Shown: positions 1 through 64,000 of the stretch, one piece after another | Position numbering within the stretch: the first letter of the stretch is position 1 | How the letters are laid out: every line of letters begins with the position of its first letter | Source: an uncultured Candidatus Saccharibacteria bacterium | GTDB taxonomy: Bacteria > Patescibacteriota > Dojkabacteria > J137 | Reading direction: 5' to 3' | NCBI GenBank assembly: GCA_965230975.1 | Contig: OZ246402.1 | Coordinates: 573,009-637,008 of the forward strand | DNA: 64,000 nucleotides | Notes under the pieces: generated by a model | Seen by the model: the letters and a program-made list of their open reading frames with translations, nothing else | What the model was told of the DNA's origin: nothing | The model's database searches: none | Made by a program: the position numbers and the translations under genes

Positions 1-110
1 TAAAGCATTTTGCATTTAAGAATATTAGCATGAGTATTCTATTTTTTGTAAAGGGAGATTTATTGCAAAATTGTTTTGGTTAAACTATAATTACCATACC
101 TCAATAATAT

Positions 111-313
111 GCGGGTATAGTATATCGGTTATTTAGAGTGTGCTTTTAAGCACTTAGAACAAGGCAATTACCTTGCTCGCAATAACCGAAGCTAGAACAT
201 TTAAAAAGTGCGGGTATAGTATATCGGTTATTATTTTAAAGTAGCTTTAGCTACGATAAGATTAAGTCAATTTCTGATAGAAAAAATAACCGTTAGCAGA
301 ACATTTAAAAAAC
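111..313 (+). repeat. Two tandem partial copies of the tRNA-Gly 5' end (111-133 and 210-232), each followed by a unique hairpin-containing insert and a conserved 29-nt element (181-209, 285-313)
   Basis: The 23-mer gcgggtatagtatatcggttatt occurs at 111, 210 and 314; the third copy is the start of the intact tRNA. The element aataaccgNNNNNagaacatttaaaaaNN is conserved before copies 2 and 3. Its 5' end aataaccg is complementary to tcggttatt in the repeat. Confidence 0.7.
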
Positions 314-385
314 GCGGGTATAGTATATCGGTTATTATGACAGTTTTCCAAACTGTAGAGGGGGGTTCGATTCCCCCTACCCGCT
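314..385 (+). tRNA. tRNA-Gly (anticodon UCC)
   Basis: Hand-folded cloverleaf: acceptor stem GCGGGTA/TACCCGC, anticodon stem ACAGT/ACTGT with loop TTTCCAA (anticodon TCC), T-arm GGGGG-TTCGATT-CCCCC, 4-nt variable loop. No encoded CCA; followed by a T-run. Confidence 0.8.
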
Positions 386-495
386 TTTTCTTTATTTCTT
401 CAATTCTGGCAATCATTTAGTTTATACTACTAACAGTCTGCTCGATCAGATTCTAAAAATGTAGTAAAATTTTCACAATATTTAGTAGTATTAAA

Positions 496-1251
496 ATGAA
501 TAAGTATAAATTGTTGGTTCTTGATGTAGATGGAACCCTAGTAAAAGACACTTCTCAAGTGATTTCACCTAGAGTTATTGAAGCAATAAAATCACTAACA
601 GGTAAAATAACTACTATTCTTTGCACTGGTAGATCACTTGAGGATCTAGATCAGATAATACCTTTATTAAATTTAGAGAATTCGTATAATGTAATTGAGA
701 GTGGGTCTTCGGTTCTAAGTCCTGGGTTAAATATTGAATTTGTACGCTCAGTTGATCTAATAGATGCAAAAAGAATGTTTAATCTTCAGGGTTCACTTAT
801 AAGTAATTTTAGTATTTGTGTAGATGGAAACTGGAGATATAGCCTGGACAATATAGGAGACAATAATCATATTACTACTGTGACCTTTTATTTTGACGAT
901 CCTTCTAAAAGTGACGAAGTAATTTCTTATTTTAATGAGTTCAAAGATAAATATCATATGGCAATAGGAACTCAGTGGGGAAATCCTGAGGGGAGACAAT
1001 TAATGATTACACATAAAGATGCATCTAAGGAGAAGTCTTTGGAGTATGTTCAAAATAAATTGGGGGTAACAATTGAAGAAACCGTATGTATTGGAGATAT
1101 GCCAAATGACTTGCCTATGTTCAGAAGATCTGGATTGAAGATTTGTATGGGAAATGGTGATCAAAAACTTAAAGATGCCTCAGACTTAATAGTAAAAAGT
1201 ATAGATGAAGATGGTGTGGCAGATGCAATAGAAAACTATATTTTGAAATAG
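496..1251 (+). CDS. HAD-IIB (Cof-type) phosphatase
   Basis: N-terminal DVDGTL motif I, GDMPND motif IV, cap domain of Cof size. Confidence 0.8.
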   Translation: MNKYKLLVLDVDGTLVKDTSQVISPRVIEAIKSLTGKITTILCTGRSLEDLDQIIPLLNLENSYNVIESGSSVLSPGLNIEFVRSVDLIDAKRMFNLQGSLISNFSICVDGNWRYSLDNIGDNNHITTVTFYFDDPSKSDEVISYFNEFKDKYHMAIGTQWGNPEGRQLMITHKDASKEKSLEYVQNKLGVTIEETVCIGDMPNDLPMFRRSGLKICMGNGDQKLKDASDLIVKSIDEDGVADAIENYILK

Positions 1252-1423
1252 TTGGTTCGAACTTCGTACACTAACCCGCTTTTCTACTAAGATCAATTTC
1301 ATTTAATTCCCACATCTTAATTAAACATCCAAGTCCATACTCTTTATATCTTGAACTAATCTAGTTATTTGCCCCACTAGTAGAGTACATGTTATCATCG
1401 GCTAATAAATTTGAAATATATTT

Positions 1424-2005
1424 ATGGATAGTCAAAATTTTACCCTTGCAATACGTACTAGGTTAGAATCTACCGAAGAGAGAAAAAAATCATGCAGTGA
1501 AAGGTATGATTATTATAGACTAAGGTTGATACCAACAGCACAGGCATTTTTAGCTTGTTTAGGAGCAGATGAACAAACAATACAAAGAATTAAGTCGTTA
1601 TTAGAAAATAGGGAATCGGGCATAAAGATGATTGAAATAGCCTCTTTATTAACTACAATGCAACATAAATTACCTAGATTACTACAATCAGCTTATAACC
1701 TAGACGAGAAGTTAGCTTACGAGGTGAAAGATGAGATATTGGAAGTATATGACAAGTTAATAGCTGCATTCACTGCATCTCAAGAATTAAAAAAATTTAC
1801 TAAGAATCCAGAAAAGATTAAATCAATTGTGAGGGCTTATTTACTTATACTATCAGCGTATAACGAGTTTATGAGTGAGATCCAATTAGCTCAATCATTA
1901 AATGAATTGGTACCAGGACTTGGAGAAAACTTTCTTAGTCATTACAATAATATTGTAGGTAAGATAGTAGGAACCATTCCACTTGGCGATGCTACAGAAG
2001 GATAA
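1424..2005 (+). CDS. hypothetical protein
   Basis: 193-aa ORF with no recognised motif. Confidence 0.45.
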   Translation: MDSQNFTLAIRTRLESTEERKKSCSERYDYYRLRLIPTAQAFLACLGADEQTIQRIKSLLENRESGIKMIEIASLLTTMQHKLPRLLQSAYNLDEKLAYEVKDEILEVYDKLIAAFTASQELKKFTKNPEKIKSIVRAYLLILSAYNEFMSEIQLAQSLNELVPGLGENFLSHYNNIVGKIVGTIPLGDATEG

Positions 2006-2132
2006 CCTCGCATAATGAAATTAATTTGGTTTAATAAGTTCTTCTAAGGGTATAGGTAACTAATGAGTAGATTATTATTATAATTGTTTCCATATTCTCG
2101 AAATAATATTCCCACTCCGCTATAATAATTGA

Positions 2133-2621
2133 ATGGAACTAATCCAAATAACAACACAAGACCTTGCACAAAAAGCTTCGGACTTTTTATCTACCTACAA
2201 TGCTTTTGAAGACTCGAAAGATTGGAACGAAGAAGAGGTAAGACATTTAGTAGAAACACCATTTAAAGCACTAGGAAACTTAGATTACTATGGGTGGATA
2301 ATGCTAGAAAATGAAAAAGTTATTGGATATATAGACTTAAGACGACACGAATTTGCGGATGGAGGATATTATTCTGATTGGTTCGCAGTTCATAAAGACT
2401 ATAGAGGAAAAGGTATAGGAAGCAATATGCTATCTGAAGTTGAAAAATTCGCAAAATCAATCAATGCAAGGTACATATTAATAGAAACAGGAGATATTGA
2501 TTTTTATATAAGAACAAGAAATTTCTACGAGAAGAACGGTTTTAAACAAGTTGGACATATTCCCGAATACTATTATAAAAATTGGGGAATGTATATTTAT
2601 CAAAAGATGCTAATAGTGTAG
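2133..2621 (+). CDS. GNAT family N-acetyltransferase
   Basis: Acetyl-CoA binding motif A (HKDYRGKGIGSNML), typical GNAT length. Confidence 0.75.
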   Translation: MELIQITTQDLAQKASDFLSTYNAFEDSKDWNEEEVRHLVETPFKALGNLDYYGWIMLENEKVIGYIDLRRHEFADGGYYSDWFAVHKDYRGKGIGSNMLSEVEKFAKSINARYILIETGDIDFYIRTRNFYEKNGFKQVGHIPEYYYKNWGMYIYQKMLIV

Positions 2622-2729
2622 AATATTGCTATAAATATAAACCAAGATTGGACAAGATTACCTCCCAAACCACAGCCTAACCCAAAGTATAGGTATGATT
2701 ATTCAAATGCTTCTTTAACACCTGAAGAA

Positions 2730-3065
2730 ATGAAAGAGTTTACTGAAATGGGAGGTATTAATGCATATCTATCTTATTGCCCAATCGAGATAAACCCATG
2801 GTCTAAAGATAAAGCGTCTAAAGAAATGAATAATGCTAATTTTTTAAAATATAGAAGATTGTACTTAATAGCAACCCACGCTGAAATGGACACTGATAAC
2901 TATAGATTAACCAAAGAGGAGTCAAAGAGATATTACGATATTATGATGGATCAAGGAAGCTCACCTGACGATCCAGATGATATATTATCGCAAGATTTGC
3001 AGTCAGAGTTTCATATTTTAGGTAGTATTCAAAAATTTCAAGCATTAGACGCTCTTGCTTGGTAA
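2730..3065 (+). CDS. hypothetical protein
   Basis: ORF only. Confidence 0.4.
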   Translation: MKEFTEMGGINAYLSYCPIEINPWSKDKASKEMNNANFLKYRRLYLIATHAEMDTDNYRLTKEESKRYYDIMMDQGSSPDDPDDILSQDLQSEFHILGSIQKFQALDALAW

Positions 3066-3174
3066 ATGTTTCTGCCAATCCCTTTCTATTTTTAAGCATA
3101 ACCACTAAACTCAACTTTACTAGATGCCTTTAAACTCCCAAGTTATAGTTAGTCATATTTATTAAATAATAACT

Positions 3175-3684
3175 ATGAATTTGGATAGCTTTTTTGGCGA
3201 ATGCTCAGCAGAACTAATAGAGCAAATAAAACAATATGATCAAATTTTCAGAGAAAGTGGTAATTTACCAACCAAAGAATGGGACCTCAAACTAAAAAAA
3301 GAGATGCAAACTGAATGCGACTTAATAGAATTTAGATTAAAAAGAGATTTGGGTATAGAAAAATTTGCCCAAATAAAGAGCATTATAGTTCAAAGAATAG
3401 ATGAAGAACTACTAGAATTAGTAATGCGAGTTCATAACAAAGAGGAGATAACGCCACAAGATAACTTGTTTTTGTTTAATTTAATCAATAAAGTTTATAA
3501 CTTGATTAATGAATTTGCAGAATCCGGAGGTCCCTATAGTACATACGAATATGATAGTCCCGAAAGTGATGCTTTAATTGTAGGTTACAGACTTCTAGTT
3601 AGTAAAACAAATTGGAGTTGTGAAGCAAAAATTAGTGATTTATTATGGAGTATTATCGAATTCCACGAACCTGATGAATCTTAA
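3175..3684 (+). CDS. hypothetical protein
   Basis: ORF only. Confidence 0.4.
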   Translation: MNLDSFFGECSAELIEQIKQYDQIFRESGNLPTKEWDLKLKKEMQTECDLIEFRLKRDLGIEKFAQIKSIIVQRIDEELLELVMRVHNKEEITPQDNLFLFNLINKVYNLINEFAESGGPYSTYEYDSPESDALIVGYRLLVSKTNWSCEAKISDLLWSIIEFHEPDES

Positions 3685-3745
3685 AATTCACTGGTACATC
3701 AAAAAAATAGGCTTTATAATAATCAATACTTCTTAGAACATTAAG

Positions 3746-4195
3746 ATGACAGAAATATTAGGTGTAACTGAAAGATATTTCCAATATCTACTAGATGAAG
3801 CAGAAAGATTATTAGAAGTTGGCGACTTCAAAGCTGTAGCTCTTCAAGTGCTTGTACCACATAATAATATGAGATCTGGTTGGACTCTTTATATAAGCCA
3901 AATGTACTACAATCCTGCAAACGAAGAGCAAAGACAAATGGTAGAAAGAATGAAAATAGTAATACTAAAAACTATACAGGGTATTATCCCCAATTTAAAA
4001 GCCTCAAGATCATGGTTTGACTTTGTTGAAATTGAATTTATTGCAAGACAACTTAGTAAACTCGGTAAAGAAGCACCTCGAGAACTTGTTAATCAAACAA
4101 GATCTTTAATACTAGAATCAGAAAGATTAGGCGCAAATAAGGATTTGGTATGGAAAGCTTTAAATTTATTACCATCAACTGAAACTGAAATATGA
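3746..4195 (+). CDS. hypothetical protein
   Basis: ORF only; stop overlaps the next start (ATGA). Confidence 0.4.
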   Translation: MTEILGVTERYFQYLLDEAERLLEVGDFKAVALQVLVPHNNMRSGWTLYISQMYYNPANEEQRQMVERMKIVILKTIQGIIPNLKASRSWFDFVEIEFIARQLSKLGKEAPRELVNQTRSLILESERLGANKDLVWKALNLLPSTETEI

Positions 4196-4383
4196 AAAAT
4201 ATACCTTTACCAAAAATTGGCGCACCGGCAACAAGGGCACTAAATTCAATAGGAATTTATAATTTAGAACAGCTAACTAAGTTTACAGAAAAAGAGATTA
4301 TGGATTTGCATGGAATGGGCCCAAAAGCTTTGGGAATATTAAAAGTAGAAATGCAAATAAATGGATTATCTTTTAAAATTTAA
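4192..4383 (+). CDS. small helix-hairpin-helix DNA-binding protein (RNAP alpha-CTD-like fold)
   Basis: 63 aa with the pattern LxxIGIxxLEQLxxxxEKEIxxLHGMGPKALGIL, typical of HhH/alpha-CTD domains. Confidence 0.45.
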   Translation: MKNIPLPKIGAPATRALNSIGIYNLEQLTKFTEKEIMDLHGMGPKALGILKVEMQINGLSFKI

Positions 4384-4420
4384 CTTTGCTATTCTATATA
4401 ATTACTATTAAATTAAAACT

Positions 4421-4774
4421 ATGCAATCTTTCAAAACAATAGATGAATACATTGCTCAATTTCCAAAAGATGTACAAGAAAAATTAGAAAAAATGAGAAA
4501 AGTAATTCACGAATCGGTACCAAACTTAGCTGAGGCCATATCTTACGGAATGCCTACATTTAAACTAAAAGGTAAAAATTTAGTTCACTTTGCAGCATAT
4601 AAAAGTCATATTGGATTTTACCCAACCCCAAATGGACTAGAAGCCTTTGCCCAAGATTTAAAAATGTACCAAACTTCTAAAGGTACAGCACAATTTCAGC
4701 TAACAGAGCCAATACCTTTTGATTTAGTAAAAAAGATAACTAAATTTAGAGCTGAACAAGTTTTGGCTAAGTAA
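4421..4774 (+). CDS. DUF1801 (YdhG-like) domain protein
   Basis: 117 aa; IDEYIAQ...PNLAEAISYGMPTFKLKGKNLVHFAAYKSHIGFYP matches the DUF1801 pattern. Confidence 0.55.
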   Translation: MQSFKTIDEYIAQFPKDVQEKLEKMRKVIHESVPNLAEAISYGMPTFKLKGKNLVHFAAYKSHIGFYPTPNGLEAFAQDLKMYQTSKGTAQFQLTEPIPFDLVKKITKFRAEQVLAK

Positions 4775-4875
4775 CAGTAGTGTCGCTGGTTGTATCTTCA
4801 AATTCTACCTCACTTTTCACTCAAAATTCACTATACGGTGATATAATAAAATTTTAGAGCCTTATAAAAATATTT

Positions 4876-6699
4876 TTGATTACTATCAATATGCAAACCA
4901 CATGGGATTTATCAAAGATTTACAATCCGGCGGCAACAGATAAAGATTTTGAGAAAGAGCTTCAAGAATACGAAACCTTGGTTATGGAATTTGTAAATAA
5001 GTGGAATCCTAAACTATCAAAGGGCTATAGAGATGATTACTTAAAAGACCCTAAAGTGTTAAAGATCGCCTTAGATGAATACGAAGAACTAGAACAAGAT
5101 TGGAAAGGTTTATCTAAGGTAAGCTATTACTATCATCTTGCAACCTCAATTGACCAACTTAATACAAAACTAAAAGCTAAAGAAAATAAAGTTCACGATG
5201 TTACTATTAGAATGGCAAATGAGATCCAGTTTTTTGGATTAAGAATTGCAAAAATCCCACAATCAACCCAAAAGAAATTTTTAAAAGATAAAAATCTAGC
5301 CCAATACCACCACTGGCTAGATTCTGCATTTAAAGAAGCTAAATATCTTTTGTCTGAACCAGAAGAGAAAATTATGACCTTAAAAGGTAAAGTTGCATAT
5401 TCTAACTGGACAAGGCTTGTTTCGGAACAAATTTCTAAAGCTGAAAGAGAGGTTTTAGATGAAGATGGGAACTTAGCTACTAAGTCTTTTAGCGATATTA
5501 TGGGTTTAATTGATAATAAAGATAAAAAAATCAGAGATAGGGCGGCCGAGGCGCTGAACGGCATTTTTGAAAGTGTGGTGGATATTGCCGAGGCCGAGCT
5601 GAATTCTATAATTGAAAATAAAAAGATCGATGATTCATTAAGAAAAATGAGTAGGCCGGATGAAAGCAGATTGGTGGGAGATGATATTGAACCAGAAGTT
5701 GTAGATGCGCTAAGAGATGTAGTTACTGCAAATAACGATATTGCTAAAGAGTTTTATAAATTAAAAGCTAAATTATTGGGTCAAGAAAAGTTAGCCTATC
5801 ATGAAAGAAATGTTCCTGTTGGAGATATAGATAAAAAATATACATTCGAAGAGAGCGTAGTAATAATAAAAAAAGTGTTTAAAGATTTAAATCCTGAATT
5901 TGAAAAGTTAGTTGATGAATTTTTAAAAGGTAGAGTAGATGTATATCCTAAAAAAGGTAAAGACAATGGTGCTTTTTGTAGCTTTGCTTTCAAAAAGTCA
6001 CAACCCTACATTATGCTTAACCATACAAACAGGTTAAATGATGTACTTACATTTGCTCACGAATTAGGTCATGGAATTCATTGTGAATATTTTAGTAAAA
6101 AGCAAAACGCTTTGAATTACGGTGCTTCAATGGCAACTGCAGAAGTTGCAAGTACTTTTATGGAAGATTTTGTTTTGCAAGAATTAGCTAAAGAAGCCGA
6201 TGACAAACTTAGATTTGCTATAAATATGATGAAATTAAACGATGATGTATCAACTATAATAAGGCAAATTGCTTGTTATAACTTAGAAATGGAGTTACAT
6301 ACAGAGTTTAAAAAAGTGGGTTACTTATCAAAAGAGGTTATTGGTCAAATATTCTTAAAACACATGAAAGATTATATGGGAGATTATGTAGAACAAAACA
6401 CCGGCAGTGAAAACTGGTGGGTTTACTGGTCTCATTTAAGATATTTCTTTTATGTTTATTCTTATGCTAGTGGTTTGTTAATTTCCAAAAGTTTGCAAAA
6501 TAGTGTAAAAAAAGACCCTAAGTTTATAAACAATGTGGTTAAATTCTTTGAAGCTGGAGAGTCAAAATCACCAAGAGATATATTTTTAGATTTAGGAATA
6601 GATATTGCTCAAAAAGAGTTTTGGCAAAAAGGTATGCAAGAGGTTAGAAGTCTACTTGAAGAAACAAAAGAATTAGCAATTAAATTAAAGTTAGTTTAA
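4876..6699 (+). CDS. pepF: M3B oligoendopeptidase F
   Basis: 607 aa; zinc-binding HELGH (FAHELGHGIH) at the usual position. Confidence 0.85.
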   Translation: MITINMQTTWDLSKIYNPAATDKDFEKELQEYETLVMEFVNKWNPKLSKGYRDDYLKDPKVLKIALDEYEELEQDWKGLSKVSYYYHLATSIDQLNTKLKAKENKVHDVTIRMANEIQFFGLRIAKIPQSTQKKFLKDKNLAQYHHWLDSAFKEAKYLLSEPEEKIMTLKGKVAYSNWTRLVSEQISKAEREVLDEDGNLATKSFSDIMGLIDNKDKKIRDRAAEALNGIFESVVDIAEAELNSIIENKKIDDSLRKMSRPDESRLVGDDIEPEVVDALRDVVTANNDIAKEFYKLKAKLLGQEKLAYHERNVPVGDIDKKYTFEESVVIIKKVFKDLNPEFEKLVDEFLKGRVDVYPKKGKDNGAFCSFAFKKSQPYIMLNHTNRLNDVLTFAHELGHGIHCEYFSKKQNALNYGASMATAEVASTFMEDFVLQELAKEADDKLRFAINMMKLNDDVSTIIRQIACYNLEMELHTEFKKVGYLSKEVIGQIFLKHMKDYMGDYVEQNTGSENWWVYWSHLRYFFYVYSYASGLLISKSLQNSVKKDPKFINNVVKFFEAGESKSPRDIFLDLGIDIAQKEFWQKGMQEVRSLLEETKELAIKLKLV

Positions 6700-6704
6700 T
6701 TAAT

Positions 6705-7166
6705 ATGGATAGATCATACGGCCCAGGGGGGATGCAAATTTCTAGACATTGGAGATTAAACAGTCAAAGATACGGTTTAGAAGGAGTAAGGTATCAAGAT
6801 GGAGGTGTAAGTTTGCAAAATAAAAGAAGTGTTGATTACTTGCCAATTAATCGCATAAAATTCCCAAGCGAGTTAACAGATATAGTTGCTCAAGAATTTA
6901 TGCTGTATCCAGAAGATGTAAAAATCCTATTAAATCTTTTGGCTAAATGCATAGAAAGTGGTTATTCGACTATCGAAGAAATTAGCAAAATGCCTTTCTT
7001 GCAAAGAAGAGGGTTAGATATAAACATTGAAGACTTAATAATTTTTTTAAGCGAGATTGGTATTTTAATGATTAATAATAGTAGTGAAGAAGGTTTGAGA
7101 ATATTGGCAGTTATTAATAATGTAGCGTTATCCGAACTTAGTGAAAATAAGCAGATAGAACCTTAA
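6705..7166 (+). CDS. hypothetical protein, translationally coupled to pepF
   Basis: ORF 6 nt after the pepF stop. Confidence 0.45.
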   Translation: MDRSYGPGGMQISRHWRLNSQRYGLEGVRYQDGGVSLQNKRSVDYLPINRIKFPSELTDIVAQEFMLYPEDVKILLNLLAKCIESGYSTIEEISKMPFLQRRGLDINIEDLIIFLSEIGILMINNSSEEGLRILAVINNVALSELSENKQIEP

Positions 7167-7260
7167 GTTAAAAATTTATTTATTCTAAACCGTTGTCTAA
7201 ATTTAAAGATGATAAGAAGCATTTTTAAAATTGTGAGCCAAATTGAAATTTTGTCATTAA

Positions 7261-7334
7261 GAAATTTCAATTTGTGGGCTAATTTCAAAATTCTCAAGTA
7301 AAAATTTTGAAATTGTAAGAAGTTTGTAAGATTT
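7261..7334. repeat. 74-bp conserved promoter-proximal element, copy 1 (second copy at 24451-24524)
   Basis: About 85% identical by eye to 24451-24524. Contains the hairpin aatttcaaaatt-N10-aattttgaaatt. An 11-bp inverted repeat aattgaaattt/aaatttcaatt sits just upstream at 7241-7272. Lies 35 bp upstream of the ABC ATPase start. Confidence 0.6.
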
Positions 7335-7368
7335 AAATTTTATAATTAAATATTTTAAAAAAAACAAT

Positions 7369-8292
7369 ATGATTCAACTAACAGATGTAATTAAAAAGTA
7401 TGGCGAATATACAGCTGTAAACAAACTAAGCTTAAAAATAGATAAAGGTGAAATTATAGGTTTGTTGGGTCCAAACGGTGCTGGTAAATCTACAACAATG
7501 AAAATAATGTCGGGCTATTTAATACCAGATTATGGAACAGTAACGATAGATGGAAAAGATTTTCAAACATCTGATGTAGACTTAAAAAGAATCATAGGCT
7601 ATATGCCAGAAAATAACCCATTATATAAAGAAATGAAGGTTAACGAAGCATTAAGATATGCAGCTGTATTAAACGGTGTAACCAATTTGAAAGATAGAAT
7701 GGATTTTGTAATAAAAGCAACCGCTATAGACGGTGTTTTAAAAAAAACAATAAATGAATTATCTAAAGGTTACAAACAAAGAGTTGGGTTAGCAATTGCA
7801 TTAATCCACGATCCAAAAATATTAATATTAGATGAGCCTACCGAGGGTTTAGACCCAAATCAAAGAAACGAAATTAGAAACTTAATAAAAGATTTAGGGC
7901 AAGAAAGAACTGTAATAATTAGCACACACGTACTTCAAGAGGTAGAAGCAATGTGCAACAGAATAATTATAGTTAATCAAGGTAATGTAGTTTTAGATGA
8001 TTCAAAAGAAAATATTTTAAAAAGAGCAGATTCTAATAGCGAGTTTGTTCTAACTATAAAAGCTTTAGAAAGTGATTTAGCCGATATAGAAAAAGATTCT
8101 AAAATTCACATAATCTCTAAAGAAAAATCAAAAGAAACAATTTCTTATATTCTAGTAGCAGATAATGTAGATGAATTTATCACGCTTGTTAATGTTTTAG
8201 TAAAAAAGAATAAAATATTAATTACAGAACTATCTAGAAAACAAAATAACCTAGAAGAGATATTTAGACAATTAACTATTAAAAATCAATAA
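7369..8292 (+). CDS. ABC transporter ATP-binding protein
   Basis: Walker A GPNGAGKST, signature LSKGYKQRVGLA, Walker B ILILDEPT. Confidence 0.85.
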   Translation: MIQLTDVIKKYGEYTAVNKLSLKIDKGEIIGLLGPNGAGKSTTMKIMSGYLIPDYGTVTIDGKDFQTSDVDLKRIIGYMPENNPLYKEMKVNEALRYAAVLNGVTNLKDRMDFVIKATAIDGVLKKTINELSKGYKQRVGLAIALIHDPKILILDEPTEGLDPNQRNEIRNLIKDLGQERTVIISTHVLQEVEAMCNRIIIVNQGNVVLDDSKENILKRADSNSEFVLTIKALESDLADIEKDSKIHIISKEKSKETISYILVADNVDEFITLVNVLVKKNKILITELSRKQNNLEEIFRQLTIKNQ

Positions 8293-8297
8293 TAAAT

Positions 8298-10586
8298 ATG
8301 AGTAAAATAAATTTAAAAATAAAAAAACCACAATTTAATATAAAAAATATTAAATTTGAAAAACCAAAGTTCAGCATGCCAAAAATAAGCTTAAAAAATA
8401 TTTGGATAATTCTTTCAAAAGAACTTTATAACTTTTTTACACAACCTATTGGCTATATTATTTCTACTATTTTTGTAATTGCATTCTTAATAATTACTTT
8501 TGGAGTTCAAAAATATTTACAGTATGGTACAAACAACCTATCTCAAATATTTGGCTATACAGCATTTTTACTATCAATTGTAATACCTGCAATTACAATG
8601 AGTAGCATATCTAAAGAGAGACAATCTGGCACATTAGAATATATATTAACCAGGCCAATAAGGGTTGTTGAATATATTTTGGGCAAAATTGCCGGCAACT
8701 CTTTAATAGTGTTTGTATTGTTACTAACTACTATACCTTTCACTTTAATTGCATCTGGTCACACACAATTTGATTTTGGGCAATTAGTTATGCAATATTT
8801 TGGATCTATGGTTTTTTCTGTAGCACTAGTAAGTGTAGGTGTTGCAGTTTCTGCAGGCTTTAAAAATGAAATTGGTGCTTTCTTAACTACAATTATTTTA
8901 TCTGCACTACTTATCTTGCTTGGTTCAGAATTAATTAGATTACCACTTATTTTAGATCCATTTATAAGTAAGTTCAGTTTAATATCTCACTATCAAGTAA
9001 TATCACAAGGCGTTATTGACATTAGAGATGTTATTTACTTTGTAGCCTTTATAATAACTTTTGTATTTATTGGATTTTATTTAGTTAAAAAAGATAAATA
9101 CCCACAAGATCATCAAGATCGAATTGGTTTAAGAAATTTAGTAATACTAAGTGTTGTAATAACATTATTAGTAGGTTATTTTGGTCAACAACTTGTTGGC
9201 AGAATAGACTTAACATCTAATAAGCTATATACATTATCTGAAGCCTCAACTCAAACAATTAATAATGTAAAAGATTTGGTTACTATAGATATTTATAAAT
9301 CTTCGGGTTTACCATTAGAATACGAATCAGAAATTAGATCAATCGAGGCCTTATTTTCAGATTATAAAAGCTATTCTGGTGGAAAGTTAGAATTAAATTA
9401 CAAAGATCCATCTACCTCAGATACAGCAAAATCAGATGCACAATCTGCAGGGTTAACTCCAGTAAATTTTACATCACAAAGCAACACATCTGCTCAGGTT
9501 GTAGAGGGTTATTTTGGCGCTGTAGTTAGATATAAAGATGATTCTCAAACAATTAACTTAATTGATGTGAATAATAACGCTTTGGTTTTAAATCCAGAAT
9601 ATGAAGTTACAAAAGCAATTAGAAGATTAACTAATTCAGAGTTAAAGAAAATCGCATTTGTAACTAATAATGTTGGGGCATCTAGATCATCTAACTTTAC
9701 AGGCTGGGATTCAGAATTGTCTTCATTATTTAATGTTGTAGATTTAGAGATTAAAGCCGAAGAAGATATCCCAACAGATGTGGCTGCATTGATTATTGCA
9801 GCTCCAAATGCAAAATTTGATGATGCAATTTTAAATAAGCTTAAGACCTACTACAGTAATGGAGGTTCAATTTTCTTGTTAACTAATAGCTTAAATGTAA
9901 CAGATTTAGCACAAGCTCCAACTGTTAACGAAGGTAGCCTGACAGAGCTTTTTGCAGATTATGGAATAGGAATTAATAGCGAGATTGTTTATGATTTAGA
10001 AAGCTACAATACTGTAAATATTCAAGGTTATTTATTCCCAATTGCTTATCCATTTTGGATTACTGCAGAAACAACAGATGTTGACTTGGCTCCAGTAAAA
10101 GGTGTAAATCAATTATCTTTGCTTTGGACAAATTCAATTAGTTTAGAATCAAAAGAGGGAAGCCAATATTGGGAGCTTGCAAAAACAACAAACTCATCAA
10201 ATGGTGAAGGTGCAGATAAAGTTTCTTTATCTTTAGATAGAGAATACACATTTCAAGAATCAGATAAATCTAGATTAATCGCGCTTGCAACTGAAAATAG
10301 TAAACAAGGTAGGGCTGTAATTGTTGCGGATTGGAAGTTTTTAAGTGATACAAATAGTTTGGTAAGCAGGTTAGATAATTTAACATTTGGAATTTCTTCG
10401 GTTGAATGGCTTACTAAAGAAGATGGCTTATCTAGTATTAAAGCTAAAGATAGAGCACCGTTAAGAGTAATTTTAACAGAATCAGAAGGATTAACCTTAG
10501 TTGCTTTAAGCTTTGTAATACCGGCAATCGGATTAATAGTAGTAGCATCTTCACAATACTACCTAAGAAAACGATTAGACGCTTAA
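8298..10586 (+). CDS. ABC-2 type permease fused to a GldG-like auxiliary domain
   Basis: N-terminal six-TM ABC-2 permease-like region, C-terminal about 450-aa soluble domain and terminal TM, as in GldF+GldG. The N-terminal 26 codons are a low-complexity K-rich repeat; the true start may be the Met at about 8376. Confidence 0.55.
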   Translation: MSKINLKIKKPQFNIKNIKFEKPKFSMPKISLKNIWIILSKELYNFFTQPIGYIISTIFVIAFLIITFGVQKYLQYGTNNLSQIFGYTAFLLSIVIPAITMSSISKERQSGTLEYILTRPIRVVEYILGKIAGNSLIVFVLLLTTIPFTLIASGHTQFDFGQLVMQYFGSMVFSVALVSVGVAVSAGFKNEIGAFLTTIILSALLILLGSELIRLPLILDPFISKFSLISHYQVISQGVIDIRDVIYFVAFIITFVFIGFYLVKKDKYPQDHQDRIGLRNLVILSVVITLLVGYFGQQLVGRIDLTSNKLYTLSEASTQTINNVKDLVTIDIYKSSGLPLEYESEIRSIEALFSDYKSYSGGKLELNYKDPSTSDTAKSDAQSAGLTPVNFTSQSNTSAQVVEGYFGAVVRYKDDSQTINLIDVNNNALVLNPEYEVTKAIRRLTNSELKKIAFVTNNVGASRSSNFTGWDSELSSLFNVVDLEIKAEEDIPTDVAALIIAAPNAKFDDAILNKLKTYYSNGGSIFLLTNSLNVTDLAQAPTVNEGSLTELFADYGIGINSEIVYDLESYNTVNIQGYLFPIAYPFWITAETTDVDLAPVKGVNQLSLLWTNSISLESKEGSQYWELAKTTNSSNGEGADKVSLSLDREYTFQESDKSRLIALATENSKQGRAVIVADWKFLSDTNSLVSRLDNLTFGISSVEWLTKEDGLSSIKAKDRAPLRVILTESEGLTLVALSFVIPAIGLIVVASSQYYLRKRLDA

Positions 10587-10611
10587 ATCGTTTCGATACT
10601 ACAACAATAAA

Positions 10612-10643
10612 ACGGGGGATTGGTTTGAAAACCAATCCCCCGT
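10612..10643. terminator. Perfect 14-bp stem hairpin between convergent genes (putative bidirectional terminator)
   Basis: acgggggattggtt-tgaa-aaccaatcccccgt; T-rich tract on the minus-strand side. Confidence 0.5.
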
Positions 10644-10719
10644 ACAATCCTAACCCATTTGCCAATACTTAAAAAAGCTCTAGTGCATTATGGTAATTGT
10701 GTAATTTAAACTAATAACA

Positions 10720-11676
10720 CTAGTTTATTCCAAATATTATTGCTACCTCGGTGATTAATAATGCGATATAAAGTCCAGTTAGCATAAAACCTTCGGTTCG
10801 ACTAACTTTTTTACCAGTCCAAGTGGCAACTCCAAACATTATTAAGGTTAATAATAAAATTACAGTGGATGGAATTATTGCTATAAAGCTATCAATTTTA
10901 ACGCCACCCGCCATTATTGCCAGTAATCCTAAAATGCCTGGGTTTACGCATGCGCTTCCAAAAAAATTACCTAAAGCAAGCGCTTCGTTATCTCTATTCT
11001 TTTTTGAAATTGCTAAAATTGTAAGCTCGGGTAAGTTTGTCCCAATTGCTAAAACTAAAACTCCAATAACCGCAGGAGAAATAGAAAGTATTAGTGCCAG
11101 ACTTTCTGCTAGCTTAACAGTCATTGAAGATGAAATTAGAAGCAAAACAATACCAATACTTGCTTTCCCAATAAGTCTAGATAGCTTTTTAATATTAATA
11201 TTTGCATGTTTTTTTAAAGCTACCTGATTAAATTTTCTATTAAGATAAGCAATAAAAATAAAATAACCACCTAATAAAGCAATCCCTTCGGTTATTGAAA
11301 TATACTTATCTAAAATCGAAATTACCATAAAAGTAATGAGTCCAACTCCCATTAAAACCTCTTTCTCTTGAAATCTATTTTTAAATTCTAATTTGCCGTA
11401 CTTAACTGCAGATAAACCAATAACTAAAGTTAAAAGTACTGTTGTAGCACCAATTAAATTCCCAACAGAAAGTTCCGGTAATTCCTGGCTAGAGAGTACA
11501 GATATAGATATCTCGGGTAAAGATGTAATAATGCTTAAAACTACAAACCCAGTAAAAAATTCGCTTACATGAAGTTTCCTAGAAAGAAAAACAAAAGAGC
11601 CTTCTACAAGCTCTGCGGATTTAACTAAAATTAACAAAAAAAATAATAACGCACCAACTATACCTAATACTTCCAT
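10720..11676 (-). CDS. CaCA family cation/Ca2+ exchanger (YrbG-like)
   Basis: Two alpha-repeat motifs (GNLIGATTVLLTL and LAIGTNLPELTILAISKK), 10 predicted TMs. Confidence 0.7.
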   Translation of the reverse strand: MEVLGIVGALLFFLLILVKSAELVEGSFVFLSRKLHVSEFFTGFVVLSIITSLPEISISVLSSQELPELSVGNLIGATTVLLTLVIGLSAVKYGKLEFKNRFQEKEVLMGVGLITFMVISILDKYISITEGIALLGGYFIFIAYLNRKFNQVALKKHANINIKKLSRLIGKASIGIVLLLISSSMTVKLAESLALILSISPAVIGVLVLAIGTNLPELTILAISKKNRDNEALALGNFFGSACVNPGILGLLAIMAGGVKIDSFIAIIPSTVILLLTLIMFGVATWTGKKVSRTEGFMLTGLYIALLITEVAIIFGIN

Positions 11677-11739
11677 TTGTTTTTATATAATTATCTTCGC
11701 TATTCTAGTATACTGTGCATATTAAGTAAATTTATTTTT

Positions 11740-13581
11740 ATGGATCAATATTCTAATATTCAAGAGATTTCCAAAACATTAAGATACTGGATTTTAAAAT
11801 CAACAACACAAGCCCAAAGTGGTCACCCAACATCGTCAATGTCTGCAGTAGAGCTTATGGCAACTTTAATGTTTGCTGGGTTCTTTAAATTTAACATTTC
11901 TGATCCAAAAAATATTTATAATGATTCTCTAGTTTTTTCAAAAGGACATGCATCTCCTTTGTTTTATTCATTGTGGGCTGCGGCAAGGGGCTTGGATTAT
12001 GAAGAATTAATGAGTTTACGAAAATTAAACTCCAGATTAGAAGGTCACCCAACAAAAAAATTCCCATTTACAATCGCTCCAACAGGATCTTTAGGGCAAG
12101 GGTTATCTGTTGGCGTTGGAATAGCTTTAAGCAAAAAATATTTAGATAAAGTTGATTCAAAATCATTTGTATTACTTGGAGATGGAGAGTTAGAGGAGGG
12201 GCAAGTTTGGGAAGCAGCACAAATAGCCTCTAAATATAAACTAAGTAATTTAATTGCTATTGTAGATGTAAATAGGCTAGAGCAAGCTGGAGAAACCTTA
12301 CATGAGTGGGACATTAAATCTATATCAAATAAATTTGAAGCATTTGGTTGGAAAACTTTAATAATTGAAGATGGGCATAATCTTCAATCTATTGCTTTGG
12401 CTTATGAAGAAGCCTTTAAGTCTATATATTTGCCTGTAGTTATAATTGCTAAAACTGTTAAAGGTAAGGGTTACCCTGCTTGGGAAAATGAACTTAACTA
12501 TCACTCTAAAGTTTTAAAAGAAGCAGATTTAGTGCAAGCGTTAGATAAGCTTGGTCAGGTTAATGTTAGTTTTACACTTCCGTTAACTAAGCCAGAAGTT
12601 TTTGCAAAGCTACCTGAAATAGCTTTAAAAACTACTTTGCCAGAATCTTTATCTTTTGATGAAACTCAAAATCTTGCAACTAAAGCTGTTTATGGAAAGG
12701 TATTAAATTACTTAAAACAAAGTAATAAAAATATAGTTGCCCTAGATGCAGGTGTGAAAAACTCTACAATGGCCCAAGATTATAGTGATAAAAATCAAGA
12801 TAGTTTCTTTGAAATGTTTATAGCAGAGCAGAATATGGTTAGTGTTGCGGTTGGACTAGCAACAACTGGTAAAGTTCCTTTTGTTTCTACATTTGCAACT
12901 TTCTTTACAAGGGCATTTGATCAAATCAGAATGGCATCTCAATCTAATGAAAATATTAAGCTTGTTGGTTCGTATTGTGGTGTTTCTATTGGAATGGACG
13001 GGCAGTCTCAAATGGGTTTAGAAGATATTGCTATGATTAGAGCCTTAAATCACTCTGTTGTTTTATATCCATCAGATATTTACTCAATGAAAGCAATGAT
13101 GGAGCTAGCTTTGGCCTATAAAGGTTTGGTATATATAAGAGCCACTAGAGAACCATCTAAATCTATTTATAATATTAATGAGAAATTTACTGTTGGAGGG
13201 TTTAAAACTTTTGAAAATGATTCAAATTCTAGTGTTGTTGCAACTGTTATTTCTGCAGGTATCACCTTACAAGAAGCATTAATCGCTCAAGAGCAATTAG
13301 AGAATCAAGGTACAAATATTCAAGTAATTGACTTATATTCAATAAAACCAATAGATTTTGAAAAATTAAAACAAGCTATAAAAAGTAATAATATAGTTAT
13401 TGTAGAAGATCACTTTCCACAAGGTGGTATTGGAGAAGCAGTAATGAGTGGGTTAATAAATTCTAACTACAAATTTAAACATTTAGCTGTAAAAAAACAG
13501 CCTATGAGTGGTTTACCTGCCGAATTACTAAAGCATGAAGAGTTAGATTCACAAGCTATTATTAAAGCTTGTAGTAATTAA
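11740..13581 (+). CDS. tkt: transketolase
   Basis: TPP-binding GHPTSSMSAVELMATL and GDGELEEGQVWEAAQIAS motifs, full length. The track start at 11677 is a TTG; the ATG at 11740 is more likely. Confidence 0.85.
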   Translation: MDQYSNIQEISKTLRYWILKSTTQAQSGHPTSSMSAVELMATLMFAGFFKFNISDPKNIYNDSLVFSKGHASPLFYSLWAAARGLDYEELMSLRKLNSRLEGHPTKKFPFTIAPTGSLGQGLSVGVGIALSKKYLDKVDSKSFVLLGDGELEEGQVWEAAQIASKYKLSNLIAIVDVNRLEQAGETLHEWDIKSISNKFEAFGWKTLIIEDGHNLQSIALAYEEAFKSIYLPVVIIAKTVKGKGYPAWENELNYHSKVLKEADLVQALDKLGQVNVSFTLPLTKPEVFAKLPEIALKTTLPESLSFDETQNLATKAVYGKVLNYLKQSNKNIVALDAGVKNSTMAQDYSDKNQDSFFEMFIAEQNMVSVAVGLATTGKVPFVSTFATFFTRAFDQIRMASQSNENIKLVGSYCGVSIGMDGQSQMGLEDIAMIRALNHSVVLYPSDIYSMKAMMELALAYKGLVYIRATREPSKSIYNINEKFTVGGFKTFENDSNSSVVATVISAGITLQEALIAQEQLENQGTNIQVIDLYSIKPIDFEKLKQAIKSNNIVIVEDHFPQGGIGEAVMSGLINSNYKFKHLAVKKQPMSGLPAELLKHEELDSQAIIKACSN

Positions 13582-14879
13582 AAGCTAATATCTTTTACAT
13601 TTTTGAACTCTTTGTTAGAAACAATGCTTTGAAATCCAATCCTTTTGGCTTCTTTAATTCTTTTATCTTCAAAGTATACTTTTCTAATTTCTCCGGTTAG
13701 CCCAACTTCTCCAAAATAAACTTTATTACTACTTACGTTTTTATCTTTAATTGAAGATATTACAGCTGTAATTACTGCCAAATCTAGCCCAGGGTCAGTA
13801 ATTTTTATACCACCAGTAATATTCACATAAACATCGAAATCCCAGGTTGGAATTTTTAGCTTCTTATCTATAATCGCCAAAAGTATATAAAGTCTATTTA
13901 AATCAAACCCAGAGGTTGTTCTTCTGGGATTTGGAAAATATGTTTTAGTAGCTAATGCTTGCACTTCTACTGCAACTGGACGGCTACCTTCCATAACCAA
14001 TGAAAAAACTGATCCAGGTTCATCATTTTTACTTTCACTTAACAACTCTTTCGTATCACTTACTTCTGTTAATCCATTGTTGCCCATTCTAAAAATCCCA
14101 ACCTCATCTGATGGGCCAAATCTATTCTTTTCTATTCTTAAAACCCTAAACTCATAACGCTTTTCGCCCTCAAAGTAAATTACCGTATCAACCATATGTT
14201 CTACAATTTTAGGGCCTGCTATGTCCCCACTTTTCGTAACATGTCCAATCATTAAAGTGGTTATATTTAAACCTTTAGATAGGCTTGTAATTCTATTTGT
14301 AGCCTCTGCAACTTGAGAAACGGAACCGCTTGAAGATGCAATTTGCGGGTTTATTAATGTTTGAATTGAGTCTGCAACTATAAAGTCAATATCTTTAGCG
14401 TGAGAAGATATGTATCTCTCTAAATTGTCTACATTTACCTCTGGTAAAAATAAGACGTTACTAAGCTTTAGTTTTAGTCTATCTGCACGTTCTTTAATTT
14501 GATGCGGAGATTCTTCTCCGGCAATATATATAATTTTTAAACCTTGATTAGATAAAGTTTCTATTATTTGTAAAGTTAAGGTACTTTTACCAATACCAGG
14601 CTCTCCAGAAAATAGTATTACCTGTCCTTGAACCATTCTTCCACCAATTGCATTATCAAATTCGCTTATACCTGTTTTTATTTGAGATAATTTTGTTTCC
14701 TTTTCAAGTTCAGAAAGTTTTACAGGGGACACAGTAGAATTTGTTAGCTTACTTTTTTTTGTAGCTTTTTTATCTTCTACTCTACCTTCTAGTTCTATAA
14801 TTGTATTCCACAAGCCACAACTATCACATTGACCTTGCCATTTGTTGTATTCTTTTTGGCAGTTTGAACAAATATACAT
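13578..14879 (-). CDS. radA: DNA repair protein RadA/Sms
   Basis: N-terminal C4 zinc finger (CSNCQ...CDSCG), Walker A GEPGIGKST, KNRFG motif (RIEKNRFGP), Lon-like C-terminal domain. Confidence 0.9.
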   Translation of the reverse strand: MYICSNCQKEYNKWQGQCDSCGLWNTIIELEGRVEDKKATKKSKLTNSTVSPVKLSELEKETKLSQIKTGISEFDNAIGGRMVQGQVILFSGEPGIGKSTLTLQIIETLSNQGLKIIYIAGEESPHQIKERADRLKLKLSNVLFLPEVNVDNLERYISSHAKDIDFIVADSIQTLINPQIASSSGSVSQVAEATNRITSLSKGLNITTLMIGHVTKSGDIAGPKIVEHMVDTVIYFEGEKRYEFRVLRIEKNRFGPSDEVGIFRMGNNGLTEVSDTKELLSESKNDEPGSVFSLVMEGSRPVAVEVQALATKTYFPNPRRTTSGFDLNRLYILLAIIDKKLKIPTWDFDVYVNITGGIKITDPGLDLAVITAVISSIKDKNVSSNKVYFGEVGLTGEIRKVYFEDKRIKEAKRIGFQSIVSNKEFKNVKDISF

Positions 14880-14986
14880 ATAATGTTGTTAATTAAATTT
14901 ATTTTACTATGAGTGAACCAAAAATAAACATATTTTCTGCTAATGATGCATAAAAAGAGTCATGGAGTTTTGAAACTATCAAAGTC

Positions 14987-15331
14987 TTGAGACGCGACAT
15001 TTCTAACTATTTAAAATCATTTGAGAGTATTGAATCGCTATCGGTATTACAACTAGAGTTTTTTATCGATTTGCTTAAAAGATTGATATACGTAACAAAT
15101 AAGTATCTTAAGTTTACTTACTCATTAAAAGACCTAAATGATAATTACTCTATACTAATGTCCATGGTAAACACAGATGAAAATTTAGATGATACGTATT
15201 ATAAGCTGGTAAACAAAAGTGAAGGTCTGATAGATATAGGCGAGCTAATGTCTTTAATGATTTTATGTTACGAAATTCTTGAAGAAAGGAAGGAATTGCT
15301 ACATAACAAAAAAATATCAACGGAGGGTTAA
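14987..15331 (+). CDS. hypothetical protein
   Basis: ORF only. Confidence 0.4.
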   Translation: MRRDISNYLKSFESIESLSVLQLEFFIDLLKRLIYVTNKYLKFTYSLKDLNDNYSILMSMVNTDENLDDTYYKLVNKSEGLIDIGELMSLMILCYEILEERKELLHNKKISTEG

Positions 15332-15656
15332 TCTCTTTTAGCTATAATTTAAGCTTTGGCAACTAATCATTTTGTATAATTGTCAGTATTAAATAGATGT
15401 AAATGTTGATCTTCTATAATCGTAATATATAATGCTAAGTAGGGAGTTTAATTTAAAGTGATATAATTAGTAAATAAGTTTTAGATTTGCTTGTTACAAA
15501 AAGTTTATAATTAGACTATTTAATATTTTGAATTTTTAAGAAGATATAAGCTCTTAATACAATATAATGCAAAATATTAGTTTATTTTTGACTTAATTGA
15601 AAAATAGAGCCATTTTTATATAAAATTGATACGTAACTTATTTGTCACTATAAGTT

Positions 15657-16238
15657 GTGGACAATATGAGAGATTTAAAAATACTACAACACGATTTTTA
15701 TAGCTCGAAAACTACAGTGGACTTAGCTAAATCGCTATTAGGTAAGTATTTGGTTAGAGAGCTTGAAAATACAGTTTTAATAGGCCAAATAAATGAAGTT
15801 GAAGCATATCTGCAAAATGACCCCGCCAGCCACTCATTTAAAGGTTTAACTAATCGAACTTCACCAATGTTTGAAGAGCCAGGAACTGTGTATGTTTACT
15901 TTACATACGGTAAGCACTGGTGTTTTAACATAGCTGGCAATAATAAAGGTATAGGAGAAGGTGTTTTAATTCGAAGCGTAATACCGTTAGTAGGAATTGA
16001 CACTATGTTGAAAAATAGAGGTGTTGAAAGTATAGAAAACATTTCTAATGGACCAGGTAAAATAACAAAAGCATATCAAATTGATGCTTCATTTAATGGT
16101 CATAAGATTTGGAACCCACCTTTATATATTGCTACTGATGATACGAAAATTGAAGAGAATAGAATTGAGTCAACTTCACGAATTGGAATTACTAAAAATA
16201 AAGATGCAATGTTACGATTTGTTTTGGTTGAAAAATAA
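15657..16238 (+). CDS. mpg: DNA-3-methyladenine glycosylase (Mpg/AAG family)
   Basis: TVDLAKSLLGKYLVR..NEVEAYLQNDPASHSFKG..TVYVYFTYGKHWCFNIAG..GEGVLIRSV..NGPGKITKA matches the AAG family pattern across the length. Confidence 0.8.
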   Translation: MDNMRDLKILQHDFYSSKTTVDLAKSLLGKYLVRELENTVLIGQINEVEAYLQNDPASHSFKGLTNRTSPMFEEPGTVYVYFTYGKHWCFNIAGNNKGIGEGVLIRSVIPLVGIDTMLKNRGVESIENISNGPGKITKAYQIDASFNGHKIWNPPLYIATDDTKIEENRIESTSRIGITKNKDAMLRFVLVEK

Positions 16239-16262
16239 TTAAATAAGTCATAATATATATTT

Positions 16263-16442
16263 ATGAACTCAGAAGCAACAATGCCAACTATGCCCTCCAT
16301 GCCAAATACAGAAACCAAATTGGATACTAAACCTAAGACTTCGACAAATGCTATTGAATCTTCAATTAATGCAGTTGGCGATTTTGTATTGGATACTTTT
16401 AAAGAAAGTTTATCTAGTCTTGGGAAATTAATTTTCGGCTAG
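16263..16442 (+). CDS. small ORF (59 aa) below the track threshold, coupled to the downstream gene
   Basis: ATG at 16263; stop TAG 2 nt before the ATG of the 16444 ORF; codon usage looks typical for the window. Confidence 0.3.
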   Translation: MNSEATMPTMPSMPNTETKLDTKPKTSTNAIESSINAVGDFVLDTFKESLSSLGKLIFG

Positions 16443-16443
16443 T

Positions 16444-16848
16444 ATGAATTTAAATTCTCATTACAAATTCGTAGATGATTGTAAAGATAAGTACGATAGT
16501 ATTATTTCACTTCTAGATTTAGAAGGAGATGCTGTTGCACTAAAAAATAACTTTTTTGATAAATTAAATGCTTTAGTTATAGATAAGTTATTAAGTGAAC
16601 TATCAGAAGACTTCCGAAAATCCATTTTGGATTTGCTGAAAACTAATGATTATATACAAATTCAAGAAAAGGTTTTAACTCACTTTACGGAAAAGCAAAT
16701 GGAAGATGCGTATGTTGAGAACTTTAAAATGCTTATAAGGAAAATGTTTGAATCTGCAAATTTTGATTCTATTAGATCTCAAGTTGAATCTATATTAGAA
16801 CTAACCACAGCTCCCGAGACTATTCCACAAGCTGTTACGACTGCATGA
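16444..16848 (+). CDS. hypothetical protein
   Basis: ORF only. Confidence 0.45.
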   Translation: MNLNSHYKFVDDCKDKYDSIISLLDLEGDAVALKNNFFDKLNALVIDKLLSELSEDFRKSILDLLKTNDYIQIQEKVLTHFTEKQMEDAYVENFKMLIRKMFESANFDSIRSQVESILELTTAPETIPQAVTTA

Positions 16849-17080
16849 TTCTATTAATTTCATCTACTTCTGCTTGTATTCTTCTTTTATAATCTTCTAA
16901 CAAGCTGTCCATTTTATTCTTCAATTCTACGCTATAGTTAGTAACCAAGGTATCTATATTATTTCTTTTAGATCTAACTCTGTCTTTTCTATTGCTATCA
17001 ATAATGCCGTTACTCAAGAAGTTTGTAATAGCTGTATCTACAGGTTGTATTATGGGCGAAAAATCAGGATTCATATTCAA
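16835..17080 (-). CDS. hypothetical small protein
   Basis: ORF only; convergent overlap with the previous gene. Confidence 0.35.
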   Translation of the reverse strand: MNMNPDFSPIIQPVDTAITNFLSNGIIDSNRKDRVRSKRNNIDTLVTNYSVELKNKMDSLLEDYKRRIQAEVDEINRIMQS

Positions 17081-17153
17081 TTTATTAACTAATATTGAAT
17101 ATACACCTTAGAGTTCACTAAATAACCAAATAGGTGTTAAGAAAGTGTAAATA

Positions 17154-17504
17154 CTATTTTGACAATGTTCGTCTGCTCACAAAAAGTAAATCAACAAAAT
17201 CATAAAGAGAGCCTACTGACTCGATATGTTGATCTACAATATACTTATCTAATAAGTTAAATTGAGCTTCGCCTACTCGTGTTCTTGCAGTATATAGAAT
17301 ATTGCTAATAGTAGAATCAGGAGTCACTAGGTATTGGTTTTCATGGAAGATTACATTATCCATAATTATTCTTAACGCTGTCAAAGCGCCTTCTTCTAAA
17401 TCGTTTATACTTTGGTCTATTGTAATTCCAAAGTGTTGTGCTAAAAGTACATGAACAAGTTGAGGTTCTGTAATTAAATTTAATGTAACATCTTTCCAAC
17501 TCAT
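17154..17504 (-). CDS. hypothetical protein
   Basis: ORF only. Confidence 0.4.
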   Translation of the reverse strand: MSWKDVTLNLITEPQLVHVLLAQHFGITIDQSINDLEEGALTALRIIMDNVIFHENQYLVTPDSTISNILYTARTRVGEAQFNLLDKYIVDQHIESVGSLYDFVDLLFVSRRTLSK

Positions 17505-17580
17505 ATTATTTATTTAACTGCCAAGATTATAACAAATTTGTACTTAATTGATATATTTGTAAATATTCCTAAATAGTATA

Positions 17581-18570
17581 CTAGCCAGATGTAATAATCT
17601 CATCTTCTATTTCGTCTATCTGATAAGCATCGTAACCCTTTTTTCTTAACCAGCTTGTATAAGTTTTCGTAAAACCATGAGTTGTAAAAATTGTTTGCGC
17701 CCCACATTCTTTAACAGCGTAATTAAGCCCATTCCAGTCGGCATGGTCTGAAAGAACAAACTTTTTATCTATATTTTTTGGATTAAATAATTTCATCCAC
17801 CCAGATGCCTCTGCCAAAGAATATTTTGATCTGTCAATAATATTTGCAGAAACAAAATTATGAGGTGCTAATAATAAATCTCCGGGCTTAACTTTTGATG
17901 CTTCAAACAAAGAATAACTTGGAAGTTTTACACCACTTGATTCTATTGCCTGATTCATTTCAAAGACAGATTTATATGTAAATATTCTGCCGTCAATTTG
18001 TAAGTTCTTTAAAATTCTTTGAGCTTTACCAAGAGAGTAGCAAAGAACTACACTAAAAAGCCCCAGTGATTGATTAAACTTTATCCAGTTGGACATATCT
18101 TTAAAAATATCTGCTTGTGAATCCCATCTATAAATTGGTTGAGCAAAGGTAGTTTCTGTAACAAAATTGTCGCATTTAATTGGTACGAAAGATTGAGAAA
18201 TATTGTCGTTTTCAATTTTATAATCACCTGTAATTACCCAGCTCTCGTGCTTAGTTTGAAGCTTAATTTGAGCAGAACCAACAACATGCCCCGATGGGAA
18301 AAACGTAACTTTTACACCATTAATATTTAAAACCTCACCGTACTCAACACCCATTACATTAGTTTTTTTACCTAATCTGGTTTTTAAGATTGGAATATTT
18401 TTATAGTGCGAAAGATATTGTGTATGGCCACTTATAGCATGATCTGAATGTGCGTGGGTAATTAAAGCTTTTTTTACCTTTCGCTTAGGGTCTATGTAAA
18501 AATCACCTTGAGGGCAATAAAAACCTTTATTTGTAAATTGTATTAGCGAATTTTTTTTCATGCTTTCCAA
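17581..18570 (-). CDS. MBL-fold (beta-CASP-like) exonuclease resembling the ligase-associated DNA damage response exonuclease
   Basis: N-terminus KGFYCPQGDFYIDP, HxHxDH (THAHSDHA), C-terminal DHAD motif; about 330 aa like that family. Confidence 0.5.
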   Translation of the reverse strand: MESMKKNSLIQFTNKGFYCPQGDFYIDPKRKVKKALITHAHSDHAISGHTQYLSHYKNIPILKTRLGKKTNVMGVEYGEVLNINGVKVTFFPSGHVVGSAQIKLQTKHESWVITGDYKIENDNISQSFVPIKCDNFVTETTFAQPIYRWDSQADIFKDMSNWIKFNQSLGLFSVVLCYSLGKAQRILKNLQIDGRIFTYKSVFEMNQAIESSGVKLPSYSLFEASKVKPGDLLLAPHNFVSANIIDRSKYSLAEASGWMKLFNPKNIDKKFVLSDHADWNGLNYAVKECGAQTIFTTHGFTKTYTSWLRKKGYDAYQIDEIEDEIITSG

Positions 18571-18621
18571 TAATTATTTGGTAAGCTATATTATCACTAG
18601 TATACTTATTTACTGCTAAAT

Positions 18622-19083
18622 ATGAATATTACTTGCGGGCTATTGATTTATAAAATAATTCCTAAATTACAAGTATTTTTGGTTCACCCTGGTGGCCCGT
18701 TTTGGAGCAAAAAAGATATTGGGGTTTGGAGCATTCCTAAAGGGGTAGCAGAAATTGGTGAATCTTTTGAAAGTGCTGCAATTAGAGAATTTCAAGAAGA
18801 AACAGGTTTTGATTTAGTTGTAGATTTAAAAGATCTATTGCCTTTAGGTGAGCAAAAATTACATGTTAGCAAGCTTATGCATTGCTTTGCTTTAGAAAAA
18901 GATATAGGTAATATAAAAGTTAAAAGTAACTTGTTTGAAATGGAGTGGCCATTTAAAAGTGGTAAATTTGAAAAATTTTCTGAAACAGATAAGGGTGAGT
19001 ATTTTGAGATTGAAGTAGCAAAAGAAAAGTTGAATCCAAAACAAGTAGTATTTTTAGATCGGTTAGAAAAATTATTAAATTAA
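18622..19083 (+). CDS. NUDIX hydrolase
   Basis: Canonical Nudix box GVAEIGESFESAAIREFQEETGF. Confidence 0.75.
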   Translation: MNITCGLLIYKIIPKLQVFLVHPGGPFWSKKDIGVWSIPKGVAEIGESFESAAIREFQEETGFDLVVDLKDLLPLGEQKLHVSKLMHCFALEKDIGNIKVKSNLFEMEWPFKSGKFEKFSETDKGEYFEIEVAKEKLNPKQVVFLDRLEKLLN

Positions 19084-19096
19084 AATATTATAAAAA

Positions 19097-19124
19097 ACCC
19101 CTCAATAAAAAGTTTATTGAGGGG
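19097..19124. terminator. Hairpin between convergent genes (putative terminator)
   Basis: cccctcaataaa-aagt-ttattgagggg with flanking T-rich tracts on both strands. Confidence 0.55.
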
Positions 19125-19144
19125 TTAACTTTTGTTTATAAAAG

Positions 19145-20401
19145 CTATTTTCTAGAATTAGATGAATAAGCTACATAACCTCCAGCTGCAAGTAATATAA
19201 CTAATAAGATTAATAAAATAATCCACCAGTTAATTGCCTGTGCAATGTTGTTATTATAAACCGCAAAGTTTACGCTATCGTTTCCGTTAGAGCTTATTAA
19301 TTCAAATTCAAAAGTATCGTTTCCACCTAGTGTTACATTAGATGATAAGTCACTTTTTTCAATTCTTATAAAATATTTTCCTGGGCATAACTCTGTTTCC
19401 CAGAATCCAATTCTATTAGATTTTACTTTTACAACTTCTACCTCTTTTTCTTCTTGGTCTTTAACAAATATTGTTAAATTAATATCTTGAATTCCCTCTT
19501 CTGCATTCTCTTTTACATTGTTTCTATTTATATCTATAAATACAAAACCTGAAGCCTTTGATCTTTCTAAACAATTAGATGCACTAGTATTTTCTTGTGT
19601 ATCTTGATTAGTATTATTTTCGGTTTGGTTATTTGTATTTTGTGTGTTTGTAGTTTGAGCAGAGTCAATTCTTGGAGCTTGTCCTGAGACAACGATTAAA
19701 ACTGATGCTGTTGCAACATCACCATTTTGGTCAGTAACATTTACTCCGCAAAAGTATTGTCCTGCGGAAAGTGTAATATTATTGCTATTTGCAAGTTCAT
19801 CTGATGTGGTTTGTAAACCGTTGCAAACACCGGTGTATTGATATGTGTAAGGAGTATTACCAGGATTGTTAATATGTGCAAAAACTTTAAATGTTGTATT
19901 TTCGTTTACGTAGATTGTGCCACTGTCGTTAGTTACAGGTGGTACATTACCATATAAAACTACTGTTGGTATAAGGTTGTTTACAACAGGAGGTTCTGGT
20001 TGTGGAGCAGGTGCAGGTTCTATTGTAAAAGTACCATAAGCAAATGCAGATGACTCACTCCAATCCCATACCATTACCATACATTCATGAGTACCAACTT
20101 CTGTTAAAACCAAAGTATCTGTCTCACTAGTTTCTCCGGTTTCGCATAACCAATCGTATGTTAATTCGCCTTCTGGGTATGCATTTTGAACAACCGCAGT
20201 TAATGTGATTGTGCTTGGATAAGTAACAGTTGGTGAAGGAGTAGCAATAATCCCTACACTTAATTCGGGAACTTCCGGTTCGCCTTCGTATTCTTGTGCT
20301 TTAACTACATTTGATTTGAATGTAATTAACAAAGCAAATAGAACCCCAAGGAGTATTGGAAGCTTGAATGCTAGAGCCTTTAAAGAAGACTTACTAAACA
20401 T
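19145..20401 (-). CDS. membrane-anchored surface protein with PKD/Ig-like repeats
   Basis: N-terminal signal peptide, two repeated Cys-containing beta-rich modules, T/N-rich linker, C-terminal TM anchor followed by basic residues. Confidence 0.5.
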   Translation of the reverse strand: MFSKSSLKALAFKLPILLGVLFALLITFKSNVVKAQEYEGEPEVPELSVGIIATPSPTVTYPSTITLTAVVQNAYPEGELTYDWLCETGETSETDTLVLTEVGTHECMVMVWDWSESSAFAYGTFTIEPAPAPQPEPPVVNNLIPTVVLYGNVPPVTNDSGTIYVNENTTFKVFAHINNPGNTPYTYQYTGVCNGLQTTSDELANSNNITLSAGQYFCGVNVTDQNGDVATASVLIVVSGQAPRIDSAQTTNTQNTNNQTENNTNQDTQENTSASNCLERSKASGFVFIDINRNNVKENAEEGIQDINLTIFVKDQEEKEVEVVKVKSNRIGFWETELCPGKYFIRIEKSDLSSNVTLGGNDTFEFELISSNGNDSVNFAVYNNNIAQAINWWIILLILLVILLAAGGYVAYSSNSRK

Positions 20402-20507
20402 AGTAGCTTGTATGTAACAAATATAATAAAGCGATTCTACTATGCAAAGTTATTTTTTCGCAATAATCCTATAGCACGGGAATATAATTACCTGTTAAAA
20501 AGCTTTG

Positions 20508-21677
20508 CTAGCTTACATATAGCAATATACTTTTTAAGTAATCTACTTCGTTGTGGTTAATATTTATTGGATGGTCAAAAGCCAATCTTTGTTTATGTAT
20601 TATTTTTATATCTCTTTTTGCGTCTCTAGCTGCTCTTAAAACGATCTCTTCGTGCATTTCGCGGCTTACATGGTAAGAGCAAGAACATGTTAGTAAAAAG
20701 CTTCCTGCTGGCATTTTGCTTAATGCTAATCTGTTAATTTCTCCATAACCTCGTTTTGCACCTTCTATATCTTCTTTCTTTTTTGCAAATGCTGGTGGGT
20801 CTAAGATTATAAATGAATATTGTAGTGGGTCGTTTCGCAAAAATTCAAATACGTCTTGTGCTATAAATTTGTGATTGTTGCCTGTGTAGCCGTTTAATTC
20901 AAAGTTTTTGCTTGCGTAATCTACTGCGTCTGGGTCTATGTCTATAGATGTTGTTGTTTTTGCTCCATTTCTTGCTGCATATAAAGAGAATCCTCCCGTG
21001 TAGCTAAAGCAGTTTAGTAGGTCTTGGCCTTTAGAAAATTCTCCTACTAAGTGTCGCATTTCTCTCATGTCTAAGAATAGTCCGGTTTTTTGTGCTTTTA
21101 AAAAGTCTATTGTAAATTTTATTTTGTTTTCTAAGACTTCTGTGTCGCCGTTTAATTCTCCGTATAGTATGCCTTCAAAGTTTTCTAGTCCGTCTTTTCT
21201 TCTGGCAGACATGTTTGATTTTTCATATATGCATTTTGGGTTGTAGATTGCTTTTAGTTCTTCTACTACAATTGGTTTTAATTGTTCCATTCCAATTGTT
21301 GCTATTTGGATTACTATTACGTCTCCATATTTATCTACTATTAGTCCTGGTATAAAGTCTCCTTCTCCGTTTATTACACGGTATGTGTTTGTTTCTTTTT
21401 CGTTAAAGATTTTTTTTCGCATTTCTGCGGCTTTTCTTATGTTTTGTTTTAGTGATTCTATTGGGTCTTGGGTGCTAAAGTTTAGCATTCTGATTGCGAT
21501 TACAGTGTCGTTGTTGTAGTAGCCGTGTCCGAGTATTTCGTTGTTGCCACTTACGACTTGGACTATTTGTCCGTTTTGAGCGTTGGGTTTTCGGGCAATT
21601 GCTCCGTTAAATATCCAGTGATGCCTGTGTTTTATTGGCATTTCTTTACCTTGTTGCAAAAAGACTTTTTGATACAT
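20508..21677 (-). CDS. class I SAM-dependent rRNA methyltransferase (RlmI/RlmK-like)
   Basis: N-terminal PUA-like region, SAM-MTase core with DPPAF motif (ILDPPAFAKKK). Confidence 0.7.
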   Translation of the reverse strand: MYQKVFLQQGKEMPIKHRHHWIFNGAIARKPNAQNGQIVQVVSGNNEILGHGYYNNDTVIAIRMLNFSTQDPIESLKQNIRKAAEMRKKIFNEKETNTYRVINGEGDFIPGLIVDKYGDVIVIQIATIGMEQLKPIVVEELKAIYNPKCIYEKSNMSARRKDGLENFEGILYGELNGDTEVLENKIKFTIDFLKAQKTGLFLDMREMRHLVGEFSKGQDLLNCFSYTGGFSLYAARNGAKTTTSIDIDPDAVDYASKNFELNGYTGNNHKFIAQDVFEFLRNDPLQYSFIILDPPAFAKKKEDIEGAKRGYGEINRLALSKMPAGSFLLTCSCSYHVSREMHEEIVLRAARDAKRDIKIIHKQRLAFDHPININHNEVDYLKSILLYVS

Positions 21678-21827
21678 ACAGAAACCTATAAACGATAAAA
21701 TTGTGAGCTTAAAGCCTGGTGTATTTTAAGATAAATAAAGTATAAATGCTATAGACACTGATATGTGGCGACAAACGGCTATCCAAAATGCTATAATGCA
21801 AGCAGTATAAATTAATATAGAATTATT

Positions 21828-23486
21828 ATGCAGGATGACCCTAAAGAAAAAGGAGAAATAAGTATAGAAATGAAAATAGCATATTTCATGTCTATTTATG
21901 GCTATATAAGACAGATGGTAGCAGAAGATAATATAGTAAATGACTTCTCGTTGGATAGTGTAGCTAAAAGAATGAATTTATTGAGTATATTTAACCATTT
22001 GAGAGTGTTTATAACTAAACATAATGAATATGCAAATGAACCTGGTTTAATAGAAAAAAATTTGGAGTCTATAGGTATTACTTATTCGGCAGATAAGTCA
22101 AGGATAGAAACTATAGCTTTCGACAGAAAATCTATGAATCCTCAAGCCAGAGCTTTAATCGAATATTATGATGACAATAGCATTAGCTCAATAAGTCTAG
22201 TGTTTAATAAGGTTCATACTGCAATAGTTACTCCAGTTTATTCAGAAGAAGAGGAAATACAATCTTTTAAAGTAGAAATGTCGACAGACTATGATAGTGC
22301 CATAGGGCCTAGTATATACCCAGAAATTACAATACCGGCAGGCTCACTAGAAGAATTAATATCGTATTTTTTCCCAAGTGATGATAAAGAAGCACGAAAT
22401 TTAAAAATTGAAGAATTAAAGCAGAATAAAGAACTATTTTTAGAATTTAATGTTGATACAATAGAATCTTACAAACGAGGAATTATTTTTAATACATGGG
22501 AGGATTTAAGAGAAGCTCTAATTATTTATGGAGAGGGCAAGTTTGTAAAAAGAGGTGCTAAAAATAAATTGGACTTAGAAAATGAAGCTTTTATTGATGC
22601 CACACCACCTGAATCAGATGTGAGAGAACTAACACAAACATTTTTATCGGCAATAAGGTCTACTTCTACCGACAGCGTAAGTGATTTTGTGGATGCATAT
22701 TTCCCATTTAAAGCGAATTTTCAACCTGGCGAGGTTTATGAGCAATACTTTGATTATGGGGAAATGGGTCTTTGGTCTAACAACTTTTTTAAATCAACTA
22801 TAAAAATTACCAAGACTGAAGATGGCAGATATATTTTAGAGGCTTGGGCTGGCTCTTCTGGGGATTCTTTAGAGAAAAGATTAGCAGAATCTCTTTTGAC
22901 AGAGAGAGTTGCCCTAGATTCTACAGTTAGAGTATATTTTCCTACAATTGATAATTATTTTTGGGTTGGTGGGTTAGATAAAATTCAAACCGAGTTGGCA
23001 AAACATGGTTATGTTACACCATATCAGTTTACACATCTTATTTATACAGAAGGTATTCCTTTGGGTTTGGTTCATTCAAAAGAAAAAAATACACTTGAAT
23101 ATAATTACGTATATGATTCTAATAAAGTAATAATACCTATTGTTCGAGAAGGTCTTCCGTTTAATATAACACTTGAATTAGTTATGCCAAGAGAATGTAG
23201 GGCTGGTTATACTCTAGAACAGTCTGAAGAAGAAGGTGAAAAAAGTTATAAACCCGAGGTATATGATAACTGGACTATATCAACAGATGGAACAGATATA
23301 AATGGGACAATAATTAAATCTGGTAAGGGAGAAGTTCATTTACCGTACATTAAAATTCGAGTCTTCCCAAATATTAGGGATTTTCTTGACCAAGAAGGTG
23401 ACCCCTATTCTCAAGAAGTAGCAAGGGCACAAAGACGTATTGTGAAAGAGGTCGCTACAATAATTGCAGGAGTCAAACTTAATTAA
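21828..23486 (+). CDS. hypothetical protein (552 aa)
   Basis: Long ORF with typical local codon usage; no recognised motif. Confidence 0.5.
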   Translation: MQDDPKEKGEISIEMKIAYFMSIYGYIRQMVAEDNIVNDFSLDSVAKRMNLLSIFNHLRVFITKHNEYANEPGLIEKNLESIGITYSADKSRIETIAFDRKSMNPQARALIEYYDDNSISSISLVFNKVHTAIVTPVYSEEEEIQSFKVEMSTDYDSAIGPSIYPEITIPAGSLEELISYFFPSDDKEARNLKIEELKQNKELFLEFNVDTIESYKRGIIFNTWEDLREALIIYGEGKFVKRGAKNKLDLENEAFIDATPPESDVRELTQTFLSAIRSTSTDSVSDFVDAYFPFKANFQPGEVYEQYFDYGEMGLWSNNFFKSTIKITKTEDGRYILEAWAGSSGDSLEKRLAESLLTERVALDSTVRVYFPTIDNYFWVGGLDKIQTELAKHGYVTPYQFTHLIYTEGIPLGLVHSKEKNTLEYNYVYDSNKVIIPIVREGLPFNITLELVMPRECRAGYTLEQSEEEGEKSYKPEVYDNWTISTDGTDINGTIIKSGKGEVHLPYIKIRVFPNIRDFLDQEGDPYSQEVARAQRRIVKEVATIIAGVKLN

Positions 23487-23573
23487 ATTCCTTTTTGATT
23501 TTAATAGATTAACTGATTTTTATCTATCCTTAATTCTTGTTTCTTAGTAAAATCCTTTGGTTTACCAAAGTTT

Positions 23574-24371
23574 ATGTCAAGAAATCTTCGCTTTGGTGAT
23601 GGGTTTGTTATTTCTCATGTTAGCCCTGAATACAGGGCAGATATTTTTCACTCTTTAAATTCCGGTTTTATTAATAAAGATTCTTTGTTAGAGCTTCAAT
23701 CTAAGGGTCTTACCCGAATGCTTTTGACTTTGCTTGTTGTTATGGTTTTTGTTCTTTCAAGATCCGATGTTTTGGCAAGGTTTGGTGGAGATGTTCATTT
23801 GGCTGTTCAAAGTATTTTAAGTATTCAACCTTTAACTTACAGGAATCATGTTACTAATATTAGGTCTGTTTTGGGTGTTGGTTCTACTTTTGCTTTGTTT
23901 GTTTATTCTTTTTTTAGGTTGGTTAATGTTAAAGAGGGTGGTTTTCAAGATATTGATTTTGCTACATTTCAGGCTAGTCGTATTAAGATTTTGTTTGATG
24001 ATTTTAATGTTTCAGATTCTTTGGTTAGAAGTTACCTTTTGTTGGCTTTGCGTTTTGAGTGGGTTAATTGGGATAGGTATTCGGCTTTGGTAGAAGAGTT
24101 GGAGTTGGATTTTTTTGAGGAGGTTTTGTTGTGGGTTGTGCTTATTTTGCCTAATGATGAGGAGTATTGTAATTACAGGTTTATTGCTGGTGTTTTGAAT
24201 AAGTCTGAATGGTTTGTTAGTAAAAGGGTAGATGAGTTTTATAAGAAGATGAATAGGCTGGTACCGGGTAAAACCCCAGAAACAAGATCCAGCCCACTAA
24301 TGCTATTTACGGCACTACTACATTATGGAGTGTATACAGGGAATTACTTGAAGGGGGTAGGAGAAGGGTGA
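23574..24371 (+). CDS. ORF with atypical composition: extreme GT skew and alien codon usage; hypothetical protein or hypermutated gene
   Basis: Strong third-position T periodicity (GTT, GGT, TTT, GAT). Leu mostly TTG and Arg mostly AGG, unlike the rest of the window (TTA, AGA). Plus strand is about 8% C against about 22% G (hand count of a sample). Confidence 0.35.
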   Translation: MSRNLRFGDGFVISHVSPEYRADIFHSLNSGFINKDSLLELQSKGLTRMLLTLLVVMVFVLSRSDVLARFGGDVHLAVQSILSIQPLTYRNHVTNIRSVLGVGSTFALFVYSFFRLVNVKEGGFQDIDFATFQASRIKILFDDFNVSDSLVRSYLLLALRFEWVNWDRYSALVEELELDFFEEVLLWVVLILPNDEEYCNYRFIAGVLNKSEWFVSKRVDEFYKKMNRLVPGKTPETRSSPLMLFTALLHYGVYTGNYLKGVGEG

Positions 24372-24450
24372 TTTTTATTTCCTCTAAAGTGTCTGGAAAA
24401 ATCTTTCAAATCAATTTTATTAAATATGCAGACGGTGTCTGCAGAATTAG

Positions 24451-24524
24451 AAAATTTCAAACTGTGGGATAATTTCAAAATTCTTCAGTACAAATTTCGA
24501 AATTGTAAGGTTTTTGTAAGATTT
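24451..24524. repeat. 74-bp conserved promoter-proximal element, copy 2
   Basis: Aligns with 7261-7334. Preceded by the 7-bp inverted repeat tgcagac-ggt-gtctgca (24427-24443). Confidence 0.6.
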
Positions 24525-24526
24525 GA

Positions 24527-25573
24527 TTGGTAATATTAAGGTATATGAATACTGTGAATAATTATAACCTTGTTCTGAAAAGTATTAAGGAAAAAATAAT
24601 TGAATCCCAAAGTCGTGCTCTTAGTTCTGTTAATCGTATATTAATAGATCTATACTGGTATATAGGCAAGCTAATCGTCGAAAAACAAAGTAAAGAAGTG
24701 TGGGGTAAGTCCATTGTAGAGCAGTTATCAAAAGACTTGCAATCTGAATTCCCAGGAATAAAAGGGTTCTCGGTTAGAAATCTTTGGAATATGAGAAATT
24801 ATTATTTAAGATATAAAGATAATACAATTCTGCAGACACTGTCTGCAGAAATTTCATGGAGTAGTAATATACTGCTATTGAATAAATGTAGTAACGATAA
24901 GGAGTTGGAATTTTATTTGCAAATGACAAGATCGAATTCTTGGTCTGTAAGGGATTTGGAGTATAGACTTAGGAGTAATGAGTTTGATAATTTTATTCAG
25001 CATCAGAGCAACTTTTCTAGTACGCTTAACTTTAAAGCAAGTAGTTCGATCAAACTTAAGGACGAATATAATTTAGACTTCTTAGGTATAAGGGAAGACT
25101 TTGCAGAAAGAGATTTGGAAAGTCTTATTGTTAAGAAAATTGACGCTTTTATAAAAGAATTTGATTGCAATTTAATGTTTTCTGGTAGGCAAGTCAAACT
25201 AGAGTTTGATGAAGAAGAATTCTTTATAGATCTTCTTTTTTACCATAAACTTTTAAGGTCATATATCGTTATAGAGCTTAAAACAACTCGATTTAAACCT
25301 GAATTTGCCGGAAAGATGTCCTTCTATCTCTCGGCAGTCGAATCAAAATTGAATCAATCCGGTTACGATAACCCTGCAATCGGAATAATTTTATGCAAAG
25401 AAAAGAATAGGAATGTAGTTGATACCACTCTTAAATTTATTACTAGACCTATTGGCGTCGCAACTTTCTCTGTTTATGAAAGAAATACTCCTCTACCATC
25501 AGATATTTCAAAGTATCTACCATTAACCGAAGAGGTAGAAAATAAGCTACTTAAATTGGCAGATATTTATTAA
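24527..25573 (+). CDS. DUF1016/YhcG-like PD-(D/E)XK nuclease family protein
   Basis: C-terminal core FIDLLFYHKLLRSYIVIELKTTRFKPEFAGKMSFYL matches the YhcG pattern. An internal near-perfect palindrome ctgcagaca-c-tgtctgcag lies at 24830-24848. Confidence 0.65.
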   Translation: MVILRYMNTVNNYNLVLKSIKEKIIESQSRALSSVNRILIDLYWYIGKLIVEKQSKEVWGKSIVEQLSKDLQSEFPGIKGFSVRNLWNMRNYYLRYKDNTILQTLSAEISWSSNILLLNKCSNDKELEFYLQMTRSNSWSVRDLEYRLRSNEFDNFIQHQSNFSSTLNFKASSSIKLKDEYNLDFLGIREDFAERDLESLIVKKIDAFIKEFDCNLMFSGRQVKLEFDEEEFFIDLLFYHKLLRSYIVIELKTTRFKPEFAGKMSFYLSAVESKLNQSGYDNPAIGIILCKEKNRNVVDTTLKFITRPIGVATFSVYERNTPLPSDISKYLPLTEEVENKLLKLADIY

Positions 25574-26829
25574 TTCACCCTCAACAAGTGTTCCCAGTTA
25601 GTTGTATATTGAGGGCTGCACATCTCTTTTTTATTCCTCCACGGCTGCTTAAGCCCACTAGACGCATACTTAACAACCTCTCTACCATAAGTCGCATTCA
25701 AGTTATCAAACTGCTTCATCAAACTCATCTTCTTATTATAAGTATCATCACTCTCAAACAAATCTAGCGGAGCCTGAGAATCCGGAACCAAACCAAGCAA
25801 CATAATCGTAGCCTTCTTATACCTAAACCCAGGCTTAAAAATAGAATGCAAAGCAGCAAAACCCGTCTTAATCAAATCCGGATTATAAGCAGTAGGGCAC
25901 TTGGTAGCCACAATCGCATAGTTAAAATACTGAGGCAAATCTTTACGGTGCATATTAGTCTTAATAGACACATACACAAAACTAGCCAAAGAACCTTGCT
26001 CGCGTAATTTTTCTGACCCACGAGTAATATAACTAGAAACCGCCTCTTCTAACCCTTCTATAGTATAAACAGGTTTACCAAACGTACGGGAACTTAAAAT
26101 ATTCTTTCTAGGCGCTTTGGTTTCTAGGTTCAAACAAGGAATCTCTTTTAACTCTGTAGCGATACGTAATTCGGTAACACTAAAGTTCTTTCTAAGCCAC
26201 ATTTCGTTACAATTTTTAAACTGCAAAGCGTTGTAAATACCCAATTCGTTTAGCTTATAGCTTGTCTTTCTACCTACACCCCAAATCTCTTGTACGGGAA
26301 GATCTTTAAGAAATGCGTCCTTATCTTGGACTGAATCCCAGTAAAACACACCACTCTTTGTTTTCTTTTTTGCTACATGATTACAGATTTTTGCTAAAAC
26401 TTTTGTTGGTGCAATACCAACACTGACTGGGATTCCGGTGGATTTTAGAATATCTGTTCTCATTTTGATACCAAAATCAATATAGTCTTTTTTTATATCC
26501 AAACTATCCATTGATAAAAAACTTTCATCAATAGAGTATATTTCCATTTGTGGTACATACGAATTTAGTATACGCATAACTCTATGGGACATATCTCCAT
26601 ACAATTGAAAGTTGGCAGAGAACACCTGAACATTATGAAGTTCTACCATGTTACGTAATTCATGTATTGGAGCACCCATTGGGAGCCCAATATCTTTTGC
26701 TTCTTGAGAACGGGCAATAATGCAACCATCATTATTAGACAAAACAACAATAGGTTTGCCTATTAATTTAGGATTAAAAACTCTTTCACAAGATGCATAA
26801 AAGTTGTTACAGTCTACTAAAGCGTACAT
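25570..26829 (-). CDS. Y-family DNA polymerase (UmuC/DinB-like)
   Basis: N-terminus MYALVDCNNFYASCERVFNP (hVDxDxFFASxE signature); 419 aa. Confidence 0.85.
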   Translation of the reverse strand: MYALVDCNNFYASCERVFNPKLIGKPIVVLSNNDGCIIARSQEAKDIGLPMGAPIHELRNMVELHNVQVFSANFQLYGDMSHRVMRILNSYVPQMEIYSIDESFLSMDSLDIKKDYIDFGIKMRTDILKSTGIPVSVGIAPTKVLAKICNHVAKKKTKSGVFYWDSVQDKDAFLKDLPVQEIWGVGRKTSYKLNELGIYNALQFKNCNEMWLRKNFSVTELRIATELKEIPCLNLETKAPRKNILSSRTFGKPVYTIEGLEEAVSSYITRGSEKLREQGSLASFVYVSIKTNMHRKDLPQYFNYAIVATKCPTAYNPDLIKTGFAALHSIFKPGFRYKKATIMLLGLVPDSQAPLDLFESDDTYNKKMSLMKQFDNLNATYGREVVKYASSGLKQPWRNKKEMCSPQYTTNWEHLLRVN

Positions 26830-27142
26830 GTTTTTTAAGTGCTATAATCCCTATTGTACAAAGTGTATACCAATAAATTTAATAAGTATTTGCATGAGTT
26901 TTTTACTTGGGATAGATCCAACAAAGTTTAGGAATAGATTAAATACAGAAAAATCATTACCAGAAAGTTTTAACTTTGATGGTTTAGAAAATAGAGCATA
27001 TAAAGCATTGTTTGTATTGGTTGATAAACTTAAAACCTTCAAATAAGATTTACCTTTAGAAGAGCGAAGTGATGGATTAAGGCTTAATGGTAAATTTGCC
27101 AACTATAGAGCTATTCATTTCTTAATTCAACAATATTTACAG

Positions 27143-27439
27143 TTGTATATGTATGTTACTCAATTTCAAGAAAAAACCCAGGCTATATTAATTACCTCCT
27201 TTGAACCAGATTATATAGATATAAGAAATGCAATTAGCTTTATTGACTACACTCATATACCAACTAAAAGTAGAGATTCAGAATTTTATAATCACACAGT
27301 TTCTATTCAATATTTAATATTCTTAGCAGTAATGCTTTCTATGGGAGTAGATCTAAATGCTTTAAGAGAGAATCTTGTAAGCGTTATAGAAATTTTAGAG
27401 AACCCTGAAAAAAGTCCTAATATCATAGAAGAACCCTAG
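27143..27439 (+). CDS. hypothetical protein
   Basis: ORF only. Confidence 0.4.
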   Translation: MYMYVTQFQEKTQAILITSFEPDYIDIRNAISFIDYTHIPTKSRDSEFYNHTVSIQYLIFLAVMLSMGVDLNALRENLVSVIEILENPEKSPNIIEEP

Positions 27440-27446
27440 TTTCTAA

Positions 27447-27911
27447 TCAAGCCTCTTCTGTACTAATTATAGGCATCAATTGCAGTTGATTATTTTCTAA
27501 TCTAATATCTCCAGAAAAGTATAATTCCCCACTTGGCGATATTATGCCGATGTAGTGAGGTGCACAGCGAATCCCAGAATATCCACCATCAACATAAAAT
27601 ACTACAAATAAATTATTACTTTTAGTTTTGGCATAATTTTGCAGAAGTTTAGTAGCCATGTTAATCGTTACTCCTTGAGGTAAATCAATAATCTTTAAGG
27701 GGTTATCGAATGTCCCATCTCCTCTTACCGTAATATTAAAGCCACCATCTCTATCGTATAAAGAATATACTTCTTTATGTGCATACATTTCGTTTGCTAG
27801 TTTAATTGTTTCTATTGGGTCTATTTCAACTAATGGTGTATCTAATTCAACGAGTGTTCTTCGTAGGTATTCTTCTTCATATATAGTCATACCTGGAATG
27901 GAATTTGACAT
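27447..27911 (-). CDS. hypothetical protein
   Basis: ORF only. Confidence 0.45.
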   Translation of the reverse strand: MSNSIPGMTIYEEEYLRRTLVELDTPLVEIDPIETIKLANEMYAHKEVYSLYDRDGGFNITVRGDGTFDNPLKIIDLPQGVTINMATKLLQNYAKTKSNNLFVVFYVDGGYSGIRCAPHYIGIISPSGELYFSGDIRLENNQLQLMPIISTEEA

Positions 27912-28007
27912 AAACTAAATTTAAAAAATAATGTGGTGATTATAGTTAAGGTTTGAGAAATTGTTAGTGAAGTTGACTTCACTTCATCTATTCGCTAGAC
28001 TTTTGAT

Positions 28008-28679
28008 ATGTTTGACCTCCACTACATTCAACTAAGAACAATAGAAGAACTTTTATTCAAAAAAGAGGCTACTTTTACACAGTTAAATGCTTTAAATTTA
28101 ACTAACGATCACTTTACCTTTCATATAAAGCAATTAATAAAACGAGGTCTTATAGAAAAGGTGGATGATTTATACAAACTTACATCTTCGGGTTTAGAAT
28201 TAGCAGGGCGATTAAATACAAATAAAGGGACTATATATAATCAAGCCAAACTGAGCATATTAGTAGGTATATTTAGAGAAAACAATGGAACCTTAGAGGT
28301 CCTACTATCTAAAAGAAAACGAGACCAATCAATTGGAAAAATTGCTTGGCATACTACAAAAGTAGATATTGGAGAACTATTAAAAGATTCAGCTAATAGA
28401 TGTTTAAAAAACGAGACCGGATTAACTGGAAACCCTGAATTTGCAGGAGTAACTCATGTAATTAGAAAAGATGAGAACAATTATGAAATAGATGTGGTAT
28501 TAGTAGATTTTCTTGTATTAAACCCAACTGGAGAATTAATTACAGAAACTCCAGATCAAACTAACTTTTGGATTAGCTATGAAGACGCTTTAAAGTTAGA
28601 CAACACACTTGTTGGAATGAAAGAAAAGCTTGAAGCTTTCAAGAATAGACAAATCACTTTTAACGAATACATAAACTAA
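28008..28679 (+). CDS. winged-helix DNA-binding domain protein with a degenerate Nudix-like C-terminal domain
   Basis: N-terminal wHTH-like segment (TFTQLNALNLTNDHFTFHIKQLIKRGLIEK); C-terminal GELLKDSANRCLKNETGL resembles a degenerate Nudix box. Confidence 0.35.
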   Translation: MFDLHYIQLRTIEELLFKKEATFTQLNALNLTNDHFTFHIKQLIKRGLIEKVDDLYKLTSSGLELAGRLNTNKGTIYNQAKLSILVGIFRENNGTLEVLLSKRKRDQSIGKIAWHTTKVDIGELLKDSANRCLKNETGLTGNPEFAGVTHVIRKDENNYEIDVVLVDFLVLNPTGELITETPDQTNFWISYEDALKLDNTLVGMKEKLEAFKNRQITFNEYIN

Positions 28680-29062
28680 GTTGCGTGAATAACATAAGTT
28701 ACAACACCCCAAATTTGATTCCCTTCCGCTAATTTTATTGGATGGTAGTTTGGGTTTTCTGGGCATAAAAACTCTCCATTTGCGCTTTTAACATACCTCT
28801 TTACCGTAAACTCATTATCTATAACACCAATAACAATATCCCTGTTTTTAGGCTCTTTAGATTTATCTACAATAAGAATATCATTAGGAAAAATCCCAGC
28901 TTTAATCATAGAATCTCCAGAAACCTTTACAAGAAAAGTAGCAGCCGGGTGGGGAATTAAATATTCGTTTAAATCTAAAGACTTATCTAAAAAGTCATCT
29001 GCAGGTGATGGAAATCCGGCTTTAATTGTTGTTAAAAATAACGGTAAAGTTACCATACACAC
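28676..29062 (-). CDS. S24 peptidase, UmuD/LexA C-terminal domain-like (no DNA-binding domain)
   Basis: Ser-Lys dyad context SGDSM...KRY, 128 aa. Confidence 0.75.
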   Translation of the reverse strand: MCMVTLPLFLTTIKAGFPSPADDFLDKSLDLNEYLIPHPAATFLVKVSGDSMIKAGIFPNDILIVDKSKEPKNRDIVIGVIDNEFTVKRYVKSANGEFLCPENPNYHPIKLAEGNQIWGVVTYVIHAT

Positions 29063-29101
29063 ACAATAAGTTAGGGGATACCATTTTTCGCAAGAGTTTT
29101 G

Positions 29102-30313
29102 CTAATCTTTAATATACTTTCTACCTTTAAGTTCTTCTGGAAAGTGCTCTTGATCCACCTTAGCATCTTTAAAGTCGTGAGCATATTTGTAGCCTTTACC
29201 ATAACCAAGCTCTTTCATAAGCTTTGTAGGCGCGTTTCTGATGTGTAATGGAACAGGTAAAGAACCATGTTTATAAACATCTTCTTTTGCGTGGCTAGAA
29301 GCCATATAAGCAGAGTTATCTTTAGGTGCTTTTGCCAAGTAAATTGCCAACTGACACAATGCAACATCGCATTCCGGCCTGCCAAGTTTTTGGCATGTTT
29401 CAAAAATAGTGTTAGCCAAAATAACAGCTTGTGGGTCTGCATTACCAATATCTTCAGATGCAAATCTAAGTAATCGTCTTGCAATGTAAAGAGGATCATC
29501 ACCTGCTTCTAGCATTCTAGTAATCCAATACACAGAGGCATTTGGGTCTGAATCTCTCATGGATTTATGCACAGCAGAAATTATATTGTAATGGTCTTCA
29601 CCTTTTCTTTCGTATTGTAAAAAGTTTTCTACCGTCTTTTTTAAAATATCTTCTGTAATCTTATTATCAACAGAAGCCATCAAAGCGCTTTCTAAAATGT
29701 TAGAAGCACTTCTTAAATCTCCATCACTAGCTTTTGCTATAAATTCTAAAACCTTTTTGCCGGCTTTTACTTCTAACCCTTCTTCTTTAACTTTACTTAT
29801 AAGCTTCTCTAGATAGTCTTGTACCTCTGTAACCGAATGCTTGTTTAGGGTGAATACCCTGCACCTAGAAAGTAAAGCTGGTATTAAACTAAAAGATGGA
29901 TTTTCTGTAGTGGCACCAATTAATGTAATAATTCCTTTTTCTACATAAGGGAGCAGAGCGTCTTGTTGAGATTTATTCCACCTGTGGATTTCGTCTAAAA
30001 ATAATATTGTCCTACTAGGAATTAATTCCATGTTACCGTTCTTTTGGTGAGCCATTGCCTTAACAATAATCTCTTTTAGCTTGTCTTTACCACTCATTAC
30101 TGCAGATAGTTTGTGAAAGTCTGCATGTATTTCTTTAGAGATTATGTAGGCTAGAGTAGTTTTGCCTGTCCCGGGTGGACCCCAAAATATTAAAGAGGGT
30201 AAGTTTTTTGTTTCTATAAATCTTCGAATAGGCATTCCTGGCCCGACTAAATGTTTTTGACCAATGTAGTCATCCAGTTTTGAAGGTCTATATTTTGATG
30301 CAATTGGTTCCAT
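29102..30313 (-). CDS. rarA: replication-associated recombination protein A (AAA+ ATPase)
   Basis: YRPSKLDDYIGQKHL..., Walker A GPPGTGKTT, sensor motifs, MgsA C-terminal domain. Confidence 0.9.
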   Translation of the reverse strand: MEPIASKYRPSKLDDYIGQKHLVGPGMPIRRFIETKNLPSLIFWGPPGTGKTTLAYIISKEIHADFHKLSAVMSGKDKLKEIIVKAMAHQKNGNMELIPSRTILFLDEIHRWNKSQQDALLPYVEKGIITLIGATTENPSFSLIPALLSRCRVFTLNKHSVTEVQDYLEKLISKVKEEGLEVKAGKKVLEFIAKASDGDLRSASNILESALMASVDNKITEDILKKTVENFLQYERKGEDHYNIISAVHKSMRDSDPNASVYWITRMLEAGDDPLYIARRLLRFASEDIGNADPQAVILANTIFETCQKLGRPECDVALCQLAIYLAKAPKDNSAYMASSHAKEDVYKHGSLPVPLHIRNAPTKLMKELGYGKGYKYAHDFKDAKVDQEHFPEELKGRKYIKD

Positions 30314-30368
30314 GAGTTATTAATTCAAAAGTATACTAAGTATAGCTCTAGTATACCGATTGATGATA

Positions 30369-31181
30369 TTAATTTAAGAAGTCTTTAATTGTAAATTGGT
30401 TAGGTTTTGTTTTTTCTAAATCTTCCCACTCAATTGGCAATGAAATAGGCGCACCTTCTCTTGCCCTTGTAGAATAGGCTGCAACGGTTGTTGCTCCTCT
30501 GGAATTTCTTAAATAGTCTATAAATATCTTACCCTTGCGTTGGTCTTTAGTCACAACTGTGGTGTATAAATCGTTTTGTAATGCTAGTTTGTCGGCTATT
30601 TCTTTTGCATAGGCATGAACATAGTCCCAATTCTTTTTTTCTCTCATTGGTGCGATTATATGAAACCCTTTTCCACCTGATGTTTTTAAAGTTGGCTTAA
30701 AACCTCTAGATTCTAACTCTGCTTTTATATCTCGGGCACACTTGTAAACATGTTTAAAATCTAAATCTTCGTCTGGGTCTAAATCAAAAATCATTCTATC
30801 TGGATGTTCATAGTCAGAAAGCCGGCTATTTGTTGTATGAAATTCTAATACGCCAAGATTTAATAGGTAAAGAATGTCATCAATTTGATCTATTTCAATA
30901 TAATAATCAGTATGTCCATCCTTCTCTTTTATTTTTACGCGTTCTATATACTCAGGAAACGATTCTGATGGGTGTTTTTGAACAAATTGAATATCTCCAC
31001 CTAGGCCGTGAGGGCTTCTTATTAATGTTATTGGTCTGTCTTTAAGCTCTTTTAATATTAGTTTTTCTACCTTTAAATAGTAATTTACGAGTTCTAGCTT
31101 GGTTATTTTAGATTTAGGGAAAAGTATTTTACTTGGATGTGTTATTTTTATACTTCTGATTGTTATAAAATCATTGTCCAT
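30369..31181 (-). CDS. stand-alone LigD-type polymerase (primase-polymerase) domain protein
   Basis: ITHPSKILFP..TKLELVNYY..RPITLIRSPHG..FDLDPDEDLDF..KTSGGKGFHI..IDYLRNSRGATTVAAYSTRAREGAPIS matches the NHEJ LigD PolDom pattern. Confidence 0.75.
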   Translation of the reverse strand: MDNDFITIRSIKITHPSKILFPKSKITKLELVNYYLKVEKLILKELKDRPITLIRSPHGLGGDIQFVQKHPSESFPEYIERVKIKEKDGHTDYYIEIDQIDDILYLLNLGVLEFHTTNSRLSDYEHPDRMIFDLDPDEDLDFKHVYKCARDIKAELESRGFKPTLKTSGGKGFHIIAPMREKKNWDYVHAYAKEIADKLALQNDLYTTVVTKDQRKGKIFIDYLRNSRGATTVAAYSTRAREGAPISLPIEWEDLEKTKPNQFTIKDFLN

Positions 31182-31267
31182 AAACTTAGTATATATTATT
31201 GTTTTTGTTTATAAAAGTTAGTTTTACATTTGGTTGGTAGGGTATCTCTTCAAAATTTAAAAAAAAT

Positions 31268-31290
31268 TTAGTTCGTATTACGAACGAACT
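31268..31290. promoter_or_regulatory. Nested palindromes in the divergent promoter region (candidate operator)
   Basis: gttcgt-att-acgaac (perfect 6-3-6) nested inside tagttcg-N9-cgaacta, between ligD-pol (minus) and the GATase gene (plus). Confidence 0.35.
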
Positions 31291-31346
31291 ATTTAAAAAT
31301 GGCTTTGAAAACGATATAGTTATATATTAGAAGTTAATTTCCTGTA

Positions 31347-31916
31347 ATGAAAATATTAATTGTTGATAATTTAACCTATAACTCTGAGTATTTAAAATCT
31401 CTTTTAAAAGATCATCAGGTAGATGTACAAATTTACAAGCAATTACAACTAGCAAGCTTGAATGAGTATGATTTATATATCCTAACTGGAACACATCATA
31501 ATTATATGGGAACAGTGATAGAAGAATGGGACAATTTATTATCAGAAAGAGAGTTGATAATGGATTCAAACAAACCTATTATTGGAATTTGCTACGGTTA
31601 TGAACTTATAGCAACTGTTTTTGGTTCAGAAATAGATTTTTACGAGCAAAGAGTACGGGGAGATTATAAAATTAAATTTATTAAAGATATTGGCTTAGAT
31701 ATCAATAAAGAATATACAGTTTATGGTAACCACTTATTGTATATTTCCAAAGTCGGACAAGATTTAGAAACTATAGCTTCATCTGAGCATGGCCCAGAGA
31801 TAATTAAGCATAAAACAAAGCCAATTTACGGACTACAATTTCACCCAGAAAAAGAAGCTGAAACAACAGATGGAGATGAGATCCTGTTAAAAATTTTGGA
31901 AAGCTTTACTGCCTAA
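31347..31916 (+). CDS. class I glutamine amidotransferase-like protein
   Basis: Nucleophile elbow GICYGYE; catalytic His in LQFHPE. Confidence 0.7.
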   Translation: MKILIVDNLTYNSEYLKSLLKDHQVDVQIYKQLQLASLNEYDLYILTGTHHNYMGTVIEEWDNLLSERELIMDSNKPIIGICYGYELIATVFGSEIDFYEQRVRGDYKIKFIKDIGLDINKEYTVYGNHLLYISKVGQDLETIASSEHGPEIIKHKTKPIYGLQFHPEKEAETTDGDEILLKILESFTA

Positions 31917-33117
31917 AAATCACTTCTTCTCTTGTAAACATCTTTACACAAACATAAAGCACCACAAAGAAAAGAATAGTAGTAGTAAGTAAAGAAAGCA
32001 AAAAATTTGTAGCAATAAATTGCCCAAGCAAAATCTGCTTTAACATAGCAACCTGCCCAACAAGAGGAATAGCAAAAATAAATGCAGAGGTATTTGCATC
32101 AAAAGCCTGCCCACTTAAACCAACAAAAATAGAACCCATAATTAATGGCAAAGTATATAACCCACCCTCTTTCGCATTTCTTGCATAAATACCAAGTAAA
32201 ACCAACAATGCTGCAATTAAGCAAGATAAAGGTAATAACACAATAAATATTTGACCTAAAATCTCTGGAGTAATATGTATGGAACCCAAATCTGGGGTAT
32301 TAACATTCCCACCGGTAGTTGCCCCACCAAACAATGCCCCTGGCAAAATACCAAAAGCAATAACCATAGAACTTACATTCAAAACCAAAGAGAGAAGAGA
32401 AAATACTAAAATTGCACCAATCTTTGACAGTCCTATAGTAATTCGAGAAGCATTCAAACTTAAAGTTGTAGCCAACGTATTCTTTTCTTTTTCACCTGCA
32501 GTTAACTCTATAGCAAACTGAGCTGCACCTTGAATTAACCCTAATATAATAATGTAAGGCAATAAAAACAAAATAAACGAACTTTGAGCTGGTTTATTTT
32601 GAACCTCTTGCAAAGTAACAGCACCAAAATTAACCGGATTTAATTGAAGTTCATCTATGGCTAAATTTGCCAAAAGCTTTGACCTTTCTATAGCAGAAAA
32701 CTGTTGGACCAAAGCTTGAACTTTTGCCAAAGAAGCAGATGAAATATTTGATGTTTGGTCAAAAACGTATCTTGAATTAGTTATTGTCTTTTCAACTGAA
32801 ATTTCAAGGTAACCTGAAATCTTTTTGTTTTCTAAATCCTGCTCGTAATTATCAGAATTCACTACTTTAACTATGCCAGAATCTTTAATGTAATTTGCTA
32901 AATCTTGATTTGCATTTGCATCTTTAATGGCAATCACTACCTCTTCTTTTTCTAGTTGTTGTCTTTGAAAATTATCTAATGCACCAACACCAAGAATTAA
33001 CATTGGTGTCAAAAACAAAGATAGTGCAATAAAAGAAACAAAAGATTTTCTATCTCTAGTAATTGTTAAAATCTCTTTTTTAAAAAGTATCCAAAAATGT
33101 CTAGTGTTCATAATCAC
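31906..33117 (-). CDS. ABC-2 family transporter permease
   Basis: N-terminal TM, large extracytoplasmic loop, five C-terminal TMs; coupled to the upstream ATPase (4-nt overlap). Confidence 0.6.
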   Translation of the reverse strand: MIMNTRHFWILFKKEILTITRDRKSFVSFIALSLFLTPMLILGVGALDNFQRQQLEKEEVVIAIKDANANQDLANYIKDSGIVKVVNSDNYEQDLENKKISGYLEISVEKTITNSRYVFDQTSNISSASLAKVQALVQQFSAIERSKLLANLAIDELQLNPVNFGAVTLQEVQNKPAQSSFILFLLPYIIILGLIQGAAQFAIELTAGEKEKNTLATTLSLNASRITIGLSKIGAILVFSLLSLVLNVSSMVIAFGILPGALFGGATTGGNVNTPDLGSIHITPEILGQIFIVLLPLSCLIAALLVLLGIYARNAKEGGLYTLPLIMGSIFVGLSGQAFDANTSAFIFAIPLVGQVAMLKQILLGQFIATNFLLSLLTTTILFFVVLYVCVKMFTREEVIFRQ

Positions 33118-33896
33118 AATTTATCACTAACTAAATCAAAAAATATTTGTTCAATGCTATCTTTCTTAAATTGCTTTTTAAGCTCTTTTACTTCACCTTT
33201 GGCCAAAATTTCACCTTTATGAATTATCGCAACATCGTCACAAAGTTCTTCGGCATCTGGCATTATGTGCGTACTGTAAAGAATAATTCTACCCTCATCT
33301 TTAAGTTTTAAAATTTGATCTTTAACTGCTCTTGAGGCAAAAATATCTAAACCATTAGTTACTTCATCAAAAATAATAACTTCTGGGTTTGTTACTAAGG
33401 CTCTGGCAATTGAAGTTTTTTGCTTCATACCTGTAGAAAAGTTAATACAAATGTCGTTTAAAAATTCTTCCATTCCAAGTTTTTGTGATATTTCAATAAT
33501 TCTCTTTTCTAAGTCTTCACTTTTGATTCCAGAAAACTCTCCAAACATTTTCATAATTTCGTAAGGGGTTAGTCTATCAAAAACTTGAGTCTCTCCAGAA
33601 ACAAAGCCCAGTTTCATTTTTAAATTGTAAATTTTTTTGTATTGTTGCCCATCTAATGTTATATCTCCAGAATGTGGGTAAGTTAGATTGGCGATTATTC
33701 GCATAGTAGTTGTTTTACCCGCACCATTGGCACCAATAAGCCCAAATATTCTGCCAGGTTTTGCTTCAAAAGAAACCCCTTTAATACCCACCTTAGACTT
33801 TTGTTTGGTTTTTTTATCTGTTCTGGTGAATAGTTTTGTTATGTTTTCTACTTTAAGCATAAAGCTTAGTATACTCCCAACTATTTTTATATTCAA
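33114..33896 (-). CDS. ABC transporter ATP-binding protein
   Basis: Walker A GANGAGKTT, signature FSTGMKQKTSIARAL, Walker B IIFDEVTNGLD. Confidence 0.85.
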   Translation of the reverse strand: MNIKIVGSILSFMLKVENITKLFTRTDKKTKQKSKVGIKGVSFEAKPGRIFGLIGANGAGKTTTMRIIANLTYPHSGDITLDGQQYKKIYNLKMKLGFVSGETQVFDRLTPYEIMKMFGEFSGIKSEDLEKRIIEISQKLGMEEFLNDICINFSTGMKQKTSIARALVTNPEVIIFDEVTNGLDIFASRAVKDQILKLKDEGRIILYSTHIMPDAEELCDDVAIIHKGEILAKGEVKELKKQFKKDSIEQIFFDLVSDKL

Positions 33897-33998
33897 GCAA
33901 TTGTCTTAACATACTATGATATCGAGGTTTTGGCATTTTATTGTGTTCTAAATTTTTTTTAATTAATATATAATTTGTAATATCTATTAAAAAACTGC

Positions 33999-34436
33999 AT
34001 GGATAATTCAGAACAAAATATTTCTAAAAAAAAGAGATTAATGCAAAAAGCATCAAAGATGAAGGAAAAAGTACCAACAAAACAGGTTGGGGACTTTTGG
34101 TCTGATTTTAGAGATTTCGCTTTTAAGGGCAATATTATTGAATTAGCTGTTGGAGTTGTAATTGGTACAGCATTTAATAATTTGGTTCAGTCTTTAGTTA
34201 CAAATATAATTATGCCTCCAATAGGTAAGCTTTTGGGTAATACATCTTTTACTAATCTTTTTATAGATTTATCTGGGAGTAACTATGAAACTTTGTTGCA
34301 GGCAACTACTGCTGGGGCACCAGTTATAAAATATGGTTTGTTTATTAGCAATATGATAGATTTTTTAATAATGGCACTAACTATTTTTATTGTTATAAGA
34401 TTTGTTTTAAGAGTTAAAAAGGAGGAAAAATCTTAA
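33999..34436 (+). CDS. mscL: large-conductance mechanosensitive channel
   Basis: FKGNIIELAVGVVIGTAFNNLVQSLVTNIIMPPIG matches the MscL TM1 signature; 145 aa. Confidence 0.85.
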   Translation: MDNSEQNISKKKRLMQKASKMKEKVPTKQVGDFWSDFRDFAFKGNIIELAVGVVIGTAFNNLVQSLVTNIIMPPIGKLLGNTSFTNLFIDLSGSNYETLLQATTAGAPVIKYGLFISNMIDFLIMALTIFIVIRFVLRVKKEEKS

Positions 34437-35173
34437 TGTATAATTTAATAAAACTTCTTTATAAAAATTTTAAATACAATTTCGACTATTTGAAAGACTT
34501 TTCATATTTTCTTTTAAAATCTTTTAATTTAAAAAAAGATAAAAAATATGGTTTTGATAAAGATCTTTTCACTGTAGATCAGCTAGGTAATCCCAATCCC
34601 GTAAAGGTCACAGAGTACTATGGCTTTATAAACGACCCTGCCGCGGCAAAACGTTTTGGGACTTCGGATCTTGAAGAGTATAGTTTTTGGAGTTGGAGAT
34701 CTTGTGGCGTTGCAAATGTGGTATCAATTTTAAAAACTTTTAATAAGTATGATGGTACTTTATTTGATTTGGTTAGCGAGCTAAAAACCAAAGAGGGTTA
34801 TTTGTTTCAAGATCATTATGGCAATAAAGATTTGGGCTGGAAGCATTTTACTCTTATTAATACTTTAGAAAGTTATGGTTTTAAATCAAAATTACTTAAA
34901 AGAGTAACTCCATACAGAGTTTTACTTGAAATATTAGGTGGAAAAGTAGTAATTGCATCGGTTAAAAGTAATTTAAGATTCGAAGGAAGCCATATGATAA
35001 TTGTTAAAGGCTTTTCCAAAACAAAAAAAGGACTTGTTTTAAACATATTCAGCTCTTACAATTTAGATGGATTAGGAGGAAATACTACAATGCCATTTAA
35101 AGAGTTTAGGAGAGATTTTTTAAGGAAAGGTATAAGCGTTGATTTCAATAGTATACCAACCAATACTATATAG
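34436..35173 (+). CDS. C39-like (papain-fold) peptidase domain protein
   Basis: SWRSCGVANVVSIL resembles the C39 catalytic Cys motif. Confidence 0.4.
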   Translation: MYNLIKLLYKNFKYNFDYLKDFSYFLLKSFNLKKDKKYGFDKDLFTVDQLGNPNPVKVTEYYGFINDPAAAKRFGTSDLEEYSFWSWRSCGVANVVSILKTFNKYDGTLFDLVSELKTKEGYLFQDHYGNKDLGWKHFTLINTLESYGFKSKLLKRVTPYRVLLEILGGKVVIASVKSNLRFEGSHMIIVKGFSKTKKGLVLNIFSSYNLDGLGGNTTMPFKEFRRDFLRKGISVDFNSIPTNTI

Positions 35174-35174
35174 T

Positions 35175-35831
35175 ATGAATATAGTTGTACTACATGGTTG
35201 GGGTCAAAATTCAGAATATTGGCAAGAAATATCTTCAAAATTTGATAACTCACTTACATTAGATTTACCCGGATTTGGGAATACACCATTAATAGATTCA
35301 AACTGGGGTATTGCAAATTACGCATCATGGGTAGTTAACCAAATAGAGTCTAAGGGTTTAAAAAATGTAGTACTTGTAGGACACTCTTTTGGTGGTAGGA
35401 TTGCAAGTTACGTAGCTAGTCAAAACCCGGAGTGGTTAAATTTGCTAGTGCTTTATGGCGCACCTTGCATTTACAGACCATCTTTAAGTTTAAAGATGAA
35501 AACAAGGCTTTTTAAAATTTTAAAAAACCTAGGAATAAAAAAGAAGCCAAAAAATTCTGAATTAAATATCGCAGATTCAAACGGTATGGGAAAAATTTTT
35601 AGAAAAGCAGTTGTTTTTGATCAAACAGAAATCTTACCTAAGATAAAAGTCCCTACTTTGTTAATTTGGGGTGAAAAAGATTTTGATGTCCCACTTTCTA
35701 TAGCAAAGGAAATGCATACCCTTATTCCAAAAAGCCAACTTGTAGTATTAAATAACCTTGGACATAATGCACATTTAGAAAACCCAAATCTTTTTTATGG
35801 AACAATTAAAAACTTTATACAGAATAATTAA
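35175..35831 (+). CDS. alpha/beta hydrolase
   Basis: Nucleophile elbow GHSFGG; HGWG oxyanion region. The ATG at 35175 is preferred over the track TTG at 35139. Confidence 0.7.
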   Translation: MNIVVLHGWGQNSEYWQEISSKFDNSLTLDLPGFGNTPLIDSNWGIANYASWVVNQIESKGLKNVVLVGHSFGGRIASYVASQNPEWLNLLVLYGAPCIYRPSLSLKMKTRLFKILKNLGIKKKPKNSELNIADSNGMGKIFRKAVVFDQTEILPKIKVPTLLIWGEKDFDVPLSIAKEMHTLIPKSQLVVLNNLGHNAHLENPNLFYGTIKNFIQNN

Positions 35832-37173
35832 TTTAGTACTTCCACTTTCAGACTTTTTCTATATTCTTCAAATAGAGGAGTATTCAAGCAAAAGATTTAT
35901 TAAGTGGTTGCCCTTATACTTTTTTAAAAGAGATTTTCAAAAAAGAGATAGCTTGAAGTTTACCAAGCGAGTAAAAATAAGTATATTCTTCACTTTGATT
36001 ATTTGGATTACCTCCCTTTTGGTTATTGTTAGTTTACTAAACGAAGTATTTATTCAAATTTTAATTCTTTTATTATGGAGCTTATTAACACCCATTTTTG
36101 TGCTAATAGGTAATACTTTAGTATCGCCCTATTTTGAGTATAGGAAGAGTGCTATTAGGGCTCTATCAGTTGAAAAAATAAATTCTAATCCAAATCTGAA
36201 GATAATATTAATTGCAGGAAGTTATGGTAAAACAACAACCAAAAATTTTATATATCAATTGGTTCAGTATAGCTACAAAACACAAATGATACCTGGCAAT
36301 ATTAATACTCCTGCAGGGATTGCTAATTGGGTAAATAACAGCTTGCAGACTTCTACACAATTGCTTATTGCAGAAGTAGATGCCTATGAAGTTGGCGAAA
36401 TAGCTAAAAGTTGTAGTATTTTAAAAGCAGATATTTCAGTTTTAACAAATATTGGTGATCAACATTTAGAGAGGTTTGGAAACGTTGGGAATCTTGCAAT
36501 GGCGTTATCCGAGGTTTTTGCCTTCTCTAAACCAAATGCAAATCTAATAACAACTTCTGATGTTCTAAATACACTAACTAATAAAGAGTTTGGTTTAAGG
36601 GAGTTAACAATTATTAAACCACATGCAGTTTTAAAATATAATAGTGAAGCCCTAGATGTATCTCATTTATCTCAAACTAACCGTACTAATTTGAACTTTG
36701 CACTTTGTGTTGCTAGCATTCTAAATGTTCCTTCAAGGTTCGTTGTTGATTCGGTTGCAAAATTAGAGTTACCAGACAGAAGGCAAAAGCCGAGCACTAT
36801 TTTTGGTTATCAGGCTATAGATGATTCATATAATATAAGTTATTCAACTGCACTAGCAGGTATTAATTTTGCAAAAGAAGAGTCGAAAAAAGCTAATAAA
36901 AAACTATTGGTTATAACAGCAGGGATTCCAGAACTTTCAAATGATAATAAAGATAAGAATCAATTACTTGGAAGTTTTTTAGAAAAAAATGCTGACTATA
37001 CTGTTGTTTTAAAAAGCATCTTATATAAAGATATCTTGAGCGGGTTTACCAATAATGAAAAATATATTCTAGTTAAAGATTTAAAAACTTTTATTAAAGA
37101 TATAAATCCAAATTTTACTAAAGATGAGTGGTTTCTATTGTTACAGCCAGAGTTAAATGACTTGTATTATTAA
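35797..37173 (+). CDS. Mur ligase family protein (MurF-like) with a hydrophobic N-terminal extension
   Basis: ATP-binding P-loop IAGSYGKTTTKN, Mur ligase central-domain layout. The first about 110 aa contain two predicted TM helices. Confidence 0.55.
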   Translation: MEQLKTLYRIINLVLPLSDFFYILQIEEYSSKRFIKWLPLYFFKRDFQKRDSLKFTKRVKISIFFTLIIWITSLLVIVSLLNEVFIQILILLLWSLLTPIFVLIGNTLVSPYFEYRKSAIRALSVEKINSNPNLKIILIAGSYGKTTTKNFIYQLVQYSYKTQMIPGNINTPAGIANWVNNSLQTSTQLLIAEVDAYEVGEIAKSCSILKADISVLTNIGDQHLERFGNVGNLAMALSEVFAFSKPNANLITTSDVLNTLTNKEFGLRELTIIKPHAVLKYNSEALDVSHLSQTNRTNLNFALCVASILNVPSRFVVDSVAKLELPDRRQKPSTIFGYQAIDDSYNISYSTALAGINFAKEESKKANKKLLVITAGIPELSNDNKDKNQLLGSFLEKNADYTVVLKSILYKDILSGFTNNEKYILVKDLKTFIKDINPNFTKDEWFLLLQPELNDLYY

Positions 37174-38312
37174 CTAACGCTTTCTATAAATTTATCTATA
37201 ATATCTGTAGAGTAGTTTAGGGTTTGGCCTTTTGAGGAATCAAAATCAATAATAGATTGCTCAATTAAATCTGTAATTTGTTGCTTAAACTGAATTCCGC
37301 TAGCTTCCCATAAATAAAAAGCCATAGAACCAGGTATAGAATTTATCTCAGTTAAATAAAGTTGATTTTCACATACCATAAAATCAATTCTAACCATACC
37401 TTTACATCTACACGCTAAGAATGCTTTTTTTGCTGACTCTTGAATTTGTTTCTTTAAGTCATCAGAAATTTTTGCTGGCAAGTCTCTTTGTAAAGAAGCC
37501 ATTCCACTTGTACCACCTGTTTTTTTAGCTCCGCTTTGGTATTTATCGGCAAAACTTAAAATCTCATCTTTTGAAATTGGTTTCTCAATCTCACTGGTTT
37601 GTAAGTTTCCGTTTACTAGTCTAACAGAACAATTGTATTCAATAATATTAGTCAAAAATTTTTCTACCAATATTTCTGAATCTATAAAAGAAGCTTCTAA
37701 TAAAAACTTTTCGAGTTCAACTTCTGTCTTTGCTACTTTTATTCCAATGCTAGAGCCAAGGTGTACGGGCTTTATTATTAAGGGCAGATTAAGATCTCTA
37801 ATTATATTCTTAGTTATGCTTACAGAATTCTCTTTTATATCTAAAGCCTTTACGCTAAGGCCAGGTACAACATTTACACCAGCTAATTGCACTTGTTCTT
37901 TTGTTAATTGTTTATTCATCAAAATTGTAGACGATTCTTTAGATGATGATGTGTAAGCAATATTAAAGCTTTCCATCATTCCCTGAATAGCTCCATTTTC
38001 GCCGTTTCCTCCATGAAACGCTAAGTAAGCCGAATACGGGTAGATCTTTTTGTTACTTAAACCTTCAGAGAACTCTATAAAGCCACCATTTTCATCGCAT
38101 CCAAACTTTACATTAATTTGTTTTGAATTTTTAAAATCATTTCGAGACTTTAAATGCTTAAGCAGCTTAAATACTCCATTTTTATTTATGTATATTGGTA
38201 GTGGCGTGTATATTTCTAAGTCAATATTTTCAATAACTTGAAGACCTGTAATTATAGATACTTCGTGTTCGGGGGAAATTCCACCAAACATTATAAGTAC
38301 ATCTTTTTTCAT
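37170..38312 (-). CDS. ddl: D-alanine--D-alanine ligase family ATP-grasp enzyme
   Basis: N-terminus LIMFGGISPEHEVSIITG, ATP-grasp motifs, C-terminal E..N catalytic region. Confidence 0.7.
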   Translation of the reverse strand: MKKDVLIMFGGISPEHEVSIITGLQVIENIDLEIYTPLPIYINKNGVFKLLKHLKSRNDFKNSKQINVKFGCDENGGFIEFSEGLSNKKIYPYSAYLAFHGGNGENGAIQGMMESFNIAYTSSSKESSTILMNKQLTKEQVQLAGVNVVPGLSVKALDIKENSVSITKNIIRDLNLPLIIKPVHLGSSIGIKVAKTEVELEKFLLEASFIDSEILVEKFLTNIIEYNCSVRLVNGNLQTSEIEKPISKDEILSFADKYQSGAKKTGGTSGMASLQRDLPAKISDDLKKQIQESAKKAFLACRCKGMVRIDFMVCENQLYLTEINSIPGSMAFYLWEASGIQFKQQITDLIEQSIIDFDSSKGQTLNYSTDIIDKFIESVS

Positions 38313-38315
38313 AAT

Positions 38316-38774
38316 TTAAATCTTATTAGCTAAATAAATAGATGTCAAAGCCAGATTTCCCCACCAGCATGTAAACGAGATTATAAAACTTATTGCAATT
38401 TTCATCTGCATAGAATTACTTAATAACTGAGTAGATCTACCTTCTTTTTCCTGTTTTAATAATGCAGGGCTTATATAAAAAGATAAAAAACATCCATTCA
38501 AAATCATGGCAATTATAGATATTACTTGTAGGTTAACAAATGAGGGTGCCCCAAATTTAGAATATGTAAGAAACAATCCAATCATTACCAAAATCATACC
38601 AATCCAAATTAAAGGTTTAGTAACTTTGTGGCTTCTAATAGTTGCTTCGGTCCAATAAGATGATTTAGTACCTAAAAATCCAAGAAGATCAATAACTGTT
38701 ACTGCACCTTGCCCTATAACAAAACCTGCTATTAAAATAAATATTGGTAAAGCTGAATCGAATTCTATATTCAT
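38316..38774 (-). CDS. integral membrane protein, hypothetical
   Basis: Four predicted TM helices. Confidence 0.45.
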   Translation of the reverse strand: MNIEFDSALPIFILIAGFVIGQGAVTVIDLLGFLGTKSSYWTEATIRSHKVTKPLIWIGMILVMIGLFLTYSKFGAPSFVNLQVISIIAMILNGCFLSFYISPALLKQEKEGRSTQLLSNSMQMKIAISFIISFTCWWGNLALTSIYLANKI

Positions 38775-38842
38775 AACGAATTAAAAAAGAGATATAAATA
38801 AATTGTAACAAAAAGAATTAAGCTAGTATAATTCATCACTTT

Positions 38843-39094
38843 ATGGAAAATACTATTTTATTAATACAAGACTTAGATTCTGTAAGCGCAGAGAGTGTGT
38901 CGTTAATAGTAGATATTTTAAATAAAAAGAACATAAGCAAACCCGAGTATTTATTCTTTTTAGAACTTTATAAGAATATCAGGGCAAATTGTATACAAAA
39001 TAAAGCCAGTCTTTATATAGCACTGCTAGATTACAGAGATGGCAAGAATAAAAATTTATTAAAATTCTGCTCTTTTATTAAAACTGAATCTTAA
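38843..39094 (+). CDS. hypothetical small protein
   Basis: ORF only. Confidence 0.35.
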   Translation: MENTILLIQDLDSVSAESVSLIVDILNKKNISKPEYLFFLELYKNIRANCIQNKASLYIALLDYRDGKNKNLLKFCSFIKTES

Positions 39095-39153
39095 CAATTT
39101 TAGTATAAGTTTCTAAAATGTGAAATTTTGACAACAATTAGCTAAACTATTTC

Positions 39154-39181
39154 TTGCAAAATATTCTCAACTCTCTATAAT
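39154..39181 (+). promoter_or_regulatory. Putative sigma70-type promoter for the giant surface protein gene
   Basis: TTGCAA-16 bp-TATAAT, 27 bp upstream of the start at 39208. Confidence 0.4.
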
Positions 39182-39207
39182 AAAGTATTACGTATAATTT
39201 CATATTC

Positions 39208-42200
39208 ATGAGAATGAGAGATCCGCTAAGAAAATATAGAACCAGTCAGCGAAAGCTCAAAAAAATTCATTTGCTTATTATTTTGGCGGTTAGCATAACC
39301 ATATTCCCATTTGTACTTGTAGTTAATACTATCACAACAAGAGCAGTAGACTTTACATGGACACAAACAGACTGGAGTGGGGGTGTTAATACCAACGTAA
39401 TAACTTCAAATTCTAATACTTTCGTATCTCAAAGCTCAGTAGATTATGCAACTCCAGGAGAGATATTTTTAGGAGCAACTGAAAATTGGAGTGATGGTGC
39501 CTGGTCATATAGAAAATCAGTTAATCTTTCTAATACCGGATCAACATTAAGTAATTATCAGGTTATGGTAACTATTAACACCCAGCAACTTGTCTCTTTA
39601 GGTAAATTACAAAATGATTGCGATGATTTACGATTTACTACAAGTACAGGCACACAACTCAGTTATTATATGGATCCTGACTCTACTTGTAACACAGCAT
39701 CAACAGACTTTTGGGTTAAGGTTACTAGTATCCCAGCAGGTGCATCTGTAATACATATGTATTACGGAAATATAGCAGCGTCAAATGTTCAAAATGCAGA
39801 AAATACATTTGAATTTTTTGATGAATTTACAGGGTCTTCTTTAGATGCTGCAAAATGGCAAACAGGCGTAGGTGCAACAATTCCGGTTACTATAACCGGT
39901 GGGTATATGCTTCCTGGTTATGTGCCTTACAATTGGTCTGGTGCTTTAGCAAATGGTATGGGGGTTGCTCAAAACCAAATTAAGTATGGTGTTGTGGATG
40001 ATGTAGCTGTTGAATGGAAATCTTATATGGTTTTAGGTTCCACATTAGAGTATGGTCAATCAGGGTTTGCATTTGTAGACTCCAGTAATCTTTTAAGAGC
40101 AGCTATGTACCATGCAGATACAAATGTGAATACTTTAAACCCTTACTATGGTAATTTTATAGGGACTACAGTTGGTTCTTGGACCGAAGTCAATGGAGGC
40201 ACTTCTCGATTTAAACTTGTTAGAAATGGAACAAGTGTTACTTCGTATAGAAATAATGCACAGCAATCAACTGGTACTATGACAGTTAGCCCTACCAAAA
40301 TCACTTATTTCAAGCAGGACTATTATCCTAATGGTGGAAGTTGTGGTGGTAACTGTTACATGCAAAATAACAGAATATTTTGGGTCTTTACAAGAAAATC
40401 TGCTGCTACACCTCCAACAATCTCATCTTATGGGGTAGAACTTGGTCAATATGCAGATACGGGTACGTTAGAATCAAATATTTTTGATACTGGATTTTCT
40501 TCTAATTGGAATGCATTAACATTTACTAAAACAGGTAGTGGTACTGCAACAGTTAGAATTAGAACAGGAAATGCATCAGATTTAAGTGATGCTACAGCTT
40601 TTGCCTCTTGCAACACAATCTCAACTGGTGCAGATATATCAACAAATAATTGTGTAACTGATGGGCACAGATATTTACAGTATCAAGTCTCATTAAGTGC
40701 TAGTGGGACTTCACCAACTCTAACTGATATTTCAATCTCTTATACTCCTCAAGATTCTACTGCACCATCTGCAAATTCAACAAATGTACAATTAACAGGT
40801 TTATCTAATAACGATTGGGCAAAAATTGCACCAACAATAACTTGGACAGCAGGTACAGATGCAGGTGTTGGCATTGCAGGTTACTGTGTTTCTTTAGATG
40901 AAGTTCCAGTAGCTGGTTCATCTTCAACTTTGAATCCAATAACTTCATCAGGAAAATTTACAGGCTTAACAGATGCTAGCAGTTTAACACCTACAGTTTG
41001 CCCATATATTGTCAGTGGTAATTCACTAGATTTATCTACAGTCACGGGTTTAACTTTAACAAGTGGTAATAAATATTACTTTAGTTTAAAAGCGGTAGAT
41101 TTGGCAGGCAACGTTTGGACAGGAGCAAGTAATTTATATCAAGATTTAGTATGGTTTAGATTTGATAATACTTTACCTACAGCACCTAGTTTTATATCTA
41201 TGCCATCTAACTTTATATCTACAAAAGATGTAACAATAACTTGGCCAACAAGTAGCGGAGGTGCGTCAGATGCTGACTCTGGCTTAGCTGGTTTACAATA
41301 CAGAATTGGTGCTAGTGGAACATGGTTTGGTAATTTACGAAATGGAAATCAAGATTTAACAGACTTGCTTTTAAATAATGGAACTTATACTACAGATGCA
41401 ACCGTAGATTACCCACTATTACAAGAAGGTGTAAATGTTATTTACTTTAGATCTCTAGATTATGCAGGCAATGCATCTCTAACAATATCTGGAGCATTAA
41501 AATTAAATACTATTGCACCACAATCGATACAAAATTTAACTGCAACCCCTACTGACAATAATGTAAATAGTTACGCATTCTCTTGGGATCTACCATCTAG
41601 CTTTAGTGGTTCTGCAGATAACTTAACTTATTGTTATACAATAAATACTTTACCAACTGTCAATACTTGCCAATTTACCTCTGCAGGGGCTACTAACGTA
41701 TCTGCAGATGCATATGCAAGCCAACCAGGAGATAATACATTTTATGTAGTTGCAAAAGATGAGGCAGGTAATATTAACTATGCAACAGCAGAAAGTGTTA
41801 CATTTACGTATTCTGGTAGTGCACCTGGAATACCTCAAAATTTAGATGTTTCAGATATTTCTAATAAAGATACTCAAGATTGGAAGCTAGCAGTTACTTG
41901 GAATGAACCAACAAATGTAGGCGCAGGTATATCTACCTATAGAGTTTATAGAGCTATAGGTCAAGGTTTAACTTGTGCAAATGACTTTGGCCTATTTAGT
42001 CAGGTGAGTGTTGTTCAAGATGTATCATATATTAATACAGGTTTAAGCCAACAATACTACTCTTATTGTGTAAGGGCGTGTGATAGCGCAAATAATTGTT
42101 CTGCAGTTAGTGGTAGTGGAGATGAATTACCAACAGGTAAATACACAACACCTGCAACATTAGTTGCTGGCCCAACAACTCAACAAATTTCTACCAGAAA

Positions 42201-43359
42201 AGCAGTTGTAAGTTGGTCTACAAACAGAACATCAGATTCTAAAATTCAGTATGGTACGCAAACAGGTGTTTATTTTGAAGAAGAGTTTTCTAAATCTGCA
42301 CAAGTTACAGAGCATGTTATTACTTTAAATAACTTACAACCTGGAACTGTTTATTATTACAGAGCAAAGTGGACAGATGAAGATGGCAATACAGGTATTA
42401 GTGAGGAAAAAACATTTAAAACTGAACCTGCACCAGAAATCTCAAATGTTCAAACAAGTTCAGTAGGTGTTAACTTTGCTTTAGTTAAATTCACATCTGT
42501 TAGAGCTCAGAAAGTTAATATATATTATGGTAAAACAAGCCAATTTGGTGGTTTACAAACTATAAACACATCTATTCAAGAATCTCAAAGTATTTTTCAA
42601 TTAACTGGTTTAGATGATGGCACAAAGTATTATTTTAAAATAAACCCATTTGACTTAGATGGATTTGAGTATGAAGGAACTACACTTGACTTTACAACAG
42701 TTCCAAGACCAAGGGTCTTAGATGTTCAAATAGAAGAGGTAAAAGGCACAGCTCAACCAACTATTAAAGTTAATTGGAATTCAAATACAGAAATTAGCTC
42801 AATTGTTACATTTTACCCGGCTTCTAACTCGGGTTTAAAGCAAGATGTTGTAAATGTTACACCAAAAACTAAACATGAGCTTAAGTTAATATCATTAGAA
42901 GCAGAGACAAGATACGTACTAACTGTTAGAGGTATTGATAAATTAGGAAACGAGGCACTATCTACAGAATATAGCTTTACAACTGCTACAGACTCAAGAC
43001 CTCCAGTAATTTCTAACCTTAATGTAGAGACAGCAATCACAAATTCTACAGAAGTTAATAACGCCCAAATTGTAGTTTCTTGGACTACAGATGAATTATC
43101 TACTAGCCAAGTGTTGTTTGGTGAAGGGATTAATGAAAATGTAACACAAAGTACAACAGAAGATAAAAACTTAAAGTTTAATCATGTAATAGTTATATCT
43201 AACTTAAACCCATCTCAGGTTTATACAATAAGGGCTGTATCTAGAGATAGCCAAAGAAACGAAACTCAATCTGCAGATAATGTAACCGTTACTCCTTCAA
43301 GAACTGATTCTGCACTAGAGCTTATTTTGCAAAATGTATCGGATATTTTTGGAATATAA
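39208..43359 (+). CDS. giant extracellular/surface protein (1383 aa) with a lectin/LamG-like region and multiple FN3/Ig-like repeats
   Basis: N-terminal signal-anchor, S/T/N-rich beta-rich composition, repeated modules of about 90-100 aa with conserved W/Y spacing. Confidence 0.65.
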   Translation: MRMRDPLRKYRTSQRKLKKIHLLIILAVSITIFPFVLVVNTITTRAVDFTWTQTDWSGGVNTNVITSNSNTFVSQSSVDYATPGEIFLGATENWSDGAWSYRKSVNLSNTGSTLSNYQVMVTINTQQLVSLGKLQNDCDDLRFTTSTGTQLSYYMDPDSTCNTASTDFWVKVTSIPAGASVIHMYYGNIAASNVQNAENTFEFFDEFTGSSLDAAKWQTGVGATIPVTITGGYMLPGYVPYNWSGALANGMGVAQNQIKYGVVDDVAVEWKSYMVLGSTLEYGQSGFAFVDSSNLLRAAMYHADTNVNTLNPYYGNFIGTTVGSWTEVNGGTSRFKLVRNGTSVTSYRNNAQQSTGTMTVSPTKITYFKQDYYPNGGSCGGNCYMQNNRIFWVFTRKSAATPPTISSYGVELGQYADTGTLESNIFDTGFSSNWNALTFTKTGSGTATVRIRTGNASDLSDATAFASCNTISTGADISTNNCVTDGHRYLQYQVSLSASGTSPTLTDISISYTPQDSTAPSANSTNVQLTGLSNNDWAKIAPTITWTAGTDAGVGIAGYCVSLDEVPVAGSSSTLNPITSSGKFTGLTDASSLTPTVCPYIVSGNSLDLSTVTGLTLTSGNKYYFSLKAVDLAGNVWTGASNLYQDLVWFRFDNTLPTAPSFISMPSNFISTKDVTITWPTSSGGASDADSGLAGLQYRIGASGTWFGNLRNGNQDLTDLLLNNGTYTTDATVDYPLLQEGVNVIYFRSLDYAGNASLTISGALKLNTIAPQSIQNLTATPTDNNVNSYAFSWDLPSSFSGSADNLTYCYTINTLPTVNTCQFTSAGATNVSADAYASQPGDNTFYVVAKDEAGNINYATAESVTFTYSGSAPGIPQNLDVSDISNKDTQDWKLAVTWNEPTNVGAGISTYRVYRAIGQGLTCANDFGLFSQVSVVQDVSYINTGLSQQYYSYCVRACDSANNCSAVSGSGDELPTGKYTTPATLVAGPTTQQISTRKAVVSWSTNRTSDSKIQYGTQTGVYFEEEFSKSAQVTEHVITLNNLQPGTVYYYRAKWTDEDGNTGISEEKTFKTEPAPEISNVQTSSVGVNFALVKFTSVRAQKVNIYYGKTSQFGGLQTINTSIQESQSIFQLTGLDDGTKYYFKINPFDLDGFEYEGTTLDFTTVPRPRVLDVQIEEVKGTAQPTIKVNWNSNTEISSIVTFYPASNSGLKQDVVNVTPKTKHELKLISLEAETRYVLTVRGIDKLGNEALSTEYSFTTATDSRPPVISNLNVETAITNSTEVNNAQIVVSWTTDELSTSQVLFGEGINENVTQSTTEDKNLKFNHVIVISNLNPSQVYTIRAVSRDSQRNETQSADNVTVTPSRTDSALELILQNVSDIFGI

Positions 43360-43362
43360 ATT

Positions 43363-45633
43363 ATGGCAAATATATTAGAAGTAAAAAATCTATTTAAGGT
43401 TTACAACGTTAAGTCTGAAAATGTAGTTGTGTTAAGAAATATTAATCTTGAAATGCAAGATGGAGAATTCTTGATTCTTTTTGGCCCATCCGGTTGTGGA
43501 AAATCTACACTTTTAAATACAATTTTAGGTTTAGAAACTATCAGTAGTGGTAGTGTAAACTTACTTGGAAAACAAATTTCAAACCTCTCTCAAGACCAAT
43601 TAGCAGATATTAGAAAAAACAATGTAGGTATAGTTTATCAACAACCAAATTGGGTTAAATCTTTAAATGTTTTAGAAAATGTAGCTTTTCCATTATTAAT
43701 TAAAGGGATTAAAAGGGATGTAGCCTTAAAAAAGGCTAAAGAGAAGTTAGCATTGGTAGAAATGACAAATTGGACAGAATACTATCCGGTTGATTTATCT
43801 TCGGGTCAACAGCAAAAAGTTGCATTAGCCAGAGCATTAATTAATGAACCAAAAGTTTTAATAGCAGACGAGCCTACTGGTAATCTTGATTATAAAAGTA
43901 GCAATTCGTTAATGGGTATTTTTAGAGATTTATCTAATCAAGGTATCTCTATACTTTTAGTAACTCATAACCTTGTAAACTTAGATTATGCAGATAGAGT
44001 TGCCAGAATGTTTGATGGACAAATTGTAGAGTATATAGATGCAAAAAAAATATCTGAAAAAAAGCTAGATGAAATGTTGCACCCTACAGATGTTACCAAT
44101 AGTACATCTTATAAATTAAGTTTTAATATTAATAAACCTAAAAAAATTAACTTACTGGCAGATATTTTAAAAGGTCTATTATTACCACTTTTACTAGTAA
44201 AAACTGTAACTCTATTAGCTTTGTTTAGCGTGTTTAAATTATCAACTATTTTAAATAGAATAGGGTTTTATAAGTTATCTGAATCCATAGATTATTTAAT
44301 AAATATTATAGATAGAAGAGAGAATAATTCAGTAAGGTTTTCAGATGTAGCTGATATCTCTTTGAAAACTTTATTTACACACAGGGTTAGGACTTTTGTA
44401 ACAATTGGTGGTGTTGCTGTTGGTGTAAGCTTTACTGTATTGTTATTTTCTATTGGATTTGGATTTGAGCAAGTTGTTGTATCTAGAATTGCTAACTTAG
44501 AAGAATTAAATCAAGTTGATGTTGCACCACTCCCTACTAGTAATGTTTTTATAACAACTAATTCTGTGGAATCACTTAAAAATATTCCATCAATTAACAC
44601 TGTTTTACCTGTTATTGGTATTGCAGGCAAAACTAATTATGAAGGTGCTTTAGCAGATGTTGTTGTTAAGGGTGTTTCTACGAATTATATAAAAGATACA
44701 GGTTTAAAGATTACAGCAGGTAATGAGTTTTCTGCTGAATCAAATGATTTAAACTTTCAAAACATAGATGAAATTGTTCAAAATTATAAAGATAAGAATC
44801 AAATCGAAGATGATTCTTTAGGTGAAATAATTTTAGATTTACCAATTAAAGAAAGGCAAGCTGTTGTAAATGAGTCAATTTTGAATCTTTTCAATTTGCG
44901 TAAAGAAGATGCAATAGGTAAGACTTTTAAAGTTAAATTTATAGCTACTAATTCTTTAATAGGGAATAATTATAAAATATCTTCTACAGATACAGAGTAT
45001 ACAATTGTAGGTGTTGTTTCTTTTAAAGAAGAGAAGAATATTTACATTCCTGCAGAGGATTTATTGCCATTGGGTGTTCAAAGATTTTCAGAAGCCAAGT
45101 TAATTGTTTCTAATACGGACGATATTAGAAATGTTAGGGTTTCAACAGAGGCATTAGGTTTTAGGACTAGATCTATTCAAGATACTATTTCTCAGGTTAA
45201 TGCTGTGTTTGATAATGTTAGGTTAATTTTTGGAGCTGTTGGAGTCGTTGCTTTGTTTATAGCATCTTTAGGCATGTTTAATACTTTAACTGTTTCTTTA
45301 CTTGAAAGAATAAGAGAGGTTGGATTAATGAAAGCAATTGGTATGAAGTCTTTTGAAGTAAGGTCTTTGTTTTTAGCAGAGTCTACTATTATGGGCTTTT
45401 TTGGCGGTTTCTTTGGTATTATTTTAGGGGTTATTTTAGGTACGATCTTATCTTCTATTATATCTGCACTTTATATATCTAGAGGGGGAGAGTATGTAAC
45501 ATTGACTTTCTTACCACTAGAAGCAGCATTGGCAATATTGTTTATATCTGTATTGATTGGTATTTTGACAGGGTACTATCCTTCTGTAAGAGCAACAAGA
45601 ATATCTCCGTTAGAGGCATTAAGACACGAGTAG
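43363..45633 (+). CDS. MacB-like ABC transporter, fused ATPase-FtsX permease
   Basis: Walker A GPSGCGKST, signature LSSGQQQKVALARAL, Walker B LIADEPTGNLD. C-terminal four-TM FtsX-like permease with a large periplasmic domain. Starts 3 nt after the giant protein stop. Confidence 0.8.
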   Translation: MANILEVKNLFKVYNVKSENVVVLRNINLEMQDGEFLILFGPSGCGKSTLLNTILGLETISSGSVNLLGKQISNLSQDQLADIRKNNVGIVYQQPNWVKSLNVLENVAFPLLIKGIKRDVALKKAKEKLALVEMTNWTEYYPVDLSSGQQQKVALARALINEPKVLIADEPTGNLDYKSSNSLMGIFRDLSNQGISILLVTHNLVNLDYADRVARMFDGQIVEYIDAKKISEKKLDEMLHPTDVTNSTSYKLSFNINKPKKINLLADILKGLLLPLLLVKTVTLLALFSVFKLSTILNRIGFYKLSESIDYLINIIDRRENNSVRFSDVADISLKTLFTHRVRTFVTIGGVAVGVSFTVLLFSIGFGFEQVVVSRIANLEELNQVDVAPLPTSNVFITTNSVESLKNIPSINTVLPVIGIAGKTNYEGALADVVVKGVSTNYIKDTGLKITAGNEFSAESNDLNFQNIDEIVQNYKDKNQIEDDSLGEIILDLPIKERQAVVNESILNLFNLRKEDAIGKTFKVKFIATNSLIGNNYKISSTDTEYTIVGVVSFKEEKNIYIPAEDLLPLGVQRFSEAKLIVSNTDDIRNVRVSTEALGFRTRSIQDTISQVNAVFDNVRLIFGAVGVVALFIASLGMFNTLTVSLLERIREVGLMKAIGMKSFEVRSLFLAESTIMGFFGGFFGIILGVILGTILSSIISALYISRGGEYVTLTFLPLEAALAILFISVLIGILTGYYPSVRATRISPLEALRHE

Positions 45634-45635
45634 GT

Positions 45636-46190
45636 TTACCAATGCGGAAATTTGTGAGTAATTTTATTGTTTTCTTCTAGCGTTGTTTTTATTTGTTGGC
45701 TATTATTTGAATAGTAGATTACATCCCCGTCTTCTGTATATTCATTTCCATTCTCAGATACATGAATAAAATTTTGGTTCTTACCAGTGAACACTTCCAT
45801 TCCAGATTTTTTGTAGAACTCTGCATTTTTAGGTTCACAAAACCCTACAATCGTTTGTTTTGATTCTTTGGCATATTCCACCATTTTGTTTATTAGTATT
45901 TTCCCGTAACCTTTACCTTGAATAATAGAAATTATTGCTTGCATTCCTAATATTTCTACTTCTCGTTTATCTACCATTACTTTTAAAGAACGTAGAGTCC
46001 CAAATGAAACTAGTTTGTTGTCATCTCTAACTAGGAAAAAAAGTCTGTCCTGGAATTGGTTATTTATTTTGTGATCCCAGATTCGATTTCTACCCAGTCT
46101 GATTACCCTGTATTCATTAACCAAATCAAGATCTTCTTGTTTAAGATTTGTTCCCAGTACTATTTCTGTAGTTATGTTCATGATTAGCAT
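45636..46190 (-). CDS. GNAT family acetyltransferase
   Basis: Motif A IQGKGYGKILINKMVEYA. Confidence 0.6.
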   Translation of the reverse strand: MLIMNITTEIVLGTNLKQEDLDLVNEYRVIRLGRNRIWDHKINNQFQDRLFFLVRDDNKLVSFGTLRSLKVMVDKREVEILGMQAIISIIQGKGYGKILINKMVEYAKESKQTIVGFCEPKNAEFYKKSGMEVFTGKNQNFIHVSENGNEYTEDGDVIYYSNNSQQIKTTLEENNKITHKFPHW

Positions 46191-46220
46191 ATGTCAAAAA
46201 ATATTTATTCATTTTCAAAA

Positions 46221-46814
46221 TTATTTTTCATAAAGATATCTAGATATAATATTTAGTAATTCTTCGTCACTCATGTTTCTACTATCTAGATTTAGTTCTT
46301 CGTTCCATTTGTCCCAGAATGGTTTGTCTTTTGGTGTGTGATCAGGTTGCAATCCTAATTCTTTACAGATCTCATCTAAGTTTTTAGTGTCGTCAAATAA
46401 TTCTACTTCAAATGGGTATTTTTCGCTTTTGCCTGTTTGGTGAGACAACTTAATTTCTGCATATCCTAGATCAAACAAGTAGTTTGTGTACTGCATTATT
46501 TGTTGGGATGGTATTTGTGCATTTACAGATATTATTATTGCTTTAAAAAAGTTTAGGATTGCTTTAGCATCGTTTACTAGTGGTATTTCTAGTTCTGTTC
46601 TTTCTCTTTTATTCCAGTCTCCTGTTTTTTGTACAAACTCAGCTTGTCCGTTTGTTATTTTTATTCTGCTATCTACTTCTGGCCTTGCCCAGTCGCTTGT
46701 TTCTATTGCTAGTCGAGTCTTTTTAATTGGCTGACCAAATTTGGCTGTAAACTCTTCAAGTTTTTGGTTAAATTGTTGTTGGGTTAATAGTCCCCAGTAT
46801 TCTTTTTCTAACAT
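46221..46814 (-). CDS. hypothetical protein
   Basis: ORF only. Confidence 0.45.
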   Translation of the reverse strand: MLEKEYWGLLTQQQFNQKLEEFTAKFGQPIKKTRLAIETSDWARPEVDSRIKITNGQAEFVQKTGDWNKRERTELEIPLVNDAKAILNFFKAIIISVNAQIPSQQIMQYTNYLFDLGYAEIKLSHQTGKSEKYPFEVELFDDTKNLDEICKELGLQPDHTPKDKPFWDKWNEELNLDSRNMSDEELLNIISRYLYEK

Positions 46815-46829
46815 ATGGTTTTACTAAAT

Positions 46830-47771
46830 TTAGTAAAAGGAAAAGACTTCATCGGAAACTTCTCCAGTATCCCAAAGTATTTTGTTCTCTGGTTTGGATT
46901 TTATTACTACTCTTACAACCACATTCGTTGTGAGGGTAGGTAAAAATTGTACATCCTTTCTTTCATATCTTACATCTCCATATTCATTTGAAATATTGAA
47001 ATCGGTAAGCCAAATTTGGTATGGAACCCAGGAATTTCCACTTGAAATATAATTATTCTTAAATTCACCTTCATCGTTATTCTTAATATAAGCAAGAATT
47101 TCTAAATCATTAACACTGTCTAGTCCTGGACACATAAATGAACCTCGCATCTTTTGAGATGGATTATAAATTCCACCTAAAATCTCGTTTACAGGAGAGA
47201 GTATAGTTAGAGTTTTAAAATAGTAAAATGTGTCAGAAACTTTAATTTCAGATAATAAATCACCCTGAATGACCTGGACATAACATTTGTAATATCCATT
47301 TTGTAAGTTGTAAAGTCTTAGTTCAGTTTGATATCCTGTAAATTCTAATGAGTTTGGTATAGGGTCAGATGCTTTGAGAATTGCAGATTTGAATCCTCCT
47401 AGCATATTTTCTCCTTCCCAGTTGCATTCCAGAACGCCAATATCAGATTTATTTACTAATCTTATTGCAGTAACCCGAGGTAAAGTTGAAGAATTATTAT
47501 TATTTATATTTTCGTTATTATTAGTGTTAGTGATAACTTTTTGCTCATTATTATCAGTTTTTGAGACTTCTTTAGTCTCATTGGATTCGTTAACTGTCAT
47601 ATCCTCATTGTTAATTATGACATAAGATGTAGGGTATTCTTGAATCGAACTACTAAAGACATTTTTATCATGTTCGAATTTCAAAAATATACAAATTAAA
47701 AGTGTGACTATAATCGCTACACCTAGCGCAAAAATAATTAGCGATTTTTTATTAATATTTAAAAGAGACAT
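46830..47771 (-). CDS. membrane-anchored hypothetical protein with N-rich linker
   Basis: N-terminal TM, Asn-rich low-complexity spacer, about 200-aa C-terminal domain. Confidence 0.5.
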   Translation of the reverse strand: MSLLNINKKSLIIFALGVAIIVTLLICIFLKFEHDKNVFSSSIQEYPTSYVIINNEDMTVNESNETKEVSKTDNNEQKVITNTNNNENINNNNSSTLPRVTAIRLVNKSDIGVLECNWEGENMLGGFKSAILKASDPIPNSLEFTGYQTELRLYNLQNGYYKCYVQVIQGDLLSEIKVSDTFYYFKTLTILSPVNEILGGIYNPSQKMRGSFMCPGLDSVNDLEILAYIKNNDEGEFKNNYISSGNSWVPYQIWLTDFNISNEYGDVRYERKDVQFLPTLTTNVVVRVVIKSKPENKILWDTGEVSDEVFSFY

Positions 47772-47885
47772 AATAGTAACTTAATTTAGTAATCTTAGCA
47801 TTTAATTATTTATATTTCATTGTGTCGCATTACAAATATAGAAATTTTCTCTTATTAAATATTTGCTTAGATTTATAATCATGTT

Positions 47886-48323
47886 ATGAATTACTCACAG
47901 ATTTTATTTGAAAAAGCAACTTCATTTGCAGAAAATTTAAAAGTCAATACCGATATATCGTCTATATTTCTAGGTGGTTCAGGTAGTAGAGGAGTAGAGG
48001 AGTAGAGGATATTAATTCGGATGTCGAAATATATATTGTGCTCAATATTAAACGTAAACTGAATTCATACGTTTACTATTAAAATGCTTGTAGATATGGA
48101 ATATGAAGTGCCTGGAGAGTGGACCATATCTTTATTAATTGAAGGAATTAAATATGACATGTATTTTTGGGAGCTTTCATATATAGATGAGTTAATTACT
48201 AATCATTCTAATTCAATATTGAGTTCTTTAGATGAATGTTCTATTTCTTCGATTTTGGATGCAAAAGTAATTACTGGCAAACTATATATCAAGTCATTGC
48301 AATTAAATTATCAAACTACCTAA
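47886..48323 (+). pseudogene. Disrupted nucleotidyltransferase-fold gene: +8 frameshift from a third copy of an 8-bp tandem repeat, plus a second 1-nt frameshift
   Basis: 5' ORF encodes ...IFLGGSGSRGVEE then stops. With two rather than three copies of agtagagg (47985-48008), the frame continues into DINSDVEIYIVLN (hG[GS]...D[IV][DE]h nucleotidyltransferase motif). The downstream ORF 48084-48323 is in a further shifted frame. Confidence 0.5.
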
Positions 48324-48533
48324 AACAACTACAGTCCAAACTTATTCATGAATAAATTTCCATTGAAATTTGAGGAGTTTAAATTGTTTTTGAAGTTTTA
48401 ATTACGTAGTTTTTCTCTTTTTGTGAAATCTTCATTTTAATTCACTAATAATTTCCAATATATTTGTGCCACGGTACATTGTTGAGTTTCTGTTTAGAAG
48501 TTACTATGCGGTATTAAATTTTATAAGAATAGT

Positions 48534-48746
48534 ATGACCTTTGGTGAAAAAATTCAAATTTTGAGATTAAAAAAAGGCATTAGCCAAAAGCAGTTTTCTA
48601 AAGAATCTGGTATTCCCTTTTATACAATTGTCTCTTTAGAATATGATAGAACTAAAATCCCCCTAATAACTACTGTAATAAAACTAGCCCACTATTTTAA
48701 ACTAAGCATTATAGAAATTATTGAGGGTGTAGATTTTAAAAAATAA
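48534..48746 (+). CDS. XRE-family helix-turn-helix transcriptional regulator
   Basis: IQILRLKKGISQKQFSKESGIPFYTIVSLE is a classic HTH_3 motif. Confidence 0.75.
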   Translation: MTFGEKIQILRLKKGISQKQFSKESGIPFYTIVSLEYDRTKIPLITTVIKLAHYFKLSIIEIIEGVDFKK

Positions 48747-48789
48747 GGTTTTTATAATTGTAAAAAACTAGTACGCCTTTTAAATATCT

Positions 48790-49989
48790 TTATTCTATAG
48801 TGCTTTTATCAAATAAAGATATGGGTATTTCCTCTTCTTCGGCAGTTAGCAAAAACTCTTTAAGCATCTCTTTATGTTCGTCATTTTGCATATAAGACCA
48901 GTCTGTTGCCTCATTATAGTTAGATTTATCTTCACTAAAAAGATTAATCTCTACTCTATATTCATTAAGTTGGTAGTTTTTTATATATTTTGCAACCTCT
49001 ATTATGCCTTCTAATATAGCTTTCCTATCGTTTAATGATATAGTAATACGTTTTTCTTCATCGTTAGTATATTTTTGATAGAAAGAACCGGTGTTAATCC
49101 ACACATCTCTCGTTCGTAGTTCTTGAGCTGCACCTATGGCAATATCAGGTTGAATAAATTCAGATGCTCTAAAAATTTCTTGTGCATTAAACTGGGCATT
49201 TGGAGCCCATGGGAATCCTTGAATACCAAAACTATCTACCAATGTCTTATCTATATTAACTAAGTATGGAGCTAAGCTAATGTAGTCTCCATTGTCCCAT
49301 AACACATCATCAGGTTCATAAGTTGTAGCATTTAATAAAATACTACCTTTTGCGTTTGGAAAATACTTTTTTAAAGATCTTAAATATGTATTTACTACAA
49401 TCCCAAAATCAGAAGGCTCTGTGTCTTTATTATCCCAATTTGGAGTATTCGATTCTGGAAAGGGCACCCATGTCCCCATCATTTCATCTGTAACACCTCT
49501 TTGCTTTAGTTCAAAAAAGAATGTATCTAGTGGCTTATTGTAAACTCCATTTAAAAAATCTCTGTACCTCAATAAGTTGCCACCAGTATATGGCTCTACT
49601 ATTACAATAGGCTGTATATTATTTTGCTTAAATAAATCAAGCTTAGTAGCGATAGTAAAGGCAAGTTCCTGGGCTGAGGTTTGATCAAAAGGAATATGTG
49701 TAAAAAACATTAGTTTATTTGTAACATAGGAGTCACAAATATCTTGATATTCTGCTAATTTTATTAAGTTTTCGTCTTGTTGTGTATTTAAATTTAATGA
49801 GTCTTTTGTTGAGCATTTAGTAAACATTGGCAAATTATCACTTTTATCTTCTTTAACAATATTGGTTAAGGTTTCGTTTAAAATCTCTTTTATGGTTTGG
49901 TTACTAAATATATTGAAAGTGAAAATCACAAAACAAAAAACTGACATAATAATAATCCCGTTTGCAATAAGTAATTCTCTGTTTTTCAT
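48790..49989 (-). CDS. membrane-anchored hypothetical protein, possibly a TIM-barrel glycoside hydrolase-like partner of the GT2 synthase
   Basis: N-terminal TM. No motif recognised with confidence. Starts 17 nt after the GT2 gene stop. Confidence 0.4.
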   Translation of the reverse strand: MKNRELLIANGIIIMSVFCFVIFTFNIFSNQTIKEILNETLTNIVKEDKSDNLPMFTKCSTKDSLNLNTQQDENLIKLAEYQDICDSYVTNKLMFFTHIPFDQTSAQELAFTIATKLDLFKQNNIQPIVIVEPYTGGNLLRYRDFLNGVYNKPLDTFFFELKQRGVTDEMMGTWVPFPESNTPNWDNKDTEPSDFGIVVNTYLRSLKKYFPNAKGSILLNATTYEPDDVLWDNGDYISLAPYLVNIDKTLVDSFGIQGFPWAPNAQFNAQEIFRASEFIQPDIAIGAAQELRTRDVWINTGSFYQKYTNDEEKRITISLNDRKAILEGIIEVAKYIKNYQLNEYRVEINLFSEDKSNYNEATDWSYMQNDEHKEMLKEFLLTAEEEEIPISLFDKSTIE

Positions 49990-50006
49990 ATTTTAATAAT
50001 AAAATC

Positions 50007-51266
50007 TTAAATTCCTTCGCGTTTCCATACTTGCCAAACAACCTCTTCTTTTTTTAAGTACATTCGTAGACTCTTAAATAATGCCATGTATTCAATCCAG
50101 TCAAGAAAGTAAAATAGAGGCCATGTAAATGGAAACATTAATATAATTCCAATCCTAGGCTTTTCGTTGCTAAACAAGGCTGTAATTACGTAAGATAAAA
50201 ATATAAATAGAATACCAATGCTTATAGATACAAATTCAAGTGTAATTAAGCTGTAAATTAACAATACAGCTATAGCTATTGGCTCAAAAATAAGTTGTAT
50301 TTCTGTAAATAATGAAAATGGTAGTACAAAATAAGATAAAAAGAAATTGTGTGAATCTTCTGTAGAAAAAAACATTGATTTATACTTTTTAAATGTATCT
50401 AATCTTCCTTTTTTCCATCTAATTCTTTGAGAAATTAATCCTTTTACAGTAGAAGCACCTTCTGTATAGCAAACTACATTTTCTGCATAAGTACATTTGT
50501 ATCCAAAGTATCTAAGTCTCATAGACATTTCTATATCTTCGGTTTTGTTTACAGTATCAAAAAGCCCAATTTTATCAAAAACTTCTCTTCTAAAAGATGC
50601 GCAAGCACCTCCAAAAATATATTCAGCACCAAGTACTGCGTGTGTTCTCTTGTTGTAAAATCCAAAGTAGTATTCTAAGTATTGTGCTAGCCCCAACAAG
50701 GTTTTTGTATTGGTTACTTGTACATTCCCAACAACTCCAAATATTGTTTCATCTCTGTAATATTTCACTAAATTACTTATAGAACCATTTTTAAGTTTTG
50801 AATCCGCATCTATAGTTAAAACTATCTCTCCTTTAGCAAGTTGAATTCCAGTATTTAAAGCAACTCCCTTTCCACCATTTGTCTGATATTTGTAGGTGAT
50901 TTTTTCACCTAGCTCTTTATCTTTATTTTTTAAATCAGAGATGTATTTTTTCATTATTTTATCTGAGTTGTCTGTAGATCCATCGTTAACAACTATTATT
51001 TGTACATTCGAATATCCGTTATATAAGGCTGATTCAACTGTTTTTAAAATTCCAACTTCTTCATTCCAAGCAGGTATTACTACTGACACTAAATAAGGTT
51101 CTGGGTTTTCTAATGAACCATTTTTTTTATATTGCTTTATTAATCTTAATTTTTCTTTAATTGTGTACCACGGAGCTATTACTAAAAAGAGATAATTTTT
51201 AAGTAATACTAGGCTTACAAATAATGCTATTAATGATGTGAATATTATATAGATTGTATTTTCCAT
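50007..51266 (-). CDS. family 2 glycosyltransferase, processive polysaccharide synthase type (PgaC/IcaA-like)
   Basis: N-terminal TMs. Cytoplasmic GT-A domain with VVIPAWNEE, VVNDGSTD, DAD and QRIRW motifs. C-terminal TM cluster. Confidence 0.8.
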   Translation of the reverse strand: MENTIYIIFTSLIALFVSLVLLKNYLFLVIAPWYTIKEKLRLIKQYKKNGSLENPEPYLVSVVIPAWNEEVGILKTVESALYNGYSNVQIIVVNDGSTDNSDKIMKKYISDLKNKDKELGEKITYKYQTNGGKGVALNTGIQLAKGEIVLTIDADSKLKNGSISNLVKYYRDETIFGVVGNVQVTNTKTLLGLAQYLEYYFGFYNKRTHAVLGAEYIFGGACASFRREVFDKIGLFDTVNKTEDIEMSMRLRYFGYKCTYAENVVCYTEGASTVKGLISQRIRWKKGRLDTFKKYKSMFFSTEDSHNFFLSYFVLPFSLFTEIQLIFEPIAIAVLLIYSLITLEFVSISIGILFIFLSYVITALFSNEKPRIGIILMFPFTWPLFYFLDWIEYMALFKSLRMYLKKEEVVWQVWKREGI

Positions 51267-51270
51267 TTAT

Positions 51271-51879
51271 TTATCTGTAACTGACTAAAGAGTAACCGTA
51301 ATATATTGAATTATTAGTGTCTTCTATTAATAAAATAATTTGTCTTTTATCTGATTTACTTGCTACAAAGATATCGTTGTAGTTCAGAATTTTGATTGAT
51401 TCAACTGAGTAACTAATAGATTGCCCTTTCTTTGTAGATATATTTACAGTGTTTCCGATTTCAATGTTGCTGGTGTAGGGGATTGTTCTCCAAGATTTTT
51501 TTAAGTAAATTAAGTAGTCGACTGGATTGTTAAATTTATCGTAATTTAATTCAATGTATTGAGCCATACTAGGTCTTTGGTACCAAATATCATTTATATT
51601 TCTTGCTTCTTCAACAATCGATTTAATACCAAGTTCTTCTATTTCTATTAAATCTATTATTCCAATGTCTAAATTAATATCAATATCTTTATTACCTTGT
51701 TTAATTTTATATTCTGATACTATTTTATTTATTGGTTCTTGTATCTCCATTTGGTTCAAGGACATTCCAAGTGGTATGTCTTGGTTTGCTAGTACTTCAA
51801 ATGCATTTGCAAATATGAAAAGTGTAAATGTAAAAGATGCCAGGCCGAATATGAGCTTTTGAGGCTGTAAAAATTTCAT
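51271..51879 (-). CDS. secreted hypothetical protein
   Basis: Signal peptide. Stop is 4 nt before the GT2 start. Confidence 0.45.
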   Translation of the reverse strand: MKFLQPQKLIFGLASFTFTLFIFANAFEVLANQDIPLGMSLNQMEIQEPINKIVSEYKIKQGNKDIDINLDIGIIDLIEIEELGIKSIVEEARNINDIWYQRPSMAQYIELNYDKFNNPVDYLIYLKKSWRTIPYTSNIEIGNTVNISTKKGQSISYSVESIKILNYNDIFVASKSDKRQIILLIEDTNNSIYYGYSLVSYR

Positions 51880-52158
51880 GATATTTTTTTGAATCTTATG
51901 TATAGACTTAAAATTATGTTTAGTATTAGTGTTATTAAGTTTATTAGTACTACTGTTGAGGCAATAAAAATTAACCCAAAAATAATAAAGTTTTCAAACA
52001 ATATGTATTGAATCATATATGTTAGTATGATTTTTAACTTTGATAATTAAAAAAGGCTTGGTTAATTAGTTAGTTTTATTAACTAATTAGGTTTCGGTGT
52101 ATGATAATCTTATTACTTACTAAAGTCGGCAATTTTTAGTAAATAAAGTGTAAAGAAA

Positions 52159-52575
52159 TTATTTCTTTTTGTAGTTTAAATATACCTGTACCATTAGTGC
52201 TACAAGTATAAAGTTTTTTAGAATATATTGTGCTTCTAGTGTTGGCAGTAAGAATCCTGTCCACGCAATATTTGGTAAGAATATTAACGGCAGGAATGTT
52301 GTTGCCATGTGGGCTATTGATAAGACAAATGTGATTTTTGTGATTGGTTTGTATAGGTAAAGTAAACCAATTATTACTTCAGTTAATCCTAAAAATATTA
52401 CAAAGGAGTTTGAGTCTAGAAAGGGTAGGGTTGCCTTTTGAAGATCAATAACTAAGGGTGAGGCTGGGCTTTGTCCGGTTACTTTTATTATTCCAAACCA
52501 AAAGTATGCTAAGAATATTGATAGTCTAGAAAATGTATCTATGTATTTACTAAATATTGGGTCTAGCTTTTGCAT
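52159..52575 (-). CDS. DoxX-like small integral membrane protein
   Basis: Four TMs, 138 aa. Confidence 0.4.
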   Translation of the reverse strand: MQKLDPIFSKYIDTFSRLSIFLAYFWFGIIKVTGQSPASPLVIDLQKATLPFLDSNSFVIFLGLTEVIIGLLYLYKPITKITFVLSIAHMATTFLPLIFLPNIAWTGFLLPTLEAQYILKNFILVALMVQVYLNYKKK

Positions 52576-52700
52576 TAAATGTAACTTTTAATAAGTATTG
52601 TATTATTTAACAATTTCTTGGGTTAAAGATCAATAGTTTGTATTTTAGTAAGTTTGAAAGTTTGTGGGATACTGGTATAAGTTATTAGTTATCAAATTTT

Positions 52701-52889
52701 ATGGAAGGTTTTAATTGGGGAGTTTTTGACTTTATTATTGGGTTTTCTTTGATTTTTGTTACAGCTTTAGTTTTTTATTTTGTTTCTAAAAAACTAAAAA
52801 TACTAAAACATAAGGTTGTTTTAGGTATAGGTTTATTAGCCATATTATTAGTGGTTTGGGTGGAATTAGCTGTAGGGATTTTTAACTGA
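52701..52889 (+). CDS. small two-TM membrane protein
   Basis: 62 aa with two hydrophobic helices. Confidence 0.35.
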   Translation: MEGFNWGVFDFIIGFSLIFVTALVFYFVSKKLKILKHKVVLGIGLLAILLVVWVELAVGIFN

Positions 52890-52980
52890 TTAAATATTTG
52901 CGGGATTGGATATATATCCTATTGCACATGTCAGTGCATCTATAAATTCATCAATTTGGGTTAGCGTATTTTTAGATTAT

Positions 52981-53727
52981 TTATGCAAGTTTTAAGACCT
53001 TTTTAAGAACCTTGTTATCTGTATTATATTCAACTATTTCAAAACGCCTAAAGTTTAATAGTTTTTCTCTAGAGAATTTAAGTTCAATTTTATAACCATA
53101 TATATTTAATGCTACTTGCCTAAAGTTTTGATCGTATACATTAAAACTTTGTTTTTGGGTTGTTATTTTGTCCCAAAGCTTACTTGTAATTGAGTTTGAT
53201 TTTATTTTAATTATTGAGTCTTGATAAATCTGATCATCTTCTTGGTAGCCCATTTCTGCGTAGAAGAGTTTTAGTTGATTCGCAACAATTTCTTGTAATC
53301 TGAAGATTTTAAATATTGGATTGCTAGCCTGATCTACAATTAAGTTAATTACTGATTGATCAATATATTTATCCCAATCTACTGGAATTAGTTTTTTGAA
53401 ACCATTAGATACAGCAATTAGTCTTTTTCTATCATCAAGTAAGTAGAGTAATCTATTATTAGAGTTTAATAGATCTTGTATTGAATTTTTTGCTAGATTT
53501 ATTTCTTCTTTAGAAGCTGGGTTTTGAGTTTTGCCAATTAGGTAATCGATTTCTTCTTCGTTAAGTTTAAAAACCTCTGCAATTTTTAATACACTTTCTT
53601 TAGTAGGATTTATAATATTATTTTCTATTCTGCTTATAACACCTGCTGATAATCCTGTGAGTACCTCGGCTTCAAGTTGGCTTAAGCCACATCTGTTTCT
53701 AAAGTATTTTAGTCTGGTTCCTAGCAT
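52981..53727 (-). CDS. XRE-family HTH regulator with a C-terminal domain of unknown function
   Basis: N-terminus LKYFRNRCGLSQLEAEVLTGLSAGVISRIENN. Confidence 0.65.
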   Translation of the reverse strand: MLGTRLKYFRNRCGLSQLEAEVLTGLSAGVISRIENNIINPTKESVLKIAEVFKLNEEEIDYLIGKTQNPASKEEINLAKNSIQDLLNSNNRLLYLLDDRKRLIAVSNGFKKLIPVDWDKYIDQSVINLIVDQASNPIFKIFRLQEIVANQLKLFYAEMGYQEDDQIYQDSIIKIKSNSITSKLWDKITTQKQSFNVYDQNFRQVALNIYGYKIELKFSREKLLNFRRFEIVEYNTDNKVLKKVLKLA

Positions 53728-53871
53728 AATGTTTTAGTTTTGAAGTAGGATTTAATTACAATATGAATTTTAGCATGAGTTACAATAAGATCTTTACAAT
53801 GTAGCCATATCAAATCAAATCACACTAGTGTGATATAATGCGTATATACTATTTTATGTAGTTAATTCACA

Positions 53872-54972
53872 ATGTCAATTAATACTGATTTAGAACAAAG
53901 TAATTCGGTTAGACTAATAAGTAGCCAAATTAAAGAGCGTTCTTCAAATGTGGTTTTATACTCTGATTCAGATTTTAAATCTGCCCACAGTATTTATTGC
54001 CCTATAGGATTTGAGTCTGTTGCTGACTATTATGTTGCTCCTTACATGCGTAAGTTTGCAGACATTATCTTTGGTGTCGCACAAAATCCTTCTTATGGAT
54101 ATTCCCCTGAAAAGAATGAAATACATATTTACTTTTCAGAAATGGATTTATATAAAGGAATTTTAGCTTTGTTAGCTAATAATACTCGAGCATTAGAGGG
54201 TATTCTTAAAGCTCTAGAAATAGATCATACTCAAATTGAAGATACTATTTTAAGATACGTAAGGCTTCTCAATAGAATTACCTTTGATAATAAATATAAT
54301 TTGGATAATCAAGATAAACTTTTACTTGAAAGGATGGGTGCTTTTTTTAGTGGCCATCCGGATTTTATAGAATTGATTTTTGGTAATTCTGTAAATTACT
54401 CTGTTTATCATGAGGTAAATCACGCCAGGTTAGATGATTTGTATTTAAATGTAGCATATATTCCAAGATATAATTCTAGTTCTGCAAGAAATGCGATGCA
54501 AGTCAGTTATATAGGGTTTATGGATAAGTTTAATGAAATTGAGACTTATTTAATTGAAAATAATAACTTAACAGATTCCTATATTACTATTCTTCAACTA
54601 ACTAATCATGGTATGTTTAAGATTTTGTTAAGGGATATCTATTCTTATCCAGATAAGATAGATGCATTGTATACAAGTTATCTGGGTTCTTTACAGGAGC
54701 TGTTTAATTTTATGCAATTCGCAATTCTAAAAAAAGATTTAGCTAAAGATGAATTACAAAAGCAATTGATTAGATATTTTTGTGCATATATTGCAGATGT
54801 AATGTTTTTATTCCCTGATAATGCTATTGTTAGAAGATACTTGGATTTGGCAAATTCTTTAGATGCAAATCAAATAAATTTGTTTTTGAAAGAGTTAGTC
54901 GCCCTAATGAATAAGGAGTCGTTTGATAAGTTTGTAGATACTCATTTTAGATGGCTACAAAAAGAGGATTAA
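53872..54972 (+). CDS. hypothetical protein (366 aa)
   Basis: ORF only. Confidence 0.5.
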   Translation: MSINTDLEQSNSVRLISSQIKERSSNVVLYSDSDFKSAHSIYCPIGFESVADYYVAPYMRKFADIIFGVAQNPSYGYSPEKNEIHIYFSEMDLYKGILALLANNTRALEGILKALEIDHTQIEDTILRYVRLLNRITFDNKYNLDNQDKLLLERMGAFFSGHPDFIELIFGNSVNYSVYHEVNHARLDDLYLNVAYIPRYNSSSARNAMQVSYIGFMDKFNEIETYLIENNNLTDSYITILQLTNHGMFKILLRDIYSYPDKIDALYTSYLGSLQELFNFMQFAILKKDLAKDELQKQLIRYFCAYIADVMFLFPDNAIVRRYLDLANSLDANQINLFLKELVALMNKESFDKFVDTHFRWLQKED

Positions 54973-55457
54973 TTTTCGCTATACTGATCAAGTTCCTCCT
55001 GTGTTATAGAAAACATTTGTCTTATCATATCTAGTTGAGATCTTAATACCATAAAATTTATACTGTTAGATTCCATTTCTTCAGCACTTAATATTAAAGG
55101 CATTTCTGGGTTATGTTCTTCGTAATCTGTTCTAATTTCTCCGATATGTGGTATCTTACCTATTTGTTCTATGGTTTTTAAAATTCCACCTGCTAGCCAT
55201 TGTGAGCAGTTTAACGGGCTATTTACATATTCTTCGAGGCTTAAACCTGACCTGATATTTGGATATATTCCAAGTTCTTTAAGATGGTTTAAGACTAGGT
55301 ATATTTTGTTTAGAAGTATTTCTTTATCCATTGGTCTTAAAGGTAGTGTTGGGTCCTCACTATAACTAGTAATGTATGCCATTACTTCTACACATAAATC
55401 TCTTAGCTCTTTACTTTTGTGGTCGCTATTAAAGAAATATTTATCAGGTTTGAACAT
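54969..55457 (-). CDS. hypothetical protein
   Basis: ORF only; convergent 4-nt overlap with the previous gene. Confidence 0.45.
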   Translation of the reverse strand: MFKPDKYFFNSDHKSKELRDLCVEVMAYITSYSEDPTLPLRPMDKEILLNKIYLVLNHLKELGIYPNIRSGLSLEEYVNSPLNCSQWLAGGILKTIEQIGKIPHIGEIRTDYEEHNPEMPLILSAEEMESNSINFMVLRSQLDMIRQMFSITQEELDQYSEN

Positions 55458-55537
55458 GAATTTATTCTCAAAAAATATTGTGTGGATTATATACTATTTT
55501 TCTGAAGTTTAAAGAATTGTACATTTAATTGGCAGAT

Positions 55538-55583
55538 CTCGTAACATTCGACTACATTTCATTTGTCTCATTAACTACGGAGA
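55538..55583. repeat. 48-bp direct repeat, copy A (copy B at 57210-57258)
   Basis: ctcgtaacattcgactacatttcatttgtctcattaactacggag is nearly identical to 57210-57258, with one internal mismatch (t/a). Confidence 0.7.
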
Positions 55584-55709
55584 GCTTCGGATGTTTTTCC
55601 AATTTGACCCGTGGCAAGAAATATTATTGATTGACCAATAGATATTAATTCTACACTCTATAGATTTATTAATAGTGTGTTATGATCTATCATATTTCAT
55701 TCTCAAAGT

Positions 55710-56783
55710 ATGAAACAAATGGTTCATTTAAATGAAAACATGCGTTCTAGTAGAGGCATTGTTAGAATGTTTAATCAAATACCCACACAGGAATTATTAG
55801 AAGCTCTCTCGAAATATCCTGATTTAATACCACCTGGTGCAGAGATTGTAGCAACCAATTTTGGACAGATAAATTTGGTCTACATTGTTAGAGTTCCAGG
55901 TATAAAGATCCCTAAACGAGTAATTATTATACCCAGGCCAGATAAAGAGACAAATCAGGTTGAGCAAGACACAATGGAAGATTTTTACGGTTTAAAAGAA
56001 GTGTATGAATCTTTTGTGGCATTTAAATCTGAAGGTAAGATTCAAGCTACAGCTACCATACCTATACCTAGACCTTTAGGACTTATTTGCTCTCAATTTT
56101 TAACTGTAATGGTTAATGAATTCGCGGGCAGTCAAGAAGGTTATTTTGGTTCTGAAGAAACCTTTCCTGCTTTTGTTTCGGGAGGAACAGGTGGTAATAC
56201 ATATTTAGGTTTATCCTGGATAGTGAACCCAAGTTTCACTAATGAGACAGACTTATTAAGACGTCAGACTACAAGTATTGCTAATAGGTTGACTCATCAT
56301 CTGGGTAACAATGGAATTGATAGTGAATATAGTAGTATCTCTCATGCGATAGCTATCTCTCATATTGAAGCTCTAGTCAAAGTTTGGTTACTTACAGGAA
56401 AATATCCTCTAAAATACTGTCCTTCTGCTGGAGATGGTGTTATGTTAAATAAAGATTATGATTCAAAAAGTCATCCTGACATAGCTAATGTGGATATTAA
56501 TTTAATTACATTAAGAGGCGGACTATCTCGGGTAGTAGATTCGCAAGCTTTTATTCAATTCTTAAGAGGACTAAAGGATAAGCCAATCGTTTATTGCGAT
56601 TTTAAAGGTTCGGATTTAGTCATAGTTCAACCTAATAATGCTAAATTATATGAATACTGGGGAGGAGAGGAAGTTAGTGTTTTTAGTGATAAACAAATTA
56701 GAGAAGGTATTGAAAGGGCATTTATGAATTACTTTGGAAACGATTCTTTGCATTATCTGCAAAGAATTTTGGCTGAAGTATAA
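55710..56783 (+). CDS. hypothetical protein (357 aa), possibly kinase-like fold
   Basis: Gly-rich segment and HPDIANVD segment weakly reminiscent of the APH/protein-kinase-like fold. Not a confident call. Confidence 0.45.
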   Translation: MKQMVHLNENMRSSRGIVRMFNQIPTQELLEALSKYPDLIPPGAEIVATNFGQINLVYIVRVPGIKIPKRVIIIPRPDKETNQVEQDTMEDFYGLKEVYESFVAFKSEGKIQATATIPIPRPLGLICSQFLTVMVNEFAGSQEGYFGSEETFPAFVSGGTGGNTYLGLSWIVNPSFTNETDLLRRQTTSIANRLTHHLGNNGIDSEYSSISHAIAISHIEALVKVWLLTGKYPLKYCPSAGDGVMLNKDYDSKSHPDIANVDINLITLRGGLSRVVDSQAFIQFLRGLKDKPIVYCDFKGSDLVIVQPNNAKLYEYWGGEEVSVFSDKQIREGIERAFMNYFGNDSLHYLQRILAEV

Positions 56784-56808
56784 AAAGCTCTATCAGTTTT
56801 TAATTTTA

Positions 56809-57108
56809 TTAAGCTTCTCTGTCGATTTCTTTATTTCCTAGTTCAGATTCTTGAATGTTTTTAATATCAACAGTTCTTCTAGCTAAGTACAGAGAACCAA
56901 CGCTATGTTGAAGCATTTTAATTAAACCATCAGGAGTATGGCTGCTATCGATTTCACCCTGCCCGTTAATTCCTACATAAATATTCCCATCAGTTTGAAC
57001 AAAATATACTGTATTCTTCTCTATAGCTAGTTTTTTAGCATTCGCAAGTCTTTCTTCATATGTTTCAGGAACAGTTTGATCTATTAAATCCTCAATGTGG
57101 TAGTTCAT
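56809..57108 (-). CDS. hypothetical small protein
   Basis: ORF only. Confidence 0.4.
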   Translation of the reverse strand: MNYHIEDLIDQTVPETYEERLANAKKLAIEKNTVYFVQTDGNIYVGINGQGEIDSSHTPDGLIKMLQHSVGSLYLARRTVDIKNIQESELGNKEIDREA

Positions 57109-57209
57109 TTATATAGGTTTAAAATTTAATAACTGATTATAACGTTGACAAATTATGTGGTCAATATTAGTTTCGAATTTAAGAACGGAGGAGACCAAGT
57201 AGGTCGCTC

Positions 57210-57258
57210 CTCGTAACATTCGACTACATATCATTTGTCTCATTAACTACGGAGGAGA
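57210..57258. repeat. 48-bp direct repeat, copy B
   Basis: See copy A. Flanked by inverted cggaggagac motifs at 57186-57195 and 57249-57259. Confidence 0.7.
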
Positions 57259-57500
57259 CAGGATTCACCCATCCGGGCATCTCAATTTTCTAGAATTCGC
57301 CAAATAGTTTTAAGTAGCTCATTAAGAAAATTAGAGACGAACCTTGTTCTCATCCTGGTTTTCTTTCTTTGCTCAAATTTGCCACAATATACAATTGTGT
57401 CAAACCTGAGAACGGGACACACGGGTCTGGAACCGTAGTCACCACTAAGATTATATCCAAAAATGAGACATTTGAGACATATAAAAAAGGAGTATCAAAT

Positions 57501-58211
57501 TTATGATTCTGGAGTATCGCCAACCAGTAATCTTAATTGGGAGATAATTTGGTCCAATTCCCCATCTTTATTAGAAATATAATTAGAAAATAAATGTCTT
57601 TTTGCAAGAATAGCTCGTGCATTTCTAATTCGACCCTGAAATTCAACCTCACTTTCTCCTCGATCTCTTAGTGAAAGTCTACTTGAAATTACCTCTAAAG
57701 CTTTTTCTACTCCATTCTCACCTTCAATTTCTTCAGTAGTAATAGGACTTATAAAGCAATCATAAATTGGAATATTAAGTCTCTTGAAGATATCTTTCAA
57801 AAGTAGAGCTCCATCAACGTCAATATCTAAGATTAAACGGTTTCCATTGTTCAAAGCCACTAGTATATCATCTAAGCTTGTTCCATAGTATCCTTGCCCA
57901 TATTTACTCCATTCTAATAGCTTATTTTTATTTACTTGGTCTAGGAAGTCACTTTCATCTAAGGAATGATAATTAGATTCATTAGGATTCATACTTTTAG
58001 TCGTCGTTCTATTAACTTTAGTATATCCTCGATTGCTTGCCATAAGTTTTTCAATTATAGAACTTTTACCAACTCCATTAGGGCCAGTAATCAAAATAAC
58101 TTGAAAGTTATGTTCACCTAGGCGTTCAGATAAAGTTAGAAAATTAATCTTATCTACAGTTTGGTTCTGTCCCCATTTATAATTTCTATCTAAGTCCATA
58201 ATTATCATCAA
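57501..58211 (-). CDS. guanylate kinase-like P-loop NMP kinase (divergent)
   Basis: Walker A ITGPNGVGKSS; TTTKSMNPNESNYHSLDESDF...LLEWSKYGQGYYGTS aligns with the guanylate kinase TTRxPRxGE..Y.FvsxxxF...fLEwaevhgnyYGT. Confidence 0.55.
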   Translation of the reverse strand: MMIIMDLDRNYKWGQNQTVDKINFLTLSERLGEHNFQVILITGPNGVGKSSIIEKLMASNRGYTKVNRTTTKSMNPNESNYHSLDESDFLDQVNKNKLLEWSKYGQGYYGTSLDDILVALNNGNRLILDIDVDGALLLKDIFKRLNIPIYDCFISPITTEEIEGENGVEKALEVISSRLSLRDRGESEVEFQGRIRNARAILAKRHLFSNYISNKDGELDQIISQLRLLVGDTPES

Positions 58212-59115
58212 TTAAATGTAATCTGCGTTCAATTTCTTCTATATCAATAGGAAACTCTATCATCCCTTCGTGCTCAACACTTATACTCGAGAGAGCATTT
58301 GCAAATTCAATAGATTCTTTTAATGCTGCAGATTGATTTAATTTAAATATAAAACCTGCTCTCCAAACATCTCCTGCTCCAGTTGGATCTATAGAATTTG
58401 TACGATAGGTTGGAAAGATTTGTTCTAATTCAGCAGTAACTAATTTGACTCCGCCTGCTCCCAAGGTTTCAATTACTACTTTTTTATTGTCAGTTAATTC
58501 TTTGGGAGACATCTTCAATCTTGACTGAATTCTTTCCCATTCGGCATGATTAGCAATTACAATACTAGAATTAGTTATACCACTTAATAATTCCTCGTCA
58601 GATAAATTATGTAATATCATTCCTGGATCATACATATAAGTACATTTTGATTCGATTAATATTCTTTGAACTGTGAGAAATAAACTTTTATCAATAGGTG
58701 AGAGTATTGTAAAGTCAGTTGATAAGAAAGGTGGAAGTAATTCCGGATCAATTAGTCTAGATAGTCTATCCTCAAATCTTAACCAGTCTTGGTGACCATC
58801 AGAGTATGTATTTACTTCTCCTTCTGAAGTAGAAGATCTTTCAAATACAAATAAATTTGCAACATCAACACCTACTTCAGCTAAAGTATTTCTCAGAACT
58901 TCTCCATTAGATCCTATCGCGCCAATTAAACTTATTTTATTTTCTGATAGGCGAGCTAAAGTATGAGCTATTGTGAATCCAGTGCCTCCTAGAAAAATTT
59001 CTGAAGATATATTTCTGTCTAAATAGTTATTTTTTACAAATCCAACTGAACCAATAATATTTATATGTGCCATACTATTTTTTATCACCAAATATCCTTC
59101 TGAATTCTTTATCAA
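58186..59115 (-). CDS. PfkB-family carbohydrate/nucleoside kinase
   Basis: C-terminal DPTGAGDVWRAGFIF (DTxGAGD motif) and N-terminal GG motif. The Met 14 codons downstream (start at 59073) would remove the overlap. Confidence 0.7.
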   Translation of the reverse strand: MIKNSEGYLVIKNSMAHINIIGSVGFVKNNYLDRNISSEIFLGGTGFTIAHTLARLSENKISLIGAIGSNGEVLRNTLAEVGVDVANLFVFERSSTSEGEVNTYSDGHQDWLRFEDRLSRLIDPELLPPFLSTDFTILSPIDKSLFLTVQRILIESKCTYMYDPGMILHNLSDEELLSGITNSSIVIANHAEWERIQSRLKMSPKELTDNKKVVIETLGAGGVKLVTAELEQIFPTYRTNSIDPTGAGDVWRAGFIFKLNQSAALKESIEFANALSSISVEHEGMIEFPIDIEEIERRLHLIDDNYGLR

Positions 59116-59662
59116 CTAACTTTCTTATTAATTCGGCTTTGCTAACTTCAAGATTTGTAGAGAGTTGTTCCATTTGTTTAAGTGTATTTGTTTTTAAAAC
59201 TACATTAAATCTTCTCTTTGGGGGATCAAGTTCGTCGATGTATTCAATAATCACATCTTCTAATTTATCTAAGTCCTTATATCTTCTAACGGTAACGAAG
59301 TCTTCTCCATACGAAAGAAGTGTTTCTGGAAATTCATTATATTTATCCTCATGAACAAGACAAAGTACAGGAATTTTATTTTCTAATGCTAATATTGTCT
59401 GAAAGAATACAGTTCTTGATTTATCAGTGAAGTATGCAACAGCAAAATCAATAGATCTAATTTGTTTTTGCGTCCCATCTACAATCGAATCTGTTTTATT
59501 CCTAACAGTTTTCTTGATAGCTGGTGGATATTCGTCAACAAATGCTGGATTATACATAGATACTCCTTGTGCACGAATTATATTTGCTATTTTTCTATAT
59601 ATTTCTATATTCAGATCTATATTTTTTATTGAAGCAAATAATCCAAATCTTTTAGCTTTCAT
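59075..59662 (-). CDS. hypothetical protein, possibly nucleoside 2-deoxyribosyltransferase-like Rossmann fold with an RHH-like C-terminal tail
   Basis: Weak pattern similarity only. Confidence 0.35.
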   Translation of the reverse strand: MKAKRFGLFASIKNIDLNIEIYRKIANIIRAQGVSMYNPAFVDEYPPAIKKTVRNKTDSIVDGTQKQIRSIDFAVAYFTDKSRTVFFQTILALENKIPVLCLVHEDKYNEFPETLLSYGEDFVTVRRYKDLDKLEDVIIEYIDELDPPKRRFNVVLKTNTLKQMEQLSTNLEVSKAELIRKLVDKEFRRIFGDKK

Positions 59663-60453
59663 AGTTTATAAAAATATTTAAGAACAATATTAAATAATCT
59701 TTTAGGTAAGTGACATTTACAAAATGCCAGAACTTTATCCCTATAGCTAACAAACTGAGATCTATTAGATTCAAAAATTATTGACTCTACGAGCTTAGCT
59801 ACATCTTCAGCTTTATTTCTGTCACTAAAAAAGTTTCTAAATCGTATTTGCCATTCCTCATATAGACTTTTGTATATACTATTTTCTATATTAATTGTTT
59901 CAATTATATTTTTGCCAAAACTACTTTTCACAGCACCTAAATAAATATTAGCTACTTTTATTTCAGATTCCTCGTTTAGAATGTCCAGAGTTTTACTAAA
60001 TGCCAGTTTAGATATTTCGTAATAGCCAAATGTAGGTATGTCTAATAATGAGCCTAAGGCTGCTAAATTTATTACTATTCCTTGGTTACTACGCAATTTG
60101 GGAATCAGAGATTTTAATAATTCTGTTGGACCGAAATAATTTATTTCAAATTGCTTACGAATATTCTCTATACTTAAGTCTTCGATAGTCCCTCTAAAAC
60201 CAACACCCGCATTGTTTATAAATATGTCTACTTGTTCATCTTTAAGTAAATTTATAACTTTCGGTATGCTATTAGAGTTACCTAAATCAACTTCAATAAA
60301 TTTATAATTGGACGGTTGTGAATCTATATTATTTCTACCTAATCCGATTATCTCCACATCATTTCTACTAGACAGCAAGGAAACAATAGAGTATCCAATG
60401 CCTGAACTGACTCCTGTGATAATGATTTTTTTCCTTTTATTTGATTGATTCAT
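59659..60453 (-). CDS. short-chain dehydrogenase/reductase (SDR)
   Basis: TGVSSGIGYSIV cofactor motif; YEISK catalytic YxxxK. Confidence 0.8.
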   Translation of the reverse strand: MNQSNKRKKIIITGVSSGIGYSIVSLLSSRNDVEIIGLGRNNIDSQPSNYKFIEVDLGNSNSIPKVINLLKDEQVDIFINNAGVGFRGTIEDLSIENIRKQFEINYFGPTELLKSLIPKLRSNQGIVINLAALGSLLDIPTFGYYEISKLAFSKTLDILNEESEIKVANIYLGAVKSSFGKNIIETINIENSIYKSLYEEWQIRFRNFFSDRNKAEDVAKLVESIIFESNRSQFVSYRDKVLAFCKCHLPKRLFNIVLKYFYKL

Positions 60454-61381
60454 CTTTAGCTAAACTTAGTAATAATCCAGTTGAAATATTGTTGTTACTT
60501 GGAAAAATTCTATTTATTTTTAAATATTCGCAGATTGCAAATATATTCATAAGCGCCTTATCTGCTGCCCACATATAATAAGGTTCGTCTGGGTAAAGAG
60601 GCATTCTATCTTCATAACTTAAACTAATTAGTTTCTCGTAAAGAGGTTTTAATTCTTCAACAGTTGTTTCGAACTTATGAGCACCAGTATTGTCAGAAGG
60701 TATTAGATTAAGATTCATTGCTTTAAAGAAATCTATAATGTTTGTACTTCCATAAACTAACAGTTCAGGTTGATTCTTTCCCTCAGTTAGAGATTTTAAC
60801 TGTTCTTTGACATAATCATAAGCTGCATTTACTTCCTCTTCACTAGGATGATGTGTTTTAGAGAATCTTTCTTGTAGATAATAAGTCCCTGTTTTAAATA
60901 AGAATGTTTGGAATATTTCTTCATCTTTTCCAATAACGACCTGAACACTTCCTCCTCCAATATCTGAAACTGCAATCACTTTACCGGGAAAATCTTTAGA
61001 AACTGAATGAAAGTAGACTTTTGCTTCATCGTCATGAGAAAGTGTTATTAATGAAATCTCAGTCTCTTGTTTTATCTTTTTTAAAACCTCATCTGCATTT
61101 TTTGCCTTTCGAATAGCTTCTGTGGTAACTCCAACATATTTGTTAACTCCAAATTCATTCATTTTTTCTTTGAAAAGTTTAAGAGCCTCAATTGTTTTAT
61201 CAATAGATTTCTCAATGATTGTATTATCAGTTTTATCAAGATCTCTTCCAAGAACAGTTAATTGTTTATCTTTATAAACTAATTCTGAATTGTAATTCGA
61301 ATCAAATTCTCTAATTTCGAACTTTGATTTTAATGTTCCAACATCTATCACAGCAACTTTTTTCTTTTTATTTTCTGACAT
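60437..61381 (-). CDS. Ppx/GppA-family (ASKHA-fold) phosphatase
   Basis: VAVIDVGTLKSKFEI phosphate-1 motif; VGVTTEAIRKAKNADEVLKKIKQETEISLITLSHDDEAKVYFHSV matches the Ppx/GppA core. Confidence 0.65.
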   Translation of the reverse strand: MSENKKKKVAVIDVGTLKSKFEIREFDSNYNSELVYKDKQLTVLGRDLDKTDNTIIEKSIDKTIEALKLFKEKMNEFGVNKYVGVTTEAIRKAKNADEVLKKIKQETEISLITLSHDDEAKVYFHSVSKDFPGKVIAVSDIGGGSVQVVIGKDEEIFQTFLFKTGTYYLQERFSKTHHPSEEEVNAAYDYVKEQLKSLTEGKNQPELLVYGSTNIIDFFKAMNLNLIPSDNTGAHKFETTVEELKPLYEKLISLSYEDRMPLYPDEPYYMWAADKALMNIFAICEYLKINRIFPSNNNISTGLLLSLAKDESIK

Positions 61382-62666
61382 AAAAATAATTTTTTAATAA
61401 GTAATAATTTTGAGATAGATTAGATCGTAAAAAGCTACCACTAACAATATTAACGGTTTTTACATCTTCAATATCTTTTATTGTTTCTAAATCTACACTT
61501 CTATCTATTGTAATCGAAACAGGTCCCTTATATGCGTAGTTAATCATTTTGTGAGCTCGATTAAAATTAGATACTCGTTCAGTGTGATTCTTTGATTGAA
61601 GACAGACTAATGTTTCGTCTTTAATAAATTTTTCCCAAGGAAATAACTCATCAATTAAATCTTTAACGTCAAGGCTATAGTTTATTTTTTCAATAGTTAA
61701 TTTCTCGGTTTCAAATTTATCATAATTATCTCGGTTAATATGAAGAAAGATCTTACTACTTATATCTGTTTCTATATCTAAAAATTTGATCATTTGTTCA
61801 TACGATTCTTCTGATTTTGCAAATATGTGATAGTGAACATTAATGTGCGATGATTTCTCCCTTATATTTTTTATCAATTCTAATGTTAGATTAAGATTAG
61901 TGGATTGTTCGACAAATCCATCGGTGATATCTATATGTAAAAAATCAATTTTAGCTAATATTGCCTCATCGAGTGTATCAATATTTTGCTGAACAATATC
62001 TTGTATGGCATATCCAACTTGGTGATTTGAGATAATACTTTCTTTGTATAAAAGTTTAGCAATTGTGGACATTTTATTAGCATCTGTATTTTCAAATTCT
62101 GTTTTAGTAGCGGCTTTTATATTAGATTGTATATCAAAGCCATAAATATCAAGATCGATATACTTATAAAGATTTTCAGCTGCAATTCCACCTGCGAGAA
62201 AGATATTTTTTATATTGAGACTTTTAACTAGAGTATTTACTTTATCAAAACCTATTTCTTTTCCTGTACCTCCAACAAAGGATTTATCTAAAATATAGTT
62301 ATCTGCGTTTTTATTAGGTTTATCACTTTCAGATATAAGTACTTGAAATATTTCAACACTATCTCCATAGACACCTTTTAGATTGTCAATAATCTCATTT
62401 GAGTTAGAGTAATGTAGTTGAACAGCATCAAACTCCATGGAATTAATTAATTCTATAAGTGTCTCTAATTTTGTTTCCTTAGTAACCAAAACAGATTTGG
62501 TATCGGGATAAAACATTTTTAATTCCTTTATACAAATCTTGATCAGATCTAATCTTTTAAAATCATTTTCTGAAATAAGGTGAAACCCAAGATAATCTAT
62601 ACCTAGTTTTCCTGCAGTTCTTGTTTCGAAAATATTTTTTATATCGCAAAATTTAATTTTCTTCAT
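61368..62666 (-). CDS. fusion of two ribulose-phosphate-binding (beta/alpha)8 barrels: TrpF-like isomerase plus RPE-like domain
   Basis: N-terminus KIKFCDIKNIFETRTAGKLGIDYLGFHLI resembles TrpF; C-terminal IDFLHIDITDGFVEQSTNLNL...HINVHYHIF resembles ribulose-phosphate 3-epimerase. Confidence 0.45.
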   Translation of the reverse strand: MKKIKFCDIKNIFETRTAGKLGIDYLGFHLISENDFKRLDLIKICIKELKMFYPDTKSVLVTKETKLETLIELINSMEFDAVQLHYSNSNEIIDNLKGVYGDSVEIFQVLISESDKPNKNADNYILDKSFVGGTGKEIGFDKVNTLVKSLNIKNIFLAGGIAAENLYKYIDLDIYGFDIQSNIKAATKTEFENTDANKMSTIAKLLYKESIISNHQVGYAIQDIVQQNIDTLDEAILAKIDFLHIDITDGFVEQSTNLNLTLELIKNIREKSSHINVHYHIFAKSEESYEQMIKFLDIETDISSKIFLHINRDNYDKFETEKLTIEKINYSLDVKDLIDELFPWEKFIKDETLVCLQSKNHTERVSNFNRAHKMINYAYKGPVSITIDRSVDLETIKDIEDVKTVNIVSGSFLRSNLSQNYYLLKNYFYVRK

Positions 62667-63352
62667 AGTAGATTATTTATAACATTCAACATGTCTGATT
62701 TGTAATCAGCTAATATAAACTTTGACCCAGCATTTAGTGCAAATTCCCTATCAATTAGATCATTATCACCAATATAATAATCCATCTTTACTCCAGAAAC
62801 ACTGTTCAGCTTATAAGCACCAAAACTATCAGGCTTATCTTTTAATATTTGACCTTCATATAAATCTTCTTCACCAATAATTACATCAAAAAAATCAATT
62901 AGATTGGCTTTAATTAATAGTGAAGTCACAATAGTCTTTCTAGTTGAACTAACAATTCCAATCTTTATATTTTTACTTTTAAGTGCAATTAATGCTGGAG
63001 TCAGATTCAGAGCAATTTGCTCTAATAAAGAATAGGTTTCTTCTTCAAGAATTGCTTTTATAGTTGCACTTTCTTTTAAACCCATAATTCTTTTTACTAT
63101 TTCATCTTCATTTTTTTCATTAAAATAAATACTGATCTGTTCTTTCATTCGAAAGTTGTTATCTAGAAATCCTTTCTTAATTCTTCGATAACTGTCAAAT
63201 CTTTCTCGGAGATTTGGTTCATAAGGAAGTAAATCTTCCAATAGAAAATTTATCCTCAAATCTTTTAAAGCAGATTCCCATCCTCTCTTATGAAAGCTGG
63301 TAGATTTTGCTATTGTTCCATCGAAATCAAATACAATAAACATATTAATCAA
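62663..63352 (-). CDS. HAD-family phosphatase (beta-PGM-like subfamily)
   Basis: IVFDFDGTIA motif I; helical cap between motifs I and II. Confidence 0.7.
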   Translation of the reverse strand: MINMFIVFDFDGTIAKSTSFHKRGWESALKDLRINFLLEDLLPYEPNLRERFDSYRRIKKGFLDNNFRMKEQISIYFNEKNEDEIVKRIMGLKESATIKAILEEETYSLLEQIALNLTPALIALKSKNIKIGIVSSTRKTIVTSLLIKANLIDFFDVIIGEEDLYEGQILKDKPDSFGAYKLNSVSGVKMDYYIGDNDLIDREFALNAGSKFILADYKSDMLNVINNLL

Positions 63353-64000
63353 TATAATTTTTTAATAAACTAATTATTTTTTGTTTCTCTTTATCAAAAA
63401 CTCCTTGACGATTAGTATAACTAAATTTTTTATAAGTACCTGTGAAATTACTTGTGTAAGTAACTATTGCCTTTTCTAATACTTCGGGATTTACTCCTCC
63501 ATGATATGGTCTGATGAGATGATGATACCTATTAGTATTTTTAAATGATACAACAGCTAGAAAAGCTTCTTTAATATTTTTTGGATACAAATCTAAGAAG
63601 GTTTGAATTGTCTTTCCAGTTGTGGTCGAATCATCTAGGATTAAGACCTTATCAAAGCCTTGAAAATAGTTCTCATTATAAAAAGGTGGTAAAGAGTCAT
63701 CTAGATCTTGAACATAATTTGAACTTCCAGTTGAGTAGTTTGAAAGTGAGCAAATAATCTGACTTTCTAATGATTTATTTATGGTCATTCTAAAAGCATT
63801 AACAGCAAACGGAAGTTCCATTCCACCATATGCGAAACTCACAAGAAGAGTGTTAGATGGAATATATTGATCCGATACAACTTTAGCAAAATTTATAATT
63901 TTGTAAGGATGGCTACATTCTCTTATCTTCCTAATAATGTTGTTTTCCCAATGCTCACTAAATAGAGATCGAGAAGAGATCTCACTACAAAATCTCTTGT
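63345..64000 (-). CDS. type I phosphoribosyltransferase domain protein, 5'-truncated by the window edge
   Basis: PRPP-binding loop KVLILDDSTTTGKT. The reading frame stays open upstream of the track GTG at 63842 all the way to position 64000. Confidence 0.6.
   Translation of the reverse strand, partial: KRFCSEISSRSLFSEHWENNIIRKIRECSHPYKIINFAKVVSDQYIPSNTLLVSFAYGGMELPFAVNAFRMTINKSLESQIICSLSNYSTGSSNYVQDLDDSLPPFYNENYFQGFDKVLILDDSTTTGKTIQTFLDLYPKNIKEAFLAVVSFKNTNRYHHLIRPYHGGVNPEVLEKAIVTYTSNFTGTYKKFSYTNRQGVFDKEKQKIISLLKNYID

Follow-up and report, generated by a model that had tools for sequence, protein, structure and literature searches.

Why should a bacterial tRNA gene be preceded by a row of copies of its own 5' end? 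The question is raised by a tRNA-Gly(UCC) gene near the start of a 64-kb stretch of DNA (hereafter the window; G+C content 31%). A first-pass annotation of this DNA, made from its letters alone, offered three explanations: the scars of serial integration and excision, a family of leader-derived small RNAs sharing the tRNA promoter, or a tRNA-primed array of unknown function.

The first 23 nt of the tRNA, GCGGGTATAGTATATCGGTTATT, were said to be present three times, and exact matches do occur on the + strand at 111-133, 210-232 and 314-336. A pattern search found no such set in 100 shuffles, and the array is more than chance. The spacing between copies, given earlier as 103-104 nt, measures 99 and 104 nt, which leaves a gap of 76-81 bp between successive 23-bp repeats. 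As had been described, only the last copy continues into a complete tRNA: ARAGORN places tRNA-Gly(tcc) at 314-385 on the + strand, where the Rfam tRNA model scores 62.7 bits. The gene is 72 nt long, does not encode CCA and is followed by a T-run at 385-389. Even with E values up to 10 the Rfam tRNA model matched 314-385 only and did not recognize units 1 and 2. Before each following copy stands the conserved element that had been pointed out, AATAACCG-N5-AGAACATTTAAAAA, at 181-207 and at 285-311, with no further occurrence in the 64-kb window. Its start had been proposed to be complementary to the D-loop part of the repeat, and the first 9 nt, AATAACCGA, indeed pair perfectly with TCGGTTATT; we refer to this segment as the anti-D-loop. 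The inserts between copy and element are 47 nt (134-180) and 52 nt (233-284) long, the sizes expected, and contain the anticipated hairpins GTGC/GCAC at 140-153 and GTAGC/GCTAC at 241-254. Insert 1 holds a second hairpin, CAAGG/CCTTG at 160-175, that had been overlooked, and GAG/CTC pairing (136-138 with 176-178) lengthens the helix between D-loop and anti-D-loop. Tandem Repeats Finder did not report the array, because its units are too divergent.

Assemblies made independently from other sequencing runs contain the same array without change (L001, L002 and, in part, L003), and a strain variant found in another sample (L078) keeps it with a few substitutions; an assembly artefact is thereby ruled out. 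Two HAD-hydrolase genes in divergent orientation flank the array, which fills the interval between them, and there are no further tRNA genes in L001 and L082, which extend the genome on both sides.

Transcription signals were sought around the array. A sigma-70-type promoter, TTGCAA-17-TATAAT, lies at 63-91 on the + strand; it matches the consensus at 10 of 12 positions and has a predicted start near 98-100, about 11 nt before copy 1. Scanning of the + strand revealed no other good promoter upstream of the tRNA and none between the units and the tRNA. The related locus L011 has a counterpart, TTGAAA-16-TG-TATAAT (11/12), upstream of its first copy, and none between unit and tRNA. As the sole good promoter lies 5' of copy 1, the tRNA would be transcribed through the units, judging from these consensus matches. 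Internal promoters in the linkers were also considered, and none was found. On the minus strand the same scan picks out TTGGAA-18-TATACT within the tRNA gene (window 322-351) at every related locus, which is probably a mere consequence of the tRNA sequence.

Leader module 1 (W1; 99 nt, 111-209, + strand) is composed of the tRNA 5' copy, a three-way junction, the anti-D-loop and an A-rich linker, and this three-way junction is its minimum free energy (MFE) fold, at -25.9 kcal/mol and z = -3.2. In the fold, nt 15-23 of the tRNA 5' copy pair with the anti-D-loop AAUAAC(CG), about 50 nt further 3', to form a helix, P1, and P1 together with a short P2 closes a three-way junction of two hairpins. 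The 5' strand of P1 is nt 125-133 (UCGGUUAUU) of copy 1 (111-133) and its 3' strand is anti-D-loop 1 (AAUAACCGA, 181-189). The core of the module (136-178) consists of P2 (136-138/176-178), hairpin a (140-144/149-153), a purine-rich junction, UUAGAA (154-159), and hairpin b (160-164/171-175). Linker 1 (AGCUAGAACAUUUAAAAAGU, 190-209) is A-rich and single-stranded, and all these features are on the + strand.

Counterparts of module 1 were looked for in other genomes. Among species-representative genomes only 7 contain an exact match to a 21-mer from the tRNA 5' end, and each is a CPR/Patescibacteria MAG (one 'Doudnabacteria', one Saccharibacteria, the others Dojkabacteria). In 3 of the 7 a unit stands 5' of tRNA-Gly(UCC), namely at L005, L011 and L009, the contig of the last beginning inside the unit. 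These loci share with module 1 a fixed order of parts: the 23-mer, UA, P2, hairpin a, a purine-rich junction, a 5-bp hairpin b, GC, AAUAAC(CG) and the linker. The helix sequences themselves are unrelated from locus to locus. P2, 3-4 bp long, reads GAG/CUC, GACA/UGUC, GGCU/AGCC or GUG/UAC, and the purine-rich junctions read UUAGAA, ACUUAAAA and UAUAAAAU. The anti-D-loop is found in all five units (5/5), as is a linker of 20-24 nt from AAUAAC to G1 with a UAAAAA-like run. When folded singly, module 1 and the units of L005 and L011 (L005U and L011U) each have the three-way junction as MFE structure, with z = -3.2, -3.2 and -2.3, respectively; for the unit of L009 (L009U) and the second module of the window the junction is not the MFE, and the model structure lies 7-8 kcal/mol above it.

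Because a MAFFT alignment of the units misaligns the hairpins, we aligned them with a covariance model, R1, seeded on module 1 alone. R1 scores L011U at 45.1 bits and L005U at 45.0 bits, as against 13-21 bits for plain tRNA 5' ends and at most 11 bits for the rest of the window. In the four-unit alignment 95% of cells are in standard pairs and both sides have changed in 12 of 22 pairs, values that none of 500 shuffles reached, counted on four sequences only and in an alignment fitted to the model. Slid controls, in which the partners were moved by 1-3 columns, gave 34-56% paired cells and 2-5 pairs changed on both sides. The inserts had been characterized as unique and spacer-like. They are unique in sequence, but the comparison with spacers fails for at least insert 1, which belongs to a structural family with counterparts in other taxa; as the fold of module 1 recurs there, insert 1 is not an arbitrary remnant. 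A metagenome scan with the pattern GTATATCGGTTATT-N35-65-AATAAC returned 55 loci, all of them chance matches devoid of tRNA context.

Leader module 2 (W2; 104 nt, 210-313, + strand) is less regular. It starts with the copy at 210-232 (24 nt if A233 is counted), has its anti-D-loop at 285-292 and ends in a linker at 293-313. Its helices, on the + strand within 210-313, are a UUUU/AAAA extension of P1 (234-237/281-284), the hairpin GUAGC/GCUAC (241-245/250-254) and a weak second hairpin (259-263/269-273). R1 scores it at 46.5 bits, mainly via the shared ends, and the three-way-junction structure lies 7 kcal/mol above its MFE. Module 2 has the two ends of the family and one hairpin, but its modelled core fold is uncertain.

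Of the three explanations offered at the outset, leader-derived RNA sharing the tRNA promoter fits these data best, in view of a promoter placed only 5' of copy 1 and a covarying fold in other CPR genomes. The module is probably a real, undescribed RNA element of CPR bacteria, derived from tRNA, and with moderate confidence we regard the modules as a selected, co-transcribed structured leader RNA. Promoter (63-91), short leader, modules (111-209 and 210-313) and tRNA-Gly(UCC) (314-385) would then form one pre-tRNA unit, the modules being transcribed as the 5' leader of pre-tRNA-Gly. From what is generally known of tRNA biology, RNase P would be expected to cut at 313/314, which would free the tRNA and leave a structured leader RNA some 215 nt long. 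Each anti-D-loop may be neutralized by the decoy copy upstream of it, a partner that is transcribed first and whose pairing P2 would stabilize further. The genuine D-arm would thereby stay free, and the released leader might be a processed by-product or a small RNA, like the tRNA-linked repeats of E. coli; both suggestions draw on the same general biology. The module might act in cis, as an aid to processing or folding, or in trans as a small RNA. Several points count against the leader-RNA reading: the units number four or five only, module 2 and L009U do not have the junction as MFE, the firmly placed helices contain almost no G.U pairs, and the module can be dispensed with, as described below. 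In addition, nucleotides 4-13 of the copy are unpaired in the model though identical across units, and MFE folds of the whole precursor display long-range mispairing among the copies instead of tidy modules. We also observed that GUAUAGUAUAU (116-126, 215-225 and 319-329) is quasi-palindromic, 10 of its 11 positions being self-complementary once G.U pairs are counted. Two copies can thus bind one another, which is what drives the long-range pairing in the whole-precursor folds.

The distribution of the units shows how far they can be dispensed with. A comparison of the locus for copy-number variation, which the first-pass annotation had recommended, proved informative: there are 0 to 2 units per locus. 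The same tRNA-Gly(UCC) is found with no unit at L006, L008, L010 and L077, so the module is not essential, and units are evidently gained or lost as a block between 23-bp direct repeats. L077 stands close to L011 and L009: the neighbouring DUF1801 proteins of L077 and L011 share 73% identity, and at L077 a homologous promoter (TTGATATAATTAC...) directly precedes the tRNA. Flanking genes differ at each unit-bearing locus, which implies that the unit travels with the tRNA and not with a neighbour gene. The DUF1801 neighbours of L011 yielded only L009 and one new locus, L077. In a synteny walk none of the homologues of the downstream HAD gene (identity up to 86%) adjoined a tRNA, and the upstream HAD protein had no homologue at E <= 1e-30 except itself.

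Such a pattern would also be left by a non-functional relic, that is, an old tandem or partial duplication of tRNA-Gly whose upstream copy is decaying while gene conversion from the selected downstream gene keeps the 5' end identical and recombination between the 23-bp repeats adds or removes units. The patchy occurrence among relatives, with precise absence at L077, and the variable copy number speak for this, as does drift in the first 1-3 nt of the upstream copy, which is A1 in L011 and, in L078, where only nt 4-23 are kept, GAA and not GCG. The fold of module 2 is weak, and ARAGORN can force L011U into a poor 'Phe(gaa)' cloverleaf at a threshold of 80% or lower. Neutral decay should however ruin helices, and three units with unrelated sequences keep perfect P2 and hairpins a and b at the same positions; the universal presence of the anti-D-loop points the same way. 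Neither module of the window nor L005U resembles a tRNA to ARAGORN, even at the 60% threshold, or to the Rfam tRNA model. Repeats of 23 bp are, moreover, short for efficient gene conversion. On balance we consider decay of a duplicated tRNA unlikely.

A functional alternative would turn the mispairing of the copies to account. With n copies of the 5' segment, n-1 anti-D-loops and one tRNA body, the copies could compete and the one left free decide the outcome: pairing of the genuine 5' end with the acceptor 3' strand would lead to productive RNase P cleavage, whereas pairing of an upstream decoy would give a dead-end precursor. Such a register shift would make the array a regulator of tRNA maturation. 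It fits the equilibrium precursor folds, in which the acceptor 3' strand is taken by the most upstream copy and pairing also occurs between copies. Against it stand the lack of the first three acceptor bases in copy 1 of L078 and the unreliability of long-range fold predictions, and we hold this regulatory role to be quite improbable.

The strain variant is informative about the strand on which the structure acts. In L078 the first anti-D-loop is AAUAAUCG, which changes a G-C pair to G.U and preserves P1 pairing in the + strand RNA; on the other strand the change produces an A.C mismatch. G.U pairs on the + strand are also found in L011 (P1 extension) and L009 (P2). Together these pairs favour an RNA structure on the tRNA strand. 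Elsewhere L078 differs from the window in the leader ahead of copy 1 and in the first three bases of that copy, in the five bases that follow P1 unpaired, and at position -1 of copy 2.

The strand-specific G.U pairs weigh against an element that acts as DNA, in which the palindromes and the direct or inverted 8-9-mers would serve as sites for protein binding, recombination or folding of single-stranded DNA, for instance as an operator array phased at about 10 helical turns or as the site of a hairpin-recognising recombinase. In favour of this proposal are the firmly placed helices (P2 and hairpins a and b of module 1, L005U and L011U), which are perfect Watson-Crick palindromes with almost no G.U. 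It is also in keeping with the 99-104 bp spacing, close to 10 helical turns, and with the 23 bits that R1 assigns to the reverse strand of module 1. No recombinase or regulator gene is linked to the element at any locus, however, no other copies occur in 74 kb, and in every case the element is placed between promoter and tRNA in the orientation of transcription. A role at the DNA level accordingly strikes us as doubtful, with little probability attached to it.

Still less credible is a series of site-specific integrations and excisions in the 5' part of the tRNA, each of which would have left a displaced 5' fragment and a remnant of the element. Partial tRNA copies beside a complete one are the classic footprint of integrated elements (PMC9897764), and in the window the 29-nt leader has been duplicated en bloc with the 23-mer. 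The footprints usually enclose 9-23 kb of element DNA (PMC9897764), whereas the repeats here stand 76-81 bp apart. The search upstream of position 1 for an integrase or mobile element, suggested by the first-pass annotation, was negative: no integrase, transposase, reverse transcriptase or cas gene was found in the 10 kb upstream (L001) or among the ORFs examined in the 64 kb downstream, which had housekeeping functions only. The Pfam scans covered the flanking ORFs and 10 of the 19 ORFs of at least 350 aa. Recombinase or element genes were likewise absent at L005, L007, L009 and L011. A comparison of the inserts with phage and plasmid sequences, also recommended there, was negative too: neither insert has a match in IMG/VR, among the INPHARED phages or among the PLSDB plasmids. 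A direct repeat of part of the tRNA gene is thus present, with no integrase or element genes between or beside the repeats, and the supposed remnant, insert 1, has a conserved fold that covaries in other taxa. We therefore set serial scars aside as very unlikely. A miniature CRISPR-like array of 52-bp repeats and 47-52-bp spacers, sizes within the ranges used by CRISPR finders, can be dismissed as next to impossible, since there are only two full repeats and one partial one, with variable positions inside the repeats, and structured 'spacers' that have structural homologues 5' of the same tRNA elsewhere, and neither cas genes among the ORFs examined nor protospacer matches.

The exclusions made in the first-pass annotation were upheld on the same evidence. 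The array is not a canonical CRISPR array; the tRNA is contiguous and has no Intron_gpI match, hence it is not an intron-containing tRNA; and since the copies come from the 5' part, a short distance apart and unaccompanied by element genes, they are not a typical 3'-end att duplication. A cmscan of positions 1-600 against Rfam 15, with E up to 10, placed only the tRNA above its gathering score, all others falling far below threshold. Several further classes were considered and rejected: a hammerhead or other small ribozyme (no conserved core and no Rfam match), an integron attC site (GTT/AAC boxes in the wrong order) and a REP or MITE (no other copies in 74 kb).

The closest parallel known to us has been on record in E. 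coli since 1978. There, tRNA-linked repeats (TLRs), such as rtT of the tyrT operon and RrA, RrB and RrF of rrn operons, are non-coding units in stable-RNA operons, 1-5 per locus, and each ends in 18-19 nt that repeat the 3' end of the stable RNA upstream of it (PMC8144298). TLRs are transcribed and processed from the primary transcript, and most have no known function (PMC8144298). Like a TLR, the CPR module copies an exact terminal segment of the adjacent stable RNA (23 nt) and occurs in 1-2 units per locus. The TLR lies downstream and carries a 3' copy, whereas the CPR module lies upstream and carries a 5' copy, in mirror image; and only in the CPR module does the copy form one strand of the closing helix, with the anti-D-loop, of a defined fold. 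The two show no sequence relationship and come from different phyla, and transcription and processing, established for TLRs, are predicted for the CPR module from the promoter-like sites upstream of the first copy. The relation is one of functional analogy, not of membership.

Other known systems share single traits with the array. With att sites it has in common a direct repeat of part of a tRNA gene beside the intact gene. Williams is said to have reported in 2002 that att repeats usually derive from the 3' part of the tRNA. Sites of this type flank kilobases of element DNA that includes an integrase (PMC9897764), whereas the copies described here are 5'-derived, closely spaced and free of element genes. 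Small RNAs from tRNA-operon spacers, such as 3'ETS-leuZ, are by-products of pre-tRNA processing that have acquired functions (PMC8144298). Those RNAs, unlike the CPR modules, contain no tRNA copy. To our knowledge no 5' leader with a conserved three-way junction has been described. Split and tri-split tRNA genes of archaea resemble the modules in that isolated tRNA 5' fragments are followed by sequence that can pair with a further RNA segment; they also have matching 3' halves and a bulge-helix-bulge, whereas here the tRNA is contiguous and no 3' fragment lies downstream. Finally, the group I introns that sit within tRNA genes in Patescibacteria are another case of unusual extra RNA with tRNA genes in the same phylum (PMC13011429). 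They lie in the anticodon loop, which they interrupt, have a much greater length and are recognized by Rfam intron models, in contrast to the uninterrupted tRNA of the window.

If the leader-RNA reading is correct, the modules represent an undescribed structured RNA motif, absent from Rfam 15, that is tied to a core gene, and 100-200 nt of retained non-coding sequence would be notable in very small genomes. A second independent case beside the TLRs would suggest a general principle, a candidate for which is the borrowing of a neighbour's determinants for end recognition or folding. For annotation, the lesson is that partial tRNA copies are not always integration scars. The register shift, if true, would constitute a new cis control of tRNA supply in CPR bacteria and could offer a clue to the TLRs of E. 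coli.

Several minor observations were made on the related sequences. The window and L078 form a mosaic (window 1252-2170 against L078 1687-2602; L001 9059-9520 against L078 3-464): the HAD gene and the tRNA array are 99.7-100% identical, the upstream HAD gene is only about 87% identical, and just downstream of the HAD gene the DNA is unalignable and the gene content different. The identity switch falls at the first three bases of copy 1. At the unit-less locus L077 (165-183), AAATAAC stands two bases before G1 and is complementary to GTTATT in the D-arm of that tRNA. In so AT-rich a leader the match is probably fortuitous; the leader is homologous to the one before copy 1 of L011 and not to the anti-D-loop. 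Viral sequences scanned with the 21-mer gave only a tRNA-Gln of a jumbo phage (L076), and scanned with the unit pattern only an iteron-like region (L081), both unrelated. The former, at 3760-3832 of a 208-kb jumbo-phage-like contig with 18 tRNA genes in 5 kb (IMG/VR UViG 3300031994_000006), is a tRNA-Gln(CTG) that over its first 23 nt almost matches the 5' part of the CPR tRNA-Gly.

A different arrangement was encountered at L007, in a Dojkabacteria MAG (JBDTVZ010000001.1, minus strand, about 1186-945), where an insert of about 173 nt splits the anticodon loop of a tRNA-Gly(CCC) after C36. Within this insert a complete tRNA-Gly(UCC) sits atop a long stem that the two insert arms form. The 251 nt of the locus fold as nested cloverleaves (-99.3 kcal/mol, z = -8.3) and match no Rfam intron family, and the outer halves, joined in silico, give a perfect 72-nt tRNA-Gly(CCC) by ARAGORN. 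We considered whether the array of the window had lost the right arm of such a nested tRNA, and rejected this because neither a complementary sequence nor a 3' half lies downstream. Two readings offer themselves for L007: a new bacterial split tRNA or intervening sequence of a type other than group I, or a tRNA gene that an insertion has inactivated. The locus is potentially of greater interest than the leader modules. Just downstream of the nested tRNA, at 459-809 on the minus strand, lies a gene for a 23S rRNA-intervening-sequence protein (PF05635, E = 5e-20).

Follow-up and report, generated by a model that had tools for sequence, protein, structure and literature searches.

Strand-polar tracts of silent-site skew beside the cassette slots of a strain-variable island in a Dojkabacteria genome

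Why is one open reading frame in a Dojkabacteria (CPR) genome so rich in T and G on its coding strand? Across our 64-kb window (the whole stretch of DNA that we analysed), the mean composition is T.35, G.162, C.151, and A.337. The plus strand of the 265-codon ORF at 23574-24371 has T.407, G.247, C.112, and A.234, and the core of the ORF (23574-24260) has T.44, G.243, C.099, and A.218; the last ~110-130 nt (24234/24261-24371) are of normal composition. A first-pass annotation of this DNA put T at about 50%, C at under 10%, and G at over 20%. T does reach.48-.62 in 60-nt sub-windows, but not in the core or in the ORF as a whole; C is below 10% in the core, but not in the entire ORF; and the figure for G was right. 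The G+T minus A+C skew here (0.368) is the maximum over all of the 690-nt windows that we scanned, or ~4 standard deviations out (mean.023, sd.084).

We also considered the third codon positions by themselves. We defined keto3 as the G+T minus A+C skew at third positions, and we compared the ORF to its own protein recoded with the codon usage of the window. Observed keto3 was 0.56, vs. 0.04 ± 0.055 for the recoded sequences (z = 9.5; for codons 21-220, z = 10.5). The frequencies at third positions are.53 for T,.25 for G,.17 for A, and.05 for C, which bears out the NNT periodicity that was first seen by eye. The codon preferences were reported correctly as well: Leu is encoded by TTG in 21 of 38 cases and Arg by AGG in 9 of 17 cases, while other genes favour TTA and AGA. 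It was also claimed that C is depleted and G is not. C is indeed low (.10-.11), but its frequency at third positions is inside the range for other genes in the window (.03-.25), and it is A that is chiefly depleted (.17 at third positions, vs..23-.55 in other genes). About half of the base shift is due to the choice of silent codons and about half to a shift in amino acids towards Leu, Phe, Val, and Arg. Overall, the bias of this ORF is real, yet it was overstated.

The ORF (P0001) is a genuine protein-coding gene under purifying selection between strains: in three comparisons, the ratio of synonymous to replacement codon changes was 21:5, 24:9, and 8:5, and the changes are mostly at third positions. 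The second open frame within it, which had been taken for a side effect of the composition, does exist, and it is probably a by-product of A depletion. The sites that vary between strains give no clear sign of dual coding or of extra constraint: there are 14 in the 246 nt of this frame (vs. ~8% elsewhere), so they are not clearly rarer there, and they lie on its second codon positions. There is no ORF on the minus strand of the segment, and we found no internal repeats, iterons, or triplet-repeat origin in it. The only known RNA family in the window is a tRNA at 314-385.

P0001 is a fast-evolving orphan, and its product is predicted to be all-helical. It has no matches in Pfam, PHROG (best E = 0.13), or NCBIfam. 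An exhaustive HMM search of 1.84e9 representative proteins found just one other member of the family (P0006, 37% identity), and word-indexed searches of 5.8e9 proteins found P0001 and P0006 only. We also considered an origin from a single-stranded DNA phage or a prophage, but there are no phage-type homologues or neighbours, whether by comparison to PHROGs, by tblastn against plasmids and phages (50,697 phage records), or in a scan of IMG/VR. AlphaFold2 models of the product have mean pLDDT of just 46 and 49, and Foldseek against the PDB gave nothing under E = 2. A profile search against PDB sequences hinted weakly at a RepA_N replication initiator (E = 0.013 over 58 residues), but we rejected this lead because hhalign against a six-member RepA_N alignment gave a probability of 1.9%; Pfam gave no match. 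The “HTH-like” stretch near the C terminus was read by eye and is supported by no library. The palindrome just before the start codon (Table 1) is possibly an operator.

Table 1. Features of the island and its flanks (positions within the window)
Feature	Coordinates	Strand	Remarks
Methyltransferase gene (PUA/SAM, RlmI-like)	20508..21677	-	bears tract 1, strongest at 20688-21645; z = -12.6
Strain-variable island	21729..25569		~3.8 kb, between the methyltransferase gene and umuC; empty site in L045
Slot A (upstream)	21729 to ~23509/23536		junctions in L004 and L005
552-aa cassette gene	21828..23486	+	in slot A; normal composition
Palindrome CTTTGGT-TT-ACCAAAG	23555..23570		directly 5' of the ATG of P0001; retained in L004 and L005
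P0001	23574..24371	+	265-aa orphan; T/G-rich; sole gene present in all island-bearing strains
Tract 2	23636..24263	+	in P0001; third positions T.5-.75, G.15-.47, A ~.05-.2, C 0-.07
81-aa ORF	23848..24093	+	second open frame inside P0001
Unskewed 3' end of P0001	24234..24371	+	codes for the best-conserved portion of the product
Slot B (downstream)	~24356-25573		junctions in L004 and L005
DUF1016/YhcG PD-(D/E)XK nuclease gene	24527..25573	+	cassette in slot B; normal composition
umuC	25570..26829	-	Y-family polymerase; tract 3 in its 3' part (25600-26047)

P0001 lies within a strain-variable island (Table 1). As expected for a horizontally acquired island, its gene content varies across strains and a related genome has a vacant site. 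In that genome (L045), the stop codon of umuC is followed, after 87 nt, by the start of the methyltransferase gene, with no island and no skew, and the left junction of the empty site (...GTGTATTTTA) is identical to that at 21728. P0001 is the one constant gene of the island, and the cassettes on either side of it are swapped between strains. In slot A, the 552-aa gene is absent from L005, and L004 and L029 have a 144/107-aa gene on the opposite strand instead. In slot B, L005 has an HTH-Mrr-TPR-PIN gene and L029 has a 297-aa gene; the similarity of L005 to our window stops at 24355, which is the left border of this slot. From the methyltransferase gene through the 144/107-aa gene and the spacer, L004 and L029 are 85-98% similar; some 70 nt before the start of P0001, their similarity falls abruptly to 40-65%. 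Within the methyltransferase gene, L004 and L029 resemble each other more in the half near the island than in the other half. The island has no integrase or recombinase domain from Pfam and no direct repeats at its borders, and scans of the region for promoters and terminators were uninformative. The DUF1016 nuclease gene that was reported downstream of P0001 is there, and the repeat beside it is real: a palindrome at 24427-24448 has a second copy at 24826-24847. A 79-nt element downstream of P0001 also has a copy at 7256-7334.

The skew is not limited to P0001. There are just three tracts of such skew in the 64 kb, all within 5.4 kb; each is 0.45-1.1 kb long, with a third-position skew of 0.8-0.95. 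The coding strand of the methyltransferase gene has A.55, C.25, T.15, and G.05 at third positions, so its plus strand is G+T-rich. Within P0001, the skew climbs from +0.4 to +0.9 in the 5' to 3' direction and drops away after ~24233. In tract 3, the plus-strand third positions are A.5-.6, C.3-.45, and T 0-.05, so it is the minus strand that is G+T-rich. Relative to recoded proteins, the magnitude of z is 9.5-12.6 for the three tracts, vs. 1.1-2.5 for the neighbouring cassettes and the 5' part of umuC (for umuC, 10.3 for codons 261-400 vs. 1.1 for codons 1-260, which are normal).

The classes of codons that are preferred in the tracts are exact strand complements across oppositely oriented genes. 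Among codons ending in A or G, the counts (A:G) are 66:2 in the methyltransferase core, 12:38 in the P0001 core, and 8:30 in the umuC tract. For codons ending in T or C, the counts (T:C) are 20:49, 46:3, and 34:4, respectively. Among four-fold degenerate codons, the counts are A64 C16 T8 G1 in the methyltransferase core, T55 A8 G2 C2 in the P0001 core, and T33 G16 A2 C2 in the umuC tract. In other words, the skew is a property of the DNA strand: A and C were lost from silent sites on one strand regardless of the orientation of the gene. In every tract, the 3' end of the G+T-rich strand faces a cassette slot, and the skew peaks near the slot and fades away from it. The tracts in P0001 and umuC end 45-130 nt short of the stop codons. 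The skew returns to ~0 within 0.5-1.1 kb, and the mean third-position T-A and G-C skews for the window are ~0.

A skew switch at a replication origin or terminus, which would come with skew of constant sign over the adjoining replichores and with dif or origin features at the switch, does not fit: the skew is back at ~0 so quickly, and there is no dif-like site near the island (the only match, with three mismatches, is at 42514). Nor is there one continuous plus-strand skew that runs from the methyltransferase gene through P0001, because L004 and L029 have the 144/107-aa gene in between, and it is unskewed. The codon usage of the methyltransferase gene might suggest high expression, but the other genes in the window with high A at third positions are not ribosomal or obviously highly expressed, and Ile in its core is mostly ATA (17/25). 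We found no other tracts in ~130 kb of Dojkabacteria/Patescibacteria-type loci that were fetched with the methyltransferase (genome_contigs), nor in 20 methyltransferase loci from metagenome_contigs. Among all the loci that we fetched, the single tract elsewhere was on a Chloroflexia contig (L024).

Comparison to the genome with the empty site shows that the skew accompanies the presence of the island. Orthologues of the methyltransferase gene from other Dojkabacteria and from L045 (78% identical) are unskewed. Codons 261-400 of umuC have T.36, G.14, A.35, and C.15 at third positions in L045, vs. T.52, G.36, A.07, and C.04 in our window. Going from L045 to our window, silent sites in this tract have changed in one direction (14 A>G, 8 A>T, 6 T>G, 6 C>T, and 2 C>G, vs. 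just 1 G>A and 1 G>T), while the silent changes outside the tract are symmetric. A is lost from the tracts more than C is. The tracts are common to our window's lineage and to the related lineage L029, and P0006 has the same skew, although at that locus it is restricted to the gene body. Since the skew is shared with a homologue that is just 37% identical and with a related lineage, it is old. Recent substitutions erode it: among polarised changes, 18 are away from G/T and 7 are towards G/T in P0001, and in the methyltransferase gene the counts are 33 and 14. So, we do not see an active mutational drive. We also checked for C>T changes in strain variants, which were expected to be confined to the segment; instead, the polarised singletons in P0001 are 0 C>T and 4 T>C, and the tracts reach into neighbouring genes. 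Divergence at third positions is not raised in the tracts, but this is a weak test at compositional equilibrium.

The first-pass annotation offered two origins for the composition of P0001. The first, a foreign gene, is right in that the island is absent from L045 and that P0001 is an orphan. However, the native flanking genes are equally skewed, with a mirror image in the oppositely oriented methyltransferase gene, so a donor's codon dialect cannot explain the composition; the other cassettes in the island are ordinary. The second, strand-specific C-to-T hypermutation, is right in that the cause acts on one strand of the DNA, but more A than C is lost, the changes include A>T and T>G, and the skew is old. 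That annotation named a conserved homologue of like composition as evidence against its readings; P0006 is one, and it tells against recent hypermutation. Thus, the composition reflects neither foreign codon usage nor fresh C-to-T hypermutation.

We tentatively favour, with a little less than even confidence, a strand-polar process that acts on DNA at the borders of the island and that made the three tracts, one of them within a real island gene. The process is probably recurrent single-strandedness. The G+T-rich strand would have been single-stranded repeatedly near the slots, whether because breaks at the slots were resected and left it as a 3' tail or because forks stalled there while it served as the lagging-strand template. 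A and C on the exposed strand would have been damaged (by deamination or depurination), and the damage would have been fixed wherever selection permitted. The process would have been active before the sampled lineages diverged, and the present-day skew would be eroding or else held only by selection. Several observations do not fit well. The mirror tract that is expected to the right of slot A is missing from both the 5' part of P0001 and the 144/107-aa gene. Two other strain-variable slots (16227-17601 and 26830-28670) lack clear tracts; umuD, beside the latter insertion, has a possible, weak fourth tract in the form of a mid-gene bump in skew (0.53 vs. 0.07-0.2 in L029), but it is off the border. 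Simple deamination does not produce T>G or A>T changes, and divergence is not elevated. The recent substitutions go against the skew, and a similar picture could come from selection for G+T. Finally, the ends of the tracts are marked by no shared motif (a 9-mer, AGCCCACTA, was unsupported) and by no site for a nuclease or for dif. It is also conceivable, but improbable, that the tracts were left over evolutionary time by single-stranded DNA that recurred at the borders of a cassette-exchange site and that P0001 encodes a new type of DNA-processing or recombination protein that makes or manages the intermediates. If true, this would be a cassette platform of a kind not yet described from CPR bacteria.

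Alternatively, selection at the DNA level might keep these strands G+T-rich. For example, G+T-rich 3' strands beside the slots might aid RecA loading or pairing and hence cassette exchange. Both of the deep alleles of P0001 keep the skew even though their silent sites are near saturation, the rare or recent changes oppose the skew (as mutation-selection balance predicts), third-position divergence in the methyltransferase gene is lowish (0.05-0.23), and the polarity of the tracts presumably agrees with that of Chi-type signals. But we found no Chi-like or other shared oligomer that is enriched on the G+T-rich strands, selection for exchangeability would be second-order and weak, the other variable slots lack tracts, and we know of no precedent in CPR bacteria. 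We consider this explanation unlikely.

We are more doubtful that the island was imported in one block with the neighbouring stretches of the methyltransferase gene and umuC, by homologous recombination from a donor lineage or replicon with very strong strand asymmetry, and that the inherited skew is now ameliorating. The island was acquired, the sharp breaks in similarity imply that recombination does occur in this region, and both the greater similarity of L004 and L029 on the island side of the methyltransferase gene and the erosion of the skew would fit. Yet the polarity flips between P0001 and umuC even though umuC and the methyltransferase gene are co-oriented, so the donor would need a skew switch at exactly that position. 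Also, the skew is graded instead of step-like, the cassettes within the block are unskewed, the Dojkabacteria/Patescibacteria-type and metagenome loci include no skewed relative (the one tract is from Chloroflexia), and P0001 has no homologue in the phage, plasmid, or viral collections.

Damage that is associated with transcription or R-loops, with deamination of the non-template strand in heavily or convergently transcribed DNA, could cover P0001 and the 3' end of umuC. In these two genes, it is the coding (non-template) strand that is G+T-rich, the skew increases towards their convergent 3' ends, and the skew at the P0006 locus is limited to the gene body. But the template strand of the methyltransferase gene is the G+T-rich one, which would require a dominant antisense transcript, and none is supported. 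The tracts in P0001 and umuC also halt before the stop codons, and to our knowledge, the skew far exceeds known transcription skews. We judge that this explanation is probably wrong.

Selection on translation is already disfavoured, and we think that it is very unlikely. In a minimal tRNA set, codons ending in T or G are read by wobble and codons ending in A or C by Watson-Crick pairing, so NNT and NNG codons might slow the synthesis of P0001 and the C terminus of UmuC while NNA and NNC codons speed up the methyltransferase. Low expression is plausible for two of the three tract genes. But ATA, which the methyltransferase prefers for Ile, is not a typical optimal codon; orthologues of the methyltransferase gene are unskewed, including the copy in L045; in umuC, the effect is confined to the last ~140 codons; none of the other genes in the window is similar; and the skew tracks the presence of the island, not the gene. 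Finally, recent C-to-T hypermutation of P0001 alone by a single-strand cytosine deaminase would account for low C without low G on the plus strand, but C at third positions is in the ordinary range while A is depleted, P0001 is under purifying selection, no deaminase or reverse transcriptase is annotated within ±10 kb, and the idea is refuted by the substitution spectrum (C>T 0 vs. T>C 4) and by a conserved homologue with the same composition at 37% identity, which leaves it next to no chance.

Strand skews are normally weak and on the scale of the chromosome. Here, a near-saturating skew reaches no further than a few hundred bases from an insertion site in either direction, with opposite polarity on the two sides and with a natural control (the empty site in L045) that is unskewed. 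If the tracts record repeated exposure of single strands, then the composition of silent sites could locate and orient active hotspots of recombination or breakage, even in uncultured genomes, where experiments are impossible. More broadly, local mutation pressure could drive an unconstrained protein so far towards Leu, Phe, and Val that it seems foreign. Calls of horizontal transfer that are based on composition should be treated with caution.

How does this locus compare to known systems? As in diversity-generating retroelements, A is lost from the coding strand of a fast-diverging gene, but there is no reverse transcriptase annotated within ±10 kb and no pair of template and variable repeats, the tracts are longer by a factor of 5-10, and the losses extend to C and to silent sites. 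Single-stranded DNA phages have T-rich, C-poor, NNT codon usage, which has been attributed to deamination of single-stranded DNA (PMC1087484). P0001 shares the NNT-rich coding strand and the low C of their genes, but it lacks a phage homologue or context, G is enriched too, and its native flanks are skewed. Like other genomic or defence islands between core genes, this one has an empty site, turnover of cassettes, nuclease-type cargo, and deep allelic divergence; unlike the usual ones, it has no integrase and no direct repeats at its borders. A strand-polar compositional footprint in the flanks is not a described feature of islands, and we did not find a description of such local skew tracts in the literature.

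In kataegis-type clusters, which are known from yeast and cancers, strand-coordinated mutations arise beside resected double-strand breaks. Like our tracts, these clusters are on a kilobase scale and on one strand, their polarity switches across the breakpoint, and the 3'-ended strand is affected. But they are single somatic events that are dominated by C>T/G changes, while the tracts accumulated at silent sites during evolution, lost more A than C, and come with no deaminase that we could find. In replication-associated skew, leading strands have an excess of G+T at silent sites (PMC5291525, PMC4613354). There too, the same bases are gained and lost on one strand, mainly at third positions and regardless of gene orientation, and the classical explanation of the skew is damage to DNA while it is transiently single-stranded. 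The tracts at this island differ in that they are local (0.45-1.1 kb) and several-fold stronger, they flip polarity across a 3.8-kb island, and neither the rest of the window nor L045 shows their skew.

The G+T skew of the orphan gene is real. T makes up.407 of the 265-aa ORF (A.234, C.112, G.247) and.44 of its core at 23574-24260 (G.243, C.099, A.218), while the window's mean composition is T.35, G.162, C.151, and A.337. Among the window's 690-nt stretches, the orphan gene has the strongest G+T skew, about 4 standard deviations off the mean. The first-pass annotation had put T at about 50% and stressed the depletion of C, and both were overstated: at third codon positions (T.53, G.25, A.17, C.05), C is inside the range of the other genes, and the main deficit is in A (.17, versus.23-.55 in the others). 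It was right about codon choice, as Leu is TTG in 21 of 38 cases and Arg is AGG in 9 of 17, versus TTA and AGA elsewhere. G-ending codons account for 69% of the two-fold R-ending codons, versus 21% in reference genes, and at four-fold sites T and A have shares of.62 and.22, versus.42 each. The skew at third codon positions (G+T minus A+C, or keto3) is 0.56, versus 0.04 ± 0.055 expected when the window's codon usage is applied to this protein (z = 9.5). Amino-acid composition accounts for about half of the base shift (the protein is enriched in Leu, Phe, Val, and Arg and depleted in Lys, Ile, Thr, and Gln), and silent-codon choice is the other half. The final 110-130 nt of the ORF have normal composition.

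The gene itself looks ordinary and is an orphan. Its five strain variants (96-98% amino-acid identity) differ mainly at third positions, with synonymous to replacement changes of 21:5, 24:9, and 8:5, and this variation shows that the gene is real. The protein has no family match in Pfam, PHROG, or NCBIfam. An exhaustive HMM search that covered 1.84 billion representative proteins turned up just one further cluster, P0006 (269 aa; 37% full-length identity). Phage, plasmid, and viral collections contained no relative. The AF2 model is all-helical, with low confidence, and a fold search with it returned nothing. A weak profile match to RepA_N (E = 0.013) was dropped, given an hhalign probability of 1.9%.

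Reading third positions on the plus strand, we found three skewed tracts. Plus-strand keto3 goes from +0.3 at the 3' end of the methyltransferase gene to +0.8 beside the island (tract 1); climbs from +0.4 to +0.9 in the orphan gene and collapses past ~24233 (tract 2); and is -0.85 to -0.95 in the end of umuC, reaching 0 by ~26100 (tract 3). The codon classes of the tracts are exact strand complements. Tracts 1, 2, and 3 depart from a recoding by the window's codon usage with z = -12.6, +10.5, and +10.3, respectively, versus 1.2 for the upstream 552-aa gene, 2.5 for DUF1016, and 1.1 for the 5' part of umuC. An ORF-free scan of the 64 kb found these three tracts only. With the methyltransferase as query, ~130 kb of loci of the Dojkabacteria/Patescibacteria type were retrieved from genome_contigs, and the scan found no tract in them, none in 20 methyltransferase loci from metagenome_contigs, and one in a Chloroflexia contig (L024). 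In each tract, the 3' end of the G+T-rich strand is directed at a cassette slot and the skew declines away from the slot, with 45-130 nt right at the border being unskewed.

Features of the locus and of related contigs (window coordinates unless a contig is named)
Feature	Position	Strand	Remark
RlmI-like PUA/SAM methyltransferase gene	20508-21677	-	One flank of orphan gene; tract 1, plus-strand third positions T.5-.7, G.2-.5
Orphan gene	23574-24371	+	Tract 2, plus-strand third positions T.5-.75, G.15-.47
umuC	25570-26829	-	Other flank; tract 3 (final ~150 codons), plus-strand third positions A.5-.6, C.3-.45, T 0-.05
Inserted island	21729-25569
DUF1016/YhcG cassette	24545-25573; L004 10972-12000
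1092-aa gene	L005 1853-5131	-	Downstream slot; HTH_3, Mrr_cat, TPR, PIN-TPR-GreABC
144/107-aa orphan gene	L004 9437-9871; L029 3930-4253; L027 2-259	- (L004)
DNA-repair cluster	13578-31181
Replaced segment	16227-17601; L004 4456-5261		Downstream of 3-methyladenine glycosylase gene
Insertion between umuC and umuD	26830-28670		~1.8 kb; small ORFs, 154-aa gene, HTH-NUDIX gene
Split umuC	L029 675-2038		ORFs of 146 and 297 aa
umuD bump	28796-28943	-
Small genes	46221-46814; 52159-52575	-
79-nt element	7256-7334; 24448-24526
Palindrome TGCAGAC-NN-GTCTGCA	24427-24448; 24826-24847		Upstream of and within DUF1016

Codon counts in the three tracts
Class	Methyltransferase core	Orphan gene core	umuC tract
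R-ending (A:G)	66:2	12:38	8:30
Y-ending (T:C)	20:49	46:3	34:4
Four-fold sites	A64 C16 T8 G1	T55 A8 G2 C2	T33 G16 A2 C2
Ile	ATA 17/25	ATT 8/8	ATT 6/6

Elsewhere, third-position G+T on the coding strand shows a mild bump in the middle of umuD (0.53, versus 0.07-0.2 in the orthologue from the relative L029), which may be a fourth, weak tract or a chance fluctuation. Two small genes have A3 of about.53-.55 and T3 of about.2; one has no Pfam match and the other has only a sub-threshold match to DUF417. Their T-A skew equals that of the tracts in size, but without the G-C component.

Cassettes have been swapped on both sides of the orphan gene. Instead of the upstream 552-aa gene, strain contig L004 has an opposite-strand 144-aa gene, and L005 lacks any; instead of the downstream DUF1016 nuclease, L005 has a 1092-aa HTH-Mrr-TPR-PIN gene, which looks like a defence-type cassette, and L029 has a 297-aa gene. 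In a more distant relative, L045 (amino-acid identity of 75% for UmuC and 78% for the methyltransferase), just 87 nt lie between the umuC stop and the methyltransferase start, and the left junction is identical to the sequence at 21728. This empty site and the common left junction show that the intervening segment is an inserted island, of which the T-rich gene is the sole constant member. The best relatives of the methyltransferase (44-61% identity) are in MAGs of Candidatus Dojkabacteria and other Patescibacteria. The contig from which the window comes is 1.19 Mb long.

L029 is close to the window strain (96% identity for the methyltransferase, 92% for UmuC, and 93% for UmuD), yet P0006 occupies the position of the orphan gene. 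L004 and L029 are 85-98% similar across the methyltransferase gene, the 144/107-aa gene, and the spacer, and then, some 70 nt before the orphan gene's ATG, similarity drops sharply to 40-65%. The orphan gene and P0006 diverge alike at all three codon positions, and transitions are not dominant. The two forms are deep alleles that recombination has exchanged.

At umuC codons 261-400, third positions are T.36, G.14, A.35, and C.15 in L045, versus T.52, G.36, A.07, and C.04 in the window. Going from L045 to the window, silent changes in this tract run almost entirely one way (A>G 14, A>T 8, T>G 6, C>T 6, and C>G 2, with just one G>A and one G>T in the counter-direction); in the remainder of umuC they are symmetric. 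Methyltransferase codons 1-86 show the complementary pattern. The methyltransferase's keto3 is -0.59 here, versus -0.19 to +0.15 in orthologues from eleven other genomes, whose positions 1 and 2 are nearly as here. In these comparisons, the skew accompanies the island. L029 also has all three tracts, so they are older than its split. Third-position divergence inside the tracts is not raised, which is a weak test at compositional equilibrium.

The process behind the skew is specific to one DNA strand, is linked to the island, and falls off with distance. It depleted A and C on the strand that points its 3' end at a slot, and its effects were filtered by purifying selection: conserved proteins changed at silent sites only, while the weakly constrained orphan protein also moved to G/T-rich codons. 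We suggest that this strand was repeatedly single-stranded, either as the 3' tail that remains when breaks at the slots are resected (the cassettes there encode nucleases) or as the template for lagging-strand synthesis where forks stall at the borders. Deamination leads to C>T and A>G, and A>T and G>T result when A is inserted after depurination. Together, these would yield most of the observed spectrum; T>G changes fall outside it. Counting against a single-strand model, the mirror tract that it predicts to the right of the upstream slot was not found, two other variable slots have no clear tracts, and no marking site or motif was found at the tract ends.

Polarised recent changes in the methyltransferase gene (plus strand, outgroup L029) are 33 G/T>A/C versus 14 A/C>G/T, and singletons in the orphan gene (five strains) are 18 versus 7. 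These changes run counter to the skew, so a drive from C to T, or towards G/T in general, is not operating at present, and the skew is now either being lost or maintained by selection in the face of mutation pressure. One rival explanation is that selection keeps these strands G+T-rich. Another, transcription-associated damage, fits two tracts, but the strand is wrong for the methyltransferase gene. Import from a strongly skewed donor is a poor match to the polarity flip and the gradients; the orphan gene's island membership agrees with the earlier idea of a foreign gene, but its composition is not a donor's dialect, as its neighbours share the skew. Codon-level (translational) selection is argued against because the pattern follows the DNA strand and not the coding strand, and also because the methyltransferase gene uses ATA, usually a disfavoured codon, and umuC is affected only in part. 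Recent C>T hypermutation confined to the gene, also proposed in the first-pass annotation, is refuted by the singletons (C>T 0, T>C 4) and by the skew of the neighbours; a strand-specific cause at the DNA level stands, but it is old, not C-specific, not confined to the orphan gene, and not active now.

DNA-repair genes are abundant around the orphan gene, and are unusually concentrated in a cluster with a RadA-like ATPase, an AAG-type glycosylase, two NUDIX genes, umuC, umuD, RarA/MgsA, and a LigD primase-polymerase. The window strain and L004 are identical over the 1029 nt of the DUF1016/YhcG cassette, while 6-13% of third positions differ in the flanking genes; this cassette was probably exchanged very recently between strains. 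The 144/107-aa gene is missing from the window strain, and forms only two clusters in 5.8e9 proteins. In L004 and L029 it is divergent to the T-rich gene, with a conserved spacer, and it may be a functional partner. In L029, umuC and umuD are adjacent; the segment between them in the window is another strain-variable insertion. (The split of umuC in L029 may reflect a frameshift or an assembly error, or the gene may be a pseudogene there.) Another segment is replaced in L004.

The two copies of a 79-nt element (85% identical) lie upstream of an ABC-transporter ATPase gene and of DUF1016. AATTTC(N)AAATT half-palindromes recur in the element, which may be a promoter/operator common to the two genes or else a small mobile element. 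Within DUF1016, the TGCAGAC palindrome encodes LQTLSAE; the upstream copy reads MQTVSAE and may be a remnant of another DUF1016 gene.

Overall, the main result is three island-anchored skew tracts that switch polarity, with L045 as a natural empty-site control.

Follow-up and report, generated by a model that had tools for sequence, protein, structure and literature searches.

We analysed a window of 64,000 nucleotides, i.e. the whole stretch of DNA, and found that segment 47886–48355 is, with a probability of about 90%, a fixed, multiply disrupted and truncated nucleotidyltransferase (NTase) pseudogene with at least four lesions, an 8-bp duplication being one of them. Three frame changes and one truncation affect the reading frame, and 6 of 19 family-invariant positions are replaced. 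The repeat is the mark of one past mutation and not a working switch, and the process at this locus is plain gene decay. A preliminary description of the locus had proposed a contingency switch driven by the copy number of the repeat, with the reservation that the gene "may be decaying rather than switching". Given the multiple lesions and the truncation, this reservation was the correct reading. The same description placed the end of the feature at 48323, but the remnant extends to 48355 (its end falling at 48352–48355). It also overlooked another frameshift, the third, near 48302, and the absence of the C-terminal half.

The AGTAGAGG array is real and not a product of chance. As previously described, three perfect tandem copies of AGTAGAGG are present on the plus strand at 47985–48008, and Tandem Repeats Finder reports 3.1 copies with 100% matches at 47985–48009 (score 50). 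The two-unit 16-mer AGTAGAGGAGTAGAGG is found at a single site in the window, which is the repeat locus, and gave 0 matches in 100 dinucleotide-preserving shuffles. Among the perfect arrays of the 64 kb with a unit of 7–12 bp, five have two copies and only AGTAGAGG reaches at least three; a two-copy 8-mer by itself is unremarkable. The open reading frame starting at ATG 47886 (47886–48005, 39 aa) had been said to end immediately after the repeat. The TAG of this 5′ ORF (48003–48005, plus strand) is in fact located inside the third unit, in the context GAG GAG TAG, according to the sequence, the ORF list and a simulation of the repeat.

In this simulation, which covered 0–6 copies, the local frame is open at n = 2 only: n = 1 is out of frame, and an in-frame TAG occurs at every n ≥ 3, including the frame-equivalent n = 5. 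With two copies, GSGSRGVEDINSDVE is restored and the translation ends in GGSGSRGVEDINSDVEIYIVLNIKRKLNSYVYY followed by a stop, the open frame reading through to LGGSGSRGVEDINSDVEIYIVLNIKRKLNSYVYY and a stop. The two-copy version can also be aligned with intact homologues without any gap. The earlier statement that removal of one unit restores the frame was confirmed. Its codons are AGT AGA GGA GTA GAG GAT (S-R-G-V-E-D), and the homologous codons are AGT AGA AAT ATT GCA GAT in contig L004 and GGA AGA AAA ATT GCA GAT in contig L002, with no tandem repeat in either. The gapless alignment and the absence of the repeat in the homologues show that the ancestor carried, by chance, two adjacent copies and that one unit was added; judging from these comparisons, the two-copy state is the ancestral open frame. 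The third AGTAGAGG unit was added to the two adjacent ones within codons of the active-site loop, bringing a TAG in frame, and it probably arose from one replication-slippage event (slipped-strand mispairing).

An active slipped-strand contingency locus, with an 8-bp copy number that fluctuates in the population and toggles NTase expression, is extremely unlikely, although the repeat is perfect, is located early in the coding sequence, has a unit that is not a multiple of three and allows the frame to be locally regained with one unit fewer. As n = 2 is the sole open state and a TAG is met at all n ≥ 3, including n = 5, there is a single possible "on" state and no periodic series. The three copies are below the cut-off of PhasomeIt (PMC6321876), which requires five copies or more when the unit has at least 4 nt, other long non-triplet arrays are absent from the 64 kb, and the homologues have no repeat. 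Moreover, the two-copy allele would still be null: its ORF would stop at 48080–48082 and would need another shift near 48302, and with two more frameshifts and about 118 codons lost, no copy-number change could restore function. In addition to the repeat, the gene has at least three further inactivating lesions.

The locus was found on about three contigs only, and the allele in one genome only. The independent short-read Logan assembly of SRR12762303, which may share reads with the NCBI genome, is 100% identical to the window over 47700–48560 (861 bp, all lesions included), so that the two assemblies are identical and both have three copies. A pattern scan of the JGI metagenomes for the locus with 1–4 repeat units returned no match, and the two-copy product was not found in protein libraries of 5.8 billion clusters or 1.84 billion representatives. 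A comparison of strains had been suggested as a check on the switch; in the data available so far, the three copies and the other lesions are fixed. Like the simple sequence repeat (SSR) contingency loci (tetranucleotides of Haemophilus, pentanucleotides of Neisseria, poly-G of Campylobacter), the window locus has an intragenic non-triplet repeat in which a change of one unit causes a frameshift. In contrast to them, it presents only three copies and one open state, its orthologues lack the repeat, the gene is otherwise destroyed, and no copy-number polymorphism was observed on these about three contigs. It is also very improbable that the octanucleotide once acted as a low-frequency slippage switch of a KNTase/LinB-like (possibly antibiotic-modifying) enzyme before the other lesions were fixed, or that variation persists in a minority of cells. 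Were this true, it would provide the candidate phyla radiation (CPR) with its first reported case of repeat-mediated phase variation.

The pseudogene can be read as four consecutive fragments of the plus strand. Fragment 1 (47886–48002, frame 0; ORF list and HMM) corresponds to the N-terminal helix and to the beginning of the NTase motif, MNYSQILFEKATSFAENLKVNTDISSIFLGGSGSRGVE. It matches the family HMM with E = 1.6e-8 and aligns with residues 1–38 of the intact homologues P0009, P0007 and P0004. Fragment 2 (48009–48079, frame 2 relative to the ATG) encodes the catalytic D-x-E and the next strand, (VE)DINSDVEIYIVLNIKRKLNSYVYY, and stops at TAA 48080–48082; the family HMM matches the piece 47990–48079 (HMM positions 30–55). 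Once reconstructed with two copies, the catalytic motif reads LGGSGSRGVEDINSDVEIYIV, which fits hG[GS]-x(9-13)-D-h-[DE]-h and aligns with the family-invariant G31 S32 ... D39 ... S42 D43 x E45. In the actual sequence, this motif is split over two frames.

Lesion 2 is a net −17 nt frameshift in the IVW-to-LVD interval (48046–48088, plus strand), detected in DNA and protein alignments with the homologues: from the conserved IV(W/L) strand to LVD, there are 43 nt in the window vs. 60 nt in the homologues. The frame change must sit between the frame-0 TGA (48060–48062) and the frame-2 TAA (48080–48082), and the region of the family-invariant Arg59 was lost through this lesion. A second, 1-nt frameshift had been announced downstream of the repeat: a second frame change does exist, but it corresponds to a net 17-nt shortfall and is not demonstrably a single-nucleotide event. 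A net loss of 17 nt past the catalytic D-x-E strand accounts for it.

Fragment 3 (48084–48301, plus strand, frame 0), which is part of a 79-aa ORF (48084–48323), encodes the remainder of the NTase domain together with the first helices, MLVDMEYEVPGEWTISLLIEGIKYDMYFWE...SISSILDAKVITGKLYIKSLQ. The family HMM matches the piece 48063–48320 (E = 4e-21), and fragment 3 is also supported by tblastn with P0002 and P0004. Lesion 3, the lack of one nucleotide in the A/T-rich run CAATTAAA (48300–48304, plus strand), then changes frame 0 to frame 2, as indicated by the colinear continuation of the family sequence. This continuation is fragment 4 (48302–48355, plus strand, frame 2), which reads IKLSNYLKQLQSKLIHE and then TAA. 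IKLSNYLKQLQSKLIHE resembles the family segment N-R-F-S-K-Y-P-x-x-L-x-E-K-I-I-K (positions 144–160 of about 280). The third frameshift was tested by a PSSM scan, hmmsearch on whole-frame translations being uninformative. With a PSSM built from these 17 family alignment columns, IKLSNYLKQLQSKLIHE ranks first among the 127,894 six-frame windows of the 64 kb. This top rank, together with the exact colinear position, supports a third frameshift near 48300–48304, which results from the loss of 1 nt near 48302.

The 39-aa and 79-aa ORFs should be annotated as fragments of a single pseudogene and not be counted as proteins. That the fragments are still used, either with the 79-aa ORF (48084–48323) kept as a small protein or with the pieces joined by programmed frameshifting or readthrough, is highly unlikely. 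The 8-bp gain and the second shift do add up to a multiple of three, leaving both ORFs in frame 0, and the 79-aa ORF has an ATG start and is reported by gene callers. However, TAG 48003 and TGA 48060 separate the two ORFs in this frame, and the catalytic D-x-E is only present in another one; three separate recoding events would be required, and even these would leave the protein without the helical domain. Upstream of 48084, no Shine-Dalgarno-like sequence can be seen, and the 79-aa product was found in no other organism in the protein libraries searched. When the reconstructed protein (143 aa) was used in a word-indexed search, only the window's own 79-aa ORF was returned. This ORF is also present on a contig of 50–200 kb.

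The pseudogene is also truncated. Lesion 4 is a breakpoint at 48353 (no strand assigned) beyond which the last ~118 codons, i.e. the DUF4037-type helical domain, are absent, according to blastn, alignments and gene tables. The whole window covers positions 1–149 of the 281 of the family HMM (E = 5e-32), and the C-terminal helical substrate-binding domain is missing beyond family position ~160. The last ~118 family residues had no match in any frame of 48356–48533, the 178 bp before the next gene, and the family HMM detected no second copy of the NTase family elsewhere in the window. At least ~170 bp are deleted at the 3′ end.

The end of the remnant is the point where strains cease to be colinear, so the last codon of the pseudogene abuts a strain-level rearrangement breakpoint. 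By blastn, two contigs align with the window from 48353 rightwards (L017, SRR32414321, 99.3% identity; L018, SRR12404957, 98.8% identity), and another aligns from 48464 rightwards (L019, ERZ795034, 99.2% identity). A further contig (L021, SRR8831206, 99.5% identity) aligns from 48339, which is its own start, and is of the window type. Left of the breakpoint, L017 has two other genes, one of 455 aa and one of 3420 aa with RHS/YD repeats, and no NTase remnant. The rearrangement or a deletion at this breakpoint likely caused the 3′ truncation; the last ~118 codons would have been removed by the event behind the strain-variable junction. L017 and L018 are wholly divergent left of 48353 (L017:1–2318), with unrelated genes there, and L019 and L020 left of 48464, which makes this a strain-variable junction upstream of an HTH_3 gene.

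Some long-read assemblies are known to contain erroneous single-base indels in A/T runs. Lesion 3 is an indel of this kind, and this 1-nt lesion near 48302 could in principle be a consensus error, although two assemblies agree on it. It is nevertheless most improbable that the lesions as a whole are assembly or sequencing artefacts and that the real gene is intact. A perfect 8-bp duplication, a 17-nt shortfall and a missing 3′ half of ~350 bp are atypical as consensus errors, and the separate Logan assembly is the same base for base over 861 bp. Moreover, the truncation point coincides with a breakpoint between strains that is real and that four other samples also show, and invariant residues are substituted and not just frameshifted.

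These substitutions were counted over 154 reconstructable residues, a position being considered invariant when none of the 14 family members deviates from the others. Of the 19 such positions, 6 are changed in the window (A38E, Y41N, W50L, R59, Q121E and P150L), as are 6 of the 17 near-invariant ones. Over the same columns, the window averages 33% identity to 12 outgroup members, vs. 41–42% for its nearest intact relatives, P0009 and P0007. The neighbouring GNAT gene, in contrast, is intact and has 62% identity to the one near P0009. The losses of invariant residues and the low identity would fit a relaxed constraint on the NTase remnant or, alternatively, a fast-evolving lineage. As a third of the invariant residues are replaced, the gene has probably been drifting without selection for some time.

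Pseudogenes produced by slipped-strand duplication show the same gain of a unit in a short direct repeat, leading to a frameshift and a premature stop, and the same later frameshifts, 3′ deletion and substitutions of conserved residues, as well as a location at a strain-variable junction. There is no substantial difference from ordinary bacterial pseudogenes, the parent gene here being from an uncharacterised family of Patescibacteria.

The identification of the gene as a nucleotidyltransferase was upheld by the family profile (E = 5e-32, see above) and by the KNTase/LinB-like fold predicted for its intact relatives. The reconstructed window protein alone is matched in Pfam by NTP_transf_2 and Polbeta with E ~ 0.02, below the gathering score; it has no match in NCBIfam, and none by phmmer against the PDB sequences. 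A phmmer search of 1.84 billion representatives and a profile search led to a small family of about 16 proteins, in which all complete members have 278–285 aa. Few are named, and the named sources are all Patescibacteria, namely a Candidatus Dojkabacteria MAG (P0017) and "Patescibacteria group bacterium BroJett037" (L005). For the D-Ala-D-Ala ligase encoded in the window, too, the nearest named relatives belong to Dojkabacteria and Patescibacteria (~58% identity). Together with the 1.19-Mb contig, its ~31% G+C and its dense table-11 ORFs, this places the host, with a genome of ~1.2 Mb, among the CPR bacteria. Among 14 members, 13 match DUF4037, 12 match Polbeta (best 3e-6) and 7 match NTP_transf_2. 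In the PDB, the family profile matches LinB (3JYY, E = 7e-4) and, more weakly, kanamycin nucleotidyltransferase.

The AlphaFold2 model of P0009, the closest intact relative, has a mean pLDDT of 89.8 and a pTM of 0.87, with helices at residues 100–274. With this model, Foldseek retrieved first a full-length match to ANT(4′)-Ia (TM 0.56–0.63), then LinB, ANT(6) and AadA. The parent gene of about 280 aa is thus predicted to encode a Pol-beta-type catalytic N-terminal domain and a DUF4037-type helical C-terminal domain with a KNTase/LinB-like fold. Its intact relatives have in common with ANT(4′)-Ia (PDB 1KNY) and LinB/LnuB (PDB 3JYY) the two-domain architecture and the G-S-x(n)-D-x-E motif, and their full-length Foldseek matches to these enzymes have TM values of 0.5–0.63. 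However, the identity with KNTase/LinB-type enzymes is only 9–15%, and the C-terminal domain matches Pfam DUF4037 and not the KNTase C-terminal family; in the window copy, this C-terminal domain is wholly absent.

This unannotated NTase family of 278–285 aa, with its predicted KNTase/LinB-like fold and its DUF4037 domain, is apparently restricted to Patescibacteria. It is one by-product of the present analysis; the other is the strain-variable junction that directly precedes a conserved HTH regulator gene. P0007 is flanked on both sides by genes for ABC-F-type ATPases, P0009 adjoins GNAT and NUDIX genes, and P0004 and the BroJett037 member are located downstream of methyltransferase/NUDIX/GT2 genes. 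It is possible that the intact family comprises antibiotic- or small-molecule-modifying enzymes of CPR bacteria.

Three other interpretations were rejected. P0002 (142 aa) is not a natural short form of the family but a contig-end fragment of the 278-aa P0007: it is the same as P0007 up to residue ~136, after which the Logan contig continues with an unrelated, G+C-richer sequence and a stop (L004:1960–1994). A toxin–antitoxin system of the MNT/HEPN type, with an NTase of ~140 aa beside a small HTH gene, was discarded since all the intact relatives (~280 aa) have a KNTase-like fold and include a helical domain by fusion. Nor was an alternative genetic code retained, the window being dense in ORFs under table 11 and the first stop being a TAG. 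Codes 4 and 25 leave TAG unreassigned.

Concerning the neighbourhood, an intact GNAT acetyltransferase gene (45636–46190, minus strand, 184 aa) encodes a protein with 62% identity to another GNAT, whose gene is two genes away from P0009 (L006). The GNAT–NTase neighbourhood seems ancestral, with a different orientation. No such gene-order link was found in BroJett037, and the gene-order comparison gave no counterpart for the neighbouring ORFs of 197 and 313 aa. These two ORFs (46221–46814 and 46830–47771, both on the minus strand) and a 399-aa ORF (48790–49989, minus strand) flank the pseudogene and lack any significant match in Pfam. The product of the 313-aa ORF has a hydrophobic segment at its N-terminus and a linker that is rich in Asn and of low complexity. 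Further upstream, a 1383-aa ORF (39208–43359, plus strand) with DUF2341, fibronectin-III/purple-acid-phosphatase-N and Big_3 domains probably encodes a large surface protein; the gene after it (43363–45633) is for a fused ABC transporter of the MacB type.

Promoter and terminator scans and Rfam added nothing at the locus. The next gene downstream of the remnant encodes an HTH_3 regulator (48534–48746), and this HTH protein was found on nine contigs from several samples. About 55 bp upstream of the HTH_3 gene lies an imperfect palindrome, TGTGCCACGGTACA (48465–48478), which is the sole match in the 64 kb. It is kept in all the strain contigs, even in L019, where no more than the last ~70 bp are shared, and is a putative operator of the HTH protein. 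In the upstream DNA specific to L017 (about 2280–2300), there is an additional palindrome, TGTGCCATGGCACA, which is perfect.

Follow-up and report, generated by a model that had tools for sequence, protein, structure and literature searches.

A 45-nt direct repeat as the probable recombination joint of a small integrase-less cassette in a Candidatus Dojkabacteria genome

A 45-nt direct repeat brackets a block of two hypothetical genes in the window, i.e., the whole 64-kb stretch of DNA that was analyzed. Since the same block occurs in different neighborhoods in sister strains with copies of the repeat at its ends, the repeat was interpreted as the recombination joint of a cassette. The 45-mer, referred to as R in this study, is probably the common core of an att-type site, and the block a 1.7-kb cassette that has no integrase of its own and is moved in trans. 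Elements of this kind are familiar; the sequence of the joint is new and comes from a little-studied lineage, the uncultivated Dojkabacteria of the CPR.

Mobile elements and the mechanisms of gene flux are poorly known in CPR/Patescibacteria, whose genomes are tiny and host-dependent. At this locus, a recombination joint can be defined in sequence, down to an invariant core of 15 nt, and sister Dojkabacteria strains swap small cargo modules there. The recombinase behind strain-level variation in a CPR genome can thus be sought with a testable substrate.

Position, anatomy, and copy number of the repeat

The features of the locus are given from left to right, and sister-strain contigs are named by handles beginning with L.

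52981..53727, minus strand: XRE-family regulator of 248 aa, left anchor of the variable region
53780..55537, no strand: module 2, encoding a 366-aa and a 162-aa protein; replaced by five other ORFs in L001, absent in L019 and L020
53872-54972, plus strand: 366-aa HExxH protein of module 2
54969-55457, minus strand: 162-aa protein of module 2
55538..55582, plus strand: repeat copy A, consisting of the 45-nt joint and lacking the hairpin extension; sequence CTCGTAACATTCGACTACATTTCATTTGTCTCATTAACTACGGAG
55541..55555, plus strand: conserved core GTAACATTCGACTAC in copy A, within the presumed crossover zone
55583..57184, no strand: module 1 (cassette cargo), with the 357-aa gene, the 99-aa gene, and the promoter of the latter
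55710-56783, plus strand: 357-aa ORF, putative protein-kinase-like fold
56809-57108, minus strand: 99-aa ORF
57136-57164, minus strand: near-consensus promoter of the 99-aa gene, TTGACC-17-TATAAT
57185..57209, plus strand: copy B extension with the sequence ACGGAGGAGACC-AAGTA-GGTCGCTC(CTCGT), which forms an imperfect hairpin or a pair of inverted arms
57210..57254, plus strand: repeat copy B, 45 nt, with one change relative to copy A (T to A at 57229)
57213..57227, plus strand: conserved core GTAACATTCGACTAC in copy B
57249..57259, plus strand: second direct ACGGAGGAGAC (motif M), overlapping the final 6 nt of copy B
57249..57411, minus strand: S1, non-coding segment of 163 nt that separates copy B from the conserved flank; absent in L011
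57377-57404, within S1: dif-like palindrome, single copy, 21/28 against the consensus, 155 nt from copy B
57412..57500, minus strand: conserved flank downstream of the guanylate-kinase-like operon, ending ...GTGTGTCCCGT; right edge of the strain-variable island

The two copies of R lie in direct orientation, agree at 44 of 45 positions, and start 1672 nt apart, and their flanks differ at once after ...ACGGAG. A sequence-only reading of the window had described the pair as 48-mers; the pair is real, but the matching segment is 45 nt long. The same reading had correctly placed the 357-aa and 99-aa ORFs between the copies and about 240 bp without an ORF of at least 60 aa behind copy B (none in 57259-57500). 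The independent Logan contig L005 matches the window at 100% identity over both copies, which shows that the arrangement did not arise as an artefact in the assembly of a single record. Copy A is identical in L001.

An inverted repeat of cggaggagac had been reported around copy B, but this does not hold. Motif M ACGGAGGAGAC is present in two direct copies (57185-57195 and 57249-57259), with an imperfect inverted partner, GGTCGCTCCTCGT, between them at 57202-57214. Likewise, CGGAGGAGAC occurs twice in direct orientation, and its sole inverted partner, between the repeat copies, is imperfect. Given the direct M pair and the inverted partner around it, copy B is part of a longer unit of 70-75 nt (57185-57259), of which copy A is a truncated version. 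The extension accompanies the side of the cassette that carries the 99-aa gene. An M-like motif, ...C(T)CCGT on the minus strand, precedes each repeat copy. Read on the minus strand, the proposed anatomy of R would begin with the M-like ..GTCTCC(TC)CGT and a 34-nt segment with the invariant core GTAGTCGAATGTTAC, followed by an inverted M, a spacer of 5-7 nt, and a further direct M.

A structured RNA was rejected as an explanation of R: folding z-scores were about -2 or weaker and the alignment energy was -10 kcal/mol, and in the alignment, consisting of three variants only, a single predicted pair showed a compensatory change, located outside the extension hairpin. A tRNA or tmRNA 3'-end att site was rejected as well. 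ARAGORN and Rfam returned only a tRNA-Gly at 314-385, and a relaxed Rfam scan of 55400-57600 yielded chance matches only.

With up to three mismatches allowed, R occurred twice in the 64-kb window and in none of 100 dinucleotide-preserving shuffles. With an nhmmer profile, neither the window nor the other compared loci (26, many of them overlapping) yielded a further copy, and scans for the exact pattern gave no genuine match in GTDB species genomes (185,579), JGI metagenome contigs, or IMG/VR. A scan of metagenomes with the core alone gave two matches, approximately the chance expectation, both inside ORFs on contigs of 40 and 51% GC. No R was located close to the more distant XRE homologues in L022, L023, and L024 or close to a 36% homologue of the 357-aa gene in L025. 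The guanylate-kinase-like protein had a sole match among GTDB genomes, an unrelated Myxococcales one. A phage att site was rejected, with zero matches in 50,697 phage records or IMG/VR.

These counts bear on two other readings of the pair. It is very unlikely that R belongs to a family of short repeats scattered over the genome (REP, MITE, or PATE-like, e.g., with an enzyme of the IS200/IS605 or RAYT type) of which two members lie 1.7 kb apart by chance. Such a family would be in keeping with the hairpin beside a conserved, single-strand-like segment in R and with several joints placed directly after CCGT (minus strand), which recall end cleavage of the IS200/IS605 type, and the census of R covered about 5% of the 1.19-Mb genome. 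However, no third copy appeared in the window, the compared loci, or the genome, metagenome, and viral collections, which equally gives no support to the abundant regulatory repeat that the sequence-only reading had offered as its alternative; each copy seen is a strain-specific module boundary at one locus, and a TnpA-like or RAYT-like ORF was not detected. Extremely unlikely is a relic of local tandem duplication or replication slippage without any role in mobility. The copies are just two, close together, and nearly identical, as such a relic would be, but the sequences between and around them are mutually unrelated, and R is single or has other neighbors in four other strain backgrounds; all of these strain variants would have to be chimeric assemblies for such a relic to hold.

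Junctions in sister strains

L001 shares the block with the window at 98.4% identity, and the homology extends exactly from the initial base of copy A (55538) to that of copy B (57210). The flanks are 99% identical, and the sequence to the left of the block is unrelated, with five other ORFs replacing those of the 366-aa and 162-aa proteins. Copy A of L001 combines a left half of the window type with a diverged extension.

In L011, which comes from the same sample as L001, S1 is missing and the conserved flank is joined straight to a diverged left repeat half, AGTTAAAGAGACAAACGAAGTGTAGT, with 3 differences in 26 nt. The end of L001 lies 12 nt beyond L011, and its extension and module 1 are identical to the window. 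L011 is probably the right flank of L001, the two metagenome contigs being linked across the 12-nt gap. The Logan contigs of the window strain itself show a comparable gap of 18 nt where the NCBI genome is contiguous, and such gaps thus do occur between neighboring contigs.

Two independent samples, represented by L019 and L020, each carry a single full R with its extension (two substitutions) and lack modules 1 and 2. On one side this R adjoins IucA/IucC-like and hydrolase-like genes and on the other the XRE promoter (window 53779); it is located 66 nt upstream of the XRE start codon. L002 encodes a 77%-identical 357-aa gene without the 99-aa gene and has repeat-like sequence at both contig ends; there, the core is identical at 15 of 15 positions, compared with 7 of 18 for the remainder. 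At the conserved flank, homology stops at 57413 (L009, L010, L012, L013, and L014) or 57412 (L011), and three different continuations follow in different strains. Because these junctions lie at ...CCGT and not at the core, and because copy A has no extension, at least two kinds of joint exist.

Across strains, the 45-mer was found in four left and four right contexts and was the only element common to these joints. Together, the contig patterns indicate that R bounds swappable modules in a strain-variable island. The small att-like cassette suggested from the sequence alone is borne out by the sharp edges in L001 and the single-copy sites in L019 and L020, but the situation is more complex than one insertion: R is one joint in an array of modules within a larger hypervariable island. 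The same holds for the suggested presence or absence of the block in relatives, with a single repeat copy at the empty site. Single R sites do exist in L019 and L020, but two modules are missing from them and the other flank differs; these sites therefore do not give the clean comparison of same flanks and absent block, and no strain with the same two flanks and only the block missing was found.

A possible though clearly less probable explanation is that R is kept for another cis function, as an operon-end or insulator element or an operator, and acts as a mere short patch of homology. RecA would then swap modules once DNA has been taken up, the XRE gene or the guanylate-kinase-like operon providing the second arm, and neither a site-specific system nor a circle would take part. 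An identity of 45 nt is enough for low-frequency RecA recombination, which counts against the site-specific reading. The XRE gene shows 94.8% nucleotide identity between strains compared with 99.1% for the flank beyond, as expected if recombination tracts end there, and five strains have replaced everything left of 57413, i.e., the whole island, without any R. No recombinase was found in the window or any alternative module. A cis function would further agree with the position of R on the minus strand, 66-81 nt upstream of a gene start in three of four contexts and beyond the predicted promoters, but R has neither a terminator-like T-run nor covariation backing an RNA structure. Against recombination by RecA stand joints that are identical to the nucleotide in independent contexts and a core conserved at 15 of 15 positions in a contig that is 77% identical overall. 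The direct and inverted M motifs inside R also resemble protein-binding arms, and a Campbell-type duplication of R around the 1,672-bp unit would still need a circular intermediate. If the mechanism is plain homologous recombination, the locus amounts to no more than a well-documented case of a hypervariable island.

Recombinase search, cargo, and proposed mechanism

Window ORFs of at least 90 aa were scanned with Pfam, and no recombinase, transposase, or integrase domain was found, in agreement with the sequence-only reading. For the GT2 gene at 50007-51266 and four ORFs in the right-hand operon, the precomputed Pfam labels of identical Logan contigs were used, and five ORFs that overlap longer ones and are probably spurious were omitted from the domain scan. 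Modules 1 and 2 and the alternative modules gave no matches to recombinases, transposases, defence genes, or phages. Since the window encodes no recombinase, R has no enzyme assigned to it.

Pfam, PADLOC, and PHROGs returned nothing for the 357-aa and 99-aa proteins, and the former had zero Pfam, NCBIfam-type, or PDB sequence matches. Its family comprises 13 cluster representatives among 1.84 billion. Weak kinase-like features had been noted for it earlier, and its putative fold resembles that of the protein-kinase-like superfamily (Bud32, Rio, aminoglycoside/choline kinase-type); the catalytic-loop His is replaced by Ala. A single-sequence AlphaFold model was uninformative (pLDDT 40). The possibility of a hidden recombinase was rejected because the putative fold is kinase-like and not that of a recombinase. 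The cargo across strains comprised this orphan kinase-like enzyme, HExxH proteins, siderophore-synthetase-like genes, and glycosyltransferases.

For a cassette moved in trans, the mobile unit would measure 1,672 bp and consist of one R, the gene with the kinase-like fold, and optionally the 99-aa gene, without a recombinase. We infer that it arrived as a circle and entered by a single crossover between its own R and a resident R. The crossover would be placed inside the 19-20 nt TGTAGTCGAATGTTACGAG(G) and leave two direct copies of R, each a hybrid of both parents. The reciprocal hybrid halves of L011 and L001 are the product expected from a crossover in this segment; judged from these hybrid sites, crossovers appear to be confined to the part of the repeat with the conserved core GTAACATTCGACTAC. 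From the guanylate-kinase-like operon to the XRE gene, repeated events and decay may have produced a tandem array of modules; this stretch is a strain-variable island of the Candidatus Dojkabacteria genome, which measures about 1.19 Mb. If the two direct copies recombined, the block would be excised again. The enzyme would be supplied in trans and would most likely be a tyrosine recombinase whose gene lies at another place in the genome or on an incoming element.

Comparison with known systems

Cis-mobilizable elements (CIMEs; defined in PMC5704250, citing Pavlovic 2004 and Bellanger 2011) and arrays formed by tandem accretion at att sites are exemplified by the ICESt1-related elements of Streptococcus thermophilus. 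The block resembles a CIME by its direct repeats of the attL/attR type at the ends, by its lack of integration and transfer genes, and by tandem modules with site copies between them, which would depend for their mobility on a recombinase from something else. It differs in showing no sign of an ICE or IME origin. Furthermore, R does not correspond to the 3' terminus of a tRNA or protein gene (no tRNA or Rfam match) and has no known cognate integrase, the host belongs to the CPR and has a genome of about 1.2 Mb, and the unit is just 1.7 kb long.

The genomic island of Escherichia coli that carries the microcin H47 system is 13 kb in size; its excision and integration were shown experimentally, and its authors termed the mobility strategy 'parasitic' (PMC3191183, PMC5426353). 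Both are small islets with imperfect direct repeats at their ends and no recombinase genes inside, the functions being provided by the host in the case of H47. Recombination of the H47 island leaves hybrid attachment sites, a pattern that the L011 and L001 contigs, if linked, would share. As in CIMEs and H47, repeats (44/45) bracket the block, with block edges equal to repeat edges in L001, and integrase, excisionase, and transfer genes are absent from the element. In contrast to the 13-kb island and its experimental proof, the evidence here is comparative, and the two share no sequence relationship.

A dif-like palindrome 155 nt from copy B gives the locus some likeness to integrative mobile elements exploiting Xer (IMEXs). 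IMEXs, such as CTX phage, TLC, and the gonococcal genetic island, have no recombinase of their own, carry direct copies of the host site at their ends, and form tandem arrays. A dif site was rejected for R, which has no match to the 28-bp (11-6-11) consensus DBBBCSBATAATRTAYATTATGTHAANT. Signs of a position at the replication terminus are mixed: the cumulative GC skew has its maximum at 54-58 kb, with every gene further right encoded on the minus strand, but the skew at third codon positions shows no switch.

Short gene modules, sites of about 60-75 nt between them, a variable array, and no integrase nearby are also found in integron cassettes and CALINs. An attC site was rejected on its anatomy, as no R''/R' core pairs (RYYYAAC/GTTRRRY) occur on either strand of R, and GTTACGA and GTTAATG are present as direct copies only. 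In R, the central 34 nt ('loop') are conserved and the stem arms vary, the opposite of attC, and no compensatory change supports the stem. Unlike an integron cassette, the block consists of two convergent genes with their own promoters, a near-consensus one before the 99-aa gene, and intI is absent. An island repeat of the Prochlorococcus type was rejected too, since gene content and the RadA and XRE homologues indicate Candidatus Dojkabacteria and there is no tRNA or Rfam similarity.

Beyond these comparisons, R may be the recognition site of an undescribed cassette-exchange system of the CPR that relies on a recombinase of the host, which we regard as unlikely. Modules without a recombinase would be shuffled at one chromosomal hotspot, possibly near the terminus or dif, by a housekeeping, Xer-like recombinase or another unlinked one acting on the GTAGTCGAATGTTAC core and GTCTCCTCCGT arms. 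If true, such a system would be a functional analogue of integrons and IMEX arrays with an unrelated site architecture.

The repeat pair and its surroundings

A 45-nt direct repeat was found at 55538-55582 (copy A) and 57210-57254 (copy B), with an identity of 44/45 and a spacing of 1672 start to start. The two copies bracket ORFs of 357 and 99 aa as the sequence-only reading had proposed, and its repeat length of 48 is corrected to an identical segment of 45 nt. These were the only 2 copies on both strands of the window with ≤3 mismatches allowed, and 100 dinucleotide-preserving shuffles yielded 0. A Logan metagenome contig from another run (L005) was 100% identical to the window over both copies, and the arrangement is thus no artefact of a single assembly.

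The window has a GC content of ~30% and its proteins were found exactly on an NCBI contig of 1,193,217 bp. The best named RadA homologues (61-66% identical) and one XRE homologue were all labelled Candidatus Dojkabacteria, which makes the host a member of the CPR/Patescibacteria. The source metagenomes of related contigs were of wastewater or freshwater type. An XRE-family regulator and glycosyltransferase genes lie left of the locus, and a minus-strand operon lies to its right (HAD, PRAI-domain, Ppx/GppA, SDR, a 195-aa protein, PfkB, and guanylate-kinase-like). Recombinase, transposase, and integrase domains were absent from the scanned window ORFs of ≥90 aa, a few of which were judged by Pfam labels already computed for identical Logan contigs, in agreement with the earlier statement that the window holds no recombinase. 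Elsewhere in the window, three imperfect palindromes 41 nt apart (7202-7310; starts 7202, 7243, and 7284) occupy the intergenic space that separates ORF 6705-7166 from ORF 7369-8292 and lie upstream of a gene for an ABC-transporter ATPase. A DNA-damage-tolerance cluster at 25570-31181 encodes a UmuC-like polymerase (IMS), a Peptidase_S24 (UmuD/LexA-like), MgsA, and a stand-alone LigD primase-polymerase domain protein, and is adjoined by a DUF1016/YhcG PDDEXK nuclease (24527-25573).

Layout of the locus, read on the minus strand as the direction of the neighbouring operon
57501, minus: stop of the guanylate-kinase-like gene, start of the layout
to 57412, minus: conserved flank of 89 nt, ending in ...GTGTGTCCCGT
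57411-57249, minus: S1, a 163-nt segment with no ORF, ending in ...GTCTCCTCCGT
after S1, minus: remainder of the copy B 45-mer, AGTTAATGAGACAAATGATATGTAGTCGAATGTTACGAG
57209-57185, minus: extension, GAGCGACC-TACTT-GGTCTCCTCCGT
after the extension: module 1, the 99-aa gene and then the convergent 357-aa gene, ending in ...GAAGCTCTCCGT
56809-57108, minus: 99-aa ORF, between copies A and B
55710-56783, plus: 357-aa ORF, between copies A and B
after module 1: copy A 45-mer, with unrelated sequence (ATCTGCC...) immediately after it
after copy A: module 2 (162-aa and 366-aa genes), then the XRE promoter and XRE gene

The 99-aa gene has its own promoter (TTGACC-17-TATAAT). Where an inverted repeat of cggaggagac had been reported at copy B, two direct copies of the motif M, ACGGAGGAGAC, were identified at 57185-57195 and 57249-57259, with an imperfect inverted partner, GGTCGCTCCTCGT, between them at 57202-57214. 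This arrangement places copy B within a longer unit (57185-57259), of which copy A is a truncated form. An M-like motif, ..C(T)CCGT, precedes each 45-mer copy, and full copies of R, the candidate att-type site with the 45-mer as its common core, carry an inverted and then a direct M on the far side, 5-7 nt apart.

Strain variation around the site

A DNA search for the repeat among 185,579 GTDB species genomes gave no match, and 241 million metagenome records returned only 2, both chance matches that fell within ORFs, on contigs of 40 and 51% GC, respectively. IMG/VR and phage records did not match the repeat either, and an nhmmer profile of R detected no further copy in the window and all loci fetched. 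As far as visible in the ~5% of the genome inspected, the 45-mer has no extra copies and is probably not a dispersed repeat. Strain variants were retrieved through exact-protein look-ups.

The sister-strain contig L001 (SRR32414321) was 99.1% identical to the window in its flanks and 94.8% in the XRE gene. After this gene it carries 4.1 kb of other cargo (DUF1801, a DUF4287 fragment, and ORFs of 474, 265, and 349 aa), and homology returns at exactly 55538, with 98.4% identity up to 57210, where the contig ends. Its copy A is the same as that of the window, whereas the extension after it is diverged. In L011, from the same sample, the operon and conserved flank lead directly into a left repeat half that is diverged, CCCGT|AGTTAAAGAGACAAACGAAGTGTAGT, and S1 is absent. 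Between the end of L011 and the start of L001, which carries the same extension and module 1 as the window, 12 nt are missing, and we infer that the two contigs are adjacent over this gap. The window strain's own Logan contigs (SRR12762303 and SRR12762304) break around 18 nt in S1 (57308-57327), where the NCBI genome is contiguous, so adjacent contigs do show such gaps; this break may reflect population heterogeneity.

Single-copy sites were found in two further samples (L019 and L020), each with one full R. The sequence-only reading had suggested that relatives be checked for an empty site with one repeat copy; in these contigs the bracketed block is missing, module 2 is gone as well, and the far flank differs. 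This R is bordered on one side by IucA/IucC-like, 310-aa, and hydrolase-like genes, and on the other, 14 nt on, by the XRE promoter (window 53779). At window 52661-52811 and 52954-52979, ~150 nt, including much of a 62-aa ORF (52701-52889), are missing from L001, L019, and L020, and NUDIX and NTPase_I-T genes are inserted just after the XRE stop codon in L019 and L020. In five other contigs (L009, L010, L012, L013, and L014), all similarity to the window is lost exactly at 57413, R is absent, and the sequence continues for ≥8.4 kb with unrelated genes (227-aa, OmdA-like, hydrolase, and several glycosyltransferases). The region left of 57413 as a whole is a strain-variable island. A more distant contig, L002, has a 77% identical 357-aa gene and no 99-aa gene; it runs from the tail of one repeat-like sequence into another, keeping the core GTAACATTCGACTAC at 15/15 positions and the next 18 nt at just 7/18.

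A dif-like palindrome with the sequence TTTGACACAAT-TGTATA-TTGTGGCAAAT (minus strand, 57377-57404) lies in S1, 7 nt away from the point where S1 meets the conserved flank. It matches the bacterial dif consensus at 21/28 positions with an arm complementarity of 9/10, is absent together with S1 from L011, and is one of ~30 comparable palindromes within the window. In the window, cumulative GC skew has its maximum at 54-58 kb, where gene orientation converges, and genes right of the locus are all on the minus strand (57.5-64 kb and 5.6 kb beyond, in L006). Skew and orientation suggest a replication terminus near 54000-58000, on mixed evidence, as third-codon-position skew has no switch in the window. 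A terminus or Xer connection of the locus is only a lead.

Probable recombination at the 45-mer joints

The 45-mer joins four different left and four different right neighbours and is the one element they share. The 45-mer, module 1, and the extension together make up exactly one repeat period of 1,672 bp, and this unit was found whole in two strain backgrounds with unlike adjacent sequence on both sides. The two copies of the L001/L011 strain mirror each other: in copy B the left half is diverged and the right half is of window type, and in copy A the reverse holds. These reciprocal hybrids place the exchange inside TGTAGTCGAATGTTACGAG(G), the segment still invariant in the 77% relative L002. 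Such a pattern reads as the signature of a Campbell-type insertion, in which a circle with one R would recombine with a resident R and insert the unit. The cassette idea of the sequence-only reading comes to much the same.

It is rather probable that R is the att-type joint of a cassette which is mobile but has no integrase of its own. The favoured mechanism is a site-specific event, for which a recombinase with its gene elsewhere would act in trans. In its favour are sharp joints that recur, a core that is conserved selectively, and direct and inverted M arranged around it like binding arms; against this, no enzyme is linked to R and copy A of the window is without the extension. Moreover, the conserved-flank joints fall at ...CCGT| and not at the core, which calls for either another type of joint or subsequent deletions. 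With 45-75 nt of identity to act on, RecA could also yield these products, and R as a mere homology anchor for RecA is an unlikely though credible account. Within the att-type reading, a site-specific event is somewhat more likely than one by RecA only.

Cargo proteins and known systems

The 357-aa family is tiny: 5.8 billion clustered proteins contained three homologues, and a set of 1.84 billion contained 13 representatives. The protein had no Pfam match and no PDB sequence match; its AlphaFold model, from an 11-sequence alignment, reached a pLDDT of 79 and a pTM of 0.84. Distant homologues lie beside P450, RidA-like, SDR, NUDIX, and acetyltransferase genes and have no repeats. The 357-aa protein resembles an enzyme that modifies small molecules rather than a mobility factor. 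No relatives of the 99-aa protein were detectable, and its gene is split by a frameshift in L001 (11091-11391), with the first 39 residues 100% and the C-terminal part 84% identical. The 349-aa protein of L001 (8733-9782) and the 366-aa protein of the window (53872-54972) share 35% identity and an HExxH motif (HEFNH and HEVNH, respectively), which suggests an uncharacterised metallopeptidase-like family; Pfam, PADLOC, PHROG, and PDB gave no match for either.

R is not an attC site, as R''/R' cores are missing, the loop is conserved and the stem variable, and the genes have their own promoters. It is likewise neither a dif site nor a tRNA or tmRNA fragment nor a member of any Rfam family, and a structured RNA is not supported. 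The closest concepts to the locus include CIMEs and tandem accretion arrays at att sites (PMC5704250) and the H47 genomic island of E. coli, which is integrase-less, has hybrid attachment sites, and recombines by host-supplied functions (PMC3191183); IMEXs resemble it more loosely. The locus differs from CIMEs, H47, and IMEXs in its host lineage, its unrelated non-tRNA site, and its very small unit, and it is known here from sequence alone, with no linked enzyme. The concept of an integrase-less, att-bounded element is known, whereas the site and the host lineage differ.
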